Shown here: positions 1 through 64,000 of the stretch, in pieces
Layout of the letters: the number at the start of each line of letters is the position of its first letter
Numbering within the stretch: position 1 is the stretch's first letter
Source: a candidate division WOR-3 bacterium
GTDB taxonomy: Bacteria; Hydrothermota; UBA3073; JACQXS01; JAGMCI01
Length of the DNA: 64,000 bases
Assembly (NCBI GenBank): GCA_023129325.1
Contig: JAGMCI010000017.1
Coordinates: 13,252 to 77,251 of the forward strand
Reading direction: 5' to 3'
Notes under the pieces: model-generated
The model's input: the letters and a program-made list of their open reading frames with translations, nothing else
What the model was told of the DNA's origin: nothing
Database searches by the model: none
Position numbers and translations under genes: made by a program

Positions 1-1676
1 CCGTGCAAAATTTCGTAAGGAGTACTTAATTTTAGTTCAAGCTTGTAGGGAGGGGAATCTGAAGGTGTTGGCTCCTTGTATTCTATCCATGGAGCTTCTA
101 TTAAACTATCAATATAAAATGCTTTATAATAATCTGCTCCAGACTGTGATTCTGATATTACTTTTATGGTTCCTTGGTCAAGAGTTGATTGTGGGAATTG
201 CTTAGGATAATTTCCAATCCTGCTTATTATTCCTACATAAAAATTCCTCAGGTCTCCGAGTTCAAATCCACATCTGCCTCGAGAATCAGTAAACCTCCAG
301 GTTGTATAGTAAAGATATTCTGGCAAATAATAATATTCAGTAAATACATATACTCTTGCCCCATCCACAGGTAAACCTCGCTTATCAAGAATCTCTACAT
401 GAAGGGAGCAGGAATTAGAATACCTATGAGTAACATCAAATGAATTTCCATCTGACCTCCAATCCCAAACTGATGATATTCTTTTACTACCTCCATATTG
501 TTCGTCGTATCCACATTGAGGTGCATTTATATGTGTGGGACCAAATCCTCTATCAAGCTGGCATTCAAGCCAACCCTTATAATAAAATTCATTCCAAACA
601 TGGTCTTCACATATATCCATAGCACACACATTTGGAATTAAACATGCTCTTGATGCAGCACATGAAAGGTCTTGAAGTTCACCACAATTTCCGTTATGCT
701 CGTGAGCAATGATATTTGGCTGGATTGGGCGATTATCTGTTGCCATAACAGGAACAGTGCGAGTGCCCCAGTTTCCAATTACATCAAGTGCAGTCTGGGT
801 GGAATCAAAATCACGGTCAGCAGGAAAATATTGCGAAGTATCTGTGGCGAGCCATAATATTTTTACTCCTTTTAATTTTTCCGAAAGTAAAGGATAAGAC
901 AAATCTGCTTCATAAAATAGATATTCACGCCAGAATTTATCATAGACCTTTGAATCCATACGAGGCGATTCATCTGAAATTTGAGGATGGACTATATACC
1001 AGTAGTAATATTCTTTCGGCAGTTCATAAAGTATTGTATCCTCATTTTCAATAACTCTATATCTTGTAGTGGAATAATCAGAATAATCTATTATATCAAC
1101 ATAATCAAGTAAAGAATCGTTCTTATACAAGAATTTTACATTTTCAATAATTAAATTTGGGTCAAAAGTTGAGTCAATCAGGGTTTCTACACCAAGTCGT
1201 GCCACACAAAATGCTATTTCATCAAGATAGGGATAAAAAGAGTTCAAAATAAGTTCAGCATACACATTTTGTTTATCGCCTAATCTTATCAAGTTATCCC
1301 TTAATTCATCTTTCAGCCATTCTGGAGAATGTTCTATAGCTTGTTCAGAGAGTGAAGAAAGAAAAGTATCTGGAATAGAAATTATCTCAATTGTATCTAT
1401 GTCAGGATTAAAAGAGATTACAGCTCTTCCAGAAGATGGAATGCGGATAAAAGTAGAAAATGAATCTTTAAGAATCCAGGAAATAGTATCTGCCTGTTTC
1501 CCGATAGAATCGGGATGTGTAATTTTTGAAAACAATGGATAAACTTTCTTTTCCCAGGAAGGTCCAACAGATTCATCTCTCACGCATTTACAGGGACCAA
1601 TTTCAAAAGGAGTAGTAATTTCCCTTCCCTGCGAGCTTATAATAATACCCACAAAGATAACAAAAGCAAATACCAT
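1..1676 (-). CDS. secreted transglutaminase-like cysteine protease domain protein (3-prime end runs off the window)
   Basis: My own minus-strand translation from ATG 1676 (MVFAFVIFVGIIISSQ..., signal-like) stays open to position 1. It has no stop in the window, so it is absent from the ORF track. It contains HEHNGNCGELQDLSCAASRACLIP...EDHVWNEFY, a transglutaminase-like Cys/His core. The short + ORFs at 189..1054 are shadows of it. Confidence 0.7.
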   Translation of the reverse strand, partial: MVFAFVIFVGIIISSQGREITTPFEIGPCKCVRDESVGPSWEKKVYPLFSKITHPDSIGKQADTISWILKDSFSTFIRIPSSGRAVISFNPDIDTIEIISIPDTFLSSLSEQAIEHSPEWLKDELRDNLIRLGDKQNVYAELILNSFYPYLDEIAFCVARLGVETLIDSTFDPNLIIENVKFLYKNDSLLDYVDIIDYSDYSTTRYRVIENEDTILYELPKEYYYWYIVHPQISDESPRMDSKVYDKFWREYLFYEADLSYPLLSEKLKGVKILWLATDTSQYFPADRDFDSTQTALDVIGNWGTRTVPVMATDNRPIQPNIIAHEHNGNCGELQDLSCAASRACLIPNVCAMDICEDHVWNEFYYKGWLECQLDRGFGPTHINAPQCGYDEQYGGSKRISSVWDWRSDGNSFDVTHRYSNSCSLHVEILDKRGLPVDGARVYVFTEYYYLPEYLYYTTWRFTDSRGRCGFELGDLRNFYVGIISRIGNYPKQFPQSTLDQGTIKVISESQSGADYYKAFYIDSLIEAPWIEYKEPTPSDSPPYKLELKLSTPYEILH

Positions 1677-1693
1677 TTTTGTTTAATAGGGAG

Positions 1694-1720
1694 CCGCTGG
1701 GAGATTAAATCTCCCAGCGG
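1694..1720. other. intergenic 11-bp-stem hairpin between two minus-strand genes
   Basis: CCGCTGGGAGA-ttaaa-TCTCCCAGCGG. A T-rich tail follows only on the + strand, so terminator function for the minus-strand genes is doubtful. Confidence 0.5.
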
Positions 1721-1744
1721 TTTCTTTCAAACTTGCTTAAAGTT

Positions 1745-4700
1745 TTATTTCAGCAAGATGATTTTCCTTGTGGCAACAAAAGACCCAGCACTAAGACGAT
1801 AGAAGTAAATTCCATTAGCTACTTTTTCACCATTTGAATTCCGAGCATCCCAGGTTGCAGTATAGCTGCTTGGCTTGCGAATTCCATTGACAAGTGTAGT
1901 AACAAGTCTTCCAGTAAGGTCATAGACTTTAAGAGTAACCTTGGCAGTCTTGGGAATTGAATACTGAATAGCAATTGTCCTGTTCATAGGATTAGGATAG
2001 CCCTGGGATAAAGCAAATACATTTGGACTTGTAGATATTTCCTCAACTCCGGATGCGTTAAAGGAATAGAAATTGGAAATAGTATCTGCATTTGCTGGGT
2101 CTGTTGCTTGATTTGTAGGATTGGCACCATCAAAAGCTTCATAATAATATCTAATTACCGATGCACTGTCTATTTTGGGAATATCATTTTCATATATATC
2201 ACCATAATGTGGCATCGTTATACATATCCAACCACTATCATGAGTTACACGGAAGTAATGTAAGAAAGCTGAATCTACACCAGATGGGTCTTGAACTATG
2301 GTGGAACAGGGAAACGGCCCTTTAGAGTCTGTGTCAGTCCAAATCATGCTTTCAGAGAAAGTTGGTCCTTCGTTATCATTAGCACAAATTGTGAAAAGAC
2401 TGAAACTTTCAATTTTACCCGTTACCTTATTTTGAGCTGTGTCAACCGTGCTCTCAATCTCTTTCCATGTTGGGTCATCATATTTATATATTGAAATAGA
2501 AGATTCGTTATATCCAGCTGCATCCTGGTCTCTGTAGCAAAAAGTTAAATCTATGCTGTCTGCAAGTGCGATATCAGATGCTATATTAACTGCAAATTCA
2601 AGCCATTCCTCAGGTAAGCTATCTAACATTGAAGGTGTAGGATTTAATTCCTGGTCTATACCTATCTTTGCATTTGTTGAAAGAGCGCCGTCTGGAATTG
2701 ATAACCCTATCTTTCTTCCACCATTTTTAGTTCCTGTGGTAATTATATCAAAAGAATACTCTCCTGTATCTGCTAAAGTAACTACCCATTCTTCATCTGC
2801 AAATTCACTTTCCTGGCCCTCATCACTATAAGCAGTGCAAGTTATATATTTGTATTCTCTAAGACCAGGTGCCCCTAAAGTTTCAAGGTCATATTTAGTT
2901 ACATTTCCTACATTAACACTATCTGAATAACCTTTTCTGGTTGAGTTTCCATAGAATAATTTATAGCCCGAAATATTAGGTTCAGGATTTGGATTCCATA
3001 CAAGCTCACTATCTGATGCGAAATTCCAGGCAAGTCCAGTTGGCTTTGAAGGTGCTGCTCCAAATATGAGTGTGAGCCTTGAGTAAGTCCCATATCCAAA
3101 TGTCCCATCTCCTACTGTGTAATAGGCAGTAGGCTCATATTCCACGCCAAGACTATCCTCCCAGATTTTAAAGTGCATTGTATCTCCAACTGTATAACCA
3201 TCTTTCTCTGGTGTATTAGGGTCATCTTTCCAGACAAGGAAATCAGTAAATCCCCACCAGTAATTAGATGCTCCAACGCAAACGCCATCTGTAGTAAACA
3301 CACCTATGGCGTCGTCTATATCAAGTTCAAATGTATCAATGGAAGCAGAATCAATTACTATAGTATAAAAACTATCAGTTTGAGTAAAAGTATAATGTGG
3401 GTCAGGCTCCCAATGCCCTTCTGTATCTAAGCTATCTACTTCTACCATATAATTCCATTGCACATGGTCGCTCCACATAGAAGGGGGTGTTACGGTAATT
3501 CTTGCTGGGTCTGGCACTGTATAACCAATGTAAATTGTTCCAGGATTTCCAACTGAAGATGCCTGACGAGCCATATGGGGAGTCTGTTCAGGGATTTCTA
3601 CTGTCTTAACTATTGTTGTAGGATAACCCCAGGTACGTCCAGAATCAAGTGAAACAGAAGCATAAATATCCTGATAGTAATAAGGTTCTCCTATTGTTGC
3701 GTTATACTGACTCTCTATCAAATCGGTATGAGGTCTGTCTATCCAGGCGGCATAAAGTCTTCCATGGTCATCAAATGATATATCAACTTCATTTAAATTT
3801 TCAATCTGTCCAGCCTCATCTCCCACAAACCATCCATTATTAAAGGCTATTCTTGATGCTTTCCAGGTAGCTCCTAAGTCTATTGAGTATATACAATAAA
3901 TACCTTCATGTTGAGGTAAAGGATAATAATAACCACCACCAACATCTTCTCCATGTATAATTGTAGCTCCAAAATAAATAGCATTAGTTTCATCATTTAT
4001 GTTAGCACTTTGAGCCCAGGTAAAGCCACCAACATTTACGCCTGAAATTTCATTTGGGATACCAATGTCAGATGGCTTGATATGTTTAACCTCAGACCAG
4101 GTTTCTCCATAATCATTTGTAGTACTGTAAATAACCCAGAAGTCACTAAATTCAGGTGTATGTCCTGTGCACATCCAGATTCCAAATCCATCTTTTCCAT
4201 AAACAAATTGAGGAACATTCATTTCAGGGATATCAGATGGTGTAATGTCCAATTCAGGGACATTCCATGTCCAGTTAATACCATCAGGAGAAGTTCCATG
4301 AATAAATGTATAATATCCTTCATTTAACTCTCTTTCCCACAAACCACCAATATGCCATAAAGTATCGCCAGCCAATACCATATCCACCATCCCGAGCCAG
4401 AGGGAATGAATGACCCCCGGGTCACCGTTTTGAGCCATATCCTCAGGTATAGTCCAGAAACCCTCACACCAGCCCTCCTCGTCTAACGACATATAAGCTC
4501 CAGCTACAGTTTTTTGCTTACTAAAATATTCAGTCCAAAATGCATAGGGATAGTTTGGAGTAGCACAAGCGGCTGGATATCTACCACTTCCCACACAAGG
4601 GGTTGTATTTATATTTCCATGAACGCATCTATTATGCAGTTCCCCCATTGTTTCCCAAGCAGCAGCTCCAATTTCACCACTTGTTGATTCATTAAACTTT

Positions 4701-5032
4701 CTATAAACTGCTAAAAGCCACCCTGCTGGAGTATAAGCTACTGGGGTAGTAGCTCCTTGATACCATCCATATCCATTATTTGATGAATCAAAAAGCTCTG
4801 GTTCAAATTTAAGCTCCATTCCAAGATAAGGATGAATTCCCGGCTTACCTGTCGGGAGTCCTTCTACTTTTTCAAACAAACTCAATGGTGCTTGCTTCAG
4901 GATTCCTTCCACTTCTACCTTTGGTTGAAGCAGAGGCTTCAACCTACCCTTACCCTCTTGTTGTACGTTCTTTGCAAAAAGCACAGATACTATCACCAAG
5001 CAGAGTGATATTAAAACACTTCGTCTAAACAT
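1745..5032 (-). CDS. secreted BNR/Asp-box repeat (sialidase-like propeller) protein with FN3 and a T9SS type-A C-terminal sorting domain
   Basis: ORF track 1745..5053. I moved the start to ATG 5032 (AGGAGG 8 nt upstream; MFRRSVLISLCLVIVSVLFA signal). Asp-boxes DYGETWS, DLGATWK and SLDSGRTW are present. FN3-like PSKPTGLAWN...YKLFYG. C-terminus YPNPMN...KVYDLTGRLVTTLVNG...GIYFYRL. Confidence 0.75.
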   Translation of the reverse strand: MFRRSVLISLCLVIVSVLFAKNVQQEGKGRLKPLLQPKVEVEGILKQAPLSLFEKVEGLPTGKPGIHPYLGMELKFEPELFDSSNNGYGWYQGATTPVAYTPAGWLLAVYRKFNESTSGEIGAAAWETMGELHNRCVHGNINTTPCVGSGRYPAACATPNYPYAFWTEYFSKQKTVAGAYMSLDEEGWCEGFWTIPEDMAQNGDPGVIHSLWLGMVDMVLAGDTLWHIGGLWERELNEGYYTFIHGTSPDGINWTWNVPELDITPSDIPEMNVPQFVYGKDGFGIWMCTGHTPEFSDFWVIYSTTNDYGETWSEVKHIKPSDIGIPNEISGVNVGGFTWAQSANINDETNAIYFGATIIHGEDVGGGYYYPLPQHEGIYCIYSIDLGATWKASRIAFNNGWFVGDEAGQIENLNEVDISFDDHGRLYAAWIDRPHTDLIESQYNATIGEPYYYQDIYASVSLDSGRTWGYPTTIVKTVEIPEQTPHMARQASSVGNPGTIYIGYTVPDPARITVTPPSMWSDHVQWNYMVEVDSLDTEGHWEPDPHYTFTQTDSFYTIVIDSASIDTFELDIDDAIGVFTTDGVCVGASNYWWGFTDFLVWKDDPNTPEKDGYTVGDTMHFKIWEDSLGVEYEPTAYYTVGDGTFGYGTYSRLTLIFGAAPSKPTGLAWNFASDSELVWNPNPEPNISGYKLFYGNSTRKGYSDSVNVGNVTKYDLETLGAPGLREYKYITCTAYSDEGQESEFADEEWVVTLADTGEYSFDIITTGTKNGGRKIGLSIPDGALSTNAKIGIDQELNPTPSMLDSLPEEWLEFAVNIASDIALADSIDLTFCYRDQDAAGYNESSISIYKYDDPTWKEIESTVDTAQNKVTGKIESFSLFTICANDNEGPTFSESMIWTDTDSKGPFPCSTIVQDPSGVDSAFLHYFRVTHDSGWICITMPHYGDIYENDIPKIDSASVIRYYYEAFDGANPTNQATDPANADTISNFYSFNASGVEEISTSPNVFALSQGYPNPMNRTIAIQYSIPKTAKVTLKVYDLTGRLVTTLVNGIRKPSSYTATWDARNSNGEKVANGIYFYRLSAGSFVATRKIILLK

Positions 5033-5060
5033 TTTACACCTCCTTTCCGTCATCCGTCTC

Positions 5061-5089
5061 CGTTAGCTAACGAATAACGAATAACGAAC
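5061..5089. repeat. CGTTAGCTAACG palindrome plus (CGAATAA)~2.7
   Basis: The same 12-nt palindrome forms the loop of hairpin 1 in leader copy A (8741-8756). Confidence 0.7.
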
Positions 5090-8000
5090 TATCGAATTAA
5101 AAGCATCTTCTTTGTTTGAACAAAGCTTCCTGCTTCTAAACGATAGAAATATAAACCACAAACTACCTTTTCTCCCCTTTTGTTTTTTCCATTCCATACT
5201 ACATTATAATGTCCAGGTTGCTGTCTTTCGTTCACAAGAGTAGTAACAAGTCTTCCAGTAAGGTCATAAATCTTTAAAGAAACTTCACACGGACACGAAC
5301 ACGTATAACGAATCACGGTTCTCTGAGTAAATGGATTTGGATAGCTCTGAGATAAGGCAAAGGTCTTTGGAATATCTGTTGCTTCTTCAATCCCGACTTT
5401 CAGGTTAAAAGAATAGAAAGAGTTAGGTGCATTTTGAGGGTCAGTACTCGTATTTGGAGGGGATGCTTTATCAACTGCAGACAGATAGTAATTTATTTTT
5501 GTATCTAATGGTTGTTCTGGAATTTCTGCAGAATAACCATCGGTGCCAGCAATGGTATCCATAGGGATAGAAATCCATGGGGAATCTACATTTGTTCTAT
5601 ACCAAAGAGTAGCGGATTCAACGCCCGAGTAGTCTGTAATTGTTGAATTTATGAGAAAGGGTCCTACAAAACTTGTATCAGGCCATAGTGTGGTTTCAGA
5701 AAAACTTGGTCCTTGAGTATCTATACCTCCAGTTATAGAGACATCTTCATAATTTCCTGTCCGATACGGATTTCCGCGATACATATTCCAGTAAACACTG
5801 CTATTCCAGGGGTCTTTGTAATCAATTACTTGCATTCCATTTGAGTTACCAACTGCAATTTCAAGGTCTCCATCTCCATCTAAATCCCTGATACAGGGCG
5901 AAGATTCAATTGAACCATTAGTATTTATGGGAAACCCTGTTACGAGTGAGCCATTGGTATTAAGTGCATATAATTTCCCATCATTTGAACCAACTATAAT
6001 CTCAGGCTCCCAATCACAGTCAATATCAGCATATACTGGAGATGATTCTATACTGCCACCAGTGATATAAGGGAATCCAGAGATTAAATTGGCATTAGCA
6101 TCAATTCCATAAATATTATTATCACTGGACCCAAAGAAAATTTCTGGAATACTGTCTCCATCAATATCACAAAATGAGGGTGAACTCCTTATTTTATCAC
6201 CTGCTGTAAAAATGCCTACTGTGTCACCTTTATAATCAAAGATATAAAGTTTTCCATCATCACAACCACACACAATTTCCAATTTTCCGTCTTTGTCTAA
6301 ATCTGCTAATGCAGGAGCACTCTTGATTGTTCCTCCAATTAGTTGAGGCCAACCAGGTAGTATACTGTTATCTTTTGAAATAACATAGAGCTCTTTGTCG
6401 TATGTTCCTACTACTATATCAAGAGTTCCGTTTCCATCAACATCTCCAATTGCGGCTCCAGACCAAATTTTAGTGCCCAAATTACGAGGGAAAGTTCCAA
6501 AGTTTGTAGAGTCATAATTTATCACATAAAGGTTTCCTGAATAATCACCAAATATTATTTCTAATGTATCGTCATTATTTAAATCAGCTAATGCAGGAGT
6601 GGAAAGAATATAGCCTTGAGTTTCATATTTTAAAAGTAAAGAATCATCATTGTTTATAATATATAAGTTCTTATCTTTTGAACCAAATACAATCTCAAGG
6701 TCTCCATCTGCATTGACATCTCCAATTGCTGGGGCGCCCCAAATTTCATTTCCAACCACCATTGGGAACCCAGGTTTTGTAGTTGCTATTGGGTCCCATG
6801 CCCATAAATTATTATTAAAATCACCAGCAATAACTTCAAGTTCACTATCATTATCAATGTCAATAATAATTGGAGGCGACTTTACTTTTGCTCCTAAATT
6901 AATGGGCCAATGCTTTTGGTTAAGGGTTGACTCAATTTCAAATGCAAATGTATCTGAATATGGATGTTGACTTCCCAAGTTGGCAGAAATGACTATATTA
7001 AAATGGATTATACTTGGTGGAAAATCTAAAATCTTGACTTTAAAACCTTTAAAATTCACTGCTACAGACCCACCGTTAATTTTACCAAAAGAGGAACTTG
7101 AATTTATAATTGTGATTTGTGAATCTGGAGAAGATAAAGTACCTACTGCATCATTTGCAGTTCCCCACCCGGATTCATTTTTTATCACTACATGAATATT
7201 TATTATTTCTCCTGGATTTATAAGGGAATCACCATCTCCAATTAATTCTTGTGCGATATATGATTGATAAATTAACTCAGGGTAAAGGCGATGTATAAAT
7301 GTATTGTAAATATTTATTCTACCTGCTCCTAAGAATCCCTTGTAAAAAGGATTAATATCATCAATATTATCACATCCAGTAAGTATTTCTTGTTCAAGCC
7401 AGATATTAGACGAGTCAGGATAAACTGATTTAAGTAGTGCGAAACAACCTGATGCTATAGGAGCCGAACCAGAAGTTCCATCCCAAGAAACTTCTCCTCC
7501 AATCTCAAGATAAGCAGTGCCCCAGATTCCTGATGCAGGAGCGCAGCAATCAACCCAGGAGCCATATTGAGAGCCTCCCCATTTATAGTCCCCAGGAGAT
7601 GTCCCTGCAATTGCCATGCAATTATAATAAGCTGCTGGATAATTAGGTTCTGAAGTTCCATCATTTCCAGCTGAGGCACAAATTACAGCACCATAAACAT
7701 TATAAGCCACATTAATTACAGATTGCCCTGCTGAGCTACCATACTCACCACCCCAACTACAATTTATAATATCAGCTCCATTTTCAGCTGCATATCTAAT
7801 ACCTGAATAGCCATCCGAGACATGCTGGGGGTCATCATCTTCACAACATTTAATAGGCATTATTCTTACTTTCCAAGGAACAGATGCAATATATAAGTTA
7901 TTATTAGTTCTTGCATCTGCTATTCCAGCAGTCCAGGTCCCGTGCATACAATAATCCCAGGGGTCTGTATCTGGATTTCGGGGAGGTCCTTCAGGATTAT

Positions 8001-8679
8001 TATCACTTTCTCCAAAATCCCACCCAATGAGGTCATCTATATAACCATTATAATCATCGTCAACTCCATTTAAGTCGTCTGGGTCAAGAACCCAGCTTTC
8101 ATCAATATATTCAATTGTATGTCCATCTCCATCAGCATCTTCGCCAAGATTCTGCCATATATTATCAATTAAATCAGGATGGTCCCAATCAACACCTGAG
8201 TCAGTTATCCCAATAATTATGGTTGTATCACTGGGTGGTTCATCTGGCTCAAATAAGGTCCAGGCTTCAGGTGCATGGACTGCAAATAGATGCCATTGGT
8301 CTGGAAAACGAGGGTCATTTGGAGAGTCATTTTGAGGATTAAAAAATTCGGCCCTAGGTTCAAATTCAGCAAAGATTAAGTTCTTATCATCTGAAAATTT
8401 AGTAACAGCTTCCTCAATATTTTCTTTTAACTTTAATCTATAAATCTTTGTTAGATAGATATCGCCATCTTTATCTTTCTCTTTTGCATCAGAAAGCCAG
8501 CGTTCCATTTCATAGACCTTATGCTTTTGGGCGAGTTTGTCGAAAGAGGGAAGTTTAGTAGTTATATATTCACCCTTCTTACTAATTTCAGGTTTTATAT
8601 TAGGTTTAAAACAAACAAGCAATTTACCCGGGTAATAACCATTTCCCGCAATTATTATAAACCATAATAATACTTGCAT
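5089..8679 (-). CDS. subtilisin-like S8 serine protease fused to a 7-repeat FG-GAP/VCBS propeller and a T9SS C-terminal sorting domain
   Basis: Catalytic triad motifs GITDSGVDWDHPDL, HGTWTAGIA and GTSGSAPIASG. Repeats of type GDVNADGDLEIVFG, ADLDKDGKLEIVCG and RDLDGDGDLEIAVG. C-terminus YPNPFTQ...KIYDLTGRLVTTLVN...GLYFYRL. SD GGAGGT lies before ATG 8679. Confidence 0.85.
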   Translation of the reverse strand: MQVLLWFIIIAGNGYYPGKLLVCFKPNIKPEISKKGEYITTKLPSFDKLAQKHKVYEMERWLSDAKEKDKDGDIYLTKIYRLKLKENIEEAVTKFSDDKNLIFAEFEPRAEFFNPQNDSPNDPRFPDQWHLFAVHAPEAWTLFEPDEPPSDTTIIIGITDSGVDWDHPDLIDNIWQNLGEDADGDGHTIEYIDESWVLDPDDLNGVDDDYNGYIDDLIGWDFGESDNNPEGPPRNPDTDPWDYCMHGTWTAGIADARTNNNLYIASVPWKVRIMPIKCCEDDDPQHVSDGYSGIRYAAENGADIINCSWGGEYGSSAGQSVINVAYNVYGAVICASAGNDGTSEPNYPAAYYNCMAIAGTSPGDYKWGGSQYGSWVDCCAPASGIWGTAYLEIGGEVSWDGTSGSAPIASGCFALLKSVYPDSSNIWLEQEILTGCDNIDDINPFYKGFLGAGRINIYNTFIHRLYPELIYQSYIAQELIGDGDSLINPGEIINIHVVIKNESGWGTANDAVGTLSSPDSQITIINSSSSFGKINGGSVAVNFKGFKVKILDFPPSIIHFNIVISANLGSQHPYSDTFAFEIESTLNQKHWPINLGAKVKSPPIIIDIDNDSELEVIAGDFNNNLWAWDPIATTKPGFPMVVGNEIWGAPAIGDVNADGDLEIVFGSKDKNLYIINNDDSLLLKYETQGYILSTPALADLNNDDTLEIIFGDYSGNLYVINYDSTNFGTFPRNLGTKIWSGAAIGDVDGNGTLDIVVGTYDKELYVISKDNSILPGWPQLIGGTIKSAPALADLDKDGKLEIVCGCDDGKLYIFDYKGDTVGIFTAGDKIRSSPSFCDIDGDSIPEIFFGSSDNNIYGIDANANLISGFPYITGGSIESSPVYADIDCDWEPEIIVGSNDGKLYALNTNGSLVTGFPINTNGSIESSPCIRDLDGDGDLEIAVGNSNGMQVIDYKDPWNSSVYWNMYRGNPYRTGNYEDVSITGGIDTQGPSFSETTLWPDTSFVGPFLINSTITDYSGVESATLWYRTNVDSPWISIPMDTIAGTDGYSAEIPEQPLDTKINYYLSAVDKASPPNTSTDPQNAPNSFYSFNLKVGIEEATDIPKTFALSQSYPNPFTQRTVIRYTCSCPCEVSLKIYDLTGRLVTTLVNERQQPGHYNVVWNGKNKRGEKVVCGLYFYRLEAGSFVQTKKMLLIR

Positions 8680-8680
8680 A

Positions 8681-8761
8681 TTCTACCTCCTTTTCCACCG
8701 TTCTTATTAGTTTATTTGCCAGAACGGTGAGAATCCCGCACCCGTTAGCTAACGGGTGCGG
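8681..8761 (-). repeat. two-hairpin leader element plus SD, copy A (diverged), upstream of the S8 protease gene
   Basis: Sense: CCGCACCCGTTAGCTAACGGGTGCGG...CACCGTTCT-loop-AGAACGGTG-GAAAAGGAGGT-ATG. Confidence 0.8.
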
Positions 8762-8766
8762 AGTAA

Positions 8767-11550
8767 TTACTTTAAAATTATCAACTTTTTTGTAGCCTTA
8801 AAATTATCAGTCTCTATTTTTGCAAAATAAATTCCTGGAGCAGTTCCTGATGCATCCCAGTTTACAGTATACTGACCAGCTTCTTTTCTTGCATTAACTA
8901 ATGTTTTTACCAATCTGCCAGTCACATCGTAAATTTTTAAAGAGACCTTACTAATGGTTGGTAGTTGATACCTAATAGCTGTTGTAAAACTAAACGGATT
9001 TGGATAGTTTTGAAACAAGAAATAAGTTTCTGGAGTTTTCTGTTCTTCCCCTCCAGTTTTACCAGAAGCTGTATCAACAAAAGTTCTAATCATCAAATCA
9101 TAATTTAATCCAAGTTCTGTGAATTTACCCCATTCTCCATTTACGCAATACCAGGCTCTATCGTCAATTGGTAAGGTGGCATCTATCCCTATTGAAGGAG
9201 TTGATGGTAATTCTTGCAGTCCAACATAGAAATCTCCAGAACTAAGCACAATATTTTCAGGCTCTACCTCAAGTTCATTCCAGCCTTCTATTACAGATAC
9301 AGTGTCTGAATAAAGTTCATTCAGGGGTGCTTTCTCACTGGAATTCCAGACTTTGGCAATGAAATCGCCTTCTCCTGTATTAACATAATATTCAAGGACA
9401 ATAAGCTTTGTAGGATATTTATCAGGGGTAAATCTCGCTGCCATATAATGAGAAGTTCCAACATTATAACCAGCATAAGGATTACCGGCATCGTATTTGA
9501 TTTCATAAACTGTAGGTGGATTTGGCATAACTTCAATAGGATAACAATAGCGACTTTCGCCTTTTTGATAAACAGCACTAACCGCATAATAATAGCGTTG
9601 CCGATTTACTACATTAGTATCGAGATAAAAGGTATCGGTAAGTCCTTTTACAAAAGGAGCTCCAAATGATGTTCCCTTCTCTCGTTTGTATAAATTATAA
9701 CTTAATGGAGTAGGTATAGTTGTATCTATTTCCTCAATTTCAGCCCTAATCATCATATTCATAGTAGTAAAAATTGCCCATCCATTATCCCAGCAATAGC
9801 TCCTATACACAGCTGAGCCATCATCCAGCGCTGGACCCCATTGACCACTTCCCATATTATCTATTCCAATATAAAAGTCTCCTGAATCTATTTCAATTCC
9901 ATAAGAAGATAAATCTATTTCATCACATTCCGTATTAGAGGCACGGCTTGGCATTAATTTTTCAATAGTTAGAAGTTTATGCCAGGGAGCTCCAGCACTA
10001 TCATCCCAGATTACAAGGTCGTAAGTTTCATTAAATGTTTCACTTACAGAGATAAAATTAATTATTGCTCTTGAAAGTTTAGCTGGATGGTCTAATGTGA
10101 ACCTGACAGCATAAGGTTGAAGAGTATTATCTACATAATACAGGGTGTCGCTAGTTTTATCTTTATCATAAAAAAGAATCTTAAAAGTTGGGCTCCAGGT
10201 TAATTTAGCTTGATTATCTCCAGTTTCTGCGTGAAGGTTAGATGGAGGATGAAGTTCACGCTCAGTGAGAATTACAAAATCATCCATAAACATACCATCT
10301 CCTAATGGCTCTCCATACGATACGACGATGATTCTAAATTGGATTTTTCTCCCAGCATATTTTGTTATATCAAGTTTTATATCAGGGTACATACTAAAAG
10401 AATACCATATATCATCTTGAAGGATAAAAACATAAGGAGTCGGATTTTCCCAGGGACCTCCATCTATTGAAATTTCTGGATAAAAATAATCAGCATACTG
10501 GTCCGGGACATGGTGTAAGTGTCCTTTCATCGAGAAATCCCATGTTACTTTTGGTTCATCCGGGACTATAATTATAGGTGATATAATAGCATCTTTTAAA
10601 AATGCCTTATAAGTAGTATCAGTGATACAGCATCGTGCACAATGTGTTGGTGAAGGAGCATCTGTTGCTTCTTCCAGATGCCATATATCACTACCAGTAG
10701 CTGATATAGAGGCAGTGGTAAACTCAAGTGTATCGTCCCCTTCGGCATTGCTTGTAAATACATGAGCTACATCAATATTATCTATTTGCCAGCCAATTAA
10801 ATCAGGATTGTATCCTCCTTGTTGGTCATAAGTACAATATGCTGGGTCTGAAGCAAATGCCCACCTGATTTTTACAGTATCTCCAGCATAAGAACTTAAA
10901 TTGACAGTAACATTTTCCCATCCGTCAGAACTTCCACCCCAACCAGGTATTCCTGGTCCTTCACCATGTTCGTATCCAAAACTATAGAAACTCCTACAAT
11001 TGTAGGCGGGACTTACATATGGAGTGTCTAAAACTGTCCAGGTAGCTCCTCCATCAGTCGAGATTCTCACATTACAGCCATCCCAACTATCATAAGGAGG
11101 CTCGGCACCAGCTGGGTCTTCCATTTTCCTATTCTGAACAAATGTAAGTGTGCAAGAGGTGGAAGGTAAAACAATTTCACGGGTATCTAAAACTTGATAC
11201 CAGTGGTTTAAATAACCACGAATAGTATCACCAAGTTCTTCTATATAAATATAATCTCCCATCCACCATGATTTTCCAGTCCCTTCATAGGCTTGAAATG
11301 TATCTGGGTGCCATACAGGAGGATAAGGCACATTTAAGTCCTTATGAGCCCATCTCATTCCTGACTCAAAATTTTCAAGATAAAAAGTATCCAGTCTTGT
11401 AATGTAAAAATCTTTACTTTTAGAAACCTCGTGAATTGTTTTTTCCAGAGATTGCTGAGAGATAGTCTTTATTCCAGAGGGGGGAGGATGTTTCTTTACT
11501 TGCTTAATATTATAAGAACTCGTTGCTAAAATTATAAATAACCATAACAT
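8767..11550 (-). CDS. large secreted protein with FN3-like segment and a T9SS C-terminal sorting domain; catalytic function unknown
   Basis: 927-aa ORF with SD AAAGGAGGT before the ATG. N-terminal hydrophobic MLWLFIILATSS. Contains PPSNLHAETGDNQAKLTWSP. C-terminus FQNYPNPFSF...KIYDVTGRLVKTLVN...GIYFAKI. Confidence 0.7.
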   Translation of the reverse strand: MLWLFIILATSSYNIKQVKKHPPPSGIKTISQQSLEKTIHEVSKSKDFYITRLDTFYLENFESGMRWAHKDLNVPYPPVWHPDTFQAYEGTGKSWWMGDYIYIEELGDTIRGYLNHWYQVLDTREIVLPSTSCTLTFVQNRKMEDPAGAEPPYDSWDGCNVRISTDGGATWTVLDTPYVSPAYNCRSFYSFGYEHGEGPGIPGWGGSSDGWENVTVNLSSYAGDTVKIRWAFASDPAYCTYDQQGGYNPDLIGWQIDNIDVAHVFTSNAEGDDTLEFTTASISATGSDIWHLEEATDAPSPTHCARCCITDTTYKAFLKDAIISPIIIVPDEPKVTWDFSMKGHLHHVPDQYADYFYPEISIDGGPWENPTPYVFILQDDIWYSFSMYPDIKLDITKYAGRKIQFRIIVVSYGEPLGDGMFMDDFVILTERELHPPSNLHAETGDNQAKLTWSPTFKILFYDKDKTSDTLYYVDNTLQPYAVRFTLDHPAKLSRAIINFISVSETFNETYDLVIWDDSAGAPWHKLLTIEKLMPSRASNTECDEIDLSSYGIEIDSGDFYIGIDNMGSGQWGPALDDGSAVYRSYCWDNGWAIFTTMNMMIRAEIEEIDTTIPTPLSYNLYKREKGTSFGAPFVKGLTDTFYLDTNVVNRQRYYYAVSAVYQKGESRYCYPIEVMPNPPTVYEIKYDAGNPYAGYNVGTSHYMAARFTPDKYPTKLIVLEYYVNTGEGDFIAKVWNSSEKAPLNELYSDTVSVIEGWNELEVEPENIVLSSGDFYVGLQELPSTPSIGIDATLPIDDRAWYCVNGEWGKFTELGLNYDLMIRTFVDTASGKTGGEEQKTPETYFLFQNYPNPFSFTTAIRYQLPTISKVSLKIYDVTGRLVKTLVNARKEAGQYTVNWDASGTAPGIYFAKIETDNFKATKKLIILK

Positions 11551-11562
11551 ATTTACCTCCTT

Positions 11563-11581
11563 TACAGGCTGGAAGCCTGTA
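11563..11581. repeat. 8-bp hairpin immediately 5-prime of the SD of the 8767..11550 gene
   Basis: TACAGGCT-gga-AGCCTGTA followed (sense strand) by AAGGAGGT. Confidence 0.7.
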
Positions 11582-11595
11582 CCACCAGTAAGTTA

Positions 11596-12645
11596 TCACA
11601 TAGAAAAGCCAAGTGATATTCTATGAATTCCTGAAAGGTACTGGTGATTTTCGTAACTGTAATCTACAATAATTTGTCCGACTATTGCTACTGGAGTCAT
11701 TATTCCAAATCCAGCGCTTAAGCCACGATTATTTTTCTTTGTATATCCGAGACGGGCAAAGTATTTACTGTTCAAACAATACTCTATCCCTAAAGCATAA
11801 GTTGCTTCTTGGTCAGAAGGGTGAACTAAATCACTAATTAAAGTAAGTTTATAAAGAGAAGTAGATAATAAATCAACTGCAATTCCAAGCTGAAAATTAA
11901 GAGGTAGCGGATAGGACTCAGATTTATAAGTTGCAGTATGTCCTCCAATAATTGTATCCAGCGTCTCACCTGAATAAGCCATATCTGCTCCAAAATTTTG
12001 AATCATGAATCCAAATCTAAGATTCTTAAGTTTAGTATTATAGATTCCACCTATGTCGAATACTATTCCATTAGCCATTAATTTAGCAATATTTTGATTA
12101 ATTCCCTTCACAGTGAAGCCAGCGTTAAACTTATCTGTTAGCATCCTTGAATACGAAATCCCAACTGCAAAATCATTTGCAGAAAAATAATCTCCTGTTC
12201 CTTCCCAGTTGTCCATAGTTGTTTCTTCAATTTTTCCTGACAAAAGAGCAATAGCACTTATTCCTATAGCCCCATCCTTAATTGGAATAACGATGCCAAT
12301 ATTTTCCTCGCTCATTCCAGCAAACAAATTTACATGTGAGAAACTGGCTGATGTGCGTCTAATCTTTGCTAATCCAGCTGGGTTCCAGTAAATTGCATCT
12401 ACTCCTTCTGCAAAAGCAGAATAAGCTCCTCCCAATGATAAAGCTCTTGCTCCTCCACCAATGGACAGGAAACTTGCCCCACATCCTCCAAGTCTTGCAA
12501 AAGCTAAAGTAGGCAGAAAGAAGTAAGAAGTGAGAAGTAAGAAGTAGGAAGTGAGAAGAAAACAGTTTTTAAAAAGGGTTCGAGGGAAAACAAACCGTTG
12601 TGCTCCTAACATTTCACCTTTCACATTTAACATTTCGTCTTTCAT
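11596..12645 (-). CDS. PorV/PorQ-family outer-membrane beta-barrel protein
   Basis: GGGARALSLGGAYSAFAEGVDAIYWNPAGLA near the N-terminus and alternating beta-strand pattern to the C-terminal ...ISLGFSM, as I recall for the PorV/PorQ (UPF0164-like) family. Strong SD AGGAGG. It sits among T9SS cargo genes. Confidence 0.6.
   Translation of the reverse strand: MKDEMLNVKGEMLGAQRFVFPRTLFKNCFLLTSYFLLLTSYFFLPTLAFARLGGCGASFLSIGGGARALSLGGAYSAFAEGVDAIYWNPAGLAKIRRTSASFSHVNLFAGMSEENIGIVIPIKDGAIGISAIALLSGKIEETTMDNWEGTGDYFSANDFAVGISYSRMLTDKFNAGFTVKGINQNIAKLMANGIVFDIGGIYNTKLKNLRFGFMIQNFGADMAYSGETLDTIIGGHTATYKSESYPLPLNFQLGIAVDLLSTSLYKLTLISDLVHPSDQEATYALGIEYCLNSKYFARLGYTKKNNRGLSAGFGIMTPVAIVGQIIVDYSYENHQYLSGIHRISLGFSM
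12520..12558 (-). repeat. heptamer array (GAAGTRR)x5.5, ACTTC family, encoding the PorV-like signal-peptide core
   Basis: GAAGTAA GAAGTGA GAAGTAA GAAGTAG GAAGTGA GAAG encodes LLTSYFLLLTSYFF. Confidence 0.85.
12608..12645. repeat. AACATTT-type heptamer run over the first codons of the PorV-like gene
   Basis: AACATTTCACCTTTCACATTTAACATTTCGTCTTTCAT. Confidence 0.65.
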
Positions 12646-12653
12646 ATTGCCTC

Positions 12654-14408
12654 CTATTTAAATTTCTGAATTTTATTGTTAGCTGAATCCACTATGTAAA
12701 TAAAACCATCTTGAGAAATTCCTATACCAATAGGAGTATCAAATTGTCCCCAATCAGTGCCTAACATTCCCCACCTGTCAACAAATGTCCCATCAGTCGT
12801 AAACTTCTGGATTCTGTTATTTTCCGTATCAACAACATAAATATAATTACCTAAAATTGCTATATCGTGAGGTAAATCAAATTGTCCTTCAGTGCCTCCT
12901 TGACTTCCCCATTCACTCACATAAGTACCATCTTTAGTAAATTTTTGAATTCGTGCGTTTCTTTTATCAACAACATAAGCATAGCTTTCATCTACTGCTA
13001 TTCCACAAGGGGAATGGAACTCTCCTTGCCAGTCCCCTGTTTTCCCCCATTCTAATTCATACTTACCGTTTTTTGTCAGTTTTTGAATTCTATCTCCGCC
13101 TTCCTCTGCTATATAGACATAATCATTATCAACTGCTATTCCCCAGGGATATCTGAACTCTACCTCTCCATACCCTTCTTTGCCCCATATTGTATCCAGG
13201 TCTCCGGTTTTTGTGAATTTGAAAACTTGATGACTGTCAGGAGAGGTAACATAAACATAATCAGAGCCAACTGCTATTCCCCAAGGGTGATACAATTTGC
13301 CAGAAGCGTTAAATTGAGTCCATACTCCACTACTGTATTTTTGAATTCTGTTATTGCCATAATCAGTTACATAGATATCACCATTTGCATCTATTGCTAT
13401 ATCCTTAGAAAATTCAAAATCTCCGTCTACATAAGATATAAAATTTTTCTTTATTTTTACTTCCCAGGGTAAAGACCATTCAGTAGAATCTTCATATTGG
13501 TCTCTTGCCTTAACTCTTACTTCAAAAGTTCCTTCAGTTGAACAAGCATGAAAAGCAAAGAAAGGACCTATTCCATAATAATCCCAATCTTTAAAGGTTC
13601 CGTCACCCCAGTCAAATTTGCAATCAAATGCAGAATCACTTAAATCAGGGTCATGTACATAAGCTCCAAAAGAATATTCGGTGCGAGTGTATCCAGAGTC
13701 TGGGCGGTCATATACATCTTTAATTATACTTACTGAATCAGGAGCACGATTTATTATCCAGATTGTATCAGAACTCCACCCAGAAACACTGCCATGTATA
13801 TCACAGGCTTGTGCCTTTATTATGTAAAATGTGTCTGCTGTGACATAACTATGAGACCTTGCCTGTGGAGTTCCGCTTGGAACGAATTGAGTCCATACAA
13901 GTCCACTTGTATCTTCATCTCCCCACTCGTTTCTGTATCTAATTGAGTCTCCAGCAGTATCAATAGCTGAGAATGTAAATGAGTAATGCATTCCTGCGTA
14001 TCCAGAATCGGGTCCTATTATAGAGGGAGATTCAGGGGGAGGAGATTTAGAAGATATTATTAGAGTATGAGGACCAGACCACTCTGACTCATGATTGTGG
14101 ATATCCTTAGCTTGGGACTTTATTTTATATGTGCCAGCTGTTGTATAAACATGCTGCATAGTAACATGGGTACCTGAGGAGATAAATCCACTCCATCCAG
14201 ATATTCCATCTCCCCAATTAAATCTTATTGCTACATCCTCATCCTCAGGGTCGTAAGCTATTGAATAAAATGCATAAGTTGTGTCAGTCCAGCCTGATGA
14301 AGTTCCAAAAGGGATTTTAGGCTCTTTAGGCGAAGCATTTTTCTTGCAACCCACCCAATAACTAATACCAACCAAAATTAAAAAGATAAATAAGAACTTT
14401 TTCTTCAT
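12654..14408 (-). CDS. lipoprotein with PKD-like repeats and a C-terminal NHL-repeat beta-propeller
   Basis: Lipobox MKKKFLFIFLILVGISYWVGC. Three WGDG-type PKD motifs (RFNWGDGISGW, NEWGDEDTSG, KFDWGDGTFKDW). Six NHL-like blades ending NNRIQKY, GDRIQKL, NARIQKF, NNRIQKF and NNKIQKF. Confidence 0.75.
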   Translation of the reverse strand: MKKKFLFIFLILVGISYWVGCKKNASPKEPKIPFGTSSGWTDTTYAFYSIAYDPEDEDVAIRFNWGDGISGWSGFISSGTHVTMQHVYTTAGTYKIKSQAKDIHNHESEWSGPHTLIISSKSPPPESPSIIGPDSGYAGMHYSFTFSAIDTAGDSIRYRNEWGDEDTSGLVWTQFVPSGTPQARSHSYVTADTFYIIKAQACDIHGSVSGWSSDTIWIINRAPDSVSIIKDVYDRPDSGYTRTEYSFGAYVHDPDLSDSAFDCKFDWGDGTFKDWDYYGIGPFFAFHACSTEGTFEVRVKARDQYEDSTEWSLPWEVKIKKNFISYVDGDFEFSKDIAIDANGDIYVTDYGNNRIQKYSSGVWTQFNASGKLYHPWGIAVGSDYVYVTSPDSHQVFKFTKTGDLDTIWGKEGYGEVEFRYPWGIAVDNDYVYIAEEGGDRIQKLTKNGKYELEWGKTGDWQGEFHSPCGIAVDESYAYVVDKRNARIQKFTKDGTYVSEWGSQGGTEGQFDLPHDIAILGNYIYVVDTENNRIQKFTTDGTFVDRWGMLGTDWGQFDTPIGIGISQDGFIYIVDSANNKIQKFK

Positions 14409-14420
14409 TTTATCCTCCTA

Positions 14421-14512
14421 TTTGCATTGTTAATTGCTAATTGTTAAATGTTTTATGTTCCCACTGCTTTTTGCATTTAACATTTCACATAAAACATTCC
14501 ACATCTCACATG
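14421..14512. repeat. intergenic heptamer arrays (GTTAATT/GCTAATT, then ACATNNN) with an internal inverted repeat
   Basis: GTTAATTGCTAATTGTTAA (19 nt) is identical to 22029-22047. AATGTTTTATGT / ACATAAAACATT form an inverted pair. Confidence 0.8.
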
Positions 14513-14513
14513 C

Positions 14514-17500
14514 TTAACGGATTATAGCAAATTTTCCTACTTTATCCTTTCCATCAGATGTTACAACTTGGTAAATATATAAACCACTTACTGTTTCAAG
14601 TCCTTCTTTGGTTAATAAGTCCCAGGCATGAGTTCCGCTAAATCCTGTTTCATTTTGAGCGCTTGTTTTAAATACAGGACCTGAAGTTTCATCATGTTCA
14701 ATTGTTTTAATTAAAAGACCCGCCACATTAAATATTCTAATAGTACATTTTGAAGGGAGGTTGGCGAAATATATCTTGCGTTCCATTTCTCCTTCCCAAC
14801 CAGCTTTCACATAGTATGGATTAGGAACCACCCTTACATTGTCTAATTTATAGTCGGTCTTTTCAGTTGTTGCACTAACAGTCTCAATTTTATAAGAATC
14901 CACAACTTTACTTGGGTAAAGTAATTTGACATAATAAATATCATCTTTTTCGGGTGCTATTATATTTGCTGTATCTACCATTACTTCCAAAGCATACATA
15001 TATTTGTTCTTTACAGTATCTCCGGGAGCATAGAAGTAAATTTTATCTCCCTTGTTAAATATACTATCCGCTTTGTTTGGGTGTTCGCCTGGGTTATTAT
15101 CATCAAAGAAAAAGCGAGCAGCCCCCCATTTTTTGTTAATCACTGTAATTGGAGACATACACTCAAAGCTGTCAGGAGTCCATGTTTCAAAGCTACCCGG
15201 TATTTCTACTACTTTTACATCAAATTCATGACGTTTGATATTCGTATCTTTTTGTGTTGTAATAAAGAATTCGTAATTAGACTCTCCTTTTTCCCATTTA
15301 CTATAAGTTGCATCTATTACTTTTTCTGTGTCTAATACTGTCTCAGTATATGTATTCATTATTACAGAAAATCCGTCAGTCACAGGAATATTTTGCTCTC
15401 CATGAAAAGCAGTTACAGAATCAAGCACGATAGTATCTTTTGTCTCATCTGTTAGTCTCCAGTATCCAACTTCTTCTTTGCCCGGTGAAACAGGAAGAAA
15501 ACTTATTTTATACTCATCTCCAGTTAATGCAGATGGGTCAACAATTATAACCTCTACTTTTGAGTCTCCTTCTCCACTAATCCGTGTTACTTTACAGCTT
15601 GGCAATTCAAAATTAACAGGGTCCTTTCTTGGAATTGCCCAATATGTCTTACCAGATAGTCCACTTTCTAAACCTGTAATACCTAATAAAGGACGCTCAC
15701 AGGAATAAGAAGTCACTGAATAATAATAAGTTATCCCATTTGTTAAGCCCTCATCAATGTAATAATGCTTTATTCCTTTTTGTCCACCAATTGATTTTCC
15801 TTTAAAGTTTTGGACTGTAAATACATCGCCTGCAGTTGGAAATCGCTGAATGCCTGGGTTTTCATTATCATAAACTGCATCTGTAATAGATATAAATATT
15901 CCATCAAAATAAATTTCTCTTCCCGAAAGATACCCAGTGTTTGTTGGATAAGCAGAATCAGGATTTACCATTATACAATAACCCCCGCCATCTGCTATTG
16001 CATTTCTATTGTATTCATATATCTCTCCGTCAGCTGAATCATTTTGAAGTATAAATTCTTTTGAACTAAGGAATCGGATACTATATTTATCTTCATTTAA
16101 AACAGAGTCTTTTAAAAATCTAACAAAAGATATATTAGCCTTTGATATTCCTTTTGGATGGTCAACAAGAACAGTGTCTTTTGTAGAGTCAGACTGAATA
16201 TCATAATCAGCAAGTAAGTCCCATTTTCCCGGTAGCCCAGAACTACTTCTATATACCCGATAACCTGCAAATGTTGAACTATCATGCGTCATTTTACAAA
16301 CATACTTCTCAGGTTTGTTATCCCAGGAAAGATAGACTTTCCTATCGCTTGGAACAATAGAAAGTTGAGGAGAGGGAGGTGGAGCAAAACCAAGATAGCC
16401 TGATTTAAATTGCTCTAATGCATATCCTGCCCGAGTTTTAAGTTCAGCGAGAGTATAAGCTACTACCACAGCTATGGTAAAAGATATTTCTGAGTCTGGA
16501 AGTAAAGTAACATAAGGTCCAGAACAAGACAATTGACGCACATCATTAGGCACAGTAGTTCTCTGGAATGTATCTATATTGGCTCTTGCAGTTGATAAAG
16601 CCACATATTTTAAAGAATCTTGCCCATCATCATCTATAAGCATGCCAAATTCTCCTGTCCTTGTCCAGGTTTGGAAACCTGTCATTCCAAGATTCCCTGG
16701 AGTCTTACACATAATACACCCAATAAATCCAGCTGGAGTTTCCCAGCCAGGTTCATAACTGTCTGCATCATAAGAGTAGCCAAGATTAAGTGAGCGGTCA
16801 TAATCAATTAAATCATCTTCTGCTGCTTGCCCTTCTGCAGACACTCCAGACCCAATGTCATTATCCATAAAATAGCCTACATAAATATCTTTTAATGGGA
16901 ATGAGTTCATATTTTTTATTTTCCAATTAAAATAAATATAAGCATTATTATATTCGTAATTCCATGAATAAGTACGTTGTTCAATTCTTATGCCAAGTCC
17001 CCAGACATCGTAAGGACCTGTATCTCTTATCCATATACAGCTTGCATCGTTCTTCGGTATCCAGTCACCTGCACATGCATAACTATCTTCCATAGATATT
17101 ATATCACCATTCGTGGTGTCAACATGGGTAGTGCTATCTTCTCTTCTCACATTTATATCCATATCTGCAAATGGCCAAAGTGCTTGATAATCTTCCTGCT
17201 CTGCTCCATATTGTTTAAAAACAAACTGACCTTCATGGGAATAACCATAACCAATTGGCAGTATCTGATTGCTAAAGGATAATCCTGTTCCTGATATATC
17301 GCCTGCCTCTCCTGCACTCGTAAGTTCTGGTAAATTCATAGCCCCCAGGTCCGAATAATAAGCACCTTTTGATACCCTTGGTTGCCAGGTCGTATCTGGT
17401 CCCTCAATCTTGTCAGGATACTTTGCTCCTACCCATACTCCAGATGCCCAGTTATAAAATTGATTTGTCCCTGCTGGATATTCACCACAAAGGCCATGCA

Positions 17501-17819
17501 TATTGGCACTCAACATATCTAATGATAGCCAGACACAATTCCACGTCCCATCAAAATATCTACATCCTTGTGGGCAGGGGAAATATCCTCCTTGCAGAGT
17601 ATTACTCACAGTCCAGTCTGTTAAATTACCTATACCAGTCCAGTGAACCCACCAGAAATCAGCTGCCTTATCTTGTGGCTTAAATGGTTTTGAGATACCT
17701 CTCTGGGTCTGGACTTCAGGTGTCTGATAATAAGCAAATCCCTGCACCCCAATAAAAACTCCCATTAAAAAAATGATAATTGCTAATTGATAATTGCTAA
17801 TTGATAATTTATTCCTCAT
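14514..17819 (-). CDS. large secreted protein with C-terminal Ig-like (T9SS/FlgD-Ig-like) sorting domain, immediately downstream of the TonB-dependent receptor
   Basis: 1101-aa ORF with SD AGGAGG. Signal MRNKLSISNYQLAIIIFLMGVFIGVQGFA. C-terminus VVPNPYYV...CTIRIFNVAGLLIKTIEHD...GLYIYQVVTSDGKDKVGKFAIIR. Confidence 0.65.
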   Translation of the reverse strand: MRNKLSISNYQLAIIIFLMGVFIGVQGFAYYQTPEVQTQRGISKPFKPQDKAADFWWVHWTGIGNLTDWTVSNTLQGGYFPCPQGCRYFDGTWNCVWLSLDMLSANMHGLCGEYPAGTNQFYNWASGVWVGAKYPDKIEGPDTTWQPRVSKGAYYSDLGAMNLPELTSAGEAGDISGTGLSFSNQILPIGYGYSHEGQFVFKQYGAEQEDYQALWPFADMDINVRREDSTTHVDTTNGDIISMEDSYACAGDWIPKNDASCIWIRDTGPYDVWGLGIRIEQRTYSWNYEYNNAYIYFNWKIKNMNSFPLKDIYVGYFMDNDIGSGVSAEGQAAEDDLIDYDRSLNLGYSYDADSYEPGWETPAGFIGCIMCKTPGNLGMTGFQTWTRTGEFGMLIDDDGQDSLKYVALSTARANIDTFQRTTVPNDVRQLSCSGPYVTLLPDSEISFTIAVVVAYTLAELKTRAGYALEQFKSGYLGFAPPPSPQLSIVPSDRKVYLSWDNKPEKYVCKMTHDSSTFAGYRVYRSSSGLPGKWDLLADYDIQSDSTKDTVLVDHPKGISKANISFVRFLKDSVLNEDKYSIRFLSSKEFILQNDSADGEIYEYNRNAIADGGGYCIMVNPDSAYPTNTGYLSGREIYFDGIFISITDAVYDNENPGIQRFPTAGDVFTVQNFKGKSIGGQKGIKHYYIDEGLTNGITYYYSVTSYSCERPLLGITGLESGLSGKTYWAIPRKDPVNFELPSCKVTRISGEGDSKVEVIIVDPSALTGDEYKISFLPVSPGKEEVGYWRLTDETKDTIVLDSVTAFHGEQNIPVTDGFSVIMNTYTETVLDTEKVIDATYSKWEKGESNYEFFITTQKDTNIKRHEFDVKVVEIPGSFETWTPDSFECMSPITVINKKWGAARFFFDDNNPGEHPNKADSIFNKGDKIYFYAPGDTVKNKYMYALEVMVDTANIIAPEKDDIYYVKLLYPSKVVDSYKIETVSATTEKTDYKLDNVRVVPNPYYVKAGWEGEMERKIYFANLPSKCTIRIFNVAGLLIKTIEHDETSGPVFKTSAQNETGFSGTHAWDLLTKEGLETVSGLYIYQVVTSDGKDKVGKFAIIR
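17775..17809 (-). repeat. heptamer array (GATAATT GCTAATT)x2.5 encoding the signal-peptide start of the 1101-aa protein
   Basis: It encodes KLSISNYQLAII. Confidence 0.85.
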
Positions 17820-17831
17820 CTTTCCTCCTGT

Positions 17832-20800
17832 TTAAAATTTAATTTCTATGCCAAAACGAATTATCCTTGGATTACTGTAATTTGTTGGGTCATTATAATA
17901 TCGTTCCCAATTAGCAAGGTCATCTAAATACATATCCCAACCACTTTTATAATTCTTGCCATGCCTTGCGTTATAATCTTCATACTGACTCTCATAATTT
18001 TCTTTTATCCATTTTGGTGGGTCTCCATTATCATCTGGTTTCCCAGTTCTTGAGTATATATCTACAACATTCTTTGTGTTAAGTAAATTCCTGACATCTG
18101 CAAAAAATCCAATATCAAGACCTCTGAATTTAAATCCTTTATCAATTCTTAAGTCAATATTGCTTATGGCGGGCATTCGTTTTGAGCCAACTTCTTGGGG
18201 CCTGCCCTTTGAATCAGTTGGCGTGTAAGGAGCCCCTGACATAAATACAAATTGAAGGTTAGCATTTAAATTTGATAGAGGCTGTATCTTCAGGGCAAAT
18301 GGTCCCCATTTCTCTGGAATGTTAAAATTTAATCCAGTCTTAATCGTATGAGTTATGTCAAACTCAAGTGGGTATTCCTTTTTTGGTAGAGATATCCCTG
18401 TGTTCATATACCTGTAATAATACTCTCTTGACGAAGAGCCAGTGCCTTTTGCATCCTGGTATGAATATGATATCGTGCCTGATAAAAATCTTCTCGCCCT
18501 TTTTGTAAATATCACATCTATGCCCTTGACTGTTGCAAAATCTTGTAGCTGGTAAATTGTGTATGGAGCAAGTTTGCCCTTGAATATAGTGCGCTTCTCA
18601 CGAGTCGAAAGAAGTGTCTTGACATCTTTAAAATAAGCCGAAATCTCACCAGCCATGTCCGGAGTAAATGCATACCTGAACCCTCCCTCATACATAATCT
18701 CCTTTTGTGGGGGAAGATTCGGATTCCCGATTATCGGAAGTCCATTTGTTATATCAGCATCTAAATTTTGATAAATGTCTGCAAAATTTAATGGTTGGAA
18801 AAAATGACCATAATTTGCATACATTACAGATTTATCAGTCATCGCATAAGAAATGCCAAATCTTGGTGAAAATTGAATCTTTGCCTCTGCTTCTGCCTGA
18901 CCAGCAGATAATGAATCTAAATTAATATAAAAATCAGATTTCGGGTTAAAGTAATCATATCTTAAACCAGCCTTTAAAACCATATCTTCATATTCAATCT
19001 TGTCTGAAAGATATGCTGATGCTGTAAGTGGCTTCTTATCATAATGGTCCATATACGGATTCTTATTTACAAATTGAAGATATGTGAGGTCAAGATCATG
19101 TTTCTCAATATCAGCACCTGCCTTAATCTCATTGTATTTATTTACCTGGGAAATGAGATGAAAACTTGCAGAAAGTCGGGTCGTGTTCCTATCATGCCAC
19201 ATAGGATAGAAATAATAGCAAAATCTCCCAAATTCGTCCCTGTTATATCTTGTCATATACAACCCTCCCGATGGTTCTATTGAATCTTCTGGGAAATCCG
19301 TATTAATATACTTCCTAACATCGTTAATGTATTTGTCAAGACTAAATGTATGATAATATATATATAAAGTCTCCCCATCTTCCACTCCCGTATATACAAG
19401 TTTGTCTCCGCCAGGCACAGAACCTCCCTTTAAATAAGTCCCCGTTTGATAATATCTGTAATTCAAGGCATCAACAATTTCGTTGAAATCTGTCTCGTCT
19501 CCCCATTCCCATTCCCCTGTCGATGAGTTCCATTGTCCTAAATGTCGCACATTCTCATAATACCACATCCATGCCCTGTCTTCCGACCATCCCTCCTCCC
19601 ATGTCCCGTATTCAGGATTATACCAGCCAGAATCCCTTGCCACTGCTACCCAGGATAACCTCGTTCCAATTTCCTTGAAATCATTATAATCCTTACCATC
19701 CTGAGAGCTATACTTATGATAAGTGTTAAATCTCCCGATATTTAATGTGTAAAAAGTCTTCGATGACACAGAATGCGTTAGCTTTAAATTGATTTGTGAG
19801 TTCCCTCGCTGATACAGAGGTAATTCATCTATCCATTTTCCTCTTGAATATGAATGCCAGTACCCATGATACCTTCTATATGCATAATTACTTGATAAAG
19901 TTGCCTTAAATGCATTACTCAATCTCCACGCTAATTTCAATGTCCCTTTCCCTTCTATCCCATCGCTGTGCGGAAGATAAGAATCATACCCCCTGAGACC
20001 CCCAGAGAGGAAAAAACTACTCCTCTTAAGATAGGGAATAGGCCCACCCAGTGTAATGCTTCCATCATTAACCCCAAAATTATATCCCTGGTTAAATAAT
20101 TTACCCTGTTTATACAAATTAGAACTCTTCTTGAAAATATTATCCGTCGTGTATTTTATTCCACCACTATACTTTGTCCCCCCTTCCCTCGTCACCACAT
20201 TTACAACCCCAGACATAGCCCTCCCATACTCAGCATCAAATCCACCCGAAATTATAAGCATCTCCGAAATCGCATTGTTGTCAAGAATAGCCCCAGAAGT
20301 CCCATAAACAGGGTCAGTTGTGTTGATACCATCAACAATGTATACAACCTCATCTGACCTTCCACCTCTAATATGTAATCCACCCGAACTACCACGCCCA
20401 GTCTCAACCGAGCCCGCTTGCAAAGCAACTACATCCTCATAATTCGTTACAGGCATCTTAGATATCTCTTTCCCAGAAGTGCGCTTTGACGATGATGTTA
20501 CATCCCGCTCAATTATAGGCCTCTTGGCAGTCACTATAACCTCTTCTCCTTTTATTACAGTGGGCTCAAGTCTGAAGTTGACAGTGGTAGTCATATCAGT
20601 GGATACTTTTACATTCTTAACTTTCACAGCCTTGTAACCAATCATAGTAGCCTTTACTGTATAAATACCTACAGGAACATTAACAATAAAAAAATCTCCT
20701 AATTTATCCGTTGCTGCTCCCATAGTCGTTCCCTCAATAATGACATTAACAAAAGGAAGTGGCTCTCTTGTCCCTGTATCAATAACTTTCCCCGCAATCT

Positions 20801-20912
20801 TGCCCGTTATCCCTGCAAATAAAGCAGTAGGCAGTAGGCAGTAAGTAGTAAGTAGTAAGAAAATTGAAAATTGAAAATTGAAAATTGAAAATTTATATAA
20901 TTTATTACGCAT
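17832..20912 (-). CDS. TonB-dependent receptor with N-terminal carboxypeptidase-regulatory-like domain (SusC-like architecture)
   Basis: Start moved to ATG 20912 (AGGAGGT upstream); the 21 upstream codons of the track ORF lie in a repeat element. GKVIDTGTREPLPFVNVIIEGT...GIYTVKATMIGY (CarbopepD_reg-like). Plug GGLHIRGGRSDEVVYIVDGINTTDP. C-terminal ...RIIRFGIEIKF. Confidence 0.85.
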   Translation of the reverse strand: MRNKLYKFSIFNFQFSIFLLLTTYCLLPTALFAGITGKIAGKVIDTGTREPLPFVNVIIEGTTMGAATDKLGDFFIVNVPVGIYTVKATMIGYKAVKVKNVKVSTDMTTTVNFRLEPTVIKGEEVIVTAKRPIIERDVTSSSKRTSGKEISKMPVTNYEDVVALQAGSVETGRGSSGGLHIRGGRSDEVVYIVDGINTTDPVYGTSGAILDNNAISEMLIISGGFDAEYGRAMSGVVNVVTREGGTKYSGGIKYTTDNIFKKSSNLYKQGKLFNQGYNFGVNDGSITLGGPIPYLKRSSFFLSGGLRGYDSYLPHSDGIEGKGTLKLAWRLSNAFKATLSSNYAYRRYHGYWHSYSRGKWIDELPLYQRGNSQINLKLTHSVSSKTFYTLNIGRFNTYHKYSSQDGKDYNDFKEIGTRLSWVAVARDSGWYNPEYGTWEEGWSEDRAWMWYYENVRHLGQWNSSTGEWEWGDETDFNEIVDALNYRYYQTGTYLKGGSVPGGDKLVYTGVEDGETLYIYYHTFSLDKYINDVRKYINTDFPEDSIEPSGGLYMTRYNRDEFGRFCYYFYPMWHDRNTTRLSASFHLISQVNKYNEIKAGADIEKHDLDLTYLQFVNKNPYMDHYDKKPLTASAYLSDKIEYEDMVLKAGLRYDYFNPKSDFYINLDSLSAGQAEAEAKIQFSPRFGISYAMTDKSVMYANYGHFFQPLNFADIYQNLDADITNGLPIIGNPNLPPQKEIMYEGGFRYAFTPDMAGEISAYFKDVKTLLSTREKRTIFKGKLAPYTIYQLQDFATVKGIDVIFTKRARRFLSGTISYSYQDAKGTGSSSREYYYRYMNTGISLPKKEYPLEFDITHTIKTGLNFNIPEKWGPFALKIQPLSNLNANLQFVFMSGAPYTPTDSKGRPQEVGSKRMPAISNIDLRIDKGFKFRGLDIGFFADVRNLLNTKNVVDIYSRTGKPDDNGDPPKWIKENYESQYEDYNARHGKNYKSGWDMYLDDLANWERYYNDPTNYSNPRIIRFGIEIKF
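20824..20893 (-). repeat. ten heptamers (5x GYAGTAR, then 5x GAAAATT) encoding the TBDR signal peptide
   Basis: It encodes KFSIFNFQFSIFLLLTTYCLLPTA. Confidence 0.9.
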
Positions 20913-20990
20913 CTTTACCTCCTGCCGTCCGTTCTTGTAAACTTGTTTACTCAGAACGGCGAGCATCCCGCACATAAATTATGTGCGGGA
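20913..20990 (-). repeat. two-hairpin leader element plus SD, copy B, upstream of the TonB-dependent receptor gene
   Basis: Sense: TCCCGCACATAATTTATGTGCGGGA-TGCTCG-CCGTTCT-loop-AGAACGG-ACGGCAGGAGGT-ATG. Confidence 0.85.
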
Positions 20991-21090
20991 TAGCCCATGG
21001 TTTTTGTTTTTTGCCACAAAGGCTTTGCTGTTGACTGCAGCACCGCACATAAACTGTCATGCTGAACTTGTTTCAGCATCTCAACACACT

Positions 21091-21105
21091 CCGCCTAAGG
21101 CGGAT
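21091..21105. repeat. 15-nt perfect palindrome TCCGCCTNAGGCGGA
   Basis: TCCGCCTAAGGCGGA. Confidence 0.9.
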
Positions 21106-21116
21106 TGGTTAATATG

Positions 21117-21147
21117 TAGGGGCAGACCTTGCGTCTGCCTAAACTCC
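21117..21147. repeat. GTAGGGGC-family element (short form)
   Basis: GTAGGGGCAGACCTTGCGTCTGCCTAAACTC with hairpin GGCAGAC/GTCTGCC. Confidence 0.85.
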
Positions 21148-21168
21148 TTTAAATCATTATCCATCTTT

Positions 21169-21217
21169 TGGTTAATTGGTTAATTGGTTAATTAACCACT
21201 CACCATTTAACCAATCG
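21169..21217. repeat. (GGTTAAT)x3 plus CTCACCATTTAACCA module
   Basis: An inverted copy of this module lies at 25305..25361. Confidence 0.8.
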
Positions 21218-21270
21218 GCATTGGGTGACGAAAGCCGTAACCGAACTACGAAACGGGCTTCCTCACCTAT
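21213..21270. repeat. modular GGTGACGAAAGCCGTAACCGAACTACGAAACGGGCTTCCTCACC element
   Basis: It shares CCGTAACCGAACTACGAAACGGGCTTCCTCACCTAT with 22968..23028. Confidence 0.85.
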
Positions 21271-21283
21271 AACCTTTTAATTT

Positions 21284-21378
21284 CCCACTTCTAACTTCCC
21301 CACTTCTAACTTCCCACTTCTCCACTTCTAACTTCCCACTTCCCACTTCTCCACTTCCTACTTCTCCACTTCCCACTT
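21284..21378. repeat. ~13-unit degenerate heptamer array (CYNACTT, ACTTC family) directly after the tonB stop
   Basis: CCCACTT CTAACTT CCCCACTT CTAACTT CCCACTT CTCCACTT .... Confidence 0.9.
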
Positions 21379-21978
21379 CTATTCTTTAAGTCTAAATCTC
21401 ACTGGCTGATGAACTTTTACGCATACCGGTCTATCCCTTTGTTGGGCAGGTGAAAATTTCCATTTCCTTGCTGCCCTCATAGCCGCTTGGTCACATAATT
21501 CATTTAAAGATTGTAAAACCTTGACATTTATAACTCTTCCACTCGTGTCTATTATAAGTTCTAAGTAAACAGTGCCCTCAATCTCAGCTTTCCTCGCTAA
21601 CTCCGGATATTCTGGCTCTACATAAAGCTTAAGTTGTGGCTTGACTTCAACTGCCCAAAACTCATAAACCTCCGGAGTAGTGAGCTTTGGAGGTCGCTTC
21701 TCAAAACCAAAATCAGTCCTGTCAATAGTAGATGCTTCTATTTCTTTTTCACTCTCCGCAGCAACTGGCATCTTTGGCTTTGGAGGAGGAGGGGGTTCCT
21801 TTAATTGTTGCATCTGGGGTGGAAGTTGTATGGCTCGTACAACTGCATCAACTTTTGGCTCCCATTTCCTGGGTCTCGTTTTGGGAATAAATAAACAAGC
21901 TAAAATGCAGGCAATAATGGCTATGAGGAAAGAAAGTTTATTATGAAATGGTAACCGCTCCTTTAAATCATTATTCAT
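21379..21978 (-). CDS. tonB: energy transducer TonB
   Basis: TM anchor, Pro-rich PPQMQQLKEPPPPPKPKMP and C-terminal YPELARKAEIEGTVYLELIIDTSGRVINVKVLQS...ARKWKFSPA. Start set to ATG 21978 because the 14 upstream codons are encoded by a GTAGGGGC repeat copy. Confidence 0.75.
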   Translation of the reverse strand: MNNDLKERLPFHNKLSFLIAIIACILACLFIPKTRPRKWEPKVDAVVRAIQLPPQMQQLKEPPPPPKPKMPVAAESEKEIEASTIDRTDFGFEKRPPKLTTPEVYEFWAVEVKPQLKLYVEPEYPELARKAEIEGTVYLELIIDTSGRVINVKVLQSLNELCDQAAMRAARKWKFSPAQQRDRPVCVKVHQPVRFRLKE

Positions 21979-21987
21979 AAATATTAT

Positions 21988-22018
21988 GTAGGGGCAGACC
22001 TTGCGTCTGCCTAAACTC
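21988..22018. repeat. GTAGGGGC-family element, identical copy directly upstream of tonB
   Basis: The same 31 nt as 21117..21147. Confidence 0.85.
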
Positions 22019-22028
22019 ACTAATTTCC

Positions 22029-22063
22029 GTTAATTGCTAATTGTTAATTTTGCATTGTTTATT
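22029..22063. repeat. GNTAATT heptamer array between tonB and exbD
   Basis: GTTAATT GCTAATT GTTAATT TTGCATT GTTTATT. Confidence 0.8.
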
Positions 22064-22066
22064 TTT

Positions 22067-22477
22067 CTACCCTCCCTTTTCTTTTAAAGTTGAAAAGGAT
22101 ACTTTTAATGCCTTCGCGTCTTTAAATTGGTCAAGAATATCTGAAAGAACGCCATATTCCCCATCTTTGTCCATGACAATGGAAACAATGAGATTTGGGT
22201 TTATGCTTACCTTTCTCCCCATTATTGGGCCCACATAATCAGTGGTTACTATATTGTCATCTATTGATATTGCTCCTTCTGATGAAACCCAAATATGAGT
22301 TATGTTCTTCTTAGGTAGCTTTTTTGTCGCTTTTGCAGCAGGAATAGTTACACGAATCCCACGCTCTGCTACAAAAACCGTTGTTAACATGAAAAAAATG
22401 ATGAGTAAAAAAGCAATATCAGCCATCGAGCAAGTTGGTATCTCTGGACCCTTTTTGGGTGCTGTTTTAAGCTTCAT
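22067..22477 (-). CDS. exbD: ExbD/TolR biopolymer transport protein
   Basis: EIPTCSMADIAFLLIIFFMLTTVF single TM followed by a periplasmic domain, typical ExbD/TolR layout. Confidence 0.85.
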   Translation of the reverse strand: MKLKTAPKKGPEIPTCSMADIAFLLIIFFMLTTVFVAERGIRVTIPAAKATKKLPKKNITHIWVSSEGAISIDDNIVTTDYVGPIMGRKVSINPNLIVSIVMDKDGEYGVLSDILDQFKDAKALKVSFSTLKEKGG

Positions 22478-22486
22478 AATCCTTTT

Positions 22487-22541
22487 CCTACACCCTACAC
22501 CCTACACCCTACACCCTACACCCTATTATACCCTACACCCT
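22487..22541. repeat. (CCTACAC)x4 perfect plus degenerate units between the two exbD genes
   Basis: Four perfect units at 22487-22514. Confidence 0.9.
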
Positions 22542-22542
22542 G

Positions 22543-22941
22543 TCACTTTGGCGGTGCAAATGCTATCCGCTGGGCTTTAGCAAGCCGTAATTCGTCAAAT
22601 ACCTTTATTACTTTGTTATATTTGCATTTGCGGTCTATGGTCAAGGAAAATACAAGTGAATCATTAACCGTAAGTAACTGATGAGCTTTCTCTTTTATGT
22701 CCGGAAGTGGAATCTCTTCTTCCCCTATCTTTACCTGTCCCTTGGCATTTACAAATACATTCGCAATATTTGTCTTCTTGATTTTAACTTCTTCCCCCTT
22801 CTCTGGTAGTACTATTTGAAGTCCCTTCTCCGTCGCAAATACAGTAGTAAGCATAAAGAAAACTATTAAAAGAAATGCAATATCAGCCATCGAGGCTGTT
22901 GGAATTTCTGCTGCCCTCGTTATCCTCCTGCCTAATTTCAT
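22543..22941 (-). CDS. exbD: ExbD/TolR biopolymer transport protein (second paralog)
   Basis: EIPTASMADIAFLLIVFFMLTTVF. The track start 22947 is TTG; I used the ATG at 22941. Confidence 0.85.
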   Translation of the reverse strand: MKLGRRITRAAEIPTASMADIAFLLIVFFMLTTVFATEKGLQIVLPEKGEEVKIKKTNIANVFVNAKGQVKIGEEEIPLPDIKEKAHQLLTVNDSLVFSLTIDRKCKYNKVIKVFDELRLAKAQRIAFAPPK

Positions 22942-22967
22942 AATCAAGAAATAAATCCCAAATTAAA

Positions 22968-23028
22968 TCGTCAATCGGTTACGGTGACGAGACCCGTAAC
23001 CGAACTACGAAACGGGCTTCCTCACCTA
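22968..23028. repeat. same modular family, between exbD and exbB
   Basis: TCGTCAATCGGTTACGGTGACGAGACCCGTAACCGAACTACGAAACGGGCTTCCTCACCTA. Confidence 0.85.
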
Positions 23029-23043
23029 TCCGCCTAAGGCGGA
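23029..23043. repeat. 15-nt palindrome TCCGCCTNAGGCGGA
   Basis: TCCGCCTAAGGCGGA, 1 nt before the exbB stop. Confidence 0.9.
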
Positions 23044-23044
23044 C

Positions 23045-23665
23045 TCATGGTTTCTCTTCTACTAAAAATATAACTAACTCCGTAGCGGCTGATTCCATCA
23101 TCCTCGTATAACCGTTGCTTCTTGTCGTGAAATAAACATGAAAAGCAACAACCGGAAAAGCAATCGAAAGTCCTGTGGCTGTCGTTACCAATGCTTCTTG
23201 AATTCCTGTTGCTACAAGTGTTGGCTCTACTTCACCCGCTATCGCTATCGCCTGAAATGCATGAATCATCCCCATGACTGTGCCAAGAAAACCAATTATC
23301 GGTGCTATCGTGCTTACTGCAGCTAAAACAGGTAAACCCCTGTCAAGAAATGCTAATTCCGTAGTCCCAGCATTAGAAATTGCCTCCTCAATGGCATCCT
23401 TTTGTGGACCCACTTTCTTATAAGTGGCAAGAGCTGCCTCGGTAATCCTCGCTACAGGTGATTTGTTGGATTTGCAATACTCAATCCCCTTTTCTACTCC
23501 TCCTTCTTTTTTTAGACTTGTCTTTAAATCAGCCATAAACTTCTTAATATCAATCCTTGCTAATGCATAGGATATAAATCTCTCAATTATAAATGCCGCA
23601 CCCACTAAAATGCATCCTAAAAGTGGCCACATATAAATCCCTCCAATTTTGAAATAAGCTACCAT
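23045..23665 (-). CDS. exbB: MotA/TolQ/ExbB proton channel protein
   Basis: IAPIIGFLGTVMGMIHAFQAIA...IQEALVTTATGLSIAFPV, the conserved ExbB/TolQ C-terminal TM pair. SD GGAGGT. Confidence 0.85.
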   Translation of the reverse strand: MVAYFKIGGIYMWPLLGCILVGAAFIIERFISYALARIDIKKFMADLKTSLKKEGGVEKGIEYCKSNKSPVARITEAALATYKKVGPQKDAIEEAISNAGTTELAFLDRGLPVLAAVSTIAPIIGFLGTVMGMIHAFQAIAIAGEVEPTLVATGIQEALVTTATGLSIAFPVVAFHVYFTTRSNGYTRMMESAATELVIFLVEEKP

Positions 23666-23696
23666 TTTACCTCCTTTTTTAAAATATAATCAAGAT

Positions 23697-24530
23697 TTAA
23701 AAAATGTCAAGTCTTTTTTTAAAAAAATTCCACTCTTTTGTTGAATACTTCTTTAGTAATTTATCTGTAAGCTCTCTTTCCTCATTTGTAAAAGTTCCTT
23801 CAATAATTTTTATCCCGCTTGCTTTAATTCCTTGCTTTAAAGCTATTGTGATTTCCTTGAGCTTGAAGTCACGACCTAAAATTTCTGAAAGACAGGATGT
23901 AGAGCGTCCGTCAACTGATGGATAGGATACGAAATTTGGGGGTGAGATTGGTATAGTTCCTTGTTGAAGGATTGTTCCATTAGCTCTCCTTTGGGCACTT
24001 CCGAGTATCTTTTTTCCATTGACTTGAAGTTCATATCTCATAAAAGAGCTAAAACAAACTGGAATCCGTTCATAGTGATTGGTAGTTCTCACTATCTGTG
24101 TCTGCCTGCTCCGCTCCGACAAGCGAAGCGGGACGGAGCCGGCGAGGCAGGCATCAATATTTAGAGTCTTTAGCCCAAGGGCAAAAATAAGGCTTACCTT
24201 TTTATAACTCTCAAACACAGAGCCTCCGAAAGTTGGATTTGTTTCATTAGTTACGAGTGAGTAAGTGAGGTCGCCATTGTGTACCACTGCTCTGCCTCCA
24301 GTAATTCTGCGTATAATAGGAAACCCATACTTCTTAAGATTCTTTATGTCCCGAATAGATTGCGAGTACCCTATCGTGATAGCAGGTGGCGAAAAAGTAT
24401 AAAATCTTAAAGTAGAATCGTATCCGGCAGTACACAAATTGTTAGATTGTGCTTTCCTGAATAATGCTTCATCTAATGCCATATTATAGAATCCATCTCT
24501 TGCCCAAGTATTTATTAGTCTAAGAATCAT
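23697..24530 (-). CDS. lipoate-protein ligase / octanoyltransferase family protein (BPL/LPL catalytic domain)
   Basis: RRITGGRAVVHNGDLTYSLV and GKKILGSAQRRANGTILQQGTI match my memory of LplA/LipM-type domains. The gene carries an in-frame GC-rich repeat (LAGSVPLRLSERSRQTQ). Confidence 0.65.
   Translation of the reverse strand: MILRLINTWARDGFYNMALDEALFRKAQSNNLCTAGYDSTLRFYTFSPPAITIGYSQSIRDIKNLKKYGFPIIRRITGGRAVVHNGDLTYSLVTNETNPTFGGSVFESYKKVSLIFALGLKTLNIDACLAGSVPLRLSERSRQTQIVRTTNHYERIPVCFSSFMRYELQVNGKKILGSAQRRANGTILQQGTIPISPPNFVSYPSVDGRSTSCLSEILGRDFKLKEITIALKQGIKASGIKIIEGTFTNEERELTDKLLKKYSTKEWNFFKKRLDIF
24102..24152. repeat. CCGCTCCGACAAGCGAAGCGGGACGG-family copy, in frame in the lipoate ligase-like gene
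   Basis: Core at 24111-24138 with CTGCC/GGCAG flanks. Read antisense it gives LAGSVPLRLSERSRQ. Confidence 0.85.
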
Positions 24531-24544
24531 TCAAGACAAGCTCC

Positions 24545-24660
24545 AAATCCCAAGCATCAAATAACAAACAAATCACAAATCACAAATGATTTTGTTTGGG
24601 ATTTTGTTCATTAGGATTTGAATATTGTTTGGAATTTAGTGCTTGATATTTGAAATTTCT
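24545..24660. repeat. inverted CAAAT-rich heptamer arrays (long imperfect hairpin)
   Basis: AAATCCCAA...AAATCACAAATCACAAATG faces TTTGTTTGGGATTTTG...TTTGAAATTT. Confidence 0.7.
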
Positions 24661-24668
24661 GCATAGCT

Positions 24669-25298
24669 TTATATCAGATGCAGCCAGTTATGTAAAAGAA
24701 AATATATTCTTCCAATTAAAAGGGATAACCTTGCCATAACTGTGTATCCAAAACTTGCCCCAAATGATACCATTATGAATGCCATGCCTATTTTAACTGG
24801 AGGTTTTAATAACCCCTTGTGTTCTTTGGAAAAATAAAAAAACAGAAATGTGGTTAACACACCAACAACAAGAATGATATTATTAGCACTTTGTATTAAG
24901 TCTCCCTTAATAAAGAGTGGTAAGAAAGTAGCTTTTGTCTGTGGCAATATATATCCATGAATGCCAGCTACTATCCCTATTCCTGCTCCAATTCCCATAG
25001 TAAAAGCAATAGACCATCTTGAAATCCAGCCAATTTTTGGATGTATACGGAGAAGCATAATTACCCCTAAAAAGGTCGGTATAATTAGTATCCATCTTGC
25101 AAGCCCAGTTTCTGCAATGAATTTATCAATTAACATAGGTTTAATGTTAAAAAAGTAAAAATAAACAAGCATATAGGCCGCAGATGAACCAACATAAAGG
25201 TGTTCAGCAAATTTGTAGAGTGGATTGTCCTTGTAAAGAAATGAAAAAATACAAAGCGTCAAAAAAGCCGCAACCCAAATCCCAATAATTTCAGCCAT
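24669..25298 (-). CDS. polytopic membrane protein, uncharacterised (gene 4 of a 4-gene membrane operon)
   Basis: About six hydrophobic helices. Start set to ATG 25298 (MAEIIGIWVAAFL) because the 14 upstream codons are encoded by a TAACCAA heptamer array. Confidence 0.55.
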   Translation of the reverse strand: MAEIIGIWVAAFLTLCIFSFLYKDNPLYKFAEHLYVGSSAAYMLVYFYFFNIKPMLIDKFIAETGLARWILIIPTFLGVIMLLRIHPKIGWISRWSIAFTMGIGAGIGIVAGIHGYILPQTKATFLPLFIKGDLIQSANNIILVVGVLTTFLFFYFSKEHKGLLKPPVKIGMAFIMVSFGASFGYTVMARLSLLIGRIYFLLHNWLHLI

Positions 25299-25304
25299 AG
25301 TAAT

Positions 25305-25361
25305 GAACGGTGAGTGGTTAAATGGTGAGTAATTAACCAATTAACCAATTAACCATTTAAC
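25305..25361. repeat. (TAACCAAT) array plus GGTGAG module, inverted copy of 21169..21217
   Basis: GAACGGTGAGTGGTTAAATGGTGAGTAATTAACCAATTAACCAATTAACC. Confidence 0.8.
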
Positions 25362-26179
25362 TATTCTTTCTCCCTCTTTTTTAATATAAAGTAACTAAGA
25401 TTACCTAAAATTATGAAAATTATTATTGCTATGTGTCCCGCAGATTGTGCTGTCATCCCAATGATTCCAGCTCCCGGGCATTCAACTAATTTCTCATATT
25501 CTGCTGCCCCCTTTAATCCGCCAATAAGTCCCTCAATCTGTTTGGCTTGAAGATAAGGATAACAATCAGGAGCACAAACAGCAGTACAACCAAGAGTTAT
25601 TTTTTGTCCAAATTGTGCACCAGCAAGTCTAACCCAGTAGTCGCCAGTTGCTCCTGCTTCAAATCCAATAAGTAAAGTAATATCTCCATAATTATGAACT
25701 CCTTTCATTATATCAAGTGAATCAACAGGAGTCCCAGCATAATCAGAAGCAAAAAAATCTCTTATTTCTCTACCTATCCCAAGCATAATAGCTGACATCC
25801 CTGGGCGATAACCAAGATTGACATAATCTTGACCATATTTTTTGTCATATTCTTTAGCTGTTACCATCAGTGCATCTTGCCCTAAAGGAAAACCAAGAGG
25901 CCAATGACACATCATAATGACTTTCAAATTCTTCTTAAAAGCATGCCTCAAGACAGCAATTAACATTGGTTGCAGTTCTGGTTGAGAAGCAGGGTCATAA
26001 TCAACAGAAAAAAGAACGCAAGAACCCGACTCAAGTTTCTCCAGCGCCTTATAAGCTGATTTCACCGGGGCACTAACCCTAATTTCAAGAACTGTTTTTG
26101 TTAAAAATGGTATTATGATACAAAGAACAATAACAATAAAAATAATCCTTCTATCTATATTTGCTATTTTTTTCAACAT
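25361..26179 (-). CDS. bitopic membrane protein with a large soluble domain, uncharacterised (gene 3)
   Basis: N-terminal TM (IIFIVIVLCIIIPFL) and C-terminal TM (IAIIIFIILGNLSYFIL) flank a ~210-aa domain. By eye the domain looks distantly similar to the C-domain of the 26903..28015 product. Confidence 0.55.
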   Translation of the reverse strand: MLKKIANIDRRIIFIVIVLCIIIPFLTKTVLEIRVSAPVKSAYKALEKLESGSCVLFSVDYDPASQPELQPMLIAVLRHAFKKNLKVIMMCHWPLGFPLGQDALMVTAKEYDKKYGQDYVNLGYRPGMSAIMLGIGREIRDFFASDYAGTPVDSLDIMKGVHNYGDITLLIGFEAGATGDYWVRLAGAQFGQKITLGCTAVCAPDCYPYLQAKQIEGLIGGLKGAAEYEKLVECPGAGIIGMTAQSAGHIAIIIFIILGNLSYFILKKREKE

Positions 26180-26183
26180 CTCA

Positions 26184-26213
26184 CTTCCTACTGCTTACTG
26201 CCTACTCCCTACT
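26184..26213. repeat. heptamer array CTTCCTA CTGCTTA CTGCCTA CTCCCTA
   Basis: It is the reverse complement of the GCAGTAG family seen at 20824. Confidence 0.8.
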
Positions 26214-26846
26214 TTATTTTAAGTATGTTCTTTCAATCCCAAGTATAATTCTAAGAGAAGTAGCAATCATTCCAAGAGCAACGCCAATAAGTATTCCCCG
26301 CTTAGCCGCAAGTTGAGGTATATTCATAATCCATTCAGCAATAATAGGTAATTTGTTCCATATCAGATTACCTACTGGGACTCTTCCAATCATAACTAAT
26401 ACACCTGCAATTAGCAATAGTGTGGCTTCAATAGTTCTGGCTCTAAAAGCTCTATAAGCAGCACTTGCAATAAAGAAAGCAAGCAAAGAAAACATAGTAG
26501 CCGAAAGAGGAACAAGAATATTATTATAATACCACATAAAAGGAGTCCCGAGTTCAAACAGCCCTTTATATTTTATACCTGAATAAAAGCCAACAACCAG
26601 AGTCCCAAGCATAGCACCAATTAAAATAACTGAATACCCAAATCCTTGAGTGCGTTTAACAATTCTTCTTGTATGAATTCTGGTTAATGTCATAAGACCT
26701 AAAACCATAGTGAAACCAGCAATAATGGCATACCATTGCAAGAACATAGATTGAAGTCCACCGATTGGGTCATGAGGGATAAAGAAACCAATGATGAGGA
26801 GGAACCCTGTAATAAAGGTAATAGCTAAAGGAACTTCTCTTCTCAT
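26214..26846 (-). CDS. polytopic membrane protein, uncharacterised (gene 2)
   Basis: Five to six hydrophobic helices. Start set to ATG 26846 (MRREVPLAITF) because the upstream MRDSLRKE codons overlap the TCCCGCAC hairpin repeat. Confidence 0.55.
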   Translation of the reverse strand: MRREVPLAITFITGFLLIIGFFIPHDPIGGLQSMFLQWYAIIAGFTMVLGLMTLTRIHTRRIVKRTQGFGYSVILIGAMLGTLVVGFYSGIKYKGLFELGTPFMWYYNNILVPLSATMFSLLAFFIASAAYRAFRARTIEATLLLIAGVLVMIGRVPVGNLIWNKLPIIAEWIMNIPQLAAKRGILIGVALGMIATSLRIILGIERTYLK

Positions 26847-26862
26847 TTCTTTACGAAGGCTA

Positions 26863-26887
26863 TCCCGCACATAAATTATGTGCGGGA
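26863..26887. repeat. solitary TCCCGCAC...GTGCGGGA hairpin
   Basis: TCCCGCACATAAATTATGTGCGGGA, identical to hairpin 1 of leader copy B. It lies between two genes of the membrane operon. Confidence 0.85.
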
Positions 26888-26902
26888 CGGCTACAGACCA
26901 TA

Positions 26903-28015
26903 TTAAAAGCCACTAAACCAGTTAATAAAATTAGAAGCTGATGTTTTTAAAATTCCAAAACTACTTAAGCTTGCTAATAATATTCCGATACTTATAACTA
27001 TGATAATAATAAGTTTAACGAAATCCTCTCCTTTTATGCTTCCGAGCAAAGTTGGTTCTTTTGATAAATATGATGAAGCGGCATACATTTCTTCCCCAAT
27101 AAGAGTGTAATCACATGCGGCAACAAAGAATGGCAGTTGAGTGGTAGCTGGAGTTCCTGCAATTTGGATAGCGCCAATAGAATTTCCTGTTTCAGCTAAC
27201 AATAATGATTCAGCAAAAAAATAGCCTTGCAAGAAGACGGCGCCAGGCTTTTCTCTAAGCATAATACCATTAACTCCAGCGGCATAGCCAAATTGGTCAG
27301 CAGTGAGGTAAAATATTTTTGATTCATTATAAGTATCAGGTCTTCCGGCTTCCATATGAGCTTGTTTAACGACTTCTTGGGCTGCACTCATAACAATTGG
27401 GTCATAACAAGGGACTAACAAAGGGGTTCCATAGGTAGCTGCTCTTTTAGCCACTCTTCCAAGTATTGACAAACTTGCAATTGTGGCGACATCGCTCATA
27501 TCAGAGAGTCCTGTGAGATAAAGAATAGGTTTTCCTGATTCTGTAGCTCTTCCGACGGCATCATCAACAGCCTCAAGCCCTGAAATTTTGCGTATAAAAA
27601 GAGACCCACCGTGTTTAGCTTTCTTTATATACCAAAGCACTAAACCACAAAAAACAATCCCTAAGATTAATGCGTTCCATCTTTTATGGTGGAACCATTG
27701 AGCATAAGATATCACTGGACCAAGTGGTTCAGAATCTGCAAAGTCTGTAGGTGAGACCGCCCTAACTTTATACCAATATTTTTCCCCATCTTGTGTAGAG
27801 TCATCAAATTTATTTAACCCTCTTAAAACGATACCTCTTGAATAATATTCGTGTTTTTTATCTGTAGTTCTAAAAACTTCATAATAAGAAAGTACGGAAT
27901 CATCAGGAGAAAGCTTCCACTTTATAGAGATAGATTTTCCTTTGTCGTTAGGAGTATCAAATACTTGAACATTGAGAGGAGGGGAGAGTTGGAGTAAAAA
28001 AATCAATAAAAACAT
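26903..28015 (-). CDS. membrane protein: signal/FN3-like ectodomain, TM, ~200-aa domain, C-terminal TM; uncharacterised (gene 1)
   Basis: MFLLIFLLQL signal. FN3-like KGKSISIKWKLSPDDSVLSYYEVFRT...YWYKVRAV. TM ALILGIVFCGLVLWYI. C-terminal TM LIIIIVISIGILLASL. Confidence 0.6.
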   Translation of the reverse strand: MFLLIFLLQLSPPLNVQVFDTPNDKGKSISIKWKLSPDDSVLSYYEVFRTTDKKHEYYSRGIVLRGLNKFDDSTQDGEKYWYKVRAVSPTDFADSEPLGPVISYAQWFHHKRWNALILGIVFCGLVLWYIKKAKHGGSLFIRKISGLEAVDDAVGRATESGKPILYLTGLSDMSDVATIASLSILGRVAKRAATYGTPLLVPCYDPIVMSAAQEVVKQAHMEAGRPDTYNESKIFYLTADQFGYAAGVNGIMLREKPGAVFLQGYFFAESLLLAETGNSIGAIQIAGTPATTQLPFFVAACDYTLIGEEMYAASSYLSKEPTLLGSIKGEDFVKLIIIIVISIGILLASLSSFGILKTSASNFINWFSGF

Positions 28016-28060
28016 TACTCCAAATATACAATATTTTATTCAGGTGTCAAGATTTTTTTG

Positions 28061-28089
28061 TTGACAAATGACATTTTTAATAATATCAT
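28061..28089 (+). promoter_or_regulatory. sigma70-like promoter TTGACA-17-TATCAT; ATG 8 nt downstream of the -10 (leaderless)
   Basis: TTGACA at 28061-28066, TATCAT at 28084-28089, ATG at 28097. No SD lies in between. Confidence 0.55.
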
Positions 28090-28096
28090 TATTAAG

Positions 28097-28540
28097 ATGA
28101 TAATAATTTGTTTTTTTCTTCTATTGCAAGCACAACAGCCCGAGGGAGCTAAATATTATGTCTATTTGGGGGAGATAGGCGAGCTTCAGATAAAGGTTTC
28201 TATTTGGGGAGAGATTAAGTCTCCTGGACTTTATTCTATTCCTGAGGGGATGGATTTAGCTACATTTCTGACATTAGCTGGGGGCTTATTAAAGGGAGCA
28301 GATATGTCTGGGATTAAAGTGGTGAGGTCTTTTCCAGAAGCAAAAGTATTTAGTGTAAATCTCAGTAAATTTTTCAAGACAGGGAGGCGGGAAGACGTTC
28401 CTGTGTTGAATCCGGGAGATATGATATATATAAAAGGTAATTTTTATTCAAGGATTAAAGAATTTACTCATTTTTTAACGGAGACTACTTTTTTGATAGG
28501 GGCGTATTACGGAATATATCGGTTAATAAGAGGGGAGTGA
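28097..28540 (+). CDS. polysaccharide export protein with SLBB (Wza-like soluble ligand-binding beta-grasp) domain
   Basis: VSIWGEIKSPGLYSIPEGMDLATFLTLAGGL...LNPGDMIYI resembles SLBB domains. Start set to ATG 28097, 8 nt after a TTGACA-17-TATCAT promoter. Confidence 0.6.
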   Translation: MIIICFFLLLQAQQPEGAKYYVYLGEIGELQIKVSIWGEIKSPGLYSIPEGMDLATFLTLAGGLLKGADMSGIKVVRSFPEAKVFSVNLSKFFKTGRREDVPVLNPGDMIYIKGNFYSRIKEFTHFLTETTFLIGAYYGIYRLIRGE

Positions 28541-28556
28541 AATGTGGGAGGATATT

Positions 28557-28591
28557 AAACATAAAACATTTAACAATTAACATTTAACAAT
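28557..28591. repeat. AACATTT/TAACAAT heptamer array upstream of the Wzc-like gene
   Basis: AAACATA AAACATT TAACAAT TAACATT TAACAAT. Confidence 0.8.
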
Positions 28592-28598
28592 AAGAGAG

Positions 28599-30668
28599 AT
28601 GGAAGGTGAAATAGATATAAGAAGATATTTAAGTGTTTTTTTACGGAGGAAATGGGCATTTATGAGTGTTTTTTTAGGGGTAATTCTTATTACAGGAGTT
28701 AAAATTCGCCTAACTCCTAAAACTTATGTTACTTATTCGAGGGTGCTAATAAAAAGAGCATCTGTTTTTCTTGGCAGAGGCGAATTAGTAGAAGAAACTT
28801 TTGGCATTGAGACGAACTGCGAGATTCTGAGGTCAAAAGGTTTTATGAGAAAGGTAATTGATTATATGAAAGAGCAGGGGATGAAGATAGGATTTTTAAA
28901 CTTAGCTAACGCTCCCGACATACTTCTTGAGATAACAACAATAACTCCATTGAGGAATTCGGATATTATTCAGATTGGAGTCGTAGGCGAGAATCCTGAA
29001 GAAATTGCTACTATATGCAATAGCATAACTGAGACTTTTAAAAATTATTCTGTCAAGATTGCAAGGGCTAAGGTAACAGAGATAAAAAAGTTTATTGAGA
29101 ACCAACTTCCTGAAGCTGAAGGGATGCTACGAAATGCAGAGATGGATTTACAAGCATTTAAGGAAAGAGAGAAACTAATTTCAGTATCAGCTGGTGGAGA
29201 GATATTACAAGAGCAATTTGCGGAACTTCAAGCAGAATATAATGCACTTTTATCTGAAATTGATGTAAATGAAAAATCAACTGTATATTTAAAGGAAGAA
29301 TTAAAGAGAGAGAACGAGCGACTTGTTGAAGAAATTGTTAAGGTAGGAAATCCATCAATCTCAAATTTAAGGAACCAACTCTTGCAGCTTGAAAGGGAGC
29401 GTTCATCATATATTCTTGCTGGTATGTCCGAGGACCACGCTAAATTGGTAAGTTTAGAAGAAAAGATAAAAGTAGTTAAACAAGCGTTAACAGATGTAAT
29501 AAAGAATAGGTCAGCCGATGAAACGATTCTTATAGACCCTCTTTCTTATTCAGAGGAGTTATCAAGAAAGATATTAAATAAGCGCTCTGAACTTCTTACG
29601 CTTCAGATAAAGAAAGAAGTTTTAGGGGAAAGAATAGAGAAACAAAAAGTTCGTGTTCGTCGTTTTCCTGCCAAGGAGTATGAGCTTGCAGGGTTTCAAC
29701 GGGTTTACGAATTTAATGCTAATATTTATAAGAGATTAGTAGACCGGTATGAGGAGGCAAAGATAACTGAGATGGGAGAAATTGGGAATGTTGTTATTGT
29801 GGAACACGCCAAACCACCTAATATTCCTATTTCTCCAAAACCTAAACGTAGTATGACTCTTGCCTTAATTTTTGGTCTTGGACTTGGAATTGGAGCTGTG
29901 CTTTTTAAAGAATATTTAGATACCTCCCTTAAAGATGCAGAAGATATAAAGAGATTGGACATTCCAATAATTGGCGCTATCCCGATACATACACAGGGAA
30001 TTATTGAAGACCAGTTATCGCCAGCAGCTGAAACATATAAAAAATTACGGATAAATTTAAAATTTTCAAAATCAGGCGACACTAAGTTAAAAACTTTGCT
30101 TGTCTCAAGTTGTATAGCAAAAGAAGGAAAGTCAACCTTTGTTTGTAATCTTGCAATAACTTACGCCAAGGCAGGTGTAAAAACTATTATCTTAGGAGCT
30201 GACCTCCGTAAACCAAATATTTATAAGATTTTGAGAGTTACTTCTAAATTCGGACTCTCAAATTTGCTTATCGGGGAAGTAAAAAAAGAAGATGTAATAC
30301 TTCCTACTGAAATAAATAATTTATGGGTCATCCCAGCAGGCCATATACCGCCAAATCCAGGAGAAATTATTGATTCTCAAACAATGCAGACTCTCTTTTC
30401 TGAACTTAGGGAAAGTTTTGATATGGTAATAGTTGATTCGCCGCCTCTTATTGTCTGTGCAGATGGACTTTTGTTAGGAAATATGGTCGATGGTGTGGTA
30501 TTAGTTGTGGAATTGGGAAGAGCCCAGAAAGATGAGGTCTTGCAAACAATTTCTAATTTCAAGTCCACAGGAGCTTCCTTCTTGGGTGTAGTTATCAATA
30601 AGGTAAAAAAAGGTATATACTATAGGTATCATTATTATTATAAATATTATACCCCAAAATCCATTTAA
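28599..30668 (+). CDS. polysaccharide biosynthesis tyrosine autokinase (Wzz/GumC chain-length domain plus CpsD/CapB-type P-loop ATPase)
   Basis: N-terminal TM, long coiled-coil periplasmic region and a second TM. Walker A-like SSCIAKEGKSTFVCNLA, then VIVDSPPL. Tyr-rich tail YYRYHYYYKYY. Confidence 0.8.
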   Translation: MEGEIDIRRYLSVFLRRKWAFMSVFLGVILITGVKIRLTPKTYVTYSRVLIKRASVFLGRGELVEETFGIETNCEILRSKGFMRKVIDYMKEQGMKIGFLNLANAPDILLEITTITPLRNSDIIQIGVVGENPEEIATICNSITETFKNYSVKIARAKVTEIKKFIENQLPEAEGMLRNAEMDLQAFKEREKLISVSAGGEILQEQFAELQAEYNALLSEIDVNEKSTVYLKEELKRENERLVEEIVKVGNPSISNLRNQLLQLERERSSYILAGMSEDHAKLVSLEEKIKVVKQALTDVIKNRSADETILIDPLSYSEELSRKILNKRSELLTLQIKKEVLGERIEKQKVRVRRFPAKEYELAGFQRVYEFNANIYKRLVDRYEEAKITEMGEIGNVVIVEHAKPPNIPISPKPKRSMTLALIFGLGLGIGAVLFKEYLDTSLKDAEDIKRLDIPIIGAIPIHTQGIIEDQLSPAAETYKKLRINLKFSKSGDTKLKTLLVSSCIAKEGKSTFVCNLAITYAKAGVKTIILGADLRKPNIYKILRVTSKFGLSNLLIGEVKKEDVILPTEINNLWVIPAGHIPPNPGEIIDSQTMQTLFSELRESFDMVIVDSPPLIVCADGLLLGNMVDGVVLVVELGRAQKDEVLQTISNFKSTGASFLGVVINKVKKGIYYRYHYYYKYYTPKSI

Positions 30669-30708
30669 TGTGGACCTGAGATGCGCCAGAAGCCAGAAAG
30701 AGTAAGGG

Positions 30709-30745
30709 TCCCGCACATAATCCGCCTGAGGCGGAATGTGCGGGA
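30709..30745. repeat. TCCCGCAC hairpin with a TCCGCCTGAGGCGGA palindrome nested in its loop
   Basis: TCCCGCACATAA-TCCGCCTGAGGCGGA-ATGTGCGGGA. Confidence 0.85.
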
Positions 30746-30806
30746 TAATACGCCCCTGCAAGGGCAGAATTTGTGTTTCCTGCCTCGCCTGCGAGTCAAG
30801 GCGGGT

Positions 30807-31862
30807 GTGTTTTTTGTAATACTTAGTATTTCTACACTCCCCGTGCGAGCAAGATGTGAATTTAAGTCTCAGTCGGAGTTGATTGATAGTCCAACAGCGC
30901 ATGTTTCTGATGATTGGTTTGCTCTTGGAATGACCTTTTCTATTACAACTAAAGATGACCCTCACTGGGCTGTTGGTAATGCCTATTTGAAAGTCCAGAT
31001 TCCTGGGAAATTATTCCTTGGATTGTCAATTTTTAATCTTAGAGAAGCCTTGGTAGCATTTGATGCTGGATGGAAGGTAAATAAGGAAACTCAAAATATG
31101 CCAGCTATTATGTTGGGATGTTTATACCTTTCTCCTTATCGCTGGATTTCTCCAGTTGGTCATGATAGTACTGTCGGCTGGGCAGATGACCAAACTTATG
31201 ATACGAAAAGGAATTCAGAACAATTTTCTGCTTTTGTTGTTGCTACAAAAGATTTTGGACCTTATGGACTTTATAATGTTGGAATAGGAAGGGGTTCGCT
31301 GGTTGGCTATGGACCAAGGTCTCATCTCTTTAATACTGATATGTTTATGAGAGACCATCATAACGACGCTGTAGGAATTATTTGGGGTGGCGAGGTAAAT
31401 ATTAGAAAAAATATATTTGGAGTGCTTGACTTTGATGGAAGGGATTTTAATGTTGGAATTAAGATTAAAGGTAAATGGTATCAAATAGGAATCGCCGCAG
31501 CTAAACTTGAACACCGATTAGGAGGTTCTCCAATACTTTATCCTCGTTTTGCAGCAGGGTTTATAATAAATTCACATATATTAAAAAAATTGCCTCCCAA
31601 AATTCCAAAAATTGGAGCTGTTGCCGGAGTAGTACGGGATAAAAATACCCTGCAACCGTTAGTTGCTAAACTCGTGTTTACCGAAACTACCCTTCTTCCA
31701 GTAGCCACTGACAGTAACGGAAAATATACTGTTTCTATTATGCCTGGAACTTACAGGGTGAGGGCTGTTGTTTCAGGATATTATTGGCTTGAGAAAAAAA
31801 TTTATGTCGCTCCTCAAATGACAACAATATGTAACTTTGAATTAACGCCAAAGCCAAAATGA
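30807..31862 (+). CDS. putative outer-membrane protein with C-terminal carboxypeptidase-regulatory-like domain
   Basis: Track ORF 30681..31862. The first ~40 codons are repeat DNA, so I propose the in-frame GTG at 30807 (FFVILSISTLPVRA signal-like). C-terminus GVVRDKNTLQPLVAKLVF...GKYTVSIMPGTYRVRAVVSGY. The start is uncertain. Confidence 0.45.
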   Translation: MFFVILSISTLPVRARCEFKSQSELIDSPTAHVSDDWFALGMTFSITTKDDPHWAVGNAYLKVQIPGKLFLGLSIFNLREALVAFDAGWKVNKETQNMPAIMLGCLYLSPYRWISPVGHDSTVGWADDQTYDTKRNSEQFSAFVVATKDFGPYGLYNVGIGRGSLVGYGPRSHLFNTDMFMRDHHNDAVGIIWGGEVNIRKNIFGVLDFDGRDFNVGIKIKGKWYQIGIAAAKLEHRLGGSPILYPRFAAGFIINSHILKKLPPKIPKIGAVAGVVRDKNTLQPLVAKLVFTETTLLPVATDSNGKYTVSIMPGTYRVRAVVSGYYWLEKKIYVAPQMTTICNFELTPKPK

Positions 31863-31911
31863 AAAATCAAAAATTAAAATGTAAAAATCAAAATCACAAA
31901 TTAAAAATTGA
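31863..31911. repeat. A-rich heptamer array (AAAATCA AAAATTA AAATGTA ...)
   Basis: AAAATTAAAATG[C/T]AAAAATCAAAAT recurs at 37868-37895. A related run lies at 44064-44097. Confidence 0.8.
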
Positions 31912-31926
31912 AGTAAAAGGTTATAG

Positions 31927-31951
31927 GTAGGGGCAACCCTTGCGGTTGCCC
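31927..31951. repeat. GTAGGGGC-family element (variant)
   Basis: GTAGGGGCAACCCTTGCGGTTGCCC. Confidence 0.8.
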
Positions 31952-31957
31952 AAAATA

Positions 31958-32027
31958 AGTAGTTCGGTTACGGCTTTCGTCACCCAAAGCCGATTGACGA
32001 AACGGGTCTCGTCACCGTAACCATTTA
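31958..32027. repeat. same modular family, inverted and module-shuffled, upstream of leuS
   Basis: AGTAGTTCGGTTACGGCTTTCGTCACCC...CCGATTGACGAAACGGGTCTCGTCACCGTAACC. Confidence 0.8.
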
Positions 32028-32042
32028 TCCGCCTCAGGCGGA
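32028..32042. repeat. 15-nt palindrome TCCGCCTNAGGCGGA
   Basis: TCCGCCTCAGGCGGA, 12 nt before the leuS ATG. Confidence 0.9.
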
Positions 32043-32053
32043 TTAACCAAAAG

Positions 32054-34732
32054 ATGACTTATAATTTTAAAGATATTGAGGCAAGACAACAAAAGTATTG
32101 GGACCATATTGGGCTCCCTGCTCCTCCTAAAGTTCCACACAAAAAATATTATATCTTAGAGATGTATCCTTATCCTTCAGGTGACCTTCATATGGGGCAT
32201 CTTAAAAATTATGTGATAGGAGATACATTAACAAGATATAAACTAATGTGTGGATATGATATACTTCATCCTATAGGCTGGGATGCCTTTGGTCTACCTG
32301 CAGAAGAGTGTGCGATTGAGCAAGGCGTGGACCCGGAAAAATGGACTCTCCATAATATTCAAGTTTCTCGCTCAACATTCCGCCTTATGGGTATGTTATA
32401 TGATTGGGATAGAGAGATTACTACTTGCCTTCCAGATTATTATAAATGGACACAATGGTTATTTCTAAAATTATATGAACATGGCTTGGTATATCGTAAA
32501 AAAGCGTTCCAAAATTGGTGCCCTCACTGTCAGACAGTGCTTGCAAATGAACAAGTTGAGGCTGGAAGATGCTGGAGATGCGAAACCCCAGTGAGGAGAA
32601 AAGAACTAAAACAATGGTTCTTTAAAATTACCCAGTATGCTGAAAGATTGTTGACAGATATAAATAAACTCAACGGCTGGCCTGAACGAGTTAAGACACT
32701 GCAAAAAAATTGGATTGGTAAATCTGAAGGCTTGGAAATAGATTTCTCTTTACCTGCCCCGCTCCGACAAGCGAAGCGGGACGGAGATGGCAAGAAGATA
32801 CCAATATTTACTACAAGACCTGATACAATTTATGGAGTAACATTTATAGCAATTGCTCCAGAAAACGAACTTGCAAAGAGCCTTGGTAGAAACTCAAATT
32901 CAAAAAAAGAAGTCTTAAAATACATTGAAAATTCACTAAAACGAACAGAGATTGAAAGAACTTCATCAACCCGAGTTAAAGATGGAGTGAATACAGGCAA
33001 ATATGTGATTAATCCATTATCAGGTAAAAAAGCCGAAATATGGATTGCTGATTATGTCCTACCCTCCTATGGAACTGGCGTTGTAATGGGTGTCCCTGCT
33101 CACGACCAGAGAGATTTTGAATTTGCAAAGAAATACAAGATACCAATTGAAGTTGTTATTCAACCTAAAGGAGTAGGGGCGCATAGCGGCTCGACTGAGG
33201 CTTCCGTTGAGTCAGCCGAAACGCTCGCGACTCGACTGAGGCTTCCGTTGAGTCAGCCGAAACGCTCGTCGAAGCCCGAAGTCAATACGCCCCTACAAAA
33301 TATAAAACAGGCTTATGCCGAACCAGGAGTGATGATAAATTCGGGTCAGTTTAACGGTCTGGATTCAGTCAAAGGAGTAGAAAAAATAATTAAATTTGTG
33401 ACCCAAAACGGAATTGGAAGACGAAAAGTAAATTATAGGTTAAGAGATTGGTTAATATCACGCCAAAGATATTGGGGAGCACCTATTCCAATGATTCATT
33501 GTAAAAAGTGTGGAGTTGTTCCTGTTCCCTTTCATAACCTTCCAGTATACCTTCCAAAACAGGGAATCGATTTCACTCCAAAGGGAAAGTCTCCTCTTTC
33601 TTCAGTCCCTGATTTTATCAACACTAAGTGCCCAAAGTGCGGAAACCCTGCAACCCGAGACCCCGATACTATGGATACCTTTGTGGACTCTGCTTGGTAT
33701 GAGATTAGATACTTAGACCCCAAAAATGAACAAGCTCTTGTCTCAAAAAAGGAAGCCGAAAAATGGCTCCCAGTTGATCAATATATTGGAGGAGTGGAAT
33801 ATGCAACTACCCATCTCCTTTATTTTCGGTTTATCACAAAGTTTCTCTATGATATTGGAGTCCTCCCAGTAGATGAGCCAGTTGAAAATCTCTTTAATCA
33901 GGGGTTGATAAAAGATGAAACCGGGCAAAAGATGTCGAAATCAAAAGGCAATGCTGTCCCAGTAGGCCCATTTCTTAAAGAATGGGGGGCAGATATAGCA
34001 AGACTTACCATTTTATTCCTGGGACCTCCTTCTAAAGATGGAATATGGTCAGTAAAGGGCATACAAGGAGTAAGTAGATTTCTAAATAGAGTATATAAGC
34101 TTGTAAATGAAAATGCTTCTGTAGGGGCGTATGGCGACTCGACTGAGGCTTCCGTTGAGTCAGCCGAAACGCTCGCGACTCGACTGAGGCTTCCGTTGAG
34201 TCAGCCGAAACGCTCGTCGAAGTCCGAAGTCAATATGCCCCTACAAGAGGAGGAAAATTTTAAAAATACACCACTTTATAGGAAGCTTAATCTTACAATA
34301 TCAAAAGTGGAAGAGGACCTCAACTCTTTTGGATATAATACTGCTATAGCATCGCTTATGGAATTTACAAATGAACTTTATAAAACTCAAGAAAGAGGTT
34401 CCATTTTTGGGTACTCTTTAGGAGTGCTAATAAAACTACTCGCCCCATTTGCTCCCCATCTGTCTGAAGAGCTATGGCATGAGCTCGCCCATACGGGTTC
34501 AGTATTTAAATCCTGCTGGCCTGGTTGGAAAGAGGTAGAGGCAAAAAAAGTCACATTAGTGATTGAAATTAATGGAAAGCCAAGAGCTACAGTTGAGATT
34601 CCTTATGATTTAGGAGAGGAAGAAGTGAAAAAAGTTTGCTTGCATAATACTCGTATAGAAGGAAGAATTAAAGGAAAAAATATTAAAAAAATTATATTTG
34701 TTCAAAACAAGCTTATTAATTTTGTAATGTAA
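32054..34732 (+). CDS. leuS: leucine--tRNA ligase
   Basis: HIGH motif PYPSGDLHMGHLKNY, KMSKS motif QKMSKSKGN, and TTRPDTIYGVTF at the editing-domain entry. The ORF is intact despite three in-frame repeat insertions. Confidence 0.95.
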   Translation: MTYNFKDIEARQQKYWDHIGLPAPPKVPHKKYYILEMYPYPSGDLHMGHLKNYVIGDTLTRYKLMCGYDILHPIGWDAFGLPAEECAIEQGVDPEKWTLHNIQVSRSTFRLMGMLYDWDREITTCLPDYYKWTQWLFLKLYEHGLVYRKKAFQNWCPHCQTVLANEQVEAGRCWRCETPVRRKELKQWFFKITQYAERLLTDINKLNGWPERVKTLQKNWIGKSEGLEIDFSLPAPLRQAKRDGDGKKIPIFTTRPDTIYGVTFIAIAPENELAKSLGRNSNSKKEVLKYIENSLKRTEIERTSSTRVKDGVNTGKYVINPLSGKKAEIWIADYVLPSYGTGVVMGVPAHDQRDFEFAKKYKIPIEVVIQPKGVGAHSGSTEASVESAETLATRLRLPLSQPKRSSKPEVNTPLQNIKQAYAEPGVMINSGQFNGLDSVKGVEKIIKFVTQNGIGRRKVNYRLRDWLISRQRYWGAPIPMIHCKKCGVVPVPFHNLPVYLPKQGIDFTPKGKSPLSSVPDFINTKCPKCGNPATRDPDTMDTFVDSAWYEIRYLDPKNEQALVSKKEAEKWLPVDQYIGGVEYATTHLLYFRFITKFLYDIGVLPVDEPVENLFNQGLIKDETGQKMSKSKGNAVPVGPFLKEWGADIARLTILFLGPPSKDGIWSVKGIQGVSRFLNRVYKLVNENASVGAYGDSTEASVESAETLATRLRLPLSQPKRSSKSEVNMPLQEEENFKNTPLYRKLNLTISKVEEDLNSFGYNTAIASLMEFTNELYKTQERGSIFGYSLGVLIKLLAPFAPHLSEELWHELAHTGSVFKSCWPGWKEVEAKKVTLVIEINGKPRATVEIPYDLGEEEVKKVCLHNTRIEGRIKGKNIKKIIFVQNKLINFVM
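32751..32794. repeat. same family, in frame in leuS
   Basis: TACCTGCCCCGCTCCGACAAGCGAAGCGGGACGGAG encodes LPAPLRQAKRDGDGK. Confidence 0.85.
33173..33296 (+). repeat. 124-nt GTAGGGGCG...CGCCCCTAC element in frame in leuS (copy 1)
   Basis: Inverted termini GTAGGGGCGCAT / AATACGCCCCTAC. Internal 41-nt unit (CTCGACTGAGGCTTCCGTTGAGTCAGCCGAAACGCTCG plus 3 nt) present twice. Confidence 0.9.
34121..34244 (+). repeat. 124-nt GTAGGGGCG...GCCCCTAC element in frame in leuS (copy 2)
   Basis: By my alignment it differs from copy 1 at 5 of 124 positions. Same orientation and same reading frame. Confidence 0.9.
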
Positions 34733-34771
34733 ATAAAGGAAACGGATTGATATTTAATATTTAATTTTATT

Positions 34772-35851
34772 ATGGAGTTTGTGGTAAATAAGATTGAAGA
34801 TTTAGATAAAAATTTACCCTCCAATGTGAAAAGAGTTAGAATAAACCTTCCTAATCTTGACTCAGCTGATATTGTTAATTTTGTTTCTAAGTACTTATCT
34901 TGTCTGTCTGCCCGACGTCCTGCAGGCGGGCAGGCGGGCAGGCGGGCAGGCGGGCGAATTAAAGCAAATATATCTGAACAGTCCCGACTTCAGTCGGGAT
35001 TAAGAGAGGACAGGACAATTCAGGAAGTGTGGTTAAAAAGTGATAAGTTTCCTATACTTTTAAAAAATGGGTATTTAATATTCTTCTCCAAAGGCGGGTC
35101 CCTGTCCGACAGATGGCTCGCCTCGCTGAAGCTTTGGCGAAGCGGGCAGGCGGGCGCCTCTGGCGGAAAAAACCACTCCAATGAGGTTAAGACTGGTGGG
35201 AAAAGAGGATTAGATATTTTTATAAGTAGTTTGATGCTTGGCATTTCTTTTCCTATTTTGCTTGTGAGTTCTATTCTTATAAAACTTACTTCTAAGGGGC
35301 CAGTCTTGTTCCGTCAATCCCGGATTGGCGTTAATGGAAAGTTATTTAATTTTTATAAATTTAGGACGATGCATTGTTCTAATCCATTAACCGATAGAGA
35401 TATACATCGCAATTATATAAAAAAATCTATACTTGGTAGCAATTCAGGACAATCTGTCTCTCAAACTCTTGATAAAACCAGAGCGGCAAACAAGAGAGTT
35501 TACAAATTGACCAATGACCCCAGAATAACCCCCGTTGGGAGATGGCTGAGAAAACTATCAATAGATGAACTTCCACAATTGATAAATGTCTTAAAAGGTG
35601 ATATGAGTCTCATAGGACCTCGGCCTCCAATACCTTACGAAGTTAAATTATACAGTGATTGGCACTATGTTAGGCTAATTGCCCGTCCTGGCATAACCGG
35701 GCTCTGGCAAGTTATGGGGAGAAGTCTTATTCCCTTTAATCAGATGGTATTACTTGACTTTTACTATGCAGTAAATCAATCATTTTGGTTAGACTTGAGA
35801 ATATTTTTACGCACTATCCCAATGGTCTTGTCATTGAAAGGAGCGTATTAA
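34772..35851 (+). CDS. bacterial sugar transferase (polyprenyl-phosphate sugar-1-phosphate transferase family) with repeat-rich N-terminal extension
   Basis: KRGLDIFISSLMLGISFPILLVSSILIKLTSKGPVLFRQSRIG...FYKFRTM...DPRITPVGRWLRKLSIDELPQLINVLKGDMSLIGPRPP. Confidence 0.8.
   Translation: MEFVVNKIEDLDKNLPSNVKRVRINLPNLDSADIVNFVSKYLSCLSARRPAGGQAGRRAGGRIKANISEQSRLQSGLREDRTIQEVWLKSDKFPILLKNGYLIFFSKGGSLSDRWLASLKLWRSGQAGASGGKNHSNEVKTGGKRGLDIFISSLMLGISFPILLVSSILIKLTSKGPVLFRQSRIGVNGKLFNFYKFRTMHCSNPLTDRDIHRNYIKKSILGSNSGQSVSQTLDKTRAANKRVYKLTNDPRITPVGRWLRKLSIDELPQLINVLKGDMSLIGPRPPIPYEVKLYSDWHYVRLIARPGITGLWQVMGRSLIPFNQMVLLDFYYAVNQSFWLDLRIFLRTIPMVLSLKGAY
34908..34954. repeat. CTGCCCGACGTCCTGCAGGCGGG element followed by (CAGGCGGG)x4 perfect octamer tandem, in frame in the sugar transferase
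   Basis: Four perfect octamer units at 34923-34954. It encodes SARRPAGGQAGRRAGGR. Confidence 0.85.
34982..34999. repeat. 7-bp-stem hairpin in frame in the sugar transferase
   Basis: TCCCGAC-TTCA-GTCGGGA. Confidence 0.6.
35117..35156. repeat. GCCCGCTTCGCC / CAGCGAGGCGAG-family element in frame in the sugar transferase
   Basis: CTCGCCTCGCTGAAGCTTTGGCGAAGCGGGCAGGCGGGCG encodes ASLKLWRSGQAGA. Confidence 0.8.
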
Positions 35852-36523
35852 ATGGCAGTGAGGATTGGAAAATCAGTAAAAATATATCCGGGAGTGAAAT
35901 TAGGGAACGGTTGTGTAATTTATGATTTTGTTGTTCTTGGTTTTCCACCACGAAATAAAATGGTAGGGGCGTATAGCGATACGTCCCTACAGATTGGGGA
36001 AAATGCTATTATACGACCATTTACCACTATATATGCGGGTAACCGTATAGGTGACAACTTCCAGAGCGGACAAGGAACAAGTATTAGAGAGGATAATATA
36101 ATTGGCAATAATGTGAGCGTAGGTAGCAATACTACACTTGAATTCGGAAACCGTATTGGTTCAGGGACAAGAATTCACTCTTTGTGCTTCCTTGAGCTTG
36201 TTAATGTAGGGGAAAATGTTTTTATTGGTCCAGGTACAGTTTTTCTTGATGACCCTCATCCTATGAATTGTCCCAGATATCGTGAATGTCTGGGAGGTGC
36301 AAAAGTTAAGAAACTTGTTAAGATTGGTGGAGGATGTATTATCCTTCCAGGAATTACTATTGGAGAAGCTGCTCTTATAGGAGCTGGAACTTGTGTGACT
36401 AAAGATGTTCCAAAAGGAGTAGTTGTTGTTGGACATCCAGGCAAGTTTGTTAAGAAGATTGAAGAACTTAAGTGCTATCCAGGGTTTTTTAAACGTCCTT
36501 ACCTTTGGAAGCCATATATATAA
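35852..36523 (+). CDS. left-handed beta-helix (hexapeptide repeat) sugar N-acetyltransferase
   Basis: Imperfect hexapeptide repeats run through most of the protein (IGDNFQSGQGTSIREDNIIGNNVSVGSNTTLE...). The ATG directly follows the upstream stop. Confidence 0.75.
   Translation: MAVRIGKSVKIYPGVKLGNGCVIYDFVVLGFPPRNKMVGAYSDTSLQIGENAIIRPFTTIYAGNRIGDNFQSGQGTSIREDNIIGNNVSVGSNTTLEFGNRIGSGTRIHSLCFLELVNVGENVFIGPGTVFLDDPHPMNCPRYRECLGGAKVKKLVKIGGGCIILPGITIGEAALIGAGTCVTKDVPKGVVVVGHPGKFVKKIEELKCYPGFFKRPYLWKPYI
35963..35990. repeat. minimal GTAGGGGC element (termini only) in frame in the acetyltransferase gene
   Basis: GTAGGGGCGTAT-AGCG-ATACGTCCCTAC encodes VGAYSDTSLQ. Confidence 0.8.
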
Positions 36524-36530
36524 TTCCTCA

Positions 36531-36555
36531 AAAACACGGAAAACCACGGAAATCC
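36531..36555. repeat. 2x 10-nt AAAMCACGGA units
   Basis: AAAACACGGA AAACCACGGA AATCC, related to 55108-55140. Confidence 0.6.
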
Positions 36556-36556
36556 C

Positions 36557-36622
36557 TACCTGCCCCGCTCCGACAAGCGAAGCGGGACGGAGACGGCAGG
36601 CAGGTATTTTTTTCTTTTTTTT
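36557..36622 (+). terminator. Rho-independent terminator built from a CCGCTCCGACAAGCGAAGCGGGACGG-family repeat copy
   Basis: Outer stem TACCTGCC / GGCAGGTA encloses the repeat core and is followed by TTTTTTTCTTTTTTTT. It lies 34 nt after the acetyltransferase stop. Confidence 0.7.
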
Positions 36623-36631
36623 AAAAAAAAG

Positions 36632-36659
36632 TTGACAACAGATTTAATTATGCTATCAT
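36632..36659 (+). promoter_or_regulatory. sigma70-like promoter TTGACA-16-TATCAT; ATG 8 nt downstream (leaderless)
   Basis: TTGACA at 36632-36637, TATCAT at 36654-36659, ATG at 36667. It directly follows the terminator-like repeat. Confidence 0.55.
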
Positions 36660-36666
36660 TGATAGC

Positions 36667-37698
36667 ATGATAACAACAGCTATTATTGGATGTGGGTATT
36701 GGGGATTAAATATAGTAAGGACTTTATATGAGAACCCTAATTGCATATTGAAATATTGTTGTGATATAGATGAAAAAAAACTTGCTAATATTCTGAGTCA
36801 ATATCCAGAAGTAAGAATAACCAGATATAGCGAAGAAGTGTTTAATGATAAAGGTGTTCAAGCTGTATTTATAGCAACTCCGCTTAGCTGGCATTATCCA
36901 TTGGCGAAAGAAGGGCTACTTGCTAAAAAAGCTATCTTTGTTGAGAAACCTTTTGTTATGAATGTTGAACAAGGGAAAAAACTTGTCAAATTATCAGAGC
37001 AAAACAAAGTTCCTCTTGCAGTGGGCCACATTTTTGAATATGCTCCTCCCGTTATAAAAATTAAAGAACTCTTGGATAAAGATGAAATAGGGGATATCTA
37101 TTATATTTCTTCTACCAGAGTAAATCTTGGAATTCATCGAAAAGATGGGTCTGTTGTCTGGGACCTTGCTTCTCACGACCTCTCCATGATTTTTTATTGG
37201 CTTGAAGAAGAGCCAATATCAATTCAAGTTACAGGGAAAGAGTCCATAATAAAAGGAAAGCCAGATATAGCTTTTCTTACACTAAGATTCCCATCAGATA
37301 TACTTGTCAATATACAAGTTTCATGGCTTGCACCAAGTAAATTAAGAAATACTGTAATTGTGGGTTCAAAAAAGATGATTATCTATGATGATACAAATCA
37401 ACTTGAAAAAGTAAAAATTTTTGATAAGGGAATTTCTAAGCTTGAACATTCAAGTTTTGGAGAATTTCAGTTATCTTATCGCACAGGAGATATTACAGTT
37501 CCAGTTTTATCCAATGCAGAACCTCTTAGACAAGAAATTAATCATTTCTTGAAATGTGTTGAATTTAATCAGACTCCCAAAACTGATGGGAATTCAGGTA
37601 TAAGAGTTGTTAAATATCTTGAGCTTGCCGAACAATCTTTAAAAAGTAACGGAAAAACAATTACTGTCAACTCAAAAAACAAATGCCTACCTGCCTGA
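36667..37698 (+). CDS. Gfo/Idh/MocA family NAD(P)-dependent oxidoreductase (nucleotide-sugar dehydrogenase-like)
   Basis: N-terminal Rossmann AIIGCGYWGLNIVR and EKP motif FVEKPF. It sits in a sugar-modification context. Confidence 0.8.
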   Translation: MITTAIIGCGYWGLNIVRTLYENPNCILKYCCDIDEKKLANILSQYPEVRITRYSEEVFNDKGVQAVFIATPLSWHYPLAKEGLLAKKAIFVEKPFVMNVEQGKKLVKLSEQNKVPLAVGHIFEYAPPVIKIKELLDKDEIGDIYYISSTRVNLGIHRKDGSVVWDLASHDLSMIFYWLEEEPISIQVTGKESIIKGKPDIAFLTLRFPSDILVNIQVSWLAPSKLRNTVIVGSKKMIIYDDTNQLEKVKIFDKGISKLEHSSFGEFQLSYRTGDITVPVLSNAEPLRQEINHFLKCVEFNQTPKTDGNSGIRVVKYLELAEQSLKSNGKTITVNSKNKCLPA

Positions 37699-37722
37699 CG
37701 GTGAGTAGGAAAGTCTAAAATT

Positions 37723-37763
37723 CCTAAATGCTTAAAATTCAGGCATTTAGGTATTTTTCTTTT
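37723..37763 (+). terminator. Rho-independent terminator after the oxidoreductase gene
   Basis: Stem CCTAAATGC (37723-31) / GCATTTAGG (37743-51) followed by TATTTTTCTTTT. Confidence 0.7.
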
Positions 37764-37765
37764 AT

Positions 37766-37855
37766 GGAGAGGTGTCCGAGTTGGTTTAAGGAGCACGATT
37801 GGAAATCGTGTGGCCTCAGAAATGGGGCTCGCGGGTTCGAATCCCGCCCTCTCCG
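37766..37855 (+). tRNA. tRNA-Ser (anticodon GGA), type II with long variable arm
   Basis: Hand-folded. Acceptor GGAGAGG/CCTCTCC, D-arm TCC...GGA, anticodon stem CACGA/TCGTG with loop TTGGAAA, long variable arm TGGCCTCAGAAATGGGGCTC, T-arm GCGGG-TTCGAAT-CCCGC, discriminator G. No encoded CCA. Confidence 0.9.
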
Positions 37856-37863
37856 TTTTTAAT

Positions 37864-37996
37864 ATCAAAAATTAAAATGCAAAAATCAAAATTATTGTAG
37901 GCACGATTTCAAATCGCACAGGCAATTTATGATTAAGATTAAAAAAGTTTTGCTTTTTAATATGTGATTTTGATATTTGATTTTTGATATTTAATA
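37864..37996. repeat. inverted ATCAAAA / TTTTGAT heptamer arrays flanking the TGTAGGCAC hairpin
   Basis: Left array at 37864-37891 and right array at 37948-37996. Confidence 0.75.
37896..37924. repeat. TGTAGGCAC-family hairpin (short)
   Basis: TGTAGGCACGATTTCAAATCGCACAGGCA, flanked by inverted ATCAAAA / TTTTGAT arrays. Confidence 0.8.
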
Positions 37997-38006
37997 TTCT
38001 TTAATT

Positions 38007-39428
38007 ATGCTCTCAACTATAAAGGCTCAACTTAAGCCCTTTATGCCATTGTTACTTAAAGCAAAGGAACCATGGCTTGTTGGGGGTGCAATTAGAGATG
38101 CTATCATTACTTCCCACTTCTCACTTCCTACTTCCCACTTCAAAGATTTTGATTTTGCCATCAAAGGTTCAGGAATAGAATTTGCACGCTGGTTTGCACA
38201 TAAGATTTGTGCCGGAGACACATCCGCCTCCGGCATAAAGGGAAGCTTTGTTTTACTTGATTCTGAAAATGACGAAGCAAGAGTCGTGGTAAAAATCAGA
38301 AATCAGAAGTCAGAAGTCAGAAATCTTACTTTTGATTTTAATGGAATGAAGTCTATTGAGGAAGACCTTTCCCGGCGCGATTTTAGACTAAATGCCATGG
38401 CAGCAAAATTACCTGAATTTAAAATACTTGACCCATTTAAGGGCATAGAGGATATAAAGAAAAAGAGACTCAGAATGGTTTCTGAAAAATGCTTTAAAGA
38501 AGATGCACTGAGAATACTTAGAGGATTTAGATTAGAAGCAACACTTGGCTTTAAAATAACTCCTAAAACTCTTGAAGTCATGAGACTTCATAAAAATTTA
38601 CTCTTCAAAATTGCACCTGAAAGAATAAGAGAAGAGCTTTTCCTTCTTCTTAAAGCTAAGAATTGTTACAGAACCTTACGACATATGGCCAGACTTGAAA
38701 TACTTGATGTCATAATTCCGGAGACCACTCCTATGAGAGAGGTACCATCCCGATTTATCGGGAGTGGCAACTTGCTTGACCATTCAATGTTAACTGTTAA
38801 AAAGGTTGAGGACTTAGAAGCATCTGAGGACTTTAGCCCTTGGTTTAGTGAATATCTTAGAAAAAAATTACCTGTCCTAAAGTTAGCTGCTTTATTGCAC
38901 GATATTGGTAAACCATATTGCTATACTAAGAATGAATCAGGAAAAGTGCACTTTTATGGTCATGAAAAAAAGGGGATAGAACTTCTCGTAGGAATTCGTG
39001 ACCGTCTTAGATTGAGCCATAAGGAATTTAAGACCCTTCAGTTGCTTATTCATTATCATATGCGACCTCATCTTTTAGCCAGAGAGCGTTATCCAACTGA
39101 CAAAGCAATATGGAAATTTATAAGAGATGGCGGTGAAGAAGCGCAAGGCATTCTTTTGCTCGCTTATGCGGATGCCTTGGCATCTGGAAGAAGAGGAAGG
39201 AAAGGGCTTCTTAAATTACTTGATAGAGGGATAAAGATGCAAGCAGAATTCAATCGTCCTAAATTCAAACCTTTATTAACAGGTAATGATTTGATCTCTC
39301 TTGGACTCAAGCCAGGTCCCAAGTTTAAGGAAATTCTACAGATAGTAGGAGAGATGCAAGTGAGTGGCGAACTCCATACTACCAATCAAGCCCTACAATT
39401 TGTTAAGAAAAACTTCCTCGCCTCGTAA
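38007..39428 (+). CDS. cca: CCA-adding enzyme / poly(A) polymerase family nucleotidyltransferase with HD domain
   Basis: LVGGAIRD...DFDFAI (GGxxRD / DxD head domain), RRDFRLNAMA, and HD region LHDIGKP...YGHEKKG. Confidence 0.8.
   Translation: MLSTIKAQLKPFMPLLLKAKEPWLVGGAIRDAIITSHFSLPTSHFKDFDFAIKGSGIEFARWFAHKICAGDTSASGIKGSFVLLDSENDEARVVVKIRNQKSEVRNLTFDFNGMKSIEEDLSRRDFRLNAMAAKLPEFKILDPFKGIEDIKKKRLRMVSEKCFKEDALRILRGFRLEATLGFKITPKTLEVMRLHKNLLFKIAPERIREELFLLLKAKNCYRTLRHMARLEILDVIIPETTPMREVPSRFIGSGNLLDHSMLTVKKVEDLEASEDFSPWFSEYLRKKLPVLKLAALLHDIGKPYCYTKNESGKVHFYGHEKKGIELLVGIRDRLRLSHKEFKTLQLLIHYHMRPHLLARERYPTDKAIWKFIRDGGEEAQGILLLAYADALASGRRGRKGLLKLLDRGIKMQAEFNRPKFKPLLTGNDLISLGLKPGPKFKEILQIVGEMQVSGELHTTNQALQFVKKNFLAS
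38110..38141 (+). repeat. ACTTC-family heptamers in frame in cca between GGxxRD and DxD
   Basis: TTCCCACTTCTCACTTCCTACTTCCCACTTC encodes TSHFSLPTSHF. Confidence 0.85.
38293..38324 (+). repeat. (AATCAGA/AGTCAGA)x4 heptamers in frame in cca
   Basis: It encodes IRNQKSEVRN. Confidence 0.85.
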
Positions 39429-39437
39429 CTGAAAATC

Positions 39438-40208
39438 TTATTCGTTAGTCAATGGATGGGGTCGGTATTTTACCCCTTTAAGATATAGTCCTTGTGGGGG
39501 GGCAGAGAGCCATTTCTTCCCCTGGAGTTCAAGGGCTAATTTAACATCGTATTCCTTAATTTTGCCTCTTCCTAACTCAGTAAGGGTGCCGATAATCATG
39601 CGTACCATTCGCTGTAGGAATCTGTTAGCTTCGATTTTAAAAACAAATTCTTTCACACATTTTTTACGTTCCGATGTAATCGGGACGGCTACATTGGGGC
39701 GAACAAGTTCAAATCTTTTTATTTTACATTCTCCTGAGGCACGATAAGAAAATAAATCAAATCTGTGTATTCCCAAAAATAGGTTAAGTGCTTTCTTAAT
39801 TTTATCTATATCAATCGGCCAGGGATATTCCCATACCCTATTTCTTAATAGCGGCATTCTGCCAAGCCATAGCCGATATAAATATACTCTTGAAGTAGCA
39901 TCTTTTCTGGCGTTGAATTGTAAGTCCACAGGGGCAACATTCTTTACATAAATGTCTCTTGGCAAACCAAGTAGTGCATTCTTGATTTTAGAAGTTGCAA
40001 GGGGATTTTCGGTTTTAAAATTCGCAACCTGGCACAAGGCGTGCACTCCAGCATCGGTTCTGGATGCACTTGTTAGTTTAATTGGTTCTTGAAGTAGTCC
40101 GCCTAAGGCGGATTCAATTTCACCTCTTATAGTTCGTTTCCCTGGTTGAATTTCCCACCCGGCGAAATGAGTTCCATCATATTCAATTTCAAGTTTAATG
40201 TTTCGCAT
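39438..40208 (-). CDS. truA: tRNA pseudouridine(38-40) synthase TruA
   Basis: MRNIKLEIEYDGTHFAGWEIQ...SASRTDAGVHA (catalytic Asp motif). Confidence 0.9.
   Translation of the reverse strand: MRNIKLEIEYDGTHFAGWEIQPGKRTIRGEIESALGGLLQEPIKLTSASRTDAGVHALCQVANFKTENPLATSKIKNALLGLPRDIYVKNVAPVDLQFNARKDATSRVYLYRLWLGRMPLLRNRVWEYPWPIDIDKIKKALNLFLGIHRFDLFSYRASGECKIKRFELVRPNVAVPITSERKKCVKEFVFKIEANRFLQRMVRMIIGTLTELGRGKIKEYDVKLALELQGKKWLSAPPQGLYLKGVKYRPHPLTNE
40098..40112. repeat. 15-nt palindrome TCCGCCTNAGGCGGA inside truA
   Basis: TCCGCCTAAGGCGGA encodes SALGG. Confidence 0.85.
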
Positions 40209-40809
40209 TTCCTGCCCGACGGACGATAGGCGGGAGAGACTCAGCGAAAGCCTGGCTCCTCTTTATAGCCTGTTTTAAGATAGTAGCCGAACCCTTTAGA
40301 GTTCGTGATTTATGTCGTTTAGCCTCATCTTTAATCAGCCGTATAAAGTTTAAAGCAATAAGTGTAGTTTCGCCTAATTTAAGTTTGCGATGTGTGAGCC
40401 AATCCAGTGTATGGGCTAACTCGAGTGAGCCAGTGGATGCAATAAAGATAAGCGAAAAGGCAGTGGCTAATAAAGCTCGGGTTCCAAGAATCAGACTTTT
40501 ATATAGTCCCTCATAACTTATCCCGCCAAGCAAAGCGGGACGGATTCCCGGGACAACTATTTCCCCCTTGATAGCCCAGAGTGGAAAACCGTAAATTATC
40601 AGCAGGAATGGTAAAAACCATACAAATCGGTGTATAAAAATCTTCTTATTTTTTAGCAAAATGAATTCTGTTAAAAAGATGACAAAAAGAATAGCAAAGA
40701 CCTGCAAGTTTTTAGCAATTCCGCAGCTAACAAGGAGTAATATAGTAAGAATAAGCTTTAATTTTGCCCCGTCAGATAGTAAACATCTAACGGGGCGGGG
40801 CATAAGCAT
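40195..40809 (-). CDS. EcfT/CbiQ-like energy-coupling-factor transporter transmembrane protein (short, possibly degenerate)
   Basis: Multi-TM protein with LIALNFIRLIKDEAKRHKSR, resembling the ECF-T coupling-helix region. ecfT directly upstream of truA is a gene order I recall from Firmicutes. No ecfA is nearby. The C-terminus is encoded by a repeat. Confidence 0.4.
   Translation of the reverse strand: MLMPRPVRCLLSDGAKLKLILTILLLVSCGIAKNLQVFAILFVIFLTEFILLKNKKIFIHRFVWFLPFLLIIYGFPLWAIKGEIVVPGIRPALLGGISYEGLYKSLILGTRALLATAFSLIFIASTGSLELAHTLDWLTHRKLKLGETTLIALNFIRLIKDEAKRHKSRTLKGSATILKQAIKRSQAFAESLPPIVRRAGNAKH
40211..40235. repeat. related CCTGCCCGAC...GGCGGGA element at the ecfT-like C-terminus / truA start overlap
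   Basis: CCTGCCCGACGGACGATAGGCGGGA encodes PPIVRRAGN. Confidence 0.6.
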
Positions 40810-40851
40810 ATCAAAAATTAAATATCAAATATCAATTTGAATTTCTTCTAC

Positions 40852-42462
40852 TCATTTTTGTTTTTTCAGATATTCTTCATATTCTTTTTTTTCTGCGGCT
40901 TTATAGTAATCTTTTTCAGACAAAATGACCTTTCGTTGTTCCGCATCTATTTCAAGGAACTTAAGATTAAGTTCCTCACCAATTTTATATTTATTCTCTA
41001 TTTTTCGTAAATCTGGTTTGGCAAGATGAGAGACAGGGATGAAGCCTTCTACCTTGTGCTTATTTACTTTGAGTTTTACTACTACACCTTTATCTACGAT
41101 TTCCTTAATTATTCCTTTTACGGGCTTATCGATTAATTTTTCAAGTGTAAGGAGAGGATTTTGTTCGAGCTGTTTTAATCCGAAAGTGATACGCTGATGT
41201 TCGGCGTCAAGGGATAGGACTGAGCATTTGATTCGTTTTCCTTTTTTCAAGATATCACTTGGATGTTCGATGTGTTCGGTCCAAGATAAATCCCGAATAT
41301 GAAGCAAGCCTTCAATTCCGTCCTTAAGTTCGACAAAGGCACCAAAAGGAGAGAATGCCTTTACGGTACCTGAGACTATTGAGCCTTCGGGATAATTTTT
41401 TGTTGCGTTTTTCCAGGGATTTGCTTGAATCTGTCTAATGCCAAGTGAGATTTTGTTTTCGTCTTTATTGATATTTAAGATTACTGCTTGGACTGTTTCT
41501 CCCACAGCCAAGATTTGAGATGGGTGTCGGATTCGTTGGGTCCAGGACATTTCTGAGATATGGATAAGTCCTTCGACTCCTGGTTCAAGTTCAACGAAAG
41601 CACCAAAATCAGCGAGTGAAGTAACCTTAACTTTAACTTTAGAAGCTACTGGATAGCGCTCTTCGATTCCATCCCAGGGACATTGGGTGAGTTGTTTTAT
41701 TCCGAGAGCTACATGATGAGTTTCTCTATCGATACTAAGGATTTTTACTTTAACTTTATCTCCTTGCTGGAGGACTTCAGAGGGGTGGTTTATGCGACTC
41801 CAGGATAAATCTGTTATATGCACCAATCCATCGACACCACCGATATCCACAAAGGCACCAAAATCTGCTATATTTTTTACTACACCGTCTAATATTAGTT
41901 CCTCTTTTGCGGTTTCCCAGAATTTTTCACGTTTTGCCTTAAGCTCTTTTTCTATAAAAGCTCTTCTTGACAAGACTATACTTTCTCTTAATTTATCGAA
42001 CTTTGTTACCTTGAAGTTAAAGGTTTCGCCGACCAACTTACTTGTATCTTTAATTTCTACCACATCGAATTGTGAATTTGGGAGGAAGCATTCTATTCCT
42101 TTAGCATTCACGACGAAGCCACCTTTCACTGTCATACTTATTTTTCCCTCGATTGGCGTTCCATTTTTATAACTATCTTCTATGCTTTCCCAGACTCTCA
42201 TAGAGTCAGCTTTGCTTTTTGAGAGGACAACAGAGCCCTTTTCTCCCTCAATATTTTCAATAAAGACTTCAAATTTATCCCCGAGCTTGAGTTTAGAAGG
42301 GTCGTCAAATTCTGATAATGGAATTACGCCTTCTGATTTAAGTCCTACATCGACGATTACTTCTTTAGGAGACAAATTTACAATTTTACCTTCTACTATT
42401 TCACCTTCCTTTATTTTAGAAAGGGACTCATCAATTAACTTGAGCATTTCTTCTTTTTTCAT
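40852..42462 (-). CDS. rpsA: 30S ribosomal protein S1
   Basis: Six S1 OB-fold repeats (G.V....FGAFV.L..G.EGL.HIS..SW). SD GGGAGGT. Confidence 0.9.
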   Translation of the reverse strand: MKKEEMLKLIDESLSKIKEGEIVEGKIVNLSPKEVIVDVGLKSEGVIPLSEFDDPSKLKLGDKFEVFIENIEGEKGSVVLSKSKADSMRVWESIEDSYKNGTPIEGKISMTVKGGFVVNAKGIECFLPNSQFDVVEIKDTSKLVGETFNFKVTKFDKLRESIVLSRRAFIEKELKAKREKFWETAKEELILDGVVKNIADFGAFVDIGGVDGLVHITDLSWSRINHPSEVLQQGDKVKVKILSIDRETHHVALGIKQLTQCPWDGIEERYPVASKVKVKVTSLADFGAFVELEPGVEGLIHISEMSWTQRIRHPSQILAVGETVQAVILNINKDENKISLGIRQIQANPWKNATKNYPEGSIVSGTVKAFSPFGAFVELKDGIEGLLHIRDLSWTEHIEHPSDILKKGKRIKCSVLSLDAEHQRITFGLKQLEQNPLLTLEKLIDKPVKGIIKEIVDKGVVVKLKVNKHKVEGFIPVSHLAKPDLRKIENKYKIGEELNLKFLEIDAEQRKVILSEKDYYKAAEKKEYEEYLKKQK

Positions 42463-42485
42463 TTTACCTCCCTTGCATCATTGAT

Positions 42486-43343
42486 TTAAACTGAATTTTC
42501 TCTGTTTACCTCAATGAACTTTATTATTTCCTTAATTATCCAATCTGGGGTTGAAGTTCCGGCTGTTACACCGATACTTGATTTTGTTTTGAACCACTGG
42601 GGTTTAAGTTCAGCCTTTGTTTCTATATGATAAGTTTCACAACCTTGGTCTCGACTTAGTTCAGCGAGTCGCGTTGTATTGGCTGAATTATGACCTCCAA
42701 CGACAATCATTAAATCTACCTTTTTAGCAAGTTCAATTGTATGTTGTTGTCGTAAACTTACGACCTCACAAATTGTATTATAGATATGTAATTCTTTAGT
42801 GGTTTGTAGGAGATGAGATACCACTTCTGCGAATGTAGATGAGGCTAAAGTTGTTTGTGCGATAACGCCTATTTTATCAAACTTTCCACTTTCCACTTTC
42901 CACTTCCCACTTCCTGTTGGGTCTATGACTTGAGCCCGATTCTGAGTATGTCCGACTATGCTTTGAACTTCAGGGTGGTCAGGCTTACCGACCACAAAAG
43001 CTTGGTATTCGGCATCACAGAGAGCCTTAGCATAATTTTGTGCCTTTTTTACAAATGGACAGGTTGCGTCTATTATTTTAAACCCGAGTTTCAGGGCTTC
43101 ATCAATTACTGAATCTGGTGCACCATGGGACCTTATAATTAGTTTACCTATTTTAACCTTAGATAGTGATTTAATAGGACATAGTCCTAAAGTCTCAAGT
43201 TGCTTAACTACTTGTGGGTTGTGGATTACAGGGCCGTAAGAATAGACAGGCAATTTAGATTCTGTAAGAGTTTTATTGGCTATATCTATTGACCTCTTTA
43301 CTCCGAAACAAAAACCAGAATTTGGTATCTCAAATACTTTCAT
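42486..43343 (-). CDS. ispH: 4-hydroxy-3-methylbut-2-enyl diphosphate reductase
   Basis: GFCFGVKRSI, ATCPFVKK, AQTT and GGHNSANTTRLAE are IspH/LytB hallmarks including the Fe-S cysteines. Confidence 0.9.
   Translation of the reverse strand: MKVFEIPNSGFCFGVKRSIDIANKTLTESKLPVYSYGPVIHNPQVVKQLETLGLCPIKSLSKVKIGKLIIRSHGAPDSVIDEALKLGFKIIDATCPFVKKAQNYAKALCDAEYQAFVVGKPDHPEVQSIVGHTQNRAQVIDPTGSGKWKVESGKFDKIGVIAQTTLASSTFAEVVSHLLQTTKELHIYNTICEVVSLRQQHTIELAKKVDLMIVVGGHNSANTTRLAELSRDQGCETYHIETKAELKPQWFKTKSSIGVTAGTSTPDWIIKEIIKFIEVNRENSV
42882..42914. repeat. ACTTC-family heptamers in frame in ispH
   Basis: CCACTTT CCACTTT CCACTTC CCACTTC encodes GSGKWKVESGK. Confidence 0.85.
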
Positions 43344-44068
43344 TAGTTACCCACCTTCCTGCTGTCTCCGTCCCGCTTCGCTTGTCGGAGCAGGGGGCAA
43401 GGCAGGTTTGTTACTGACAGGTTTTTGATTCTACGCTCTACTTCTTTAGAAATTATGGCACGAGCTTCTCTGGGTAACTTCGCTTGCCTGCCTGCAGACA
43501 GGTCTCTGAGAAGAGAGTCATAAATAACAGGTTTCCCGAATCGAACACATACTTTTTCTTTCCGAATAAATTGTTTAATGAGTGGAGTATTAGTCCCTTT
43601 TACAAGAGTTGGTACCACAGGCACCTCGCATCTTAAAGCCAACCAGGCTACACCGGGATGAAATTCTAAAAAATGTCCTGATAGACTGCGTGTGCCCTCA
43701 GGGAAAAACATAATAGCTAAACCATTTTTTAATAATTTCTCTGTGTGCTTGAGCGCCGTTTTGTTCAGTCCTTTTGTGTTAACTTCATAAGCATTAAAAG
43801 CCTTGATTAACCAAGTATAAAATTTATTGATCACAAATAGTTCTTGTTTAGTAAAAAGATAACACTCCCTGAACCACACAGCTGCCCCAACCAATGGGGG
43901 GTCAAAGTTTGATAAATGGTTAGGTGCGATAATGACACCTCCTTTTTTAGGAATGTTTTCCCATCCCTCAATTTTAAAGCCAAATAATAATTTCCAGGTC
44001 CAATAAATTATCCTTATTGCTATCCTGTATCTTAACTTCATCACACCAAATTTAGAATTAAATATCAA
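43343..44068 (-). CDS. plsC: 1-acyl-sn-glycerol-3-phosphate acyltransferase
   Basis: HX4D motif APNHLSNFDPP and FPEGTRS. The start could instead be the internal MKLRYRI. The C-terminal ~25 aa are repeat-encoded. Confidence 0.8.
   Translation of the reverse strand: MIFNSKFGVMKLRYRIAIRIIYWTWKLLFGFKIEGWENIPKKGGVIIAPNHLSNFDPPLVGAAVWFRECYLFTKQELFVINKFYTWLIKAFNAYEVNTKGLNKTALKHTEKLLKNGLAIMFFPEGTRSLSGHFLEFHPGVAWLALRCEVPVVPTLVKGTNTPLIKQFIRKEKVCVRFGKPVIYDSLLRDLSAGRQAKLPREARAIISKEVERRIKNLSVTNLPCPLLRQAKRDGDSRKVGN
43358..43406. repeat. same family, forming the C-terminus of plsC
   Basis: The reverse complement of the core lies at 43366-43391. It encodes PCPLLRQAKRDGDSRKVGN*. Confidence 0.85.
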
Positions 44069-44224
44069 AAATCAAAATTACATATTAAAATGCAAAAATT
44101 ACAACAACAGACTGAAGACCGAAGACATAAGACTGACGACAAAAAAGTCTACGGTCTCTGGTCTTAAGTCTATAGCCTTTCTTTTTAATTTTTGATTTGT
44201 CATTTTGATATTTGATTTTTAATG
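44064..44224. repeat. nested inverted heptamer arrays between cmk and plsC
   Basis: The outer pair is ATCAAAA (44064-97) / TTTTGAT (44183-224; it encodes the cmk C-terminus). The inner pair is AGACNNA x4 (44109-40) / NNNGTCT (44147-71), separated by AAAAAA. Confidence 0.8.
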
Positions 44225-44880
44225 GTTGATATTTTTTTTATCACTTTTTCCACTTGTTCTTCAATTGATAAGTTTGTTGTATTAATAATTACTGCTCCCA
44301 AAGGAACCTTTAAAGGTGAGAGTTGTCTTAATTTGTCTTGAATATCTCTTGATTTTAAATCACGAGATATTTCTTCAAACTTTGCAGAGACTCTTTTTTC
44401 CCTTAATTCTTTTAACCTTCTTGCTGTTCTTATGTGATGGTCAGCATCCATATAAATTTTAACTTCAGCTTCTGGGAAAACCACTGTTCCAATATCCCTA
44501 CCTTCACAGACAATCCCGCACTTATGCATAAGTGCGGGACCAGATGCCATACGTCTCTGTAACTTAACCATATTTTCGCGTACTCCTTTATATTTGGAAC
44601 AAAGAGAAGCCAATTTACCTATCTCCTCTGTTCTAATGGCTTGGGTCACATCTTCATCATTTAAGAATATTTTTTCATCCCTAAAACTAATATCCAGTTC
44701 AGAAGAAAGGGCTGTAACTTTTTTCCTATTAGTTGGCTCTATTTTATTTTGTTTAACTGAAAGAGCAACGGCCCGATAAGTTGCGCCAGTATCAATATAT
44801 TTATAGCCTAATCTTTTAGCTACTAATTTAGCAGTAGTTGACTTTCCTGAGCCAGCTGTTCCATCAATTGTAACAATCAT
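44200..44880 (-). CDS. cmk: cytidylate kinase
   Basis: IVTIDGTAGSGKSTTAK P-loop and GRDIGTVVFPEA. ATGA overlap with the thiL stop. Confidence 0.9.
   Translation of the reverse strand: MIVTIDGTAGSGKSTTAKLVAKRLGYKYIDTGATYRAVALSVKQNKIEPTNRKKVTALSSELDISFRDEKIFLNDEDVTQAIRTEEIGKLASLCSKYKGVRENMVKLQRRMASGPALMHKCGIVCEGRDIGTVVFPEAEVKIYMDADHHIRTARRLKELREKRVSAKFEEISRDLKSRDIQDKLRQLSPLKVPLGAVIINTTNLSIEEQVEKVIKKISTIKNQISK
44524..44549. repeat. TCCCGCAC hairpin inside cmk, in frame
   Basis: TCCCGCACTTATGCATAAGTGCGGGA encodes GPALMHKCGI just before the GRDIGT motif. Confidence 0.8.
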
Positions 44881-45836
44881 ATTTTAAAATGGTCAAATCC
44901 CTTCACAGGAATCTCGTTTCCCTCCTCATCTATAATTTTTACTTCCCACTTCCCACTTCCCACTCCGTGGTGAAGGTCGTGGCGAACCACTTCCCACTTT
45001 TCTATTATCTCTCCTACTTCTGTAAATTCAACCCTTTTTTTAGCCTGCGTAGTATAAATTTTGGGAATTGTAAAAAGTAATTCAAATTCCTCACCTCCAT
45101 TTAAGGCACAAGAGATTGGCGAAAGAGAAAATTTACTTGTTATCTTTCTTGTTTCATTATTTATAGGGAGATTATTTCTCCATATTTTTGCCCCTACTTT
45201 TGATTCATCAAGAATATGAGAAAGGTCAATTGTGAAGCCGTCGGAAATATCTATCATTGATGTAACATAATTACTGAGCTCTTTTCCTTCCTTAATCCTG
45301 GGTAATGGATTAAGATGCTGTCTTATCAAAGGACTTTTAATTCCATTTTGAAGTGCTAAAAGTCCAGCAAAAGAGTTTCCAAGCTTGCCTGTAACACAAA
45401 TTAAATCCCCAATTTTAGCACCCGACCTTTTTATTATTTTCTTTACTTCACCAATAACACAGATAGTTATTGAAATAATTTTTGATTTTGTAAGTTCGCC
45501 ACCAATTATTTCCATATTAAACAATTTTGCTATTTCTCTTACACCACGATAAAAATCTTTTATAAACTTAAGGTCGCCAGTTGGGAGGCCAACTGAAATA
45601 AGAGCATATCTTGGTATCCCACCGCAAGCAGCAATGTCAGACATTGAAGCCGAAAGGCTCTTGTAGCCAACATCATAAGGTGTGAAATAAGCAGTATCAA
45701 AATGAACTTTCTCTATAAAAGAATCAATTGTCACAAGTGGTATAAGTCCTGGAGAAATATTAAAAGCTTCAGCATCGTCACCAATTCTTGGGAATACTTT
45801 TCTTATTTCTTTTATGAGTTCAAATTCACTTGTCAT
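44877..45836 (-). CDS. thiL: thiamine-monophosphate kinase
   Basis: AIR-synthase-related fold motifs: GDDAEAF..., DSFIEKVHF, MSDIAACGG and DISDGF. Confidence 0.8.
   Translation of the reverse strand: MTSEFELIKEIRKVFPRIGDDAEAFNISPGLIPLVTIDSFIEKVHFDTAYFTPYDVGYKSLSASMSDIAACGGIPRYALISVGLPTGDLKFIKDFYRGVREIAKLFNMEIIGGELTKSKIISITICVIGEVKKIIKRSGAKIGDLICVTGKLGNSFAGLLALQNGIKSPLIRQHLNPLPRIKEGKELSNYVTSMIDISDGFTIDLSHILDESKVGAKIWRNNLPINNETRKITSKFSLSPISCALNGGEEFELLFTIPKIYTTQAKKRVEFTEVGEIIEKWEVVRHDLHHGVGSGKWEVKIIDEEGNEIPVKGFDHFKI
44941..44959. repeat. (ACTTCCC)x2.7 in frame in thiL
   Basis: It encodes SGKWEVK. It abuts the 31-nt CCACTCCGTGG element. Confidence 0.8.
44960..44990. repeat. CCACTCCGTGGTGAAGGTCGTGGYGAACCAC element in frame in thiL
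   Basis: Read antisense it gives VVRHDLHHGVG. It is adjacent to an ACTTCCC heptamer run. Confidence 0.85.
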
Positions 45837-45870
45837 TCTACCCCACTTTAGTGGAGGGTTAATTTATATT

Positions 45871-46722
45871 TCAGATATAGTCTCTTTTCTTTCTCCCAAA
45901 ATACTCTATCCAAATATTTATCTTTTCAAGCTCTTCTCTGACCATATGTATTACATTTTCTTCGGCGGGAAACAGTCTTTTTTCAACTTCTTCTTTATAT
46001 TTAGTAATCGCCTGATAGGTCATATCTTGGTAATTGTGATACCATTTTGCATGCTTAAGCTTACGAGGCGTTATTCCCAACATATCATTAACTACTAAAA
46101 CTTGTCCATCACAGAATCTACCTGCGGCAATGCCAATTGTGGGAATACTTATTTTTTCTGTTATTATCTTTGCTATCTCTTCAGGAACTAATTCAATAAA
46201 AATAATTATTATACCGGCTTTTTCTAAGATTAATGCGTCTTCAATCAACTCTTTTGCACTTTCAAAAGTTTTGCCTTGAATTGACTTTATTACATGAGTT
46301 TGAGGATTTAAGCCTATGTGGCCGGCAACTTCAATGCCATGCTTTACTAAATATTTTATAACTTTTTCTTTTGCCCCTTCTAATTTGATTCCATCAGCAC
46401 CATTTGATATAAATATATTTGTGTTTTTTAGTGCTTGTTCAGGAGTTTCATAGGATTTATATGGCATATCAACAAGCAGATATGCATCAGTTACTCCCCG
46501 ACGGACAGCTTTCAGATGGTGAATCATATCATCCATTGTTACCTCAATTTCACTTTTATAACCTAAAACATTTGGACCAACACTATCACCAACAAAAATT
46601 ATATCAATTCCAGCTTTATCTTCTAAAACAGCAGTAGGATAGTCATAACAGGTCAATACAGTAACCTTCTGTTGATTATGCTTTTTTGAAATTAAAAACT
46701 TACTATCTTTTTTCATATTCAC
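45871..46722 (-). CDS. panB: 3-methyl-2-oxobutanoate hydroxymethyltransferase
   Basis: VLTCYDYPTA, VGDSVG, VDMPY and DGIKLEGA. Confidence 0.85.
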   Translation of the reverse strand: MNMKKDSKFLISKKHNQQKVTVLTCYDYPTAVLEDKAGIDIIFVGDSVGPNVLGYKSEIEVTMDDMIHHLKAVRRGVTDAYLLVDMPYKSYETPEQALKNTNIFISNGADGIKLEGAKEKVIKYLVKHGIEVAGHIGLNPQTHVIKSIQGKTFESAKELIEDALILEKAGIIIIFIELVPEEIAKIITEKISIPTIGIAAGRFCDGQVLVVNDMLGITPRKLKHAKWYHNYQDMTYQAITKYKEEVEKRLFPAEENVIHMVREELEKINIWIEYFGRKKRDYI

Positions 46723-46779
46723 CTTTTACCTTTAAACTCTTTTAGAAATTTTAAAGTTATCTTTTCTGTTTTTTGCATC

Positions 46780-47079
46780 TTATTTTGTCTTAGGCGGATT
46801 ACTTTTTAATTTAACATAAGTTAATTTAAGATTGCTAATCATACCTTCAAGTAATTCTTGTTCTTCTTTATTCAGGTTGCCTTTTGTCTTTTTCTTTAAC
46901 ATATCAAGAGTATCAATGCTATACTTAGCTAACTCAAGATTAGGCTCTACTTTGTCAGTGAGTGGATTTTTGACAAGCCCAAGATGTTGCGATGCTATGG
47001 TTGTGAGAAAAAGAATAAGTGATAAAAAAGATGCTTCTGGTGGTTCACCACGACCTTCACCACGGAGTGGTTTTTCCAT
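46780..47079 (-). CDS. DUF1844-like small protein
   Basis: FLSLILFLTTIASQHLGLVKNP...NLELAKYSIDTLDMLKKKTKGNLNKEEQELLE matches my memory of DUF1844. The N-terminal EKPLRGEGRGEPP is repeat-encoded. Confidence 0.55.
   Translation of the reverse strand: MEKPLRGEGRGEPPEASFLSLILFLTTIASQHLGLVKNPLTDKVEPNLELAKYSIDTLDMLKKKTKGNLNKEEQELLEGMISNLKLTYVKLKSNPPKTK
47040..47072. repeat. same 31-33-nt element, opposite orientation, in frame at the DUF1844 N-terminus
   Basis: It encodes KPLRGEGRGEP. Confidence 0.85.
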
Positions 47080-48416
47080 TATACCTCCTGCCGTCCGTTC
47101 TTATCAACTCGACTTGTTGATTTAGAACAGCGAGCATCCCGCACCGTATGGTGCGGGAATTCATTCTTAGTTGTATCTATTAGTAAAGATTTTACTCCAC
47201 AAGGTTTGCCATTATTGATGTAAATACGCGGGACCCTTGGACATATATTGGTAAGTATTTCATAACTAATAGTTCCTGCAAGTTTAGCAACTTCATCGCA
47301 ACTTATACCATTGCCAATAAGAGTAACTTTGTCACCTATTTTTACATCAGGAATATGAGTTACATCAACCATAGTAAGGTCCATACACACAGCCCCAACA
47401 ACTTTAGCCCGTTTACTCTTTATAACAACAATTCCCTTATTTGAAAGGCTCCGTGGATAGCCATCTCCATAACCAACAGATAAGGTGGCAATTTTGCTTG
47501 ATTCATTAGTAATGTAGGTTCTGCCATAAGAAATTGGAGTCCCCGGAGGAACTAACTTTAACTGGCAAACCCGGGTATAAAGATTTAAAATTGGTTTTAC
47601 CTCAATTGAGCTTGTGTGCACTGATGGATATAAGCCATAGAGCAAAAGTCCTGGTCTTATCATATTAAAATAAGAATCGGGAAATCCAAGTATAGCCGCA
47701 GAGTTCGCAGTATGAACCAAAGGCACTTGAATTCCCTTATTTTGTAATTCCTGAATTAAAGCATTAAATTTTTCAAGTTGATTAAGTGTAAAATTTTTAT
47801 CTCCCCCGCCTGCAGGATGTCGGGCAGGTCTTTCTGTTTCAGCAAAATGAGTAAACAGACCGTCTAACTTAAGATTCTTTAATTCAAGCACCTTAAGGAT
47901 AAAATCTATGGCTTCAGTGTAAGGGGTCCCAGTCCTGCCCATTCCAGTATCAACCTCAATATTGATTTTGATAATTTTACCCGCTTCTTTGGCACGCTTA
48001 TTAAGTTCAATAGCAAAAGGATAATATGTAACTGTTGGTATAAAGTCATTAGATACCTGCCCGCTCGCCTCGCTCTCGCTCCGGCGAAGCGGGCTGCTCT
48101 GCTTTGGCAGGCGGGTAAGTTTTGGCACATCGCTTACTAAAATGGGTGAAAGAATTACTATTGGTAAACCTATTTCGGCTAACTCACAAGCCTCATCAAT
48201 TGAGGCTACTCCCAACATATCAATTCCTTCCTCTTTTAATGTTTTTGATATTTCTCGTGCCCCATGTCCATAAGCGGCAGCTTTAACAGCTGCTAAAATC
48301 CTCACCTTACTATTTGATTTGTTAATAGTTTGATAGCTTGAAAGCCTTTCTTTTAGAGCTTTTACATTAGACTTTAACTTATCTAAGTCCACTACTGCCC
48401 AAGTTCTGCCATCCAT
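47079..48416 (-). CDS. alr: alanine racemase
   Basis: PLP-lysine motif AAVKAAAYGHG, HFA and YGDGYPR. Two in-frame repeat insertions, plus a C-terminal extension read through the downstream leader element. Confidence 0.85.
   Translation of the reverse strand: MDGRTWAVVDLDKLKSNVKALKERLSSYQTINKSNSKVRILAAVKAAAYGHGAREISKTLKEEGIDMLGVASIDEACELAEIGLPIVILSPILVSDVPKLTRLPKQSSPLRRSESEASGQVSNDFIPTVTYYPFAIELNKRAKEAGKIIKINIEVDTGMGRTGTPYTEAIDFILKVLELKNLKLDGLFTHFAETERPARHPAGGGDKNFTLNQLEKFNALIQELQNKGIQVPLVHTANSAAILGFPDSYFNMIRPGLLLYGLYPSVHTSSIEVKPILNLYTRVCQLKLVPPGTPISYGRTYITNESSKIATLSVGYGDGYPRSLSNKGIVVIKSKRAKVVGAVCMDLTMVDVTHIPDVKIGDKVTLIGNGISCDEVAKLAGTISYEILTNICPRVPRIYINNGKPCGVKSLLIDTTKNEFPHHTVRDARCSKSTSRVDKNGRQEV
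47080..47158 (-). repeat. two-hairpin leader element plus SD, copy C, upstream of the DUF1844 gene (also read as the alr C-terminus)
   Basis: It shares ACCTCCTGCCGTCCGTTCTT and GCGAGCATCCCGCAC with copy B. The loops differ. Confidence 0.85.
47805..47827. repeat. reverse-complement copy of CTGCCCGACRTCCTGCAGGCGGG in frame in alr
   Basis: One mismatch to 34908-34930. It encodes RPARHPAGGG. Confidence 0.8.
48056..48115. repeat. same family, in frame in alr
   Basis: CCTGCCCGCTCGCCTCGCTCTCGCTCCGGCGAAGCGGGCTG...GGCAGGCGGG encodes LPKQSSPLRRSESEASGQV. Confidence 0.8.
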
Positions 48417-48464
48417 TTAAATTAATTATATTATATTTTTTAAAAATTGCAAGTTTTTTTCTTC

Positions 48465-48492
48465 TTGACTTTTTACCTTTTGAATTTATGAT
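48465..48492 (+). promoter_or_regulatory. possible promoter TTGACT-16-TATGAT overlapping the first ATGs
   Basis: TTGACT at 48465-48470 and TATGAT at 48487-48492. In-frame ATGs at 48497 and 48500 would then be leaderless starts. Confidence 0.35.
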
Positions 48493-49333
48493 GAAAATGA
48501 TGAAGTTATTATTTGGCACTGCTGGTGTTCCTTTATCAGCTACTTCAAGGACCACGGAGAGCGGTATCCAAAAAATAAATGAATTAGGACTCGATTGCAT
48601 GGAACTTGAATTTGTAAGGGGTGTGAAGATGGGGTCCGAAAAGGCGCAAGTTGTGAGGAAAATAGCTGATAATCTTGGAGTCCAGCTTACAGTCCATAGT
48701 CCTTATTATATAAATCTGAATTCAAAAGAACCTGATAAAGTTAAAGCTTCTAAACAACGAATCCTTGATTCAGCTAAAATAGGTGCACTTGCTGGGGCAC
48801 ACTCAGTTACTTTCCATGCCGCTTATTATATGGGAATGAATCCTAAAGAAGTGTATCAAATAGTGAAAGATGCTCTTCTTGAGATTATGGAAAACTTAAA
48901 TCAAACTAACATACGCATTGATATAAGTCCTGAGACTACAGGCAAGCTTTCACAATTTGGGACTCTTGAGGAAATTATTAGTTTAGCTAAAGAGATTCCA
49001 GGAGTCAAGCCATGTATTGATTTTGCCCATCTCCATGCGAGAGGAGGCGGAAAGCCAAATTCGTATAACGAATTTATGAAAATTATTGAATTAGTGAAGG
49101 AAGAACTTGGCTCATTTGCCCTAAAAGATATGCATCTCCATATATCTGGGATACATTATGGACCAAAAGGTGAACTTAATCACCTTACATTTGAGGACCC
49201 AGAGTCCAAATTCAGATACAAGGAACTGTTACAGGTTTTAAAGGATGAAAATGTAAGTGGATTTTTAATTTGCGAGTCTCCAACACTTGAAATCGATGCC
49301 CTCCTTATCAAAAATATTTACCGAAACCTTTAA
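48488..49333 (+). CDS. endonuclease IV-like (AP endonuclease family 2, xylose-isomerase-like TIM barrel) protein
   Basis: HSPYYINLNS, SPETTG and IDFAHLHARGG resemble Nfo motifs HAPYLINL / E..AG / DTCH. The real start may be ATG 48500 (leaderless). Confidence 0.6.
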   Translation: MMKMMKLLFGTAGVPLSATSRTTESGIQKINELGLDCMELEFVRGVKMGSEKAQVVRKIADNLGVQLTVHSPYYINLNSKEPDKVKASKQRILDSAKIGALAGAHSVTFHAAYYMGMNPKEVYQIVKDALLEIMENLNQTNIRIDISPETTGKLSQFGTLEEIISLAKEIPGVKPCIDFAHLHARGGGKPNSYNEFMKIIELVKEELGSFALKDMHLHISGIHYGPKGELNHLTFEDPESKFRYKELLQVLKDENVSGFLICESPTLEIDALLIKNIYRNL

Positions 49334-49367
49334 AATTTTTCAGGTAGTTATAATTCCAAATAGTTAT

Positions 49368-49420
49368 TGTAGGCACGATTTCCTTCGGGCCGAGTCTCAG
49401 GACGAGGTCAAATCGTGCAG
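49368..49420. repeat. TGTAGGCAC-family hairpin with 28-nt cargo
   Basis: TGTAG-GCACGATTT-(28 nt)-AAATCGTGC, with perfect 9-bp arms. Confidence 0.85.
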
Positions 49421-49481
49421 ATAGTCTAAAGCTTGTGGATAGACTCTTTCGCAGTATATCTGCAGTTTTGCACATAATTAG

Positions 49482-49510
49482 TTGACAGCTTAACTTTTTT
49501 AAGATATAAT
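49482..49510 (+). promoter_or_regulatory. consensus sigma70 promoter TTGACA-17-TATAAT; nfi ATG 7 nt downstream (leaderless)
   Basis: TTGACA at 49482-49487, TATAAT at 49505-49510, ATG at 49517. Confidence 0.65.
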
Positions 49511-49516
49511 TAAACT

Positions 49517-50209
49517 ATGGATTGGAGTCTTTCATCCGTTAGCCCGCTTCGCCGAAGCTTCAGCGAGGCGAGCCGGCGGAAAGCATTTAAAATGCAGGAA
49601 GAACTTAGTCAGAAATTAATTTTGGAACCTGTAACCTACAATTTTAAATCTATTTGTGGAACAGATGTTGCTTTCACTACCAATAATAGTGGGATAGCTT
49701 ATGCTGTTTGTTGTTTATTTTCATTTCCTGAGTTAAAGTTAATTGAAGAGTCAAGGGCAACTATGCCTATAAATTATCCTTATATACCAGGGCTTTTTGC
49801 CTTTAGAGAGGGTCCTATTTTACTTAAAGTAATTAAGAAGCTCCACGTTGAACCTGATATTATTTTGTTTGATGGGCACGGTATTGCTCATCCAAGGGGA
49901 TTTGGGTTAGCATCACATCTTGGTTATTTACTCAGTAAACCAACAATTGGCTGTGCTAAGACAAGATTGGTTGGAGAATATAAAGAGCCTGGAGCGAAAC
50001 AAGGTTCCTCGTCACTGCTTACTTTAAACAAAAAAATTATTGGAGCGGCGGTAAGGACAAAAGATGGGATAAAACCTGTCTTTATCTCGCCTGGTAATTT
50101 AATCGACCTTGAAACATCTATAAAAATAATTCTCTCTGTTTCTCAAGGTTATAGGATTCCTGAGCCCTTAAGACTTGCACATATAAAAAGTCGTAAAATT
50201 GCTTTGTAA
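49517..50209 (+). CDS. nfi: endonuclease V (deoxyinosine 3-prime endonuclease)
   Basis: GTDVAF, YIPGLFAFREGP and DGHGIAHPRGFGLASHLG. The N-terminal SPLRRSFSEASRRK is repeat-encoded. Confidence 0.85.
   Translation: MDWSLSSVSPLRRSFSEASRRKAFKMQEELSQKLILEPVTYNFKSICGTDVAFTTNNSGIAYAVCCLFSFPELKLIEESRATMPINYPYIPGLFAFREGPILLKVIKKLHVEPDIILFDGHGIAHPRGFGLASHLGYLLSKPTIGCAKTRLVGEYKEPGAKQGSSSLLTLNKKIIGAAVRTKDGIKPVFISPGNLIDLETSIKIILSVSQGYRIPEPLRLAHIKSRKIAL
49542..49579. repeat. same family, in the nfi N-terminus
   Basis: GCCCGCTTCGCCGAAGCTTCAGCGAGGCGAGCCGGCGG encodes SPLRRSFSEASRR. Confidence 0.8.
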
Positions 50210-50223
50210 GTGAAGGAGGTAAA

Positions 50224-51525
50224 ATGATATATGCACTTTTGTTTCTTATTGGCTGGTCAAACTGGCTTGGAATATATCTTAAAGGTGAGAAGGTCGGATA
50301 TACGCAGGTATTAACCGAGAAGATAGCCGATGGCTATAAAATATCCGAACTAACTCATATGAAGCTCTCAATGATGGGTATGGAAAGAGAATTGAAATCC
50401 ATTTCCCAGTATGAGGTAGCACCTGATTTTAGCCTTAAATCCTTTACTTTTGAGCTTGAAACCGAAGCCCAAAAGATTTTAACAAGGGGAGAGATAAAAG
50501 ATAGTGAACTTAAAATACTTATAAAAACTGGTGGCACGACTCAAACTAAGTCTATCTCTTTTAAAAAAAAGGTTTTTCCTGTTACTGCCCTGCCTATGTT
50601 AGCTCCTAAATTTACAAAATCCTCTAAAAAAATAGAAGTCTTTGACCCATCAATTCAAGCTATAAATCCAGCAACCTGTAAATTACTTGAAACTCGACGT
50701 GATTCAATTAAAGTTAAGATTACTATACTTGGAGCTTCATCAATAGCCTGGGTTAGACACAATGGTATCCTTTTATCTGAAAGTCAGCCGATGGGAATTT
50801 TTACTAAAAAAGAATCCAAAGAAGAGGCAATAAAAATTGGTGAAATATCACCTGAAGTGCTTACCCTTTTTGGCATTCCATCAAATGTTGAAATTAAAAA
50901 TCCAAGACAGGTAAAAAATTTAAAACTCATTGTTAAGGGTAAATTTCTTGAAAATGAGAGACAAAAAAGATTTGGTGACACCCTTATAATTCAAGTTCTA
51001 GGACCAAAGCCCAAAGCTGGTGGTTGTTGGGCACGAATAAGCACAGGACCAAAAGAATATTTAAAACCAACGCCATTTATTCAATGCAAAGATAAAAGAA
51101 TTGTGGATTTGGCTCATCGCATTATTGGCAAAACTCGCAATCCATGGGACAAAGTCAAAAAACTTATAAATTGGGTCTCAGACAATATCCGGGATATGCC
51201 AACTGTCACTATTCCGTCAGCATTAGATGTTCTCGAAACTATGGAAGGCGACTGTGGTGAACACTCTATACTCTTTGTGGCTCTTGTAAGGGCTTGTAAA
51301 ATACCGGCTCGTGTAGTTGTGGGGCTTGTTTACACAGGAGACGGTTTTTATTATCATGCTTGGGCAAAAGTATGGGTTGGGAGATGGGTTGAAGTTGACC
51401 CTACATTCAGGGAGTCGATTGCTGACGCAACCCATATTGCGCTTGCTGAAGGCGGACTTGAGGAACAAGCAAAAATTATGGACCTTGTTGACAAAATTAA
51501 AATCAAAGTTATTGAATATAATTAA
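50224..51525 (+). CDS. transglutaminase-like domain protein
   Basis: C-terminal GDCGEHSILFVALVRACKIPARVVVGLVY...YHAWAKVWVGRWVEVDPT (Cys-His-Asp core). SD GGAGGT. Confidence 0.7.
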   Translation: MIYALLFLIGWSNWLGIYLKGEKVGYTQVLTEKIADGYKISELTHMKLSMMGMERELKSISQYEVAPDFSLKSFTFELETEAQKILTRGEIKDSELKILIKTGGTTQTKSISFKKKVFPVTALPMLAPKFTKSSKKIEVFDPSIQAINPATCKLLETRRDSIKVKITILGASSIAWVRHNGILLSESQPMGIFTKKESKEEAIKIGEISPEVLTLFGIPSNVEIKNPRQVKNLKLIVKGKFLENERQKRFGDTLIIQVLGPKPKAGGCWARISTGPKEYLKPTPFIQCKDKRIVDLAHRIIGKTRNPWDKVKKLINWVSDNIRDMPTVTIPSALDVLETMEGDCGEHSILFVALVRACKIPARVVVGLVYTGDGFYYHAWAKVWVGRWVEVDPTFRESIADATHIALAEGGLEEQAKIMDLVDKIKIKVIEYN

Positions 51526-51635
51526 TAAGACTTTTCTGCTCTCTTTGACCTTTTCTCTTTTCTCTTTTCTTTAATTGATTTTTTAGGGCTCTTTTTAACC
51601 TTTTTATCTTTAGCACCCTTATCTTTTCTACCCAT
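51522..51635 (-). CDS. 37-aa lysine/arginine-rich small protein (not in the ORF track)
   Basis: My own translation gives MGRKDKGAKDKKVKKSPKKSIKEKRKEKRSKRAEKSY*. GGAGGA lies 7 nt upstream of the ATG, preceded by TTGACT-16-TATATA. Confidence 0.4.
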   Translation of the reverse strand: MGRKDKGAKDKKVKKSPKKSIKEKRKEKRSKRAEKSY

Positions 51636-51658
51636 AATTTGTCCTCCTTTTTATAATT

Positions 51659-51686
51659 TATATATCACAAGACCAACAGAAGTCAA
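51659..51686 (-). promoter_or_regulatory. divergent promoter TTGACT-16-TATATA for the 37-aa basic ORF
   Basis: Minus-strand read: TTGACT (51686-51681), TATATA (51664-51659), then GGAGGA and ATG 51635. Confidence 0.45.
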
Positions 51687-51694
51687 TAAAAAAC

Positions 51695-51722
51695 TTGACA
51701 AGTAAAAGAAAAAAGATATAAT
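51695..51722 (+). promoter_or_regulatory. promoter TTGACA-16-TATAAT; TTG/ATG start 8-11 nt downstream (leaderless)
   Basis: TTGACA at 51695-51700, TATAAT at 51717-51722, TTG at 51730 and ATG at 51733. Confidence 0.55.
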
Positions 51723-51729
51723 CTTAAAA

Positions 51730-53010
51730 TTGATGAGTATTTTTTTGTTCATTTTCCTTCAAGTTAAGCCTCCTGCACTTGAACTGCCAAAAGTAGTTAT
51801 ATACGGACAAAGAGAGGTAAGGTTAAAAATTATAAAAGGCGAACTTATCCCGGATACTATACCAAGCTATGAACTTCCCGTCCTTAGTCAAGCAAAATTA
51901 GAATCTAAAAAATCTCATTGTCCTGTAAGTTATAAAGGACTTAGTTCTATAATCAGATTTAAAGGCTGTCTGGGAAGAGAAGGAAGCTCAGGAGAAATTG
52001 AGGGATTTTACGGAAAGGAAAATTACTCATTAACTCTTTCATATCTTAAAGATATAGAGAGGCTAAAAGGCGGTCTGCACTTAAAATTAGGAGGAGGTTT
52101 TAAGAATACTTCATTCGGTGCTTGTTATGAGATTAAGGATTATATAGAAAGAGGAAAATATAGTGTATTTAAGATGAACTTAAGCTACACTTTGCCTACT
52201 TTTTTTATAAAAACTGACGCTTTTTGGGGAGAGCTAGAGAAAGAAAAAAAAGAGCTCTTTTTTACCACTTATGGTAATTTTTCTATACCCTTGAAAGCTT
52301 CGGATTTATCAATTATTTTTTGTGCAATGTGGGATAGTCTACCACTCTTTAGCTTGGGTGGGAAAGTTAGGTACAATCTTGAAACCTGGGGCATTGAACC
52401 TGGGGTTAAGATTCTTTCAGAAAAACCATATCTATTACCTCATTTAAAGTTAGGAAACAATAAAATATGGCTTGAATATTTACCGTTTTTTAAACTTAGA
52501 ACAAGAGATGAAGCCTTAAGATATAATAGATTTGTAAACTCTAAAATACACATAGATAAAAGAAAGATACTCAGAGCAGGAGGACAATTTTTAGATTACA
52601 AATTAAATTTTGAATGGATAGAAGATTATCCGTATTTTTTTAAATCCGATTCTTCATATTTACAGGGAGATACCACAATTCTGGCAATTGAAGCTTTGAT
52701 GTGCCAAAAATTAGGAACTAATGAGTCGCCGAAGGCAACTATAAAATTAAGATATAATCTAACCGGGACTCCAGAATATATTCCAAGGTTCATTGGCAGT
52801 TTAAATGTAAACTGGATCCCTCTTACTTTTAATCTTGATTATGGGTGCAGGGATTATAATTACCTGGATTTTAAAATTACTTGGGCTATTCTCAATAATC
52901 TTTCTTTGTTTTTAGATGTTAGGAATCTATTTAATGAAGGAGAAGAAATATTTAAGGTATATTACGAACCAGAGCAAAAGATTTTATTTGGCTTAAATTT
53001 AAAGCTCTAA
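51730..53010 (+). CDS. putative outer-membrane beta-barrel protein
   Basis: Alternating-strand pattern. C-terminus ...LSLFLDVRNLFNEGEEIFKVYYEPEQKILFGLNLKL resembles the TBDR terminal strands (compare DVRNLLNT in the 17832 gene). No plug motif seen. Confidence 0.4.
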   Translation: MMSIFLFIFLQVKPPALELPKVVIYGQREVRLKIIKGELIPDTIPSYELPVLSQAKLESKKSHCPVSYKGLSSIIRFKGCLGREGSSGEIEGFYGKENYSLTLSYLKDIERLKGGLHLKLGGGFKNTSFGACYEIKDYIERGKYSVFKMNLSYTLPTFFIKTDAFWGELEKEKKELFFTTYGNFSIPLKASDLSIIFCAMWDSLPLFSLGGKVRYNLETWGIEPGVKILSEKPYLLPHLKLGNNKIWLEYLPFFKLRTRDEALRYNRFVNSKIHIDKRKILRAGGQFLDYKLNFEWIEDYPYFFKSDSSYLQGDTTILAIEALMCQKLGTNESPKATIKLRYNLTGTPEYIPRFIGSLNVNWIPLTFNLDYGCRDYNYLDFKITWAILNNLSLFLDVRNLFNEGEEIFKVYYEPEQKILFGLNLKL

Positions 53011-53020
53011 GTTAGTTTAC

Positions 53021-53101
53021 CCAGCACATAACTTATGTGCTGGATGCTCGCCGTTCTGAGTCCGTCAGCTGACGGATAAGAACGGACGGCAGGAGGGAGA
53101 A
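53021..53101 (+). repeat. two-hairpin leader element plus SD, copy D, upstream of the second exbB
   Basis: CCAGCACATAACTTATGTGCTGG-ATGCTCG-CCGTTCT-loop(TCCGTCAGCTGACGGA)-AGAACGG-ACGGCAGGAGGG-ATG. Hairpin 1 carries a compensatory C:G to A:T change. Confidence 0.85.
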
Positions 53102-53680
53102 ATGACTTTTTTAAACATTTTAGTCAAAGGCAGTTGGTTAATGATTCCTATTGCCATTTGTTCAGTTATTGCTATTATCATTATTATTGAGCGTTTTTTA
53201 GTTTTATCTCATACAAATTTGCCTTCTGATTTTATTGAACGCTGCAAAGCTATGTTGCAAAAGGGAGACAAGGAAGGGGTCATTAAACTATGTGAAGCTT
53301 ACGACTCACCTATTGCCAGAGTTATAAAGGAAGGCATTGTCAATGGGGAGGAAGCTTTATCTATTAAGGCAAATGAGGAGATTGCAAGTCTTGAGCGTTA
53401 TTTTACTGGTTTAGCCACAATAGTTGGTATTGCCCCTTTACTTGGTTTTCTCGGCACAGTGACAGGAATGATAAGTGCTTTTATGCGAGTTCAGCAACTT
53501 GGCGGAAATGTAAATGCGAGTGTGTTGGCAGGTGGTATTTGGGAAGCATTAGTCACAACAGCAGCTGGACTCGGAGTTGGGATAATCAGTTATATATTTT
53601 ATAATTATTTAGTGGGCAGAGTAAAAAAGATTGCTCAAGTTATGCAAAGTCAAGGATATGAGGTCCTAAAATGCAGATAA
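53102..53680 (+). CDS. exbB: MotA/TolQ/ExbB proton channel protein (second copy)
   Basis: IAPLLGFLGTVTGMISAF...IWEALVTTAAGLGVGI. Confidence 0.85.
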   Translation: MTFLNILVKGSWLMIPIAICSVIAIIIIIERFLVLSHTNLPSDFIERCKAMLQKGDKEGVIKLCEAYDSPIARVIKEGIVNGEEALSIKANEEIASLERYFTGLATIVGIAPLLGFLGTVTGMISAFMRVQQLGGNVNASVLAGGIWEALVTTAAGLGVGIISYIFYNYLVGRVKKIAQVMQSQGYEVLKCR

Positions 53681-54072
53681 AAGCTCGTCACGAACTACTT
53701 TCAAGTTTAAATCCTATATCAATAGCAGATATAGTTCTATTACTACTAATCTTCTTTCTCCTCACTTCAACCTATGTTCTTGAACCCGGCATCAGAGTTA
53801 AGCTTCCAGCATCAACATCAGCTGAGGTCGTATCCAAAAAGGAAATTGTGGTAACAATTACTAAAGAAGGCGAACTCTTCTTGGGAGACAAAAAAGTTGG
53901 ACTGCCTGAATTTGCTACCCTATTAGAAGCAGAGCTGAAGGAATCAGAGCAAAAATTGATAATCATAAGAACAGATAAAGAAGTAGAAGTTGATAGACTT
54001 GTAAGGATAATGGACCTCTCAAGGAGTGCTGGGGGAGAGAAATTCTTCATCGCCACCCGAAGAGCAGAATAA
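53671..54072 (+). CDS. exbD: ExbD/TolR protein (third copy)
   Basis: LNPISIADIVLLLLIFFLLTSTYV TM plus a periplasmic domain. Overlaps the exbB stop. Confidence 0.85.
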   Translation: MQIKARHELLSSLNPISIADIVLLLLIFFLLTSTYVLEPGIRVKLPASTSAEVVSKKEIVVTITKEGELFLGDKKVGLPEFATLLEAELKESEQKLIIIRTDKEVEVDRLVRIMDLSRSAGGEKFFIATRRAE

Positions 54073-54119
54073 TCAACCACACCTGCCCCGATACATCCGG
54101 GGAAGACACAGAGAAAACG

Positions 54120-54152
54120 AACCACTCCGTGGTGAAGGTCGTGGTGAACCAC
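54120..54152. repeat. same element, intergenic (exbD to deacetylase)
   Basis: AACCACTCCGTGGTGAAGGTCGTGGTGAACCAC. Confidence 0.85.
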
Positions 54153-54170
54153 GAAGTGCACGAATAAAAA

Positions 54171-55103
54171 ATGATTAAAATTATTTTTTCTAAAAGATGT
54201 CTTGAATATGAATCTCCGGGACATCCTGAATCACCAAAGAGGGTTAAGATAATATATGACTTCTTGAAATCAAAAAGATATAAATTTATTGAGCCTGAAG
54301 AGTGTAATGAGAAAGACATTTTATTCGTTCATAGTCAGGAGTTATTAAATAAAGTAAAGCAAGGTAATTTCTTTGACCCTGATACCCCATCACTTCCTAA
54401 AATTTATGAATATGCAAAGCTTTCAGTTGAGGATGCAATAAAAGCAATGCAAGTCTCCCTTGAGGGAGACATAGGCTTTTCTATTATGAGGCCACCTGGA
54501 CATCATGCAAATCGGGATTCGCTTGGCGGGTTTTGTTACTTTAATAATATTGCAATTGCAATTGAGCACTTTGTAGGCACAAATTCAATTTGTGCTAAGT
54601 TTGTAGGCGAACCCTTTTCCGCAAAAGGCGGATGTGCCTCTGGCACAAGGGTTCGGAGGGCTGCAATTCTTGATATAGATTGCCATCACGGGAATGGGAC
54701 ACAGGATATATTTTTAGGAAGAAAGGATGTTTTATATGTCTCACTTCACAGGTTTGCTGCCTTTTATCCAGGGACAGGTGGAAAGTCTATTAAAAATGCA
54801 ATAAATTATCCTCTTAAATTTGGGATAGGTGAAAGTGAATATCTTGCAACTCTTGAAAATGCACTTAAAGGAATCAAGAAATTCAATCCCTCAATAATTG
54901 GAGTATCAGTCGGTTTTGATACTTACAAGTTTGACCCTATTGGGGGACTCGGACTTGAAATAAGTTCTTATAGGAAGATTGGGACACTTATCTCAGAACT
55001 AAATATCCCAACTTTTTATGTCCTTGAAGGCGGCTACAGTGACGACCTTCCCAAATGCGTTCTTGAATTTTTGCTTGGAATAAATAAACACAAAATCCTA
55101 TGA
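54171..55103 (+). CDS. histone deacetylase / acetoin-utilisation (arginase-deacetylase fold) family deacetylase
   Basis: RPPGHHA, GFCYFNNIAIA, DIDCHHGNGTQDIF and LEGGY. Confidence 0.8.
   Translation: MIKIIFSKRCLEYESPGHPESPKRVKIIYDFLKSKRYKFIEPEECNEKDILFVHSQELLNKVKQGNFFDPDTPSLPKIYEYAKLSVEDAIKAMQVSLEGDIGFSIMRPPGHHANRDSLGGFCYFNNIAIAIEHFVGTNSICAKFVGEPFSAKGGCASGTRVRRAAILDIDCHHGNGTQDIFLGRKDVLYVSLHRFAAFYPGTGGKSIKNAINYPLKFGIGESEYLATLENALKGIKKFNPSIIGVSVGFDTYKFDPIGGLGLEISSYRKIGTLISELNIPTFYVLEGGYSDDLPKCVLEFLLGINKHKIL
54572..54658. repeat. two tandem TGTAGGC-family hairpins in frame in the deacetylase gene
   Basis: TGTAG-GCACAAATT-c-AATTTGTGC, then TTTGTAGGC-GAACCCTT-(nested hairpins)-AAGGGTTC. It encodes VGTNSICAKFVGEPFSAKGGCASGTRVR. 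Confidence 0.8.
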
Positions 55104-55107
55104 AACC

Positions 55108-55140
55108 ACGGATTTCACGGATTATACTGATTTCACTGAT
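55108..55140. repeat. 9-nt-period CACGGAT/CACTGAT units after the deacetylase stop
   Basis: CACGGAT TTCACGGAT TATACTGAT TTCACTGAT. Confidence 0.7.
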
Positions 55141-55156
55141 TAAAAATCTGTGTAAT

Positions 55157-55196
55157 CCGTCTCCGCCTGAGGCGGATGACGGAGTGGCTATTTTTT
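55157..55196 (+). terminator. possible terminator after the deacetylase gene: nested hairpin plus T-run
   Basis: CCGTC-TCCGCCTGAGGCGGA-TGACGG, then 8 nt, then TTTTTT (55191-96). Confidence 0.35.
55162..55176. repeat. 15-nt palindrome TCCGCCTNAGGCGGA nested in a CCGTC/GACGG stem
   Basis: TCCGCCTGAGGCGGA. Confidence 0.9.
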
Positions 55197-55199
55197 GTC

Positions 55200-55227
55200 T
55201 TGACAAAGTGAATTTTGGGGTTATATT
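55200..55227 (+). promoter_or_regulatory. promoter TTGACA-16-TATATT ahead of the 17-aa ORF and the hypothetical block
   Basis: TTGACA at 55200-55205 and TATATT at 55222-55227. Confidence 0.5.
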
Positions 55228-55249
55228 ACTAACAAATCAAAGGAGAAAA

Positions 55250-55303
55250 GTGAGTTATTTCATAACATATCCCAGTTGGATGGAGGTATGTTATAAAACC
55301 TAA
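55250..55303 (+). CDS. possible 17-aa aromatic-rich peptide (GTG start)
   Basis: AGGAG lies 4 nt upstream of GTG. Sequence (M)SYFITYPSWMEVCYKT*. It is downstream of a TTGACA-16-TATATT promoter and is followed by hairpin AAGCCAgaatTGGCTT and the next gene. This call is speculative. Confidence 0.25.
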   Translation: MSYFITYPSWMEVCYKT

Positions 55304-55330
55304 GCCAGAATTGGCTTGAAAGAAGGAAAA

Positions 55331-56065
55331 ATGAAAAAGGAGAAAATTAACGAGATTTTGCAAGATATAAGGGATCCTGATAGACTATTAGAAGCATGCA
55401 AAAGGTACCATAATGAAGTAGAAAAAAGAGGTATTGCATACGCTGTTTCTAAATATATAATATCCAAGGAACCGAGTAATTATAATTATATTTTGGCTAG
55501 TATAAAATTGATTCTTATAACATGGAATGCCGTGCGATTCCAAAGATTAAAAAAGAGGGTGCAAATAAAAATAGACGATAACATTTTAGGAGCTTATAAA
55601 TATTGTGAAAAAGACTTAAATAAACTAAAAGAGGAAAAATTGGAAAGTATAGACTTGAATGTTTACGGAGAAAAAATTAAGAAAGTATTTAAGAGTTTCT
55701 CTGAGAAAAAGTCTATAGGCTACACTGGGGCATCTAAAGCGTTACACCTCATTAATCCCGAGTTGTTTATGATGCGAGATGATTCCATTACAAAAGCCTA
55801 TCACATTCTTTCTCCCAATTATAGAAAGAGGAAAATAAAACATGAGGAATCTTATTTAGAATTTATGGAAGTTTCTCAAAGAATTGCTAAAGAGCTTTTG
55901 AAAAAAACAAGCAAAGAAGAAATTTGGAAGAAACATTGGGATTCTATGGACAAAGAGTTCATGAGAGCATTTTATTATAAAGAGACTCTTCCAAAAATGA
56001 TGGATGAGTATAACTATGTTAAAATTACAAAAGCCGATATTAAAAAAACAAGAAAGAAAAAGTAA
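55331..56065 (+). CDS. hypothetical cytoplasmic protein
   Basis: ATG 55331 with GAAGGA SD (the track start 55316 is TTG). IGYTGASKALHLINPELFMMRDDSI faintly recalls the S-K-x-L-H...P..F motif of OGG-fold-like proteins, which is weak evidence. Confidence 0.5.
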   Translation: MKKEKINEILQDIRDPDRLLEACKRYHNEVEKRGIAYAVSKYIISKEPSNYNYILASIKLILITWNAVRFQRLKKRVQIKIDDNILGAYKYCEKDLNKLKEEKLESIDLNVYGEKIKKVFKSFSEKKSIGYTGASKALHLINPELFMMRDDSITKAYHILSPNYRKRKIKHEESYLEFMEVSQRIAKELLKKTSKEEIWKKHWDSMDKEFMRAFYYKETLPKMMDEYNYVKITKADIKKTRKKK

Positions 56066-56078
56066 AGAAGGGAAAAGG

Positions 56079-57461
56079 ATGTATAGAATATCTGTTTTGT
56101 GGGTTATGGCCACATTTATATTCACAGGGTGTGCCACACGACAAATTGGGACACAAAAGAGAATAAACCTTTCTACTAAAATCATAAAACGAGAATCGCT
56201 CATCCTAGAGAAGGAAACTCCCACACCTATTAACCCATATTTTATACTACAGGGAGTAGAAAAATGGCATGAAAAAGAAAAGGGAGCGATTGAAACTACT
56301 TATAAAACAGGTTTCACAAAGAAAACTAAAAATTACATCGAGAATAATCCATCTAGTGTAGGATTAGGTTGCTTAGGGAGCCTATTTATAGTCGGTGGCT
56401 TGCTTTCAGTAATTGATACAAGCTTGGTTAAATGGGGTATATTGGGTGTAGGGATAAGTGGATTAGCTGTTTATCTTATTCCATCTGTACCCGACTATAC
56501 ATACACAAAAAAAGTAGGATATGTAGATACATTGATTGATTATGTTCCTCTTCCTAATGAAGCTATTGAGATAAAAGCTTTAGATATTGGATATTGTGAT
56601 ACCCTTGAAACTGATGAATGGGGGTTTTTAAAAATAGACACGCGAGAATTTTTAAAGCGTGTTCCTAAGGGTGAAGATTTAGCACTTACAGGAAAATTAT
56701 TTGAAAGAGTTCATGTCCCTCAAACATTTACTATCTCCTCAACCTTCTTTACAGCCTTGCAGGAACATTTGCTTGTCGAGGAGAAGGCTAATAAGATATT
56801 AAAGAAAGCGAACAGATATTACGAACACGGCAATTATTCCCAAGCAAAGAAACTATATTCTGCCATAATTGAAAAATATCATGGCACTCTTGCCTATCAG
56901 CAAGCAAAGAAGGGAATAGAGGATATAAAAGAGAGAAGGGCTGAGAGACTTTTTGAAAAGGCGGAACAATTATTTACTACAGGAAACTATTCAGATGCTT
57001 TCAGCCTTTATTCTAAACTGCAAAAAGAATATAAAGATACTCAAATATATGAAAAGTGGAAAAAAGAAATTAGAAGAGCTAAAATCAAAGCATCCTTAGA
57101 ATCGAGACGAGGATATAATTTATCAAATTTCCTATCTCGGAAAGGATTTGAACAATGGGAGATATCCTATATTCGATATGCATTAGAAAATATAAACATA
57201 GAAAGCGCTTTTCTCATAATGGTGGAAGGACTTGGAATGAGCATCGACGTCTTTGATGCAGCCGCCGAATTTCGCAGGCTTGATGATTATCAGAAATTAT
57301 ATGCTGTAATTTTTGCTTCTAAGAAGCTCGCTTATTTAATAAGTGGACGAGAGAGTGGCTCAGAATTTGAATATATGAAAATAACGCTATTAAAACAATG
57401 GCTTTTTCTGTCTCAATCTGTTCTTTACAAGCTTTCTTCAATTTCACCAAGTACTATGTGA
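56079..57461 (+). CDS. hypothetical lipoprotein/membrane protein with TPR-like repeats
   Basis: Start set to ATG 56079 (MYRISVLWVMATFIFTGC lipobox). Two central TM helices. ANRYYEHGNYSQAKKLYSAIIEKY and AEQLFTTGNYSDAFSLYSKLQKEY resemble YbgF/BamD-type TPRs. Confidence 0.5.
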   Translation: MYRISVLWVMATFIFTGCATRQIGTQKRINLSTKIIKRESLILEKETPTPINPYFILQGVEKWHEKEKGAIETTYKTGFTKKTKNYIENNPSSVGLGCLGSLFIVGGLLSVIDTSLVKWGILGVGISGLAVYLIPSVPDYTYTKKVGYVDTLIDYVPLPNEAIEIKALDIGYCDTLETDEWGFLKIDTREFLKRVPKGEDLALTGKLFERVHVPQTFTISSTFFTALQEHLLVEEKANKILKKANRYYEHGNYSQAKKLYSAIIEKYHGTLAYQQAKKGIEDIKERRAERLFEKAEQLFTTGNYSDAFSLYSKLQKEYKDTQIYEKWKKEIRRAKIKASLESRRGYNLSNFLSRKGFEQWEISYIRYALENINIESAFLIMVEGLGMSIDVFDAAAEFRRLDDYQKLYAVIFASKKLAYLISGRESGSEFEYMKITLLKQWLFLSQSVLYKLSSISPSTM

Positions 57462-57489
57462 AAAAATAATAGAAAAATGGGAGGTAAAA

Positions 57490-58101
57490 ATGCAATATAA
57501 CCGAAAGAGTTACCTGATTATTTTTGTTTTAATCACTGGAATCTTGGGATGTGGGAAATTTGCAGAAGAGAAGTATTTTAAGGAGGCATCAGCACTTTTC
57601 ATTCAATTTAGTAATATAGAAGAAAGATGGAACTCCCATTCAGAGAAGATGAACTCTGAATTACAGGAATGTTTTCGTCATGACCGCTTTACATATCGTA
57701 GAGAAGACTACAAAAAGGCTATGGATCTAATAGGTATGGACAAACAACGATGGGAAGAGGTATACTCAGAGCTTGTACGAGTTTACAATAAATGGGGACA
57801 ACTATCGGTTCCTAAAAAATGGCAACCGTGCCATAAAGCCACAGGTGAAAATATGTTTCGTCGTTTACAAGTATTTCGTAAGTATAAAGAAAAACTATTA
57901 GCCGATGAAGAGATAGTAAAATGCTATCTAAATAGAACTATCCGTTCGTGGGAAGGGATACAAGACCTTACAGAAAAGATTAGCAAAGCAAAGAAAATTC
58001 AACAGGAGATAAACGAAATTCAAGTGGGATGGGAATCTCTTCCTTTGACAAGTGACTGGCAAGAGTATAGAGATAAACTTTTATCAAAAGCAAAAGAATG
58101 A
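57490..58101 (+). CDS. hypothetical lipoprotein
   Basis: MQYNRKSYLIIFVLITGILGC lipobox. SD GGGAGGT. No recognised domain. Confidence 0.5.
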   Translation: MQYNRKSYLIIFVLITGILGCGKFAEEKYFKEASALFIQFSNIEERWNSHSEKMNSELQECFRHDRFTYRREDYKKAMDLIGMDKQRWEEVYSELVRVYNKWGQLSVPKKWQPCHKATGENMFRRLQVFRKYKEKLLADEEIVKCYLNRTIRSWEGIQDLTEKISKAKKIQQEINEIQVGWESLPLTSDWQEYRDKLLSKAKE

Positions 58102-58329
58102 AAGCACCGTGTTTTTGTATTTATAACCTTTAAGACAAGGCAAATGGTTTGAAAGGGGAGGGTAAGACTTGATATCAGTTCTTCGTAAGCCCCTGAAAAT
58201 AAATAAGTTCCACCAATATTTTCCTGTTTCAATCAATAATAAATTACAGATCCGCTCCGTTTTTTTGTTAAGCTTCTTGTCCTAACGATGTGAACACAAT
58301 AAGGAAAGCTGAAAATAATTAGGAGAGAG

Positions 58330-59631
58330 TTATTTTTTACCTGCGACGCTCATATTGTTGAATAAGAGCCATGGTCTGCCATAGAAGTCTAATTCCTTGC
58401 TTATTGAGTGCAAGTTTTGAAAGTTATCATATATATTTCCTGATACCATAGCATCAATAGCACGTCCTTGAATAACTCCATCTTTTACATAATAGCCAAG
58501 CCCTACATTAACTGAAAATTGACCTGCTGGAATGTTGCCAGAATGCGCACCAATAGGAGAATTTAATATTATCCCCTCATCCATAGCTTTTATCTGGTCA
58601 GCAAGTGATAAGTCACCTGGCTTAAAGACCAAATGACAAGGATGAGGGGTAACAGGAGTTGAAATTGAGCCACCCCACATAGTTGTTTTATAGCCATTAC
58701 CTGTTGACTGAGTGCCATATTCTTGAGCAGTCCGTAAATCAAAGATAAAATTCTTGAACACACCATTTTCTATAATGGGAAGCACTTGAGTTTTGACTCC
58801 CTCATCATCAAATGGGCGAGAAGCAGGACAGTTTTTAATATGTGGGTTTTCATAAATACTTACTCGCTCATCAAATATCTTTTTACCAAGCTTGCCTTCA
58901 AGCGGTGAAATATGCTCAAGTAATGAATCTCCGGAAATAGCTTTATATAATCTCCAGTAAATAACATGCATAGCATTGGGAGTGAACATAACCTTCATTG
59001 GTCTTGTAGGAACCTTGCATTCTTTTTGTGCATTTTGGTAAATTTTTAAAAGCTGTTCTAATTTCTTTGTGTCACATTTACGATATGTATACCATTCATC
59101 CTCAATATATGGACCTGAGCCAGAACCTTTCAATATGAGTTCATGCACGCGGACTATCTCTGTCATCTTATGGCTTGCAAAGAGACCTGAAGTGTTCAAA
59201 ATATTTAATTCTTCGGATGCTGCAACCATATAAACATTTACAGGGGTCTTAACGCCTTTATTAGTATACCATTTTATTGCACTGACGCCATCTTCAGCAA
59301 GTTTTTCAATTGGGAAGTTCTCAATTTCAGGGTCATAATTATTATAGCTCTCCTCGCTACTTTCTTTGGGGAACTTGTATTCTATTTTTGGCCCATATTT
59401 AGAAGCAAAAACAGCTTGCTCTACTAATTTTTCTGGCTCTTTTAGAGAAGTGCCAAAACTTGTTCCTAATTTACTATTTCGGATAATTCGCAATCCAATT
59501 TCAATATAATGCTTTAAATTTATATTTTGTAGTTCACCATTTTCAAAAGTGAGTGGGGTAATCTTTACTTTAGAAACATAAACTTCAGACATATCAGATT
59601 GCCTTTTAGCCAATTCTAAAAGCTTTTTCAT
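58330..59631 (-). CDS. pmbA: TldD/PmbA family metallopeptidase (PmbA-like paralog)
   Basis: Paralogous in length and C-terminal pattern to the adjacent TldD. The track start 59646 is TTG; ATGs at 59634 and 59631 follow AGGAGG. Confidence 0.75.
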   Translation of the reverse strand: MKKLLELAKRQSDMSEVYVSKVKITPLTFENGELQNINLKHYIEIGLRIIRNSKLGTSFGTSLKEPEKLVEQAVFASKYGPKIEYKFPKESSEESYNNYDPEIENFPIEKLAEDGVSAIKWYTNKGVKTPVNVYMVAASEELNILNTSGLFASHKMTEIVRVHELILKGSGSGPYIEDEWYTYRKCDTKKLEQLLKIYQNAQKECKVPTRPMKVMFTPNAMHVIYWRLYKAISGDSLLEHISPLEGKLGKKIFDERVSIYENPHIKNCPASRPFDDEGVKTQVLPIIENGVFKNFIFDLRTAQEYGTQSTGNGYKTTMWGGSISTPVTPHPCHLVFKPGDLSLADQIKAMDEGIILNSPIGAHSGNIPAGQFSVNVGLGYYVKDGVIQGRAIDAMVSGNIYDNFQNLHSISKELDFYGRPWLLFNNMSVAGKK

Positions 59632-59708
59632 CATTCCTCCTAACAAATTACATGTTATGCAAAATATCTAACCGCAGAGTTAAAGAAATTCAAAAATCAA
59701 AGACATCA

Positions 59709-59809
59709 GCACGCAGATATTCACAGATAAAACAGATTTGCACAGACATAATTTATTCGCTTTATTCAAATCTGTGCCTATCCTCGCTATCTGTGTGAAT
59801 CTGTGTGCT
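59709..59809. repeat. inverted clusters of CACAGAT / ATCTGTG motifs between tldD and pmbA
   Basis: The left cluster GCACGCAGATATTCACAGATAAAACAGATTTGCACAGAC faces the right cluster AAATCTGTGCC...ATCTGTGTGAATCTGTGTGC. Confidence 0.75.
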
Positions 59810-59871
59810 ATTTTGAGTTTTTATTTATCATGACCTCTGCGTTCATCTGTGGTTTATTCATAAAATTTACA

Positions 59872-61233
59872 TCACCCGATAACAATGTCGTCAATTATAG
59901 TATGCGGACCGCCAAGTCCAGATTGCAGGTTTGTTTGTCCGCCTTTTCCACAACCACCAGATTCAGAAAATTTTAAGTCATTTCCTATGGCTATTATGTT
60001 CTTTAAGGTAGTAAAAAGATTGCCAGACATATTTATACCCCTTAATAACTTACCTAATTTTCCGTCCTTGATTTCATATCCGTATTGGGCGCCAAAAGAG
60101 AACTGGTCGCCCATAGTTTGACCACCCTTTGCATCACAAATATAAAGCCCCTTATCTATTGAGGAAAGCAATTCGTCAAAACTCTTTTCACCCGGCTTTA
60201 TATATATATTTGACATTCTCACAATTGGAGTATATTTCCAGCCAACTGCAATATTATTTCCTGTCAATTCTCCTTCCATAGCCTGAGCAGTTTCCATTGA
60301 ATGCATACGTCCTCGGAGCCAACCATCCTTAATTAAGATTGTCTCTCGTCCTTTAACTCCTTCGTCATCATAAACCCAGAACCCCGGATGTCCATATAGT
60401 GTGGCGTCATCTATTACTGTAAGAAGAGAACCCCCTATTTTAGTATCAAGCTTTAATTTTTCAAGTATTCCTGGATTATCTTTAATAATATCAGCTTCAG
60501 AAAAATGTCCAAATGCCTCATGTATAAATACACCAACCATTGATTGGTTTAAGAGGACACGATAAGTGCCAGGTGTCACCTTTGGAGCTTTTAAAAGGTC
60601 AATTGCAAGCTTGGCTTTTCTTTCAAATACATCTTCACGATTACGAATTTTAGAAAAACTATCATATCCACCTGCCTCTACACGAACATTTTCTGTATGT
60701 GTTCCATCTCCAGCAATAATTTCACCTGATATATAGCAAATGAGTTGTTCCTGGTCAAGTTCAGTGCCAAAAGAGTTTACAAAATATTTATGTTTAACCC
60801 ACTCTTTGTAATAAAGGTCAGTTGACTGTATTTTGTTATACTTTAAAATAAGGTCGTTATAATGCTTTAAAAGAGAAAGTTTTTCTTCCAGAGGAACTTT
60901 TCTTGGGTCCTCTTCTGGAGAAATTGTTACCTTATCTTTAACAGGTGGGGCTTGTTTAAAAGCTATTGGTTTGGTTGTATATTTCCCTCCAATTTTAGCA
61001 GCGGCAACACTTTCTTTAATAGCCTGAGGCATATCTTTAATATCGCTAAAACTATTACTGCCCTCGCCACCGCCTGATAGAATCCTTAAATGGAAACCAG
61101 ATGTTGTGCTATCTGAGATGGTATTAAGTTTTTTGCCTTTTAAGTTAATCAAGATAATTTCATCCGTTTCATGTCTGATATCGGCATATTCTTCCTGGCA
61201 CATAGAAAGTCCTTTTTTTAAAGTTTCAATCAT
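59872..61233 (-). CDS. tldD: TldD family metallopeptidase
   Basis: HExxxH site FIHEAFGHFSEAD and C-terminal GGCGKGGQ. SD GGAGGA. Confidence 0.85.
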   Translation of the reverse strand: MIETLKKGLSMCQEEYADIRHETDEIILINLKGKKLNTISDSTTSGFHLRILSGGGEGSNSFSDIKDMPQAIKESVAAAKIGGKYTTKPIAFKQAPPVKDKVTISPEEDPRKVPLEEKLSLLKHYNDLILKYNKIQSTDLYYKEWVKHKYFVNSFGTELDQEQLICYISGEIIAGDGTHTENVRVEAGGYDSFSKIRNREDVFERKAKLAIDLLKAPKVTPGTYRVLLNQSMVGVFIHEAFGHFSEADIIKDNPGILEKLKLDTKIGGSLLTVIDDATLYGHPGFWVYDDEGVKGRETILIKDGWLRGRMHSMETAQAMEGELTGNNIAVGWKYTPIVRMSNIYIKPGEKSFDELLSSIDKGLYICDAKGGQTMGDQFSFGAQYGYEIKDGKLGKLLRGINMSGNLFTTLKNIIAIGNDLKFSESGGCGKGGQTNLQSGLGGPHTIIDDIVIG

Positions 61234-61616
61234 AAATCCTCCTTTTAAAAATTATAATGACTCTTGCTATACATAACTACAAAATTCAGACCTCAGACGC
61301 CTGGAGCATAGATTTTAAAAACAATGGTTATTGCGACCAAGAGCGAGTCTTTTGTTTTTATCGCTCACATAAGCTATAAAATTAAGACATAGTTCTATAG
61401 ATTTTTTAAATATACCAAATATTCTCTCTTTGTCAAGAAAAAGGTTGATTTTCCCACAAAATTATGGTAAAGTATGATGGTGTTTAGGAATAGAGTCATT
61501 TCATTAGATAGGTTAAATGTGAAAATCTGTGAAATCTTTAGCTTAAGGTAAACAGGAGTGACTAAGGGGGAAATATGATTATTTTTTTACTTTTTGTTTT
61601 ATCAAAAGGAGGGATT

Positions 61617-62189
61617 ATGGAACTTCCGCAACCTGTTCAGATAGGGGAAGTCTCGGTTGAGGAGTGTATTGCAAAAAGAAGGTCAGTTAGGGCTTATTCT
61701 TCAAAACCTCTTACTCTTAAAGAGCTTTCCCAACTTTTATGGGCGGCTCAGGGCATAACTGACCCAAAGGGTTTAAGGACTGCTCCATCAGCTGGTGCCA
61801 CTTATCCTCTTGAAATAAGGGCTGTTACCCGTGAGGGTATTTTTCATTACATTCCAGAAGGGCATAAGCTAATAAAAGAGCAGTCAGGAGATTTAAGGCC
61901 AAAACTTGCTCGTGCTGCTTCAGGGCAGTCTTTTATTAAAGAGGTGCCTTGCAATTTTGTTATATCTTGTGTTTATGAACGAACTACTATGAGATACAAG
62001 GAAAGAGGAATAAGGTATGTTCATATAGAAGCGGGTCATGTGGCAGAGAATATTCATCTCCAGGCAGTAGCTCTTGGCCTTGGTTCTGTTCCTGTGGGTG
62101 CCTTTTGGGATTCTGAAGTAAAGGAACTCTTAAATTTACCCAAAAATGAGGAGCCCATTTACATAATCCCTGTTGGACATCCTAAATAG
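61617..62189 (+). CDS. SagB-type dehydrogenase / nitroreductase family protein
   Basis: RRSVRAYS, RTAPSAGATYPLEI, YKERGIRYVHIEAGHVAENIHLQAVALGLGSVPVGAF. Start at ATG 61617 after AAAGGAGGG. Confidence 0.75.
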   Translation: MELPQPVQIGEVSVEECIAKRRSVRAYSSKPLTLKELSQLLWAAQGITDPKGLRTAPSAGATYPLEIRAVTREGIFHYIPEGHKLIKEQSGDLRPKLARAASGQSFIKEVPCNFVISCVYERTTMRYKERGIRYVHIEAGHVAENIHLQAVALGLGSVPVGAFWDSEVKELLNLPKNEEPIYIIPVGHPK

Positions 62190-62336
62190 CACTATTTGGT
62201 TTTATTCAGACTCAGATTAACACTGATTATATTTGTGAATACGGCATTCATTCCATAGTTGCGCAGGGGTGAACCCTGTCCTCACATTATTGTCCTCTTA
62301 TGCATTAGCAAGTTAATAGACTTTGACAAGATTTTC

Positions 62337-62364
62337 TTGACATTTTTAAAAAGATAATTATAGT
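62337..62364 (+). promoter_or_regulatory. promoter TTGACA-16-TATAGT; ATG 8 nt downstream (leaderless)
   Basis: TTGACA at 62337-62342, TATAGT at 62359-62364, ATG at 62372. Confidence 0.5.
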
Positions 62365-62371
62365 AGTAGAA

Positions 62372-63136
62372 ATGAGTAAAAAATGGTTTTTCGTGATATT
62401 TGTGATTATGACTTTTAAAGCTAATGCATCTCCAATTGTTGGTTCCAGTGCTAACACATTGCCAGAAGGTAAATTTATGTTTGAGGCTCATATTATGTAT
62501 ATGAACTTCACCGAAAGTTATTCTAATGACTGGATTAGGTTTGCAGGAGACTCGTCTTTCAATGTTGTTTTACTGCTTCCACAGTTTTATTACGGGATAA
62601 GAGATTTCTTAACAGTCAGGCTAACTATCCCAATCACGATAAATAACCAGAATTTTGGTGTAAAGAAAAAATCTCAAGGTTTGGGAGATATTGTATTGGA
62701 TACTAAATATAATTTTTACAAAGAACCTAAAATTTCAGGTTTTTTGGGCTTGAGATTTCCTACTGGTGATAAAAATGCAGAGATTTCGCTTGGTGATGGC
62801 TCAACCGATATGGTGGGTGGTGTATTGATAACAAAAAGGGTTGCACCTATAGCCTATCATATTAAGCTTGGATACTGGTTAAATGGTAAAGGATTTGATG
62901 ATAAAATATTTTACAACCTAACTCTTGAAAAGCCTATATTTAACAAATGGGCGATAGTAGGAGAGCTTGATGGTTCCAGACAAGGCGACAAATATATTTT
63001 ACAATTTTGTCCTGGCATTCAATATAAGGGAATTACAGGGCTTACACTTGAAGCCTCATTTGAGATACCAGTTACAGCAAAAGGAGGTTTTAAATATCAA
63101 TACGCTCCCTTTATCGGTTTAATATATATATTTTGA
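62372..63136 (+). CDS. small outer-membrane beta-barrel (MetA-pathway/transporter-like family)
   Basis: Signal MSKKWFFVIFVIMTFKANA, alternating strands, GLGDIVLDTKY and C-terminal FIGLIYIF. Confidence 0.45.
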   Translation: MSKKWFFVIFVIMTFKANASPIVGSSANTLPEGKFMFEAHIMYMNFTESYSNDWIRFAGDSSFNVVLLLPQFYYGIRDFLTVRLTIPITINNQNFGVKKKSQGLGDIVLDTKYNFYKEPKISGFLGLRFPTGDKNAEISLGDGSTDMVGGVLITKRVAPIAYHIKLGYWLNGKGFDDKIFYNLTLEKPIFNKWAIVGELDGSRQGDKYILQFCPGIQYKGITGLTLEASFEIPVTAKGGFKYQYAPFIGLIYIF

Positions 63137-63230
63137 TATGACTTTATTTGGTTGTCCAATAGTTACATTTTTAGCTTATATTGTGGTTTTGTGCTCAGTT
63201 GTGGGTTCAATTATATGGGGGGTGAGAAAA

Positions 63231-63376
63231 CAGTAGATAGTAGTAAGTATTCAGTAGTCAGGGAGAAGATGGATAGGATAAAGGATTTTAGGGAGCTTGA
63301 AGTTAGGGAAAGAATGCTTGCCGGACTTATTCACTCAATTAAGACCTAACTACTTTCTACTAACTACTGGCTACTA
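63231..63376. repeat. inverted AGTAGNN / NNCTACT heptamer arrays upstream of the symporter gene
   Basis: CAGTAGA TAGTAGT AAGTATT CAGTAGT (63231-60) faces CTAACTA CTTTCTA CTAACTA CTGGCTA (63346-76). Confidence 0.75.
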
Positions 63377-63385
63377 TATTCTAAT

Positions 63386-64000
63386 ATGATTTATTGGATT
63401 GTAATCGTTGCTTATTTATTACTTCTTACCTTGATTGGTATTTATTCCAGAAGAGGACTTAAAAAAGTTGAAGATTTTCATATTGGAGGCCGAAAAATTG
63501 GTCCCTGGGTAACTGCCTTTTCATTTGTATCTGCTTATTTCTCATCAGTGGTGATAGTTGGAGGGGGAGGATTTGGTTATAAATTTGGAATGTCAGCTAT
63601 ATGGGTTGGGGCAGCAAATGTATTAGTTGGATGCACACTTTGCTGGATTGTCTTAGGGGAAAGAATAAGAAAGTTTACAGCTAAACTTGGAACTATGACA
63701 ATACCTGGTTTCTTTGGTAAAAGATTTAAATCAAAAGAAGTTAAAATATTTTCAGCAGTGGTAATTGTCATATTTATGATTGTATATAATATTAGTATCC
63801 TTAAAGGTATGGGAAATATGTTTCAAGTATTAATGGGTATGCCTTATGTTTGGGGAGCTTTAATTTCAGGTTTAATAATAATACTTTATGTTGCTATTGG
63901 AGGATATATAGCTGTAGTATGGACTGGTTTTATTCAAGCCTGGATAATGATGTTCGGATTGCTCTTACTTACTTTTGCTGCTCTTCACAAAATTGGTGGC
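63386..64000 (+). CDS. sodium:solute symporter family transporter (5-prime part; runs off the window)
   Basis: My own translation from ATG 63386 gives MIYWIVIVAYLLLLTLIGIYSRRGLKKVEDFHIGGRKIGPWVTAFSFVSAYFSSVVIVGG.... It is open to the window end, so it is absent from the ORF track. Confidence 0.75.
   Translation, partial: MIYWIVIVAYLLLLTLIGIYSRRGLKKVEDFHIGGRKIGPWVTAFSFVSAYFSSVVIVGGGGFGYKFGMSAIWVGAANVLVGCTLCWIVLGERIRKFTAKLGTMTIPGFFGKRFKSKEVKIFSAVVIVIFMIVYNISILKGMGNMFQVLMGMPYVWGALISGLIIILYVAIGGYIAVVWTGFIQAWIMMFGLLLLTFAALHKIGG

Follow-up and report, generated by a model that had tools for sequence, protein, structure and literature searches.

Which membrane process is served by four small adjacent genes, here called G1 to G4, in a 64,000-nucleotide stretch of a candidate division WOR-3 genome (the window)? 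An initial annotation had read them as a dedicated envelope complex, either a transporter or a surface-assembly machine. The core of that idea, an uncharacterised dedicated membrane unit, is borne out by the conservation of the set across phyla and by the absence of any family assignment, but the paralogy of the two bitopic proteins, judged by eye, is not. We suggest tentatively, with a probability of roughly 0.4, that the four genes encode the membrane half of a translocation system that is linked to an ATPase and probably serves nutrient uptake.

A four-gene cassette conserved across phyla

The four open reading frames stand on one strand, tightly spaced, exactly where the initial annotation had placed them (Table 1), with gaps of 32 nt (G1-G2), 34 nt (G2-G3) and 20 nt (G3-G4), and no terminator-like site is found within the block or directly past its end. 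Upstream, a promoter-like site, which is a consensus match only and of a kind no commoner in the region than in shuffled sequence, reaches to 8 nt from the G1 start codon, and the G1 mRNA may therefore have almost no leader or none.

Table 1. Features of the G1-G4 block, in window coordinates (TM, transmembrane; FN3, fibronectin type III; AF2, AF2 model)
Feature	Position	Strand	Length or residues	Description and basis
Promoter-like site	28023..28050	minus		TTGACA, 16 nt spacer, TATATT; 11 of 12 matches
G1	26903-28015	minus	370 aa	ORF list; short hydrophobic N-terminus, predicted exported FN3, TM helix, predicted cytoplasmic Rossmann-like DUF6754, C-terminal TM helix
G1 FN3 domain	27710..27976	minus	aa 14-102	Predicted outside cytoplasm; AF2 strands 14-102
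G1 first TM helix	27614..27688	minus	aa 110-134	Followed by Lys/Arg-rich stretch; AF2 and hydropathy/charge profile
G1 alpha/beta domain	27062..27583	minus	aa 145-318	Predicted cytoplasmic; six beta-alpha units (AF2)
G1 second TM segment	26954..27016	minus	aa 334-354	Hydrophobic helix; AF2 and hydropathy
G2	26214-26870	minus	218 aa	ORF list; six predicted TM helices, both termini predicted inside
G3	25361-26179	minus	272 aa	ORF list; TM helix, Rossmann-like domain predicted outside cytoplasm, TM helix, Lys/Arg-rich tail
G3 first TM segment	26084..26146	minus	aa 12-32	AF2 helix 10-27; preceded by nearly invariant R10, R11
G3 alpha/beta domain	25484..26071	minus	aa 37-232	Six strands (AF2)
G3 second TM segment	25388..25450	minus	aa 244-264	AF2 helix 237-271; conserved polar Q245, H249, N260
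G4	24669-25340	minus	223 aa	ORF list; about six TM helices, N-terminus probably outside

The order G1-G2-G3-G4 recurs in 75 strictly scored cassettes, drawn from 80 unrelated loci in at least eight named phyla; the loci carry the names Stahlbacteria, Zixibacteria, Poribacteria, Ignavibacteria, Fermentibacteria/Aegiribacteria, Edwardsbacteria, Eisenbacteria and Coatesbacteria, besides WOR-3-named relatives. Median gaps within these cassettes are 10, 9 and 5 nt, copies are often in tandem, and the window cassette likewise has the four families on one strand, in the same order and closely spaced. Within the window's own phylum 135 of 151 sampled genomes possess the cassette, usually in 2-5 copies, as do all 251 sampled from the phylum to which an Ignavibacteria-labelled locus belongs, mostly in 4-6 copies. 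The present genome itself has a second, diverged copy with the same gene order on contig C2, and the two copies belong to different old clades. Co-conservation of the four genes is strong, and the module is confirmed as real and more than chance.

The surroundings of the window cassette are as first described, with TonB_C, two ExbD genes, MotA_ExbB and a TonB-dependent receptor on one flank and SLBB and Wzc-like EPS export genes on the other, but this location carries no weight, because flanking genes are otherwise not conserved across other genomes. A lipoate-protein ligase gene lies directly downstream of G4, and the C2 copy adjoins a site-2 protease gene and a sugar dehydratase gene. A natural G3-G4 fusion occurs in a Planctomycetaceae MAG (two near-identical 598-aa sequences, 9 contigs). 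Taken with the short gaps, the cross-phylum order and the unconserved flanks, this fusion suggests that the products of G1 to G4 would act as one unit, a heteromeric inner-membrane complex forming the membrane half of a larger system.

As the initial annotation had supposed, no known transporter or enzyme family could be assigned by HMM searches: the four proteins have no Pfam or NCBIfam match to an ATPase, transporter or enzyme family or to a P-loop subunit, and scanning 67-104 relatives of each returned only scattered sub-threshold matches. Membership of ABC, ECF, MFS, PTS, TRAP or another known transporter type was rejected for want of a family match in the four proteins or their relatives. 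G2, G3 and G4 belong to no family at all, with no match in Pfam, NCBIfam or PDB sequences, and none of the four has a studied relative.

Subunit architecture and sidedness

The architectures first read from the sequence were confirmed for all four proteins, by AF2 models of G1 (pLDDT 94.5) and G3 (pLDDT 96.1, pTM 0.91) and by hydropathy for G2 and G4. G1 is a full-length member of DUF6754 (PF20539; 398.8 bits against a cut-off of 27, profile positions 3-251 of 257), usually annotated as 'fibronectin type III domain-containing protein', and all 104 aligned G1 relatives match this profile. DUF6754 is a sequence grouping with no assigned function that covers G1 and none of G2, G3 or G4; we found no mention of DUF6754 or PF20539 in the literature searched. 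The FN3 domain, which matches a PDB profile of titin FN3 (E = 4.7e-16), is the least conserved stretch of the module (31% mean pairwise identity); its units number from none to several in G1 relatives, and a 707-aa relative has, as read by eye, repeated FN3-like segments. The most conserved stretch is the predicted cytoplasmic domain of G1, with about 65% mean pairwise identity across phyla and invariant residues that include R156, T158, E159, Q241, E269, E275, Q284, Q293, D302, E308 and E309.

G3 belongs to a family of 5405 representative clusters, and its domain has the conserved motifs SxDYDxxSxPELQPM, LGYRPG and GGLxGAAEYE. Foldseek against the PDB gave weak, generic Rossmann-like matches only (best E = 1.2e-3, rmsd 13-15 A over long alignments). 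A glycosyltransferase of the GT-B type was rejected on three grounds: there is one domain per protein, opposite membrane faces are predicted for those of G1 and G3, and the Foldseek E-value is that just given. Export of G3 as a Tat-dependent, tail-anchored protein was also rejected, the RR pair being replaced by RQ, RH, RG, NR or SR in several relatives; TatC was found neither in this genome (89% complete) nor in 4 of the 5 relatives with completeness of 96-100%.

The polytopic proteins are conserved in the motifs ATMFSLLAFFxASAAYRAFRAR (G2) and SFLYKDNPFYKFAEH, YFFFSKEHKG and FGASFGYTVMAR (G4). The family profile of G4 has four strongly hydrophobic segments, together with two weaker ones judged by eye, and the G2 and G4 alignments contain no conserved acidic or charged residue in mid-membrane.

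We predict that the G1 domain is cytoplasmic and the G3 domain outside, so that they face opposite sides of the membrane. This sidedness is suggested by the charge distribution along the proteins, which fits it; by the C2 copy of G1, which has a canonical signal peptide ahead of FN3; by a G3 relative with CARDB repeats inserted in its domain; and by the one additional helix between the two parts of the G3-G4 fusion, which fits a G3 that ends inside and a G4 that starts outside. The membrane core would then consist of G2 and G4, with about six helices each; G1 would contribute an exported FN3 stalk, two helices and its highly conserved Rossmann-like domain at the cytoplasmic face, and G3 two helices and a different Rossmann-like domain at the outer face.

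The initial annotation had aligned the G1 and G3 domains loosely by eye and taken the two proteins for paralogues. No sequence relationship can be detected: BLASTP of G1 against G3, and of G2 against G4, gives E-values of 0.1 or worse, profile-profile comparison by hhalign of the same pairs (about 100 sequences per family) gives probabilities below 4%, and the G1 and G3 domains alone score 15.2, against 13.9 for a reversed-sequence control. G2 and G4 are by the same two methods rejected as mutual paralogues. The resemblance seen by eye between G1 and G3 reflects only a common order of six beta-alpha units in the models, with which a deep shared ancestry of the two domains would be compatible. 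Both have conserved patches resembling ligand sites at the C-terminal ends of their strands.

A GlmL-like ATPase pair as candidate partner

The statement that no ATPase could be recognised holds for the four genes themselves but not for the system, whose likely partner is a GlmL-like actin-fold (ASKHA) ATPase, encoded in this genome on other contigs, outside the window. Genes for this ATPase and a barrel-sandwich protein adjoin the cassette in 24 of the 80 loci, and in one genome from the phylum of the window the pair shares an operon with two cassettes. The two partners are themselves fused in 947- and 949-aa proteins from two phyla. Both gene sets are present in 5 of 5 genomes tested from other phyla, and both are missing from one genus (g20), where DUF6754, the GlmL-like gene and its partner each score 0/15 while the glycine cleavage protein GcvP is kept in 12/15; this joint loss, in a single lineage, has small statistical weight. 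In the sister genera the two sets are unlinked. The GlmL-like protein evolves as slowly as the G1 cytoplasmic domain (64% and 65% mean identity), against 31-40% for the outward-facing parts. This adjacency, operon, fusion, co-loss, co-occurrence and matching conservation together point to a partnership.

The ATPase retains the ASKHA phosphate and adenosine motifs and matches PF13941 strongly (E = 2e-126), scoring 232 bits against the equivalog cut-off of 475 (NF040745). Its partner has weak RnfC_N and NqrA_N barrel-sandwich matches (E = 2e-5 to 5e-4, below cut-offs); as a lipoyl or biotinyl carrier it was rejected, no Lys being conserved at the hairpin tip in 23 relatives. This genome encodes two such pairs, on contigs C18 and C14, unlinked to both cassettes. 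A 106-aa homologue of the small upstream protein of the ATPase system is encoded on C18 (E = 3e-23), and an amidase gene overlaps the second GlmL-like gene.

The complex would thus most likely work with the ATPase and the barrel-sandwich protein, the pair probably docking on the cytoplasmic domain of G1, and the likeliest job would be ATP-coupled passage of a small, probably nitrogen-containing, nutrient through the inner membrane. Each paralogous cassette could draw its specificity from the less conserved outward parts, the G3 domain and FN3. It is possible, on balance doubtful, that the cassette supplies the membrane component of an ATP-driven translocator of a new class, in which an ASKHA motor and a barrel-sandwich adaptor are shared by several paralogous four-subunit modules with differing outward domains, in many bacterial phyla. 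ASKHA ATPases are not known to drive transporters.

Alternatively, the GlmL-like pair could be an enzyme of the pathway that uses whatever the module handles. The cassette would in that case be a self-sufficient secondary (ion-coupled) transporter or channel, with the pair acting in the cytoplasm on the transported compound or in the same pathway rather than as a motor. The cassette does stand without an adjacent pair in 56 of the 80 loci, as it does in this genome, and copy numbers (1-2 for the ATPase, 1-6 for the cassette) do not track each other. In Pfam, the GlmL-like protein stands closest to the mutase accessory protein GlmL and to ATP-dependent enzymes of the hydantoinase/oxoprolinase type, and neighbours from amino-acid metabolism are frequent: glycine cleavage genes, the amidase, and the lipoate ligase after G4. 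Against this, none of the proteins matches a secondary-transporter family, G2 and G4 lack a conserved mid-membrane charge, and so highly conserved a cytoplasmic domain in G1 points more readily to a conserved protein partner or to catalysis than to a passive regulatory role. We consider this alternative unlikely, and favour the ATPase-linked translocation system.

Other functions and comparison with known systems

The other half of the original suggestion, an apparatus for envelope biogenesis or export that would move or insert polymer, lipid or protein, with the FN3 stalk reaching toward the wall or outer membrane, seems to us distinctly unlikely. An exported stalk of variable repeat number would suit such a machine, as would the nearby EPS export and TonB genes, the genes beside the C2 copy, and a TM-domain-TM plan of G3 that is that of polysaccharide co-polymerases; halves of GT-B glycosyltransferases are among the weak fold matches of G3. 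However, the envelope genes are on flanks that are not conserved, FN3 is absent altogether from some copies, no Wzz, GT or flippase family is matched, and 2-6 diverged copies in a small genome would be unusual for a core assembly machine.

Very unlikely, in our judgement, is a redox or ion-pumping membrane enzyme with a loose analogy to Rnf/Nqr, comprising two six-helix subunits, an outward-domain and a cytoplasmic-domain subunit, and a soluble subunit like NqrA or the RnfC N-terminus. This subunit plan parallels NqrD/E, NqrC and NqrF, and the weak matches of the partner protein point the same way. Membership of Rnf/Nqr was nevertheless rejected: the family models are not matched, and the alignments show neither a conserved Cys cluster nor, in G3, the [ST]GAT motif for flavin attachment. 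Cofactor motifs with Cys or His are likewise not conserved, and with TatC not found, a folded, cofactor-loaded G3 domain could not be exported. A sensor relaying an extracytoplasmic ligand to the cytoplasm via the G1 domain is most improbable: its copies are multiple and diverged and the ligand-site-like patches lie at opposite membrane faces, but no known output domain and no regulator or kinase gene as conserved neighbour was found, and twelve polytopic helices exceed normal sensor needs.

This widespread module, kept intact across many uncultured bacterial phyla and often in several copies, has no counterpart among studied transporters or machines, and accounts for 8 to more than 20 genes where the whole genome is just 2-4 Mb in size. 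If the ASKHA ATPase does work with the membrane complex, this would be a transport or energy-coupling principle not seen before. Working out the module could improve the metabolic reading of a large share of uncultured bacterial diversity, and could end the labels 'glutamate mutase protein L' for the partner ATPase and 'fibronectin type III protein' for G1.

Among known systems, the ATPase has its ASKHA motifs in common with GlmL/MutL, the accessory protein of coenzyme-B12 glutamate (methylaspartate) mutase (PF13941, NF040745), and with the related Or-4 of the ornithine pathway. It differs from GlmL/MutL in having some 130 additional residues, in its pairing or fusion with a barrel-sandwich protein in place of a mutase, and in co-occurring with a membrane cassette. 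G3 shares with Wzz/Wzc-type co-polymerases the order N-in, TM, extracytoplasmic domain, TM, C-in, whereas its domain is compact, with a Rossmann-like fold of six strands in place of a helical bell, and matches no Wzz family. The likeness to Na+-NQR/Rnf (two six-helix subunits of about 200 aa, one bitopic outward-domain subunit, one cytoplasmic-domain subunit and a soluble partner with a weakly NqrA_N/RnfC_N-like barrel) is architectural only, the module having no sequence relationship, cofactor motifs or NqrB/RnfD-like subunit. No transporter signature occurs in any of the six proteins (G1 to G4, the GlmL-like protein and its partner), and no component is homologous to ECF, ABC or PTS. Transport systems whose single energising module is shared among several membrane modules are offered here as a working analogy, with no claim of membership. 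Within that analogy, 1-2 ATPase pairs against 2-6 membrane cassettes per genome recall group II ECF transporters and the PTS, with its EI/HPr and many EII, and, as in ECF and PTS, conservation is far higher in the cytoplasmic docking-side domain than in the outward parts.

Organisation and conservation of the gene block

The four minus-strand genes G1 to G4 lie head to tail, with intergenic gaps of 32, 34 and 20 nt, and no terminator-like hairpin was found inside the block or just after it. The surroundings are those described in the initial annotation, with TonB genes on one side (a TonB-dependent receptor gene, then tonB, two exbD genes and exbB) and divergently transcribed EPS export genes of SLBB and Wzc-like type on the other; a lipoate-protein ligase gene is directly downstream of G4. 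A strong promoter-like site upstream of G1 (11 of 12 matches to consensus, such sites being no commoner in this region than in shuffled sequence) ends 8 nt before the ATG, which suggests that the G1 mRNA could be leaderless or near-leaderless. In the interval 28016-28090, 42 nt separate G1 from the divergent SLBB gene and each gene has an 11/12 sigma-70-like match; that on the plus strand falls within the annotated start of the SLBB ORF.

Positions of the four genes, features of the AlphaFold2 models, and mean pairwise identities computed region by region across cassettes
Feature	Position	Strand	Description	Mean pairwise identity
G1	26903-28015	minus	ORF, 370 aa	
G2	26214-26870	minus	ORF, 218 aa	47%
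G3	25361-26179	minus	ORF, 272 aa	
G4	24669-25340	minus	ORF, 223 aa	47%
G1 FN3 domain	strands aa 14-102		AlphaFold2 model	31%
G1 first helix	aa 110-134		AlphaFold2 model	
G1 alpha/beta domain (predicted cytoplasmic)	aa 145-318		AlphaFold2 model, six beta-alpha units	65%
G1 long helix	aa 321-352		AlphaFold2 model, includes second hydrophobic segment; short terminal helix follows	
G3 first helix	aa 10-27		AlphaFold2 model	
G3 alpha/beta domain (predicted outer)	aa 37-232		AlphaFold2 model, six strands	40%
G3 last helix	aa 237-271		AlphaFold2 model	

G1 belongs to the Pfam family DUF6754 (PF20539; 398.8 bits), and this is the only match of the four proteins to Pfam and NCBIfam, so that the HMM searches proposed in the initial annotation lead to no known transporter or enzyme family. 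When 67-104 relatives of each protein were scanned singly, there were only the scattered sub-threshold matches that are usual for hydrophobic proteins. Against PDB sequences the G1 profile found FN3 domains only, and the profile of G3, like the GlmL-like protein and its partner discussed below, found no match. The literature searched held no mention of DUF6754 or PF20539, and GlmL appeared there in one unrelated paper only.

Our scan for G1 relatives, with one genome per species, gave more than 554 loci, of which the best 80 were named Stahlbacteria, Zixibacteria, Poribacteria, Ignavibacteria, Fermentibacteria/Aegiribacteria, Edwardsbacteria, Eisenbacteria and Coatesbacteria; further protein relatives were named WOR-3, Hydrothermales and Latescibacteria. 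The order G1-G2-G3-G4 (the cassette) is co-conserved across phyla, as the proposal of a dedicated four-gene operon led one to expect: by tblastn, G2, G3 and G4 directly follow G1, in order, at nearly every locus that is long enough. By strict automatic criteria, 75 of the 92 G1 genes with downstream room head a complete cassette (median gaps 10, 9 and 5 nt), the remainder being mostly split or filtered ORFs, and four G1 genes stand alone (L031, L050, L077 and L081). Beyond the cassette almost nothing is conserved; at the compared loci the GlmL set described below supplies the only conserved neighbours.

Many genomes carry two or three tandem cassettes. DUF6754 is present in 135 of 151 genomes and 75 of 76 genera of the window's phylum, usually in 2-5 copies, and in all 251 genomes of the phylum with the Ignavibacteria-labelled locus, mostly in 4-6 copies; it is absent from 14 of 14 well-known control genomes. 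The G3 family comprises 5405 representative clusters at 50% identity. The genome under study has a second full cassette on another contig (C2), and since the two copies fall, in a concatenated tree, into different old clades that are each common to other lineages, the duplication that gave rise to them is ancient.

Two apparent fusions were set aside. The "G3-G4 fusion" of locus L035 is two same-frame genes with a stop codon between them, and in the 739-aa DUF6754-peptidase S49 protein of L077 (8004-10223) a full DUF6754 protein runs into the C-terminal half of an SppA of Zixibacteria type and ~805 aa. As the two domains are combined in none of the other proteins found (DUF6754 occurs in 0 of the 120 best SppA relatives), this ORF probably arose by chimeric assembly or by recent rearrangement.

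Predicted topology, folds and the question of paralogy

AlphaFold2 models built from alignments of ~100 sequences were confident, with a pLDDT of 94.5 for G1 and of 96.1 (pTM 0.91) for G3. The C2 copy of G1 has a canonical signal peptide, a Lys/Arg-rich stretch follows the first G1 helix, and G3 has a nearly invariant RR ahead of its first helix and a Lys/Arg-rich tail behind its last; from this we infer an outer position for the FN3 and G3 domains and a cytoplasmic one for the G1 alpha/beta domain. Two independent observations agree with it. In one G3 relative the domain is interrupted by CARDB repeats, which we take to be extracytoplasmic as a rule. In addition, G3 and G4 are naturally fused in a Planctomycetaceae MAG, and this fusion has exactly one extra hydrophobic helix between its parts, as a G3 C-terminus on the inside and a G4 N-terminus on the outside would require. 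The loops between the six hydrophobic segments of G2 alternate in charge, which predicts that both of its termini are inside; G4 has four strongly hydrophobic segments by profile and two weaker ones judged by eye.

The N-terminus of the window's G1 (27965-28015) is a short uncharged hydrophobic stretch (MFLLIFLLQLSPP), as in several relatives, and that of the C2 copy (L003, 5050-5140) is the signal peptide, with a Lys-rich n-region; given this difference, the two old cassette lineages may be targeted differently. Tat export of G3 was considered and rejected, as several relatives have RQ, RH, RG, NR or SR in place of RR and TatC was not found in this genome (89% complete). Of five near-complete relatives from its phylum, four likewise gave no TatC and one (G148) has it; most of the phylum seems to lack the Tat pathway.

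The initial annotation had taken G1 and G3 as apparent paralogues from a loose alignment by eye. Our comparisons did not bear this out, and paralogy is not detectable in sequence either for G1/G3 or for G2/G4: BLASTP matched neither pair, hhalign probabilities stayed under 4% in all pairings of the four families (with 27-32 and then ~100 sequences per family), and profiles of the G1 and G3 domains only scored 15.2 against 13.9 for a reversed control. The likeness seen by eye is, on the models, that of a common order of secondary structure (TM, helix, six beta-alpha units, TM), which is frequent among Rossmann-like folds. The two domains would lie on opposite sides of the membrane, and a deep common ancestry via inverted duplication, for which we have no positive support, may be imagined.

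In a fold search of two libraries with the G1 model, all 50 listed matches were FN3-type or long, poorly fitting alignments and none was to the alpha/beta domain, so that any PDB match of the DUF6754 domain beyond those listed would be no better than about E = 1e-4. The G3 model gave generic Rossmann-like matches only, all at E = 1e-3 or weaker (GT-B glycosyltransferase halves, LOG/MoCo-carrier-like, KTN and eIF2B proteins). In alignments and models, the invariant residues of both Rossmann-like domains sit at the C-terminal strand ends, the ligand-binding place in such folds.

The outer parts vary in architecture. FN3 domains number from none to several in G1 relatives; a paralogous G1 of 707 aa in genome G150 (L084, 6763-8886) has, by eye, several FN3-like repeats before DUF6754. 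At the same locus, a polytopic protein of 677 aa (2396-4429) comes after the tandem cassettes and looks by eye like a glycosyltransferase with a TPR tail. One loop of the G3 outer domain (about profile positions 100-112; P0381, P0476, P0415 and P0361) accommodates large insertions, comprising CARDB repeats, HEAT repeats or a helical domain, and in one relative the whole domain is tandemly duplicated.

A GlmL-like ATPase and its partner

At 24 of 80 loci the cassette is adjoined by genes for a GlmL/MutL-like ASKHA protein (PF13941, ~600 aa) and a ~375-aa partner with weak barrel-sandwich matches, the usual order being gcvT-gcvP-small-small-GlmL-partner-G1, where "small" denotes a small upstream protein. 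One genome of the window's phylum has GlmL-partner-[G1-G4]-[G1-G2-G3...] on one strand, and GlmL-partner fusions of 947 and 949 aa occur in that phylum and in Aegiribacteria. The GlmL-like protein keeps the ASKHA phosphate-1, phosphate-2 and adenosine motifs, with 64% mean identity across phyla. A lipoyl or biotinyl carrier role of the partner was rejected, as in 23 relatives no Lys is conserved at the site to be modified.

In the genome under study there are two GlmL-like and partner pairs, on contigs C18 and C14, unlinked to both cassettes, and a homologue of the small upstream protein on C18. There (L089, 3375-5864) ~2.5 kb lie between the gene for the small protein and the GlmL-like gene. 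By eye, this stretch holds two pairs of small nucleotidyltransferase/HEPN-like genes and a gene for a secreted protein whose C-terminal tail is of the sorting type; since the flanking genes are direct neighbours in other phyla, it has the look of an insertion into the ancestral operon. On C14 the second GlmL-like gene shares an overlap with a gene for a GatA-like amidase (L090, 4266-5885), which contains an in-frame run of 7-residue repeats (GSGKWEV..., GQKSEVR...).

Across the window's phylum a GlmL-like gene is found in 134 of 151 genomes, against 135 for DUF6754, with three discordant genomes; in other phyla both gene sets were present in 5/5 genomes tested and adjacent in 4/5. The sole genus of the window's phylum without the cassette, g20, has no cassette, GlmL-like gene or partner in any of 15 genomes, and 12 of them retain the P protein of glycine cleavage. 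In its sister genera the two gene sets are separated by 19 kb or more, or fall on different contigs; thus the co-loss took at least two deletions. It supports the link between cassette and GlmL, suggestively and not statistically, because it concerns one lineage.

Possible function and comparison with known systems

Our best reading, to which we give a probability of about 0.4, is that G1-G4 would assemble as a single inner-membrane complex, that the GlmL-like ATPase pair would work with it, probably by docking on it, and that together they would move a small, probably nitrogen-containing nutrient. The slow cytoplasmic face, which changes at the rate of the ATPase, the faster outer parts, and the presence of one or two ATPase pairs per 2-6 cassettes form the pattern expected of a common cytoplasmic component serving several membrane modules of differing specificity. 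Informative neighbour genes tend toward amino-acid metabolism (glycine cleavage, amidase, lipoate ligase). A rather unlikely alternative is that the cassette encodes a secondary transporter that works by itself, the ATPase pair being an enzyme of a pathway. An envelope export or assembly machine is improbable: cassettes are paralogous in multiple copies and the envelope neighbours are not conserved. A redox pump like Rnf/Nqr is very improbable, given that cofactor motifs are absent and that no TatC was found that would serve the export of a folded G3 domain, and a role as a sensor is hardly to be expected.

Among known systems, Rnf/Nqr complexes differ from G1-G4 in their cofactor motifs; an FMN-attachment motif was looked for in G3, and none is conserved. 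The GlmL-like protein scores 232 bits against the GlmL equivalog, far below the cut-off of 475, and so is not to be read as a B12-mutase helper like GlmL itself.

Follow-up and report, generated by a model that had tools for sequence, protein, structure and literature searches.

Three in-frame insertions of GC-rich repeat elements in the leucyl-tRNA synthetase gene of a candidate division WOR-3 bacterium

The leucyl-tRNA synthetase gene (leuS) of a candidate division WOR-3 bacterium contains three GC-rich segments, raising the question of whether these are insertions of repeat elements and, if so, how an essential gene tolerates them. The locus was analyzed within a 64-kb stretch of DNA (hereafter the window), in which leuS is the sole leucyl-tRNA synthetase gene. 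As the original prediction held, the reading frame is intact: all 892 codons are open, the HMGH, KMSKS and TTRPDT motifs are present, the product matches the T. thermophilus LeuRS (E 1.6e-269), and it is identical to an 892-aa LeuS that is already on record, for a candidate division WOR-3 bacterium, as a leucine--tRNA ligase. The favored reading, to which we assign a probability of roughly 0.8, is that the three segments (inserts A, B and C; Table 1) are copies of non-autonomous GC-rich repeats, a REP/MITE-like selfish DNA, that landed in leuS and would be translated straight through to give a normal LeuRS.

Table 1. Coordinates of leuS, its inserts and related elements in the window
Feature	Position	Strand	Description
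leuS ORF	32054-34732	+	intact, host of three inserts; 892 aa; leucyl-tRNA synthetase
Insert A	32751-32800	+	full copy of 50-nt GC-rich palindrome family; read as LPAPLRQAKRDGDGKK
Insert B	33173-33298	+	126-nt composite element; 42 aa, residues 374-415; inside CP1 editing domain
Left arm of insert B	33173-33184	+	GTAGGGGCGCAT; pairs with 33285-33296
Tandem 41-nt cores of insert B	33190-33271	+	two cores; exact 38-mers 33190-33227, 33231-33268
Right arm of insert B	33285-33296	+	ATACGCCCCTAC; pairs with 33173-33184
Insert C	34121-34246	+	second 126-nt copy; 42 aa, residues 690-731
Left arm of insert C	34121-34132	+	GTAGGGGCGTAT; pairs with 34233-34244
Tandem 41-nt cores of insert C	34138-34219	+	two cores; exact 38-mers 34138-34175, 34179-34216
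Right arm of insert C	34233-34244	+	ATATGCCCCTAC; pairs with 34121-34132
Short-family copy, lplA-like gene (23697-24530, -)	24103-24152	+	opposite orientation; read as ACLAGSVPLRLSERSRQ
GTAG-tagged REP-like hairpin	31927-31951	+	103 nt upstream of leuS start; relatives at 21116, 21988
Minimal hairpin	35963-35992	+	GTAGGGGCGTATAGCGATACGTCCCTACAG; 30 nt; long-element arms without interior; hexapeptide transferase gene, phase 0 (VGAYSDTSLQ)
Short-family intergenic reference copy	36557-36606	+	near-perfect palindrome; folding z -4.0
Short-family copy, plsC-like acyltransferase	43353-43407	-	C-terminal tail, NLPCPLLRQAKRDGDSRKV; frame as in leuS

Alignment with LeuS homologues supports, at the level of sequence, the reading of the three segments as lineage-specific insertions of repeat-family elements. 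The columns of inserts A, B and C hold residues in 0 of the 61 closest homologues (54-63% identical), a comparison of empty sites that lacks a recent site since the nearest insert-free LeuS is only 63% identical, and the T. thermophilus LeuRS has gaps at all three sites. Without the inserts the protein would measure approximately 800 aa, compared with 797-804 aa for its nearest relatives, the net gain from insert A being approximately 9 aa (residues 234-242); the GC content of the elements is 58-60% vs. 37% for the remaining leuS. Insert C lies, as predicted, in a variable loop of the anticodon-binding domain, whereas insert B falls within the editing domain and not past it.

Retention of every column that is invariant across 62 LeuS sequences, together with the open frame, also bears on whether this leuS might be a decaying or redundant copy whose work is done by another, clean copy. 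The part of the genome examined amounts to 73 kb, which would leave room for a second gene, but the preserved columns and frame make such redundancy very unlikely, and the presence of similar inserts in nearby housekeeping genes points to a genome-wide habit rather than to decay of leuS alone. An assembler could alternatively have spliced the elements into leuS through shared repeats: the source is a metagenome-assembled genome, and a Logan contig of the same organism (L014) ends exactly at another 33-nt repeat, so that repeats do disturb assembly here. This explanation is hardly credible given that on either side of every insert the leuS sequence resumes in the correct order and frame, that the five differences between inserts B and C indicate separate loci, that three recorded contigs (50-200 kb) encode the identical 892-aa product, and that assemblers break at repeats and do not insert them. 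Adaptor or vector contamination was likewise considered and rejected, as the frame, phase, boundaries and the continuation of leuS on both sides argue otherwise.

Inserts B and C are 96% identical copies of one composite element, in which GTAG...CTAC arms of 9-12 bp surround two tandem 41-nt cores. They had been described as two 124-nt copies differing at five positions (33173-33296 and 34121-34244); the copies and the differences were recovered, whereas the frame-keeping unit common to both is 126 nt, or 42 codons, 124 not being divisible by 3. The inverted termini (GTAGGGGCG / CGCCCCTAC-type repeats at the ends of each copy) and the internal 41-nt duplication, tandem in each copy, were both confirmed, with a 38-nt core unit occurring exactly four times vs. 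0 expected from shuffles. The description as palindromic clearly fits only the 9-12 bp ends, and folding of the whole element is modest (z -1.8 and -3.1). A conserved hairpin within the core was rejected because the 5' half varies from copy to copy without compensation and the fold is no better than shuffles.

The element boundaries (GTAG... and ...CTAC(AA)) are identical in the two copies while their flanks have no common sequence, indicating that copying involved a defined unit and not a duplicated segment; a segmental duplication within leuS was ruled out by frame, phase, boundaries and the host gene on both sides. No target-site duplication was detected at B or C, the flanks AAAGGA/AATATA and GCTTCT/GAGGAG, respectively, being without a direct repeat. 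The known copies of the full 126-nt element number two, both in leuS, and no further full copy was found in the window, in an extra 9 kb of the contig to its right, in species-representative genomes, in viral contigs or in plasmids.

Only one of the six frames of the 126-nt element is open, the five others containing stops, and both copies use it, in agreement with the same-frame claim of the original prediction. Such stops, in an essential gene, account for both long copies being read identically. Codon phase is 0 at the start of inserts B and C and of the minimal hairpin, and each insert peptide begins with V and ends with Q after 42 aa. These features weigh against removal or skipping of the inserts before the protein is complete, whether by RNA excision, translational bypassing or protein splicing. 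Bypassing is known from T4 gene 60 and from the yeast-mitochondrial 'byp' elements, and mobile GC-rich inserts that are bypassed by ribosomes occur in one mitochondrial lineage; in leuS, the arms would join the flanks of each insert in an mRNA hairpin. Skipping, however, would need no open frame, no length divisible by 3 and no double use of the sole open frame. In addition, the take-off and landing codons are unmatched (GGA..AAT at B, TCT..GAG at C), Rfam yielded neither an intron nor any other RNA family at E<=1 between 31800 and 35300, and intein motifs are lacking from the inserts, so that removal by any of these routes appears extremely improbable.

The AlphaFold model of LeuS is confident (mean pLDDT 86, pTM 0.84) and superimposes on the T. 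thermophilus LeuRS with a TM of 0.81-0.82; the predicted fold is that of a normal LeuRS apart from the inserts, which are the only three stretches with pLDDT <50. The proposed location of the inserts in surface loops agrees with these values, their exposure being suggested by low confidence and homology.

A functional role would be an alternative reason for the persistence of the inserts: former repeats might now help LeuRS, for example through loops that bind RNA or mediate interactions or through mRNA hairpins that adjust expression, and be kept by selection. The retention of two copies in one essential gene, the basic second half of the insert peptide (RLRLPLSQPKRSSK) and weak helices predicted at 385-395 and 704-710 are consistent with such co-option. 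It is nevertheless unlikely, as all five differences between B and C alter the amino acid and so give no sign of constraint, the inserts are modeled at the low confidence noted above, and the same DNA is read in other frames or orientations in other genes. Furthermore, two direct 126-nt repeats 948 nt apart would probably represent a deletion hazard and not a benefit. The 42-aa peptide also returned 0 matches among 1.84 billion representative proteins, a result of little weight, since inserts can be hidden behind cluster representatives. A null from a six-frame, X-joined query of the element, which missed even LeuS, was discarded as an indexing artefact, local phmmer retrieving LeuS at 5e-33.

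Insert A belongs to a separate, short family. The original prediction ended this element at 32794; it is indeed a repeat-family copy, extending to 32800 and sharing 92% identity over 50 nt with the intergenic copy. The 21-nt core of the family occurs five times in the window vs. 0 expected, the copies (three in ORFs) occur in either orientation and are open in all six frames, and their ends are TACCTGCC/GGCAGGTA; no match to the family was obtained in viral contigs or plasmids. The claim that the leuS elements recur elsewhere in the window thus holds for the short family, with four other copies, and not for the full long element, of which only the arms recur. In-frame inserts were found in leuS (three), alr (two, both GC-rich and identified against solved alanine racemases), the lplA-like gene and the plsC-like gene.

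The arms of the long element are present three times in the 64 kb, the minimal hairpin being their only occurrence outside leuS, and GTAGGGGCA hairpins also number three. A GTAG tag on a GC-rich stem-loop of approximately 20-40 bp characterizes the hairpins at 21116, 21988, 31927 and 35963, and folding z values of -3.1 and -3.7 were obtained for REP-like GTAG hairpins; the 126-nt copies retain the tag but exceed the REP size.

Combined, these observations suggest that small non-autonomous GC-rich elements inserted into the leuS of an AT-rich WOR-3 bacterium, the long element being a GTAG...CTAC hairpin that would carry two tandem 41-nt cores in its loop. Copies landing in phase and in one orientation would be the only long ones to survive in an essential gene, and all three inserts would owe their persistence to an undisturbed frame and to sites in loops where extra residues are tolerated. 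Transcription and translation most likely run through the gene without interruption, and the product would be an otherwise normal LeuRS lengthened by three hydrophilic, probably disordered loops (9, 42 and 42 residues) that may well be neutral. Mobilization would presumably depend on an enzyme acting in trans: Pfam scans of 41 of the window's 47 long ORFs gave no match to a transposase or to a RAYT (an IS200/IS605-type tyrosine transposase), ordinary Pfam labels are on record for the remaining six, and none of the window ORFs pointed to a parent IS whose ends match.

Comparable behavior has been described for Rickettsia palindromic elements (RPEs; Ogata et al. 2000, 2002), which, according to PMC10969869 and PMC3733652, are 100-150 bp long with inverted ends, lie in-frame in unrelated housekeeping genes, encode a conserved peptide at sites thought to be fold-tolerant and have no transposase of their own. 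The leuS elements are likewise peptide-coding, have inverted ends and reside in-frame in functional housekeeping genes. In contrast, their host is a WOR-3 bacterium and not a member of the Rickettsiales, and the likeness to RPEs is one of behavior, with no sequence relation seen; the long element is moreover a nested composite with a tandem core, and the elements are GTAG...CTAC-tagged, whereas the short RPEs (RPE-4, RPE-6) are CGTC-tagged (PMC3733652). The intragenic GTAG REPs and REP dimers described by Di Nocera et al. (2013) include some that lie in tRNA synthetase genes, cases of two insertions in the same gene and clusters that code for 43-82 aa, and in-frame GTAG/CGTC REPs in housekeeping genes are known from several phyla, WOR-3 not being among those listed there (PMC3733652). 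The leuS elements share with these the GTAG tag, the GC-rich stem-loop and copies in ORFs of known proteins, and the window also holds classical GTAG hairpins in intergenic DNA; however, their GTAG pairs with CTAC whereas the REP tag is unpaired, their loop holds approximately 98 nt of foreign core and, unlike in REPIN/RAYT systems, no RAYT was seen in the scanned window ORFs.

With terminal inverted repeats of 9-12 bp, a length of 126 nt (MITEs span 70-300 bp) and no coding capacity of its own, the long element also has the size and termini of a MITE, as well as non-autonomy and the in-frame gene residence that MITEs show occasionally, and bacterial MITEs (ERIC, BOX, QMITE1, Anabaena MITEs) can create in-frame fusions (PMC10969869); the leuS elements differ in lacking a target-site duplication and a matching parent IS among the window ORFs. 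PARCELs similarly are coding DNA with dyad symmetry scattered over distant taxa, apparently by horizontal transfer, but consist of 25-residue domains arrayed in tandem in surface proteins whose function is unknown, in contrast to single inserts in a housekeeping enzyme. The leuS inserts are best regarded as a new example, in a new phylum, of the published behavior of RPEs and intragenic REPs rather than a new kind; the RPE-like character anticipated in an unrelated lineage stands in respect of frame, repeat families and tolerant sites, and the novelty that had been implied was overstated (PMC3733652).

The core itself extends beyond this genome. In an unrelated metagenome, a single copy identical at 42 of 42 nt (L009 999-1040) is inserted in-frame in a Chloroflexota-like aminotransferase whose 10 closest homologues lack the insertion, and further genes also carry the single core; it is likewise in-frame in a nucleotidyltransferase gene, whereas in an rve transposase gene a 49-nt insertion breaks the frame. 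Copies were found in WOR-3, Dehalococcoidia-like Chloroflexota, a Bacteroidota-labelled MAG (the one partial match of a core 24-mer in species-representative genomes) and groundwater and marine-sediment contigs, with no match in viral contigs or plasmids. Tentatively, a coding-tolerant mini-element of approximately 50 nt with an invariant core of 28-42 nt might circulate between distant phyla, enter housekeeping genes and be able to nest in host GTAG hairpins, although we regard this as doubtful. The occurrence of one core in a 37% GC WOR-3 genome and in approximately 53% GC Chloroflexota contigs offers a lead to inter-phylum traffic of tiny elements, which, if real, would imply undescribed broad-host-range mobilizing machinery or a templated insertion route.

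The leuS locus adds an uncultured AT-rich phylum to those with protein-coding palindromic repeats and is an unusually clean case, with one essential enzyme hit three times and with boundaries, phase and usable frame readable from the sequence; it illustrates how selfish DNA that enters coding sequence is sifted by selection. Gain, loss and deletion could be followed in populations with the two direct repeats as natural markers. Annotators should be aware that unusual low-complexity loops in proteins from MAGs can represent genuine repeat insertions. Tryptic peptides expected from translated leuS inserts include GVGAHSGSTEASVESAETLATR and LPLSQPK.

The leuS open reading frame, encoding leucyl-tRNA synthetase (LeuRS), is intact (match to T. 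thermophilus LeuRS, E 1.6e-269), and its 892-aa product is identical to a leucine--tRNA ligase recorded for a candidate division WOR-3 bacterium (DAOWLA010000007.1, 142,798 bp; GCA_030643605.1). The gene holds a short-family element (insert A) and two copies of a long element (inserts B and C), with a GC content of 58-60% in the elements vs. 37% in the remainder of leuS and 35-41% throughout the window. Both predicted long copies are present and differ at 5 positions, but the predicted length of 124 nt did not hold, the frame-keeping unit being 126 nt or 42 codons. Their inverted termini (arms GTAGGGGCG[C/T]AT and ATA[C/T]GCCCCTAC) and internal 41-nt duplication were also confirmed, with the 41-nt unit (the core) in tandem in both copies; the window contains exactly four copies of a 38-nt unit, all of them within the two long leuS copies, vs. 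0 expected from shuffles. Folding of the whole element is modest (z -1.8 and -3.1), with clear pairing at the ends.

Features of the window, with positions counted from its start
Feature	Position (strand)	Remarks
leuS	32054-34732 (+)	
Insert A	32751-32800	
Insert B	33173-33298	
Insert C	34121-34246	
Site of missing leucine-specific domain	33914-33931	residues 621-626
Minimal hairpin GTAGGGGCGTATAGCGATACGTCCCTACAG	35963-35992	inside neighbouring hexapeptide transferase gene, phase 0; reads VGAYSDTSLQ
Classical GTAG-tagged hairpins	21116, 21988, 31927	unpaired GTAG(G), then 8-bp stem, 5-nt loop; 31927 is 103 nt upstream of leuS start
Intergenic short-family copy	36557-36606	
21-nt centre of short family	24116, 32764, 36570, 40523, 43368(-)	
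Alanine racemase	47079-48416 (-)	GC-rich in-frame segments 47800-47830, 48052-48115
Repeat family at alanine racemase tail	8709, 20941, 47112, 53018	island 47112-47157
Bac_transf gene, 5' part	34772-35200	tandem GGCGGGCA run 34921-34950
GCTCGCC...GGCGAAGCGGGC family	within 34772-35200; 48063, 49542	
AT-rich repeats (AAATCAAAAATTAAAATG...)	31850-31906, 37862-37904, 40808-40835, 44048-44117	intergenic; first just upstream of leuS
CCACTTC-type repeat tract	21260-21391	
33-nt repeat	54120-54152, 47040-47072	100% identical, inverted
Very large genes	1745-20975 (-)	

The three segments are essentially absent from T. thermophilus LeuRS and from the 61 best homologues (54-63% identical to this LeuS), as expected of the lineage-specific insertions originally proposed. 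The query exceeds T. thermophilus LeuRS by 9 residues ahead of TTRPDT, and the columns of residues 234-242 hold a residue in 0 of the 61 homologues. Further along, residues 374-414 and 689-735 comprise 41 and 47 unmatched residues vs. 4 and 16, respectively, in the solved T. thermophilus enzyme, and any one column is occupied by at most one of the 61 homologues in 375-403, at most three in 410-415 and at most two in 691-717. The nearest LeuS relatives are 797-804 aa long, which is the length of the present protein without its inserts, and excising the long elements exactly at their boundaries gives the junctions ...QPKG/NIKQAY... and ...NENAS/EEENFK..., both in agreement with homologues. The DNA around inserts B and C has nothing in common and the element boundaries are identical; therefore, a discrete unit rather than a stretch of gene was copied. 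An assembly error is unlikely to have produced the inserts, since leuS continues on either side, the copies can be told apart by their five differences, and an identical product is found on three long recorded contigs.

Within the enzyme, insert A borders the CP1 editing domain on its N-terminal side and insert C comes after the helix ...RFLNRVYKLVNEN of the anticodon-binding domain, where local length also varies among homologues; both placements match the original prediction. Insert B had been placed after the editing domain but lies within it according to the E. coli editing-domain construct 2ajg, whose residues 25-144 and 155-196 align with query 248-370 and 418-459, respectively, and the A. 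aeolicus editing-domain constructs likewise align on both sides of the insert. An AlphaFold2 model built on a 62-sequence alignment (mean pLDDT 86, pTM 0.84) has a normal LeuRS fold (TM 0.81-0.82 on T. thermophilus LeuRS), and pLDDT falls below 50 only in the three inserts (242-245, 376-386, 391-413 and 695-726); from this model, the inserts are predicted to be surface-exposed loops. Additionally, the leucine-specific domain of ~57 residues (T. thermophilus LeuRS 580-636) is missing here and in the closest relatives. A Stahlbacteria LeuS (P0025) carries its own unrelated additional segments at loops B and C, and in a homologue from an uncultured lineage (P0094), the segment 'CRGSIHRIPPRRGLIN' precedes loop B within the editing-domain region and resembles another hairpin-encoded peptide.

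The long copies share a reading frame, as predicted: both begin at codon phase 0, in the single open frame of six, with stops in the other five. This common frame needs no further explanation because only such copies are survivable in an essential gene. Since 41 equals 3n+2, the second 41-nt unit is read in another frame than the first, the peptides being STEASVESAETLA and then TRLRLPLSQPKRS, and an element lacking the duplication would be 85 nt long and frame-breaking. All five differences between inserts B and C are transitions and amino-acid-changing, so nothing points to a constrained peptide, although five sites are too few for a test. The inserts appear to be translated straight through, as suggested by their open frame, phase and multiple-of-three length, which would be unnecessary for spliced or bypassed segments. 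Negative results for short queries in the word-indexed protein search are untrustworthy, given that it missed an exact 42-residue self match (local phmmer 5e-33).

The 30-nt minimal hairpin in the neighbouring gene consists of the long element's two arms without the ~98-nt interior (arm matches 15/16 and 11/12), and the transferase loop that holds its ten residues is variable among solved homologues. Because the arms occur there alone, the long element is read as a hairpin with cargo in its loop and is best described as a GTAG...CTAC hairpin with two tandem cores in the loop.

The core as an inter-phylum element is the most promising thread. A search with a core 22-mer returned ten metagenome contigs, one of which (L004, 60% GC) is probably a chance match, having nothing in common with the core beyond the 22-mer. 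Seven of the ten belong to one assembly, SDBU01 (50-56% GC), with copies being single cores of 49-55 nt (GGCTCG[G/A]CTGAGGCTTCCGTTGAGTCAGCCGAAACGCTCGCCGA[A/G]GTCGGA) and the best being identical to the leuS copies at 42/42 nt. In a class IV aminotransferase (L009), the core forms an in-frame insertion of 16-17 aa (...IG[STEASVESAETLAEVGS]GRAG...) that is missing from 10/10 closest homologues (three named Dehalococcoidia, two Chloroflexota); it is also inserted in-frame in a sugar-phosphate nucleotidyltransferase (L006) and lies in-frame within a 216-aa ORF (L010). On L008 (1780-1830), an rve-type transposase gene is interrupted by a frame-breaking 49-nt copy, with ...YHPQT on one side and NGKIERYHRTIKG... 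on the other. Arrays of degenerate GC-rich core relatives (GGCTCGACCGAGC three times, among others) occur at L007 1440-1520 and L011 560-1180 (Chloroflexota-like), in stretches mostly outside called genes, with the L011 arrays sitting between them. Identical core pieces of 27-29 nt were found in a Bacteroidota-labelled MAG, a groundwater contig and a marine-sediment contig. Judging by these copies, the core acts like an insertion element in two or more phyla that are distant from each other; alone, it is open in four of six frames, and selection appears to sort which copies stay in genes.

No transposase or RAYT-like protein (REP-associated tyrosine transposase) was found in the 41 of 47 long window ORFs scanned, and the remaining six have ordinary Pfam labels (TonB/ExbBD-type transport, polysaccharide export, oxidoreductase, CCA-adding enzyme, pseudouridine synthase, ribosomal protein S1, LytB). 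Likewise, no target-site duplication was seen at the flanks of the long copies, no Rfam family matched in the leuS region, and no element copies were found in viral contigs and plasmids. REP/RAYT systems rely on a tyrosine transposase that recognises hairpins in single-stranded form and creates no duplication (PMC3733652); by analogy, the GTAG tag may hint at mobilisation of this type, as a lead only. The tag and hairpin of the leuS element are those of the GTAG REP superfamily; a matching transposase is not demonstrable.

The leuS inserts work like Rickettsia palindromic elements (RPEs) and intragenic REPs. The RPEs were the first in-frame palindromic repeats to be described in housekeeping genes (PMC3733652, PMC10969869); the leuS element is not one of them, since it has a GTAG instead of a CGTC tag and an unrelated host. 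An RPE-like in-frame insertion is supported, but its novelty was overstated, as Di Nocera et al. 2013 described the same behaviour: in several phyla, ORFs contain GTAG- and CGTC-tagged REPs; in three species, tRNA synthetase genes carry insertions; some individual genes have been hit twice; and clusters code for 43-82 aa (PMC3733652). The phylum is new, as are the nested composite whose tandem core restores the frame, the three insertions in a single essential gene, and the occurrence of the core across phyla.

Insert A is a repeat-family copy, as proposed, being 92% identical over 50 nt to the intergenic copy, which is a strong palindrome (z -4.0); the 21-nt centre of the family has five window copies vs. 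0 expected. In a plsC-like acyltransferase, one copy supplies the C-terminal tail (NLPCPLLRQAKRDGDSRKV) in the frame used in leuS, another lies within an lplA-like gene in the opposite orientation (ACLAGSVPLRLSERSRQ), and the family is open in all six frames. Across the window, 19 of 23 short GC-rich islands are inside long ORFs, and where alanine racemase has its two segments, its best solved homologue shows gaps of 8 and 14 residues. In-frame repeats are a habit of this genome rather than a peculiarity of leuS.

Several other features were observed in the window. Past its Pfam domain, the alanine racemase has a C-terminal tail that overlaps a further repeat family. In the annotated Bac_transf gene, three GC-rich islands fall within the first ~140 codons, including the tandem GGCGGGCA run and a GCTCGCC...-type repeat; as the Pfam domain does not begin until residue 144, the real start codon may lie farther downstream. 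The AT-rich repeats have a ~14-nt period. An independent Logan contig from the same organism (L014, SRR13892596) ends exactly at the 33-nt repeat, indicating that repeats fragment short-read assemblies. Of the very large minus-strand genes, three encode secreted proteins that carry sorting domains for type IX secretion; after these come genes for a Toluene_X-like outer-membrane protein, an NHL/PKD repeat protein, a 1101-aa protein without a Pfam hit and a TonB-dependent receptor, with a TonB/ExbBD cluster next.

Follow-up and report, generated by a model that had tools for sequence, protein, structure and literature searches.

Analysis of a monotopic phosphoglycosyl transferase gene from an uncultured candidate division WOR-3 bacterium revealed a conserved N-terminal domain that has very likely received GC-rich hairpin elements, inserted in frame at two linkers and translated as disordered loops. 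The gene lies at 34772..35851 (+ strand, as do all of its features given below) of the window, the 64,000-nt stretch of DNA that was analyzed, and belongs to a metagenome-assembled genome (MAG) of 2.02 Mb in 57 contigs that is 89% complete. In its ORF of 359 aa, a PglC-like catalytic domain follows the N-terminal domain and two insert blocks, and the ORF start agrees with the MELVIN... N-termini of the orthologues.

Sequence and model comparisons both predict that the gene product is a PglC-type monotopic phosphoglycosyl transferase (PGT). The Pfam family PF02397 (Bac_transf) matched aa 144-353 with 202.6 bits against a cut-off of 27, and a Foldseek comparison of the transferase model with the PglC structures 8g1n and 8e37 gave E values of 4e-14 to 1e-13 and a TM score of 0.79 on the target, with 36-38% identity in the catalytic domain. 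This domain, from K144-R145 onwards (35201..35851), features a re-entrant helix, which spans residues 136-173 in the AlphaFold2 model, and a conserved D265-E266 pair, which is invariant across the orthologue alignments and corresponds to the catalytic pair of PglC. Both the catalytic-domain fold and the Asp-Glu pair are common to this protein and PglC of Campylobacter (8g1n, 8e37), but PglC has no N-terminal domain, whereas here a domain of ~75 aa precedes the re-entrant helix. A preliminary description of this DNA had assigned the enzyme to the first committed step of the EPS pathway; this role is plausible for one glycan, but the Bac_transf domain is also covered by matches at three further places in the genome.

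The same description had read the N-terminal ~160 aa as a mosaic of repeats, a view that does not hold. The sequence before KRGLDIF is 143 aa long, recognizable repeats account for only ~146 of its 429 nt, and ~75 aa of it form a conserved non-repeat domain. Comparison with orthologous transferases, which had been suggested as a check, located this domain in two halves by alignment: aa 1-42 (34772..34897; 29% GC), with a strand-helix-strand-helix order, and aa 86-107 (35027..35092; 26% GC), with two strands (EVWLKS..KNGYLIFF). In the codon alignment the N-terminal domain is conserved and the extra sequence is confined to two linkers; the AT-rich segments that flank the inserts align with the orthologue N-domain and are in frame with the catalytic domain. 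Orthologues of 278-304 aa are alignable along the entire query, the N-domain shares 43-49% identity with the three closest of them over 75 columns, and BLASTP of residues 1-143 against orthologue N-termini gave E values of 1e-18 to 2e-14 for alignments that span the block 1 gap. Homology of the N-domain is based on the full-length alignment and pairwise BLASTP; when residues 1-143 were searched by themselves at database scale, nothing passed but the query. Block-mean pLDDT values of the AlphaFold2 model are 89-95 for residues 1-40 and 89-92 for residues 81-100 of this domain. Relatives of the order maintain the synteny leuS-PGT-(hexapeptide transferase)-GFO oxidoreductase: leuS adjoins the PGT gene at nine loci of relatives, and the genes downstream are present wherever a locus extends that far. 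The N-domain, whether taken from the query or from orthologues free of inserts, was assigned to no Pfam or NCBIfam family, and a Foldseek search of the PDB found nothing significant for it. These comparisons, together with the model, point to a cytoplasmic N-terminal domain of ~75 aa, so far unannotated, that the PGT of this bacterial order appears to carry.

Insert block 1 (34898..35026) adds ~39 codons in place of a 5-aa linker that follows '..VLKY' in the orthologues, as defined by codon alignment with seven positional orthologues, and residues 45-67 and 73-78 within it have pLDDT values below 50 in the AlphaFold2 model. Its first module is a 24-nt hairpin element of the form CCTGCCCGAC-N4-GGCAGGCGGG, here TCTGCCCGACGTCCTGCAGGCGGG (34907..34930), which is among 49 genomic copies with at most one mismatch and whose nearest copies have the loop ATCCT; CTGCCCGACGTCCTGCAGGCGGG, reported earlier at 34908-34930, is indeed present there. 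Overlapping this element is a (CAGGCGGG)x4 tandem (34923..34954), in which the 3′ arm of the element itself supplies unit 1 and a local expansion of 24 nt supplies units 2-4. The four perfect units that had been noted at 34923-34954 were borne out by TRF (period 8, 4.2 copies, 100% match), and no such tandem arose in 100 shuffles. Within the 2.02-Mb genome the tandem is unique to this site. Its sense strand reads GGG-N5-GGG-N5-GGG-N5-GGG, a canonical G-quadruplex consensus, and is one of 23 motifs in the genome that fit this consensus. The third module is an 18-nt hairpin, TCCCGAC-TTCA-GTCGGGA (34982..34999), of a TCCCGAY...RTCGGGA family with ~55 genomic loci (110 strand-wise matches); as a DNA fold it has an energy of -6.9 kcal/mol (z = -3.7), and the hairpin TCCCGACttcaGTCGGGA described earlier at 34982-34999 is confirmed. 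Elsewhere in the genome there is no match to ~52 nt of block 1 (34955-34981 and 35000-35026) or to the end of block 2.

Insert block 2 (35093..35200), together with a diverged linker, contributes ~29 extra codons where the orthologues have ~10 aa between '..LIF' and 'KR', and residues 110-113 and 115-139 fall below a pLDDT of 50 in the AlphaFold2 model. The block contains a nested composite of 54 nt (35101..35154), in which a 24-nt element (CCTGTCCGACAGATG...GCAGGCGGG) carries a 30-nt hairpin in its loop. Five such 54-nt composites occur in the genome, four with this inner hairpin and one with a different hairpin, and the copy at 35101..35154 is 96.6% identical to C4:46062-46119; 'empty' copies of the 24-nt element with the same AGATGG loop are also present. 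The inner hairpin, GCTCGCCTCGC-TGAAGCTTT-GGCGAAGCGGGC (35116..35147), belongs to the family that the preliminary description had listed as GCCCGCTTCGCC and has ~30 copies by BLAST, found also outside the 24-nt host and within other hosts. Its 12-mer GGCGAAGCGGGC occurs 25 times in the genome, and the copy of this family placed earlier at 35117-35156 is confirmed. A 12-nt hairpin module, CGCCTCTGGCGG, then follows and is itself followed by AAAA (35155..35170); it has 16 strand-wise matches and also trails the 24-nt element at C37:33268, C30:30258, and C48:9343.

Every repeat in the gene is a member of a dispersed family that exceeds chance by a wide margin. The 49 copies of the 24-nt element are spread over many contigs, and a reversed control pattern gave none. 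Among relatives, three genomes contain 3, 8, and 1 copies and 27 others contain none, again with controls at zero. Copies start with (T)CCCTGCCCGAC, finish with GGCAGGCGGG, and bear no GTAG or CGTC end tag. For 46 of 47 copies the element length is 21, 24, 45, 54, 75, or 81 nt, always a multiple of 3, and 26 of the 35 basic elements sit 60 nt or more within stop-to-stop ORFs that span 120 codons or more. In the predicted fold of the consensus, a CCTGCC/GGCAGG stem closes a small loop, at a stability no better than that of shuffled sequences (z = -1.1), and the GC-rich blocks likewise fold no more stably than shuffles (z about -1.2). The repeat parts of the gene have GC contents of 82% and 73%, versus 26-29% in the domain segments. 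GC-rich inserts, also in frame, are found in the neighboring leuS of the same genome. In relatives, the same two linkers hold unrelated inserts: one follows 'LKY' at locus L006, and at loci L007 and L008 'KR' is preceded by a GTAG-tagged hairpin of 24 nt. A distinct family of GTAG-tagged repeats is present in this genome, for example at 35963-35990.

An origin is proposed in which GC-rich hairpin elements from genome-wide, stop-free families, mostly 3n long, landed in two permissive linkers and are translated as disordered loop extensions of ~39 aa and ~29 aa. In block 1, a single 24-nt element would have had its 3′ arm (CAGGCGGG) lengthened by replication slippage, with a net gain of three units (24 nt) that kept the frame, and the 18-nt hairpin comes after it. 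In block 2, a 30-nt hairpin is nested in the loop of another copy of the 24-nt element, with the 12-nt module after it. The octamer tandem probably arose by slippage, and we infer that the inserts are tolerated passengers and not functional parts of the enzyme, their functional neutrality being assumed. No target-site duplication or mobilizing enzyme was identified for the inserts; a GC at the nested site is ambiguous as a sign of such a duplication.

Translation through both inserts is likely from the sequence. The ORF at 34772-35851 passes through every repeat, and the earlier suggestion that the repeat-bearing extension is translated is very probably right, since its flanks align with the orthologues in the same frame and no usable start follows the last insert. 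The accompanying claim that no in-frame start precedes the catalytic domain stands for the interval between codons 86 and 154, which contains no ATG, GTG, or TTG, but there is a GTG at codon 86 itself (35027); codon 154 lies within the catalytic domain. With no canonical start between residue 86 and the catalytic domain, block 2 at least would have to be translated. The predicted translation of the inserts includes the stretches ARRPAGGQAGRR and WLASLKLWR.

The octamer tract could have a role of its own. The ORF is computed to stay open only with 1, 4, or 7 units, and with 0, 2, 3, 5, 6, or 8 units it terminates after 52-87 aa; a slippage switch is therefore possible, in which (CAGGCGGG)n would be a slipped-strand contingency locus, ON at 1, 4, or 7 units, and a change of one unit in either direction would turn off the transferase and with it one surface glycan. 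In favor of such a switch, the tract is a perfect tandem of four copies of a non-3n 8-nt unit in the 5′ part of the ORF, and a predicted initiator of glycan assembly is a typical target of phase variation. There are precedents in the tetranucleotide repeat of icaC in S. aureus (PMC4117637), which toggles with just a handful of units, and in the poly-heptanucleotide repeat of neuO in E. coli K1 (PMC13001214), which is ON if the heptamer number is divisible by 3; in both, changes in copy number and reversible phenotypes were measured. These loci resemble the present one in having a non-3n tandem within the coding sequence of a surface-polysaccharide gene, with full length at every third repeat number, but differ from it in that the tract here has only four units and arose from a hairpin arm of a dispersed element.

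Four units also make a short tract, and the simpler account is that it is part of a mobile hairpin. Furthermore, 29 other tandem arrays with non-3n units in the genome are read through by ORFs, housekeeping genes included, and a search for an OFF state among them gave no convincing case, which points to a genome-wide repeat habit and not to a dedicated switch. One candidate for a gene broken at a tandem array, C48:744-770, was rejected as an intergenic heptamer array between two genes. Metagenome contigs were scanned for exact anchors separated by 1-4 units of the tract, with no match, and the 90% protein cluster of the transferase has one member sequence. Two further public records, GCA_030643605.1 and ERZ23498859, match the window with 100% identity in two stretches of ~21 kb and a third of ~18 kb, and the 7-kb locus that contains the gene shows a single mismatch; this near-identity indicates that they come from the same population and are not independent. 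A slipped-strand switch at this tract is unlikely, and the broader proposal that the expanded arm of a mobile hairpin became a functional regulator, acting either as such a switch or as an mRNA G-quadruplex, is quite unlikely. If the regulator reading were true, selfish hairpins in this lineage would seed new contingency loci in surface-glycan genes, and if the octamer number varied, the gene would illustrate how the arm of a mobile element can turn naturally into a phase-variation tract.

Alternatively, the repeat-laden N-terminus could lie outside the functional protein, with the domain upstream in decay and translation starting further down, either from the GTG of codon 86 or from some non-canonical codon. 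The in-frame GTG at 35027 is available for this, no obvious Shine-Dalgarno sequence precedes the ATG at 34772, and N-terminal REPs elsewhere are often extragenic through mis-annotated starts (PMC3733652). However, the two halves of the N-domain keep 43-49% identity to the orthologues and are mutually in frame despite ~200 nt of insertions, and the modeled fold would require both halves. The GTG at codon 86 is directly abutted by AGGAA with zero spacer, initiation there would still read block 2, and the next ATG, GTG, or TTG is not reached before codon 154. A downstream start is very unlikely on this evidence. That the tandem and the composite inserts are metagenome-assembly artefacts, collapsed or chimeric GC-rich repeats, is conceivable for a 57-contig MAG in which dispersed repeats could cause mis-joins, but is extremely improbable, as all repeat modules are shorter than one sequencing read, both blocks preserve the frame, and the two other public records agree letter by letter at the locus or its contig, though probably built from the same reads.

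The preferred reading, in-frame insertion of hairpin elements into the linkers of a genuine domain, has parallels in known repeat systems. Intragenic REPs are GTAG- or CGTC-tagged palindromic repeats, some of which lie wholly inside ORFs, alone or in groups, and add 20-80 aa (Di Nocera, De Gregorio, Rocco 2013, PMC3733652). They resemble the present elements as imperfect palindromes of 20-40 bp with many dispersed copies and with several inserts possible per gene. Unlike REPs, which are mostly extragenic, the 24-nt family is mostly intragenic (26/35), and it differs further in its missing GTAG/CGTC tag, in lengths that are multiples of three, and in hosting other hairpins in its loop. It also departs from the REP/REPIN pattern in that no RAYT gene flanked by the 24-nt family was found in the 89% complete genome; none of the four PF01797 Y1-transposase-like genes detected there has these motifs within 700 nt. 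The small dispersed repeats (SDR) of cyanobacteria may be comparable as very small hairpins of ~20-30 nt that are able to nest inside other repeats, but they differ in lineage and sequence. The RPEs of Rickettsia are palindromic repeats of ~150 bp that sit in frame within unrelated protein genes and encode a conserved peptide (PMC10969869). The inserts described here share with RPEs their in-frame position at sites compatible with the fold, as judged from the codon alignment and from low-pLDDT loops between confident elements; unlike RPEs (~100-150 bp), their modules measure 12, 18, 24, 30, and 54 nt, they come from another lineage with no sequence relationship, and it is RPEs that encode a family-specific conserved peptide. 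By analogy with intragenic REPs and Rickettsia RPEs, we judge in-frame hairpin insertion into coding sequence to be an already known type of event.

For annotation, the long N-terminus of this transferase would be taken as real and should not be trimmed. Three forms of element, basic, tandem-expanded, and nested composite, occur together in this one gene. Each is frame-neutral, and the gene would offer a well-bounded example of very small hairpin repeats colonizing coding sequence, in linkers that are also used by relatives.

The transferase ORF (34772-35851, + strand) encodes 359 aa, and its Bac_transf domain PF02397 occupies residues 144-353 (202.6 bits; cut-off 27), which leaves 143 aa ahead of the catalytic domain, not the ~160 aa of the preliminary description. 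The four repeats reported upstream of KRGLDIF are real and were all recovered from the sequence: CTGCCCGACGTCCTGCAGGCGGG at 34908-34930, four perfect units of CAGGCGGG at 34923-34954 (in TRF, period 8, 4.2 copies, 100% match; nothing comparable in 100 shuffles), TCCCGACTTCAGTCGGGA at 34982-34999, and a copy of the GGCGAAGCGGGC family at 35117-35156. The repeats have a GC content of 73-82% and the intervening coding segments one of 26-29%, in an assembly (2.02 Mb, 57 contigs) of 36% GC. Describing the whole stretch as a mosaic of repeats was an overstatement; orthologue alignments and a structural model point instead to a conserved domain with two insert blocks.

The top database matches, transferases with lengths of 278-304 aa, cover the whole query. 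Protein alignment, together with codon alignment to seven relatives' genes, defined a conserved N-terminal module consisting, in order, of MELVINxxEDL...VKIDIPNLxxKDIVNLVLKY, a 5-aa linker, (D/E)VWVKTxxF...KNGYLIF, about 10 aa and KR. The query fits this module on either side of both blocks, which the relatives lack: block 1 adds ~39 codons 3' of '..VSKY', and block 2 adds ~29 codons from '..LIFF' to 'KR'. Comparison with orthologues, suggested earlier as a check, thus found the module kept in relatives and only the blocks extra in the query. The compared genes are positional orthologues; relatives of the order conserve the arrangement leuS, transferase, (hexapeptide acetyltransferase), GFO/IDH/MocA oxidoreductase, with leuS adjoining the transferase in nine of their loci and the downstream genes present wherever the loci extend. 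The three closest orthologues share 43-49% identity with the query in the N-terminal domain (75 columns) versus 64-69% in the catalytic domain, and when residues 1-143 were compared with their N-termini by BLASTP, E values were 1e-18 to 2e-14, with the alignment spanning block 1. Neither the query's N-terminal domain nor that of the insert-free orthologues belongs to a Pfam or NCBIfam family, and structure comparison returned no significant match in the PDB. As judged from these alignments, the N-terminus is a genuine conserved domain, as yet unannotated, that carries two inserts.

An AlphaFold2 model built from 21 sequences (mean pLDDT 76.7) confidently predicts this domain as strand-helix-strand-helix followed by two strands, with block-mean pLDDT of 89-95 at residues 1-40 and 89-92 at residues 81-100. 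Values below 50 are confined to residues 45-67, 73-78, 110-113 and 115-139, which are precisely the inserts. The catalytic part resembles PglC of Campylobacter concisus (8g1n, 8e37; TM 0.79 on target, 36-38% identity). The preliminary description held that no alternative start lies just ahead of the catalytic domain; none occurs between codons 86 and 154, although canonical in-frame starts are found at codons 4, 19 and 86, and then at codons 154 and 155, which lie within the re-entrant helix. At least block 2 must therefore be read through to give a functional catalytic domain. Both halves of the N-terminal domain are conserved and required for the modelled fold, and the inserts, ~200 nt of DNA in all, leave the two halves and the catalytic domain in a common reading frame; the simplest reading would be that both blocks are translated, starting from ATG 34772, in agreement with the earlier proposal that the extension is translated. 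Both linkers are permissive and have taken up inserts more than once, because relatives bear unrelated inserts at the same positions: a GC-rich one after 'LKY', the linker of block 1, in G005, and a 24-nt GTAG-tagged hairpin directly before 'KR', the linker of block 2, in G007 and G009. Near its N-terminus, the G005 orthologue also bears a tandem-repeat insert (codons ..KPNDINELNDINKPND..). The G001 orthologue, of the same family, has no N-terminal inserts; its own insert of ~30 aa (codons ..LQNDLGIDCFAIACNDSIGVARNDRQPLLP..) lies in the catalytic domain, within a variable loop.

Every recognizable GC-rich piece of both blocks is a member of a family dispersed in the genome. The main family is a 24-nt hairpin element, CCTGCCCGAC-N4-GGCAGGCGGG, with conserved arms and a variable loop; allowing one mismatch, it has 49 copies in this genome, 3, 8 and 1 copies in three relatives and none in 27 others, and a control pattern gave no matches in any genome searched. 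Longer forms of 45, 54, 75 and 81 nt carry other hairpins in the loop, lengths are multiples of three in 46 of 47 copies, and 26 of the 35 basic copies are located well within long ORFs. Higher-order nesting is seen at C11:~2405-2486, C45:13981-14056 and C9:136176-136221, where forms of 81, 75 and 45 nt, all multiples of three, hold two hairpins or one hairpin inside another.

Block 1 opens with a 24-nt element (34907-34930, TCTGCCCGACGTCCTGCAGGCGGG). The first octamer unit is the 3' arm of this element, and the remaining three units (24 nt) represent a tandem expansion at this site; the genome has no second tandem of CAGGCGGG. Beyond the tract, an 18-nt hairpin from the TCCCGAY/RTCGGGA family (~55 loci) sits between two unique 27-nt stretches, the first of which is AT-rich. 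Block 2 contains a 54-nt composite (35101-35154), in which a 24-nt element with the loop AGATGG, also present as 'empty' copies elsewhere, houses a 30-nt hairpin, GCTCGCCTCGC-TGAAGCTTT-GGCGAAGCGG, inside that loop. Four of the five 54-nt composites in the genome share this inner hairpin and one has a different one; the most similar copy shares 96.6% identity across 58 nt, and the inner hairpin is also found alone and within other hosts. Directly after the composite comes a 12-nt hairpin, CGCCTCTGGCGG, with AAAA appended (35155-35170), a module also found behind the 24-nt element at three further loci.

The octamer tract had been proposed to act as a frameshift switch of the transferase. With 1, 4 or 7 units the ORF is open, and other numbers within 0-8 lead to a stop after 52-87 aa; the current arm plus three extra units is the outcome expected under selection for an open frame. 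Analogous switches are known: neuO is ON when it has a multiple of three heptamers (PMC13001214), and few tetranucleotide units suffice in icaC (PMC4117637). Against this, ORFs read through 29 of the 56 perfect tandem arrays in the genome with units of 4, 5, 7, 8, 10 or 11 nt, and none is a confirmed broken gene. A metagenome scan for the tract, covering 1-4 units flanked by exact anchors, returned no match. GCA_030643605.1 and an ENA scaffold are of the same population as the window, being identical to it over two ~21-kb stretches and one of ~18 kb, with a single mismatch across the 7-kb region surrounding the transferase; the 90% cluster of the transferase holds a single sequence, its next relative sharing 49% identity. 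Taking all this together, we consider the switch unlikely. One array, (GAAGTAA)x3.9 at C48:744-770, was considered as breaking a gene and rejected; it spans the gap between two genes and provides the upstream gene's stop codon. Among the 23 sequences of the genome that fit the canonical G-quadruplex consensus is the octamer tract, on the sense strand; it could possibly form such a structure.

Other features of the window were recorded. The hexapeptide acetyltransferase gene (35852-36523), directly 3' of the transferase, carries a GC-rich hairpin in frame, with GTAG at one end, at 35963-35990 (GTAGGGGCGTATAGCGATACGTCCCTAC, translated ..MVGAYSDTSLQ..), and TRF detected two near-identical in-frame GC-rich 41-nt x2 tandem inserts in leuS (32054-34732), at 33186-33268 and 34134-34216. 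Two intergenic octamer arrays, (TTGGTTAA)x3 at 21168-21193 and (AATTAACC)x3.9 at 25331-25361, are mutual reverse complements and, with the adjoining ~25 nt, form an inverted pair flanking ~4.1 kb with exbB-exbD-exbD-tonB and a lipoate-ligase-like gene. Por_Secre_tail (type IX secretion sorting) proteins and a SusC-like TonB-dependent receptor, annotated in L098 across 2654-24408, suggest an FCB-group lineage.

The nesting of the elements resembles that of the small dispersed repeats reportedly described in cyanobacteria by Elhai in 2008. Among described phenomena, intragenic REPs (PMC3733652) and Rickettsia palindromic elements (PMC10969869) come closest; these are likewise palindromic repeats tolerated in frame and in loops. 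Unlike REPs, the elements of this genome lack a GTAG or CGTC tag and are mostly intragenic, and none of the four Y1-transposase-like genes of the genome is a repeat-flanked RAYT; unlike Rickettsia palindromic elements, they are far shorter. What the locus newly provides is the dissection of the 24-nt family, including a nested composite and lengths in multiples of three, the tracing of the octamer tandem to what appears to be an expanded element arm, and the recognition of a conserved, unannotated N-terminal domain.
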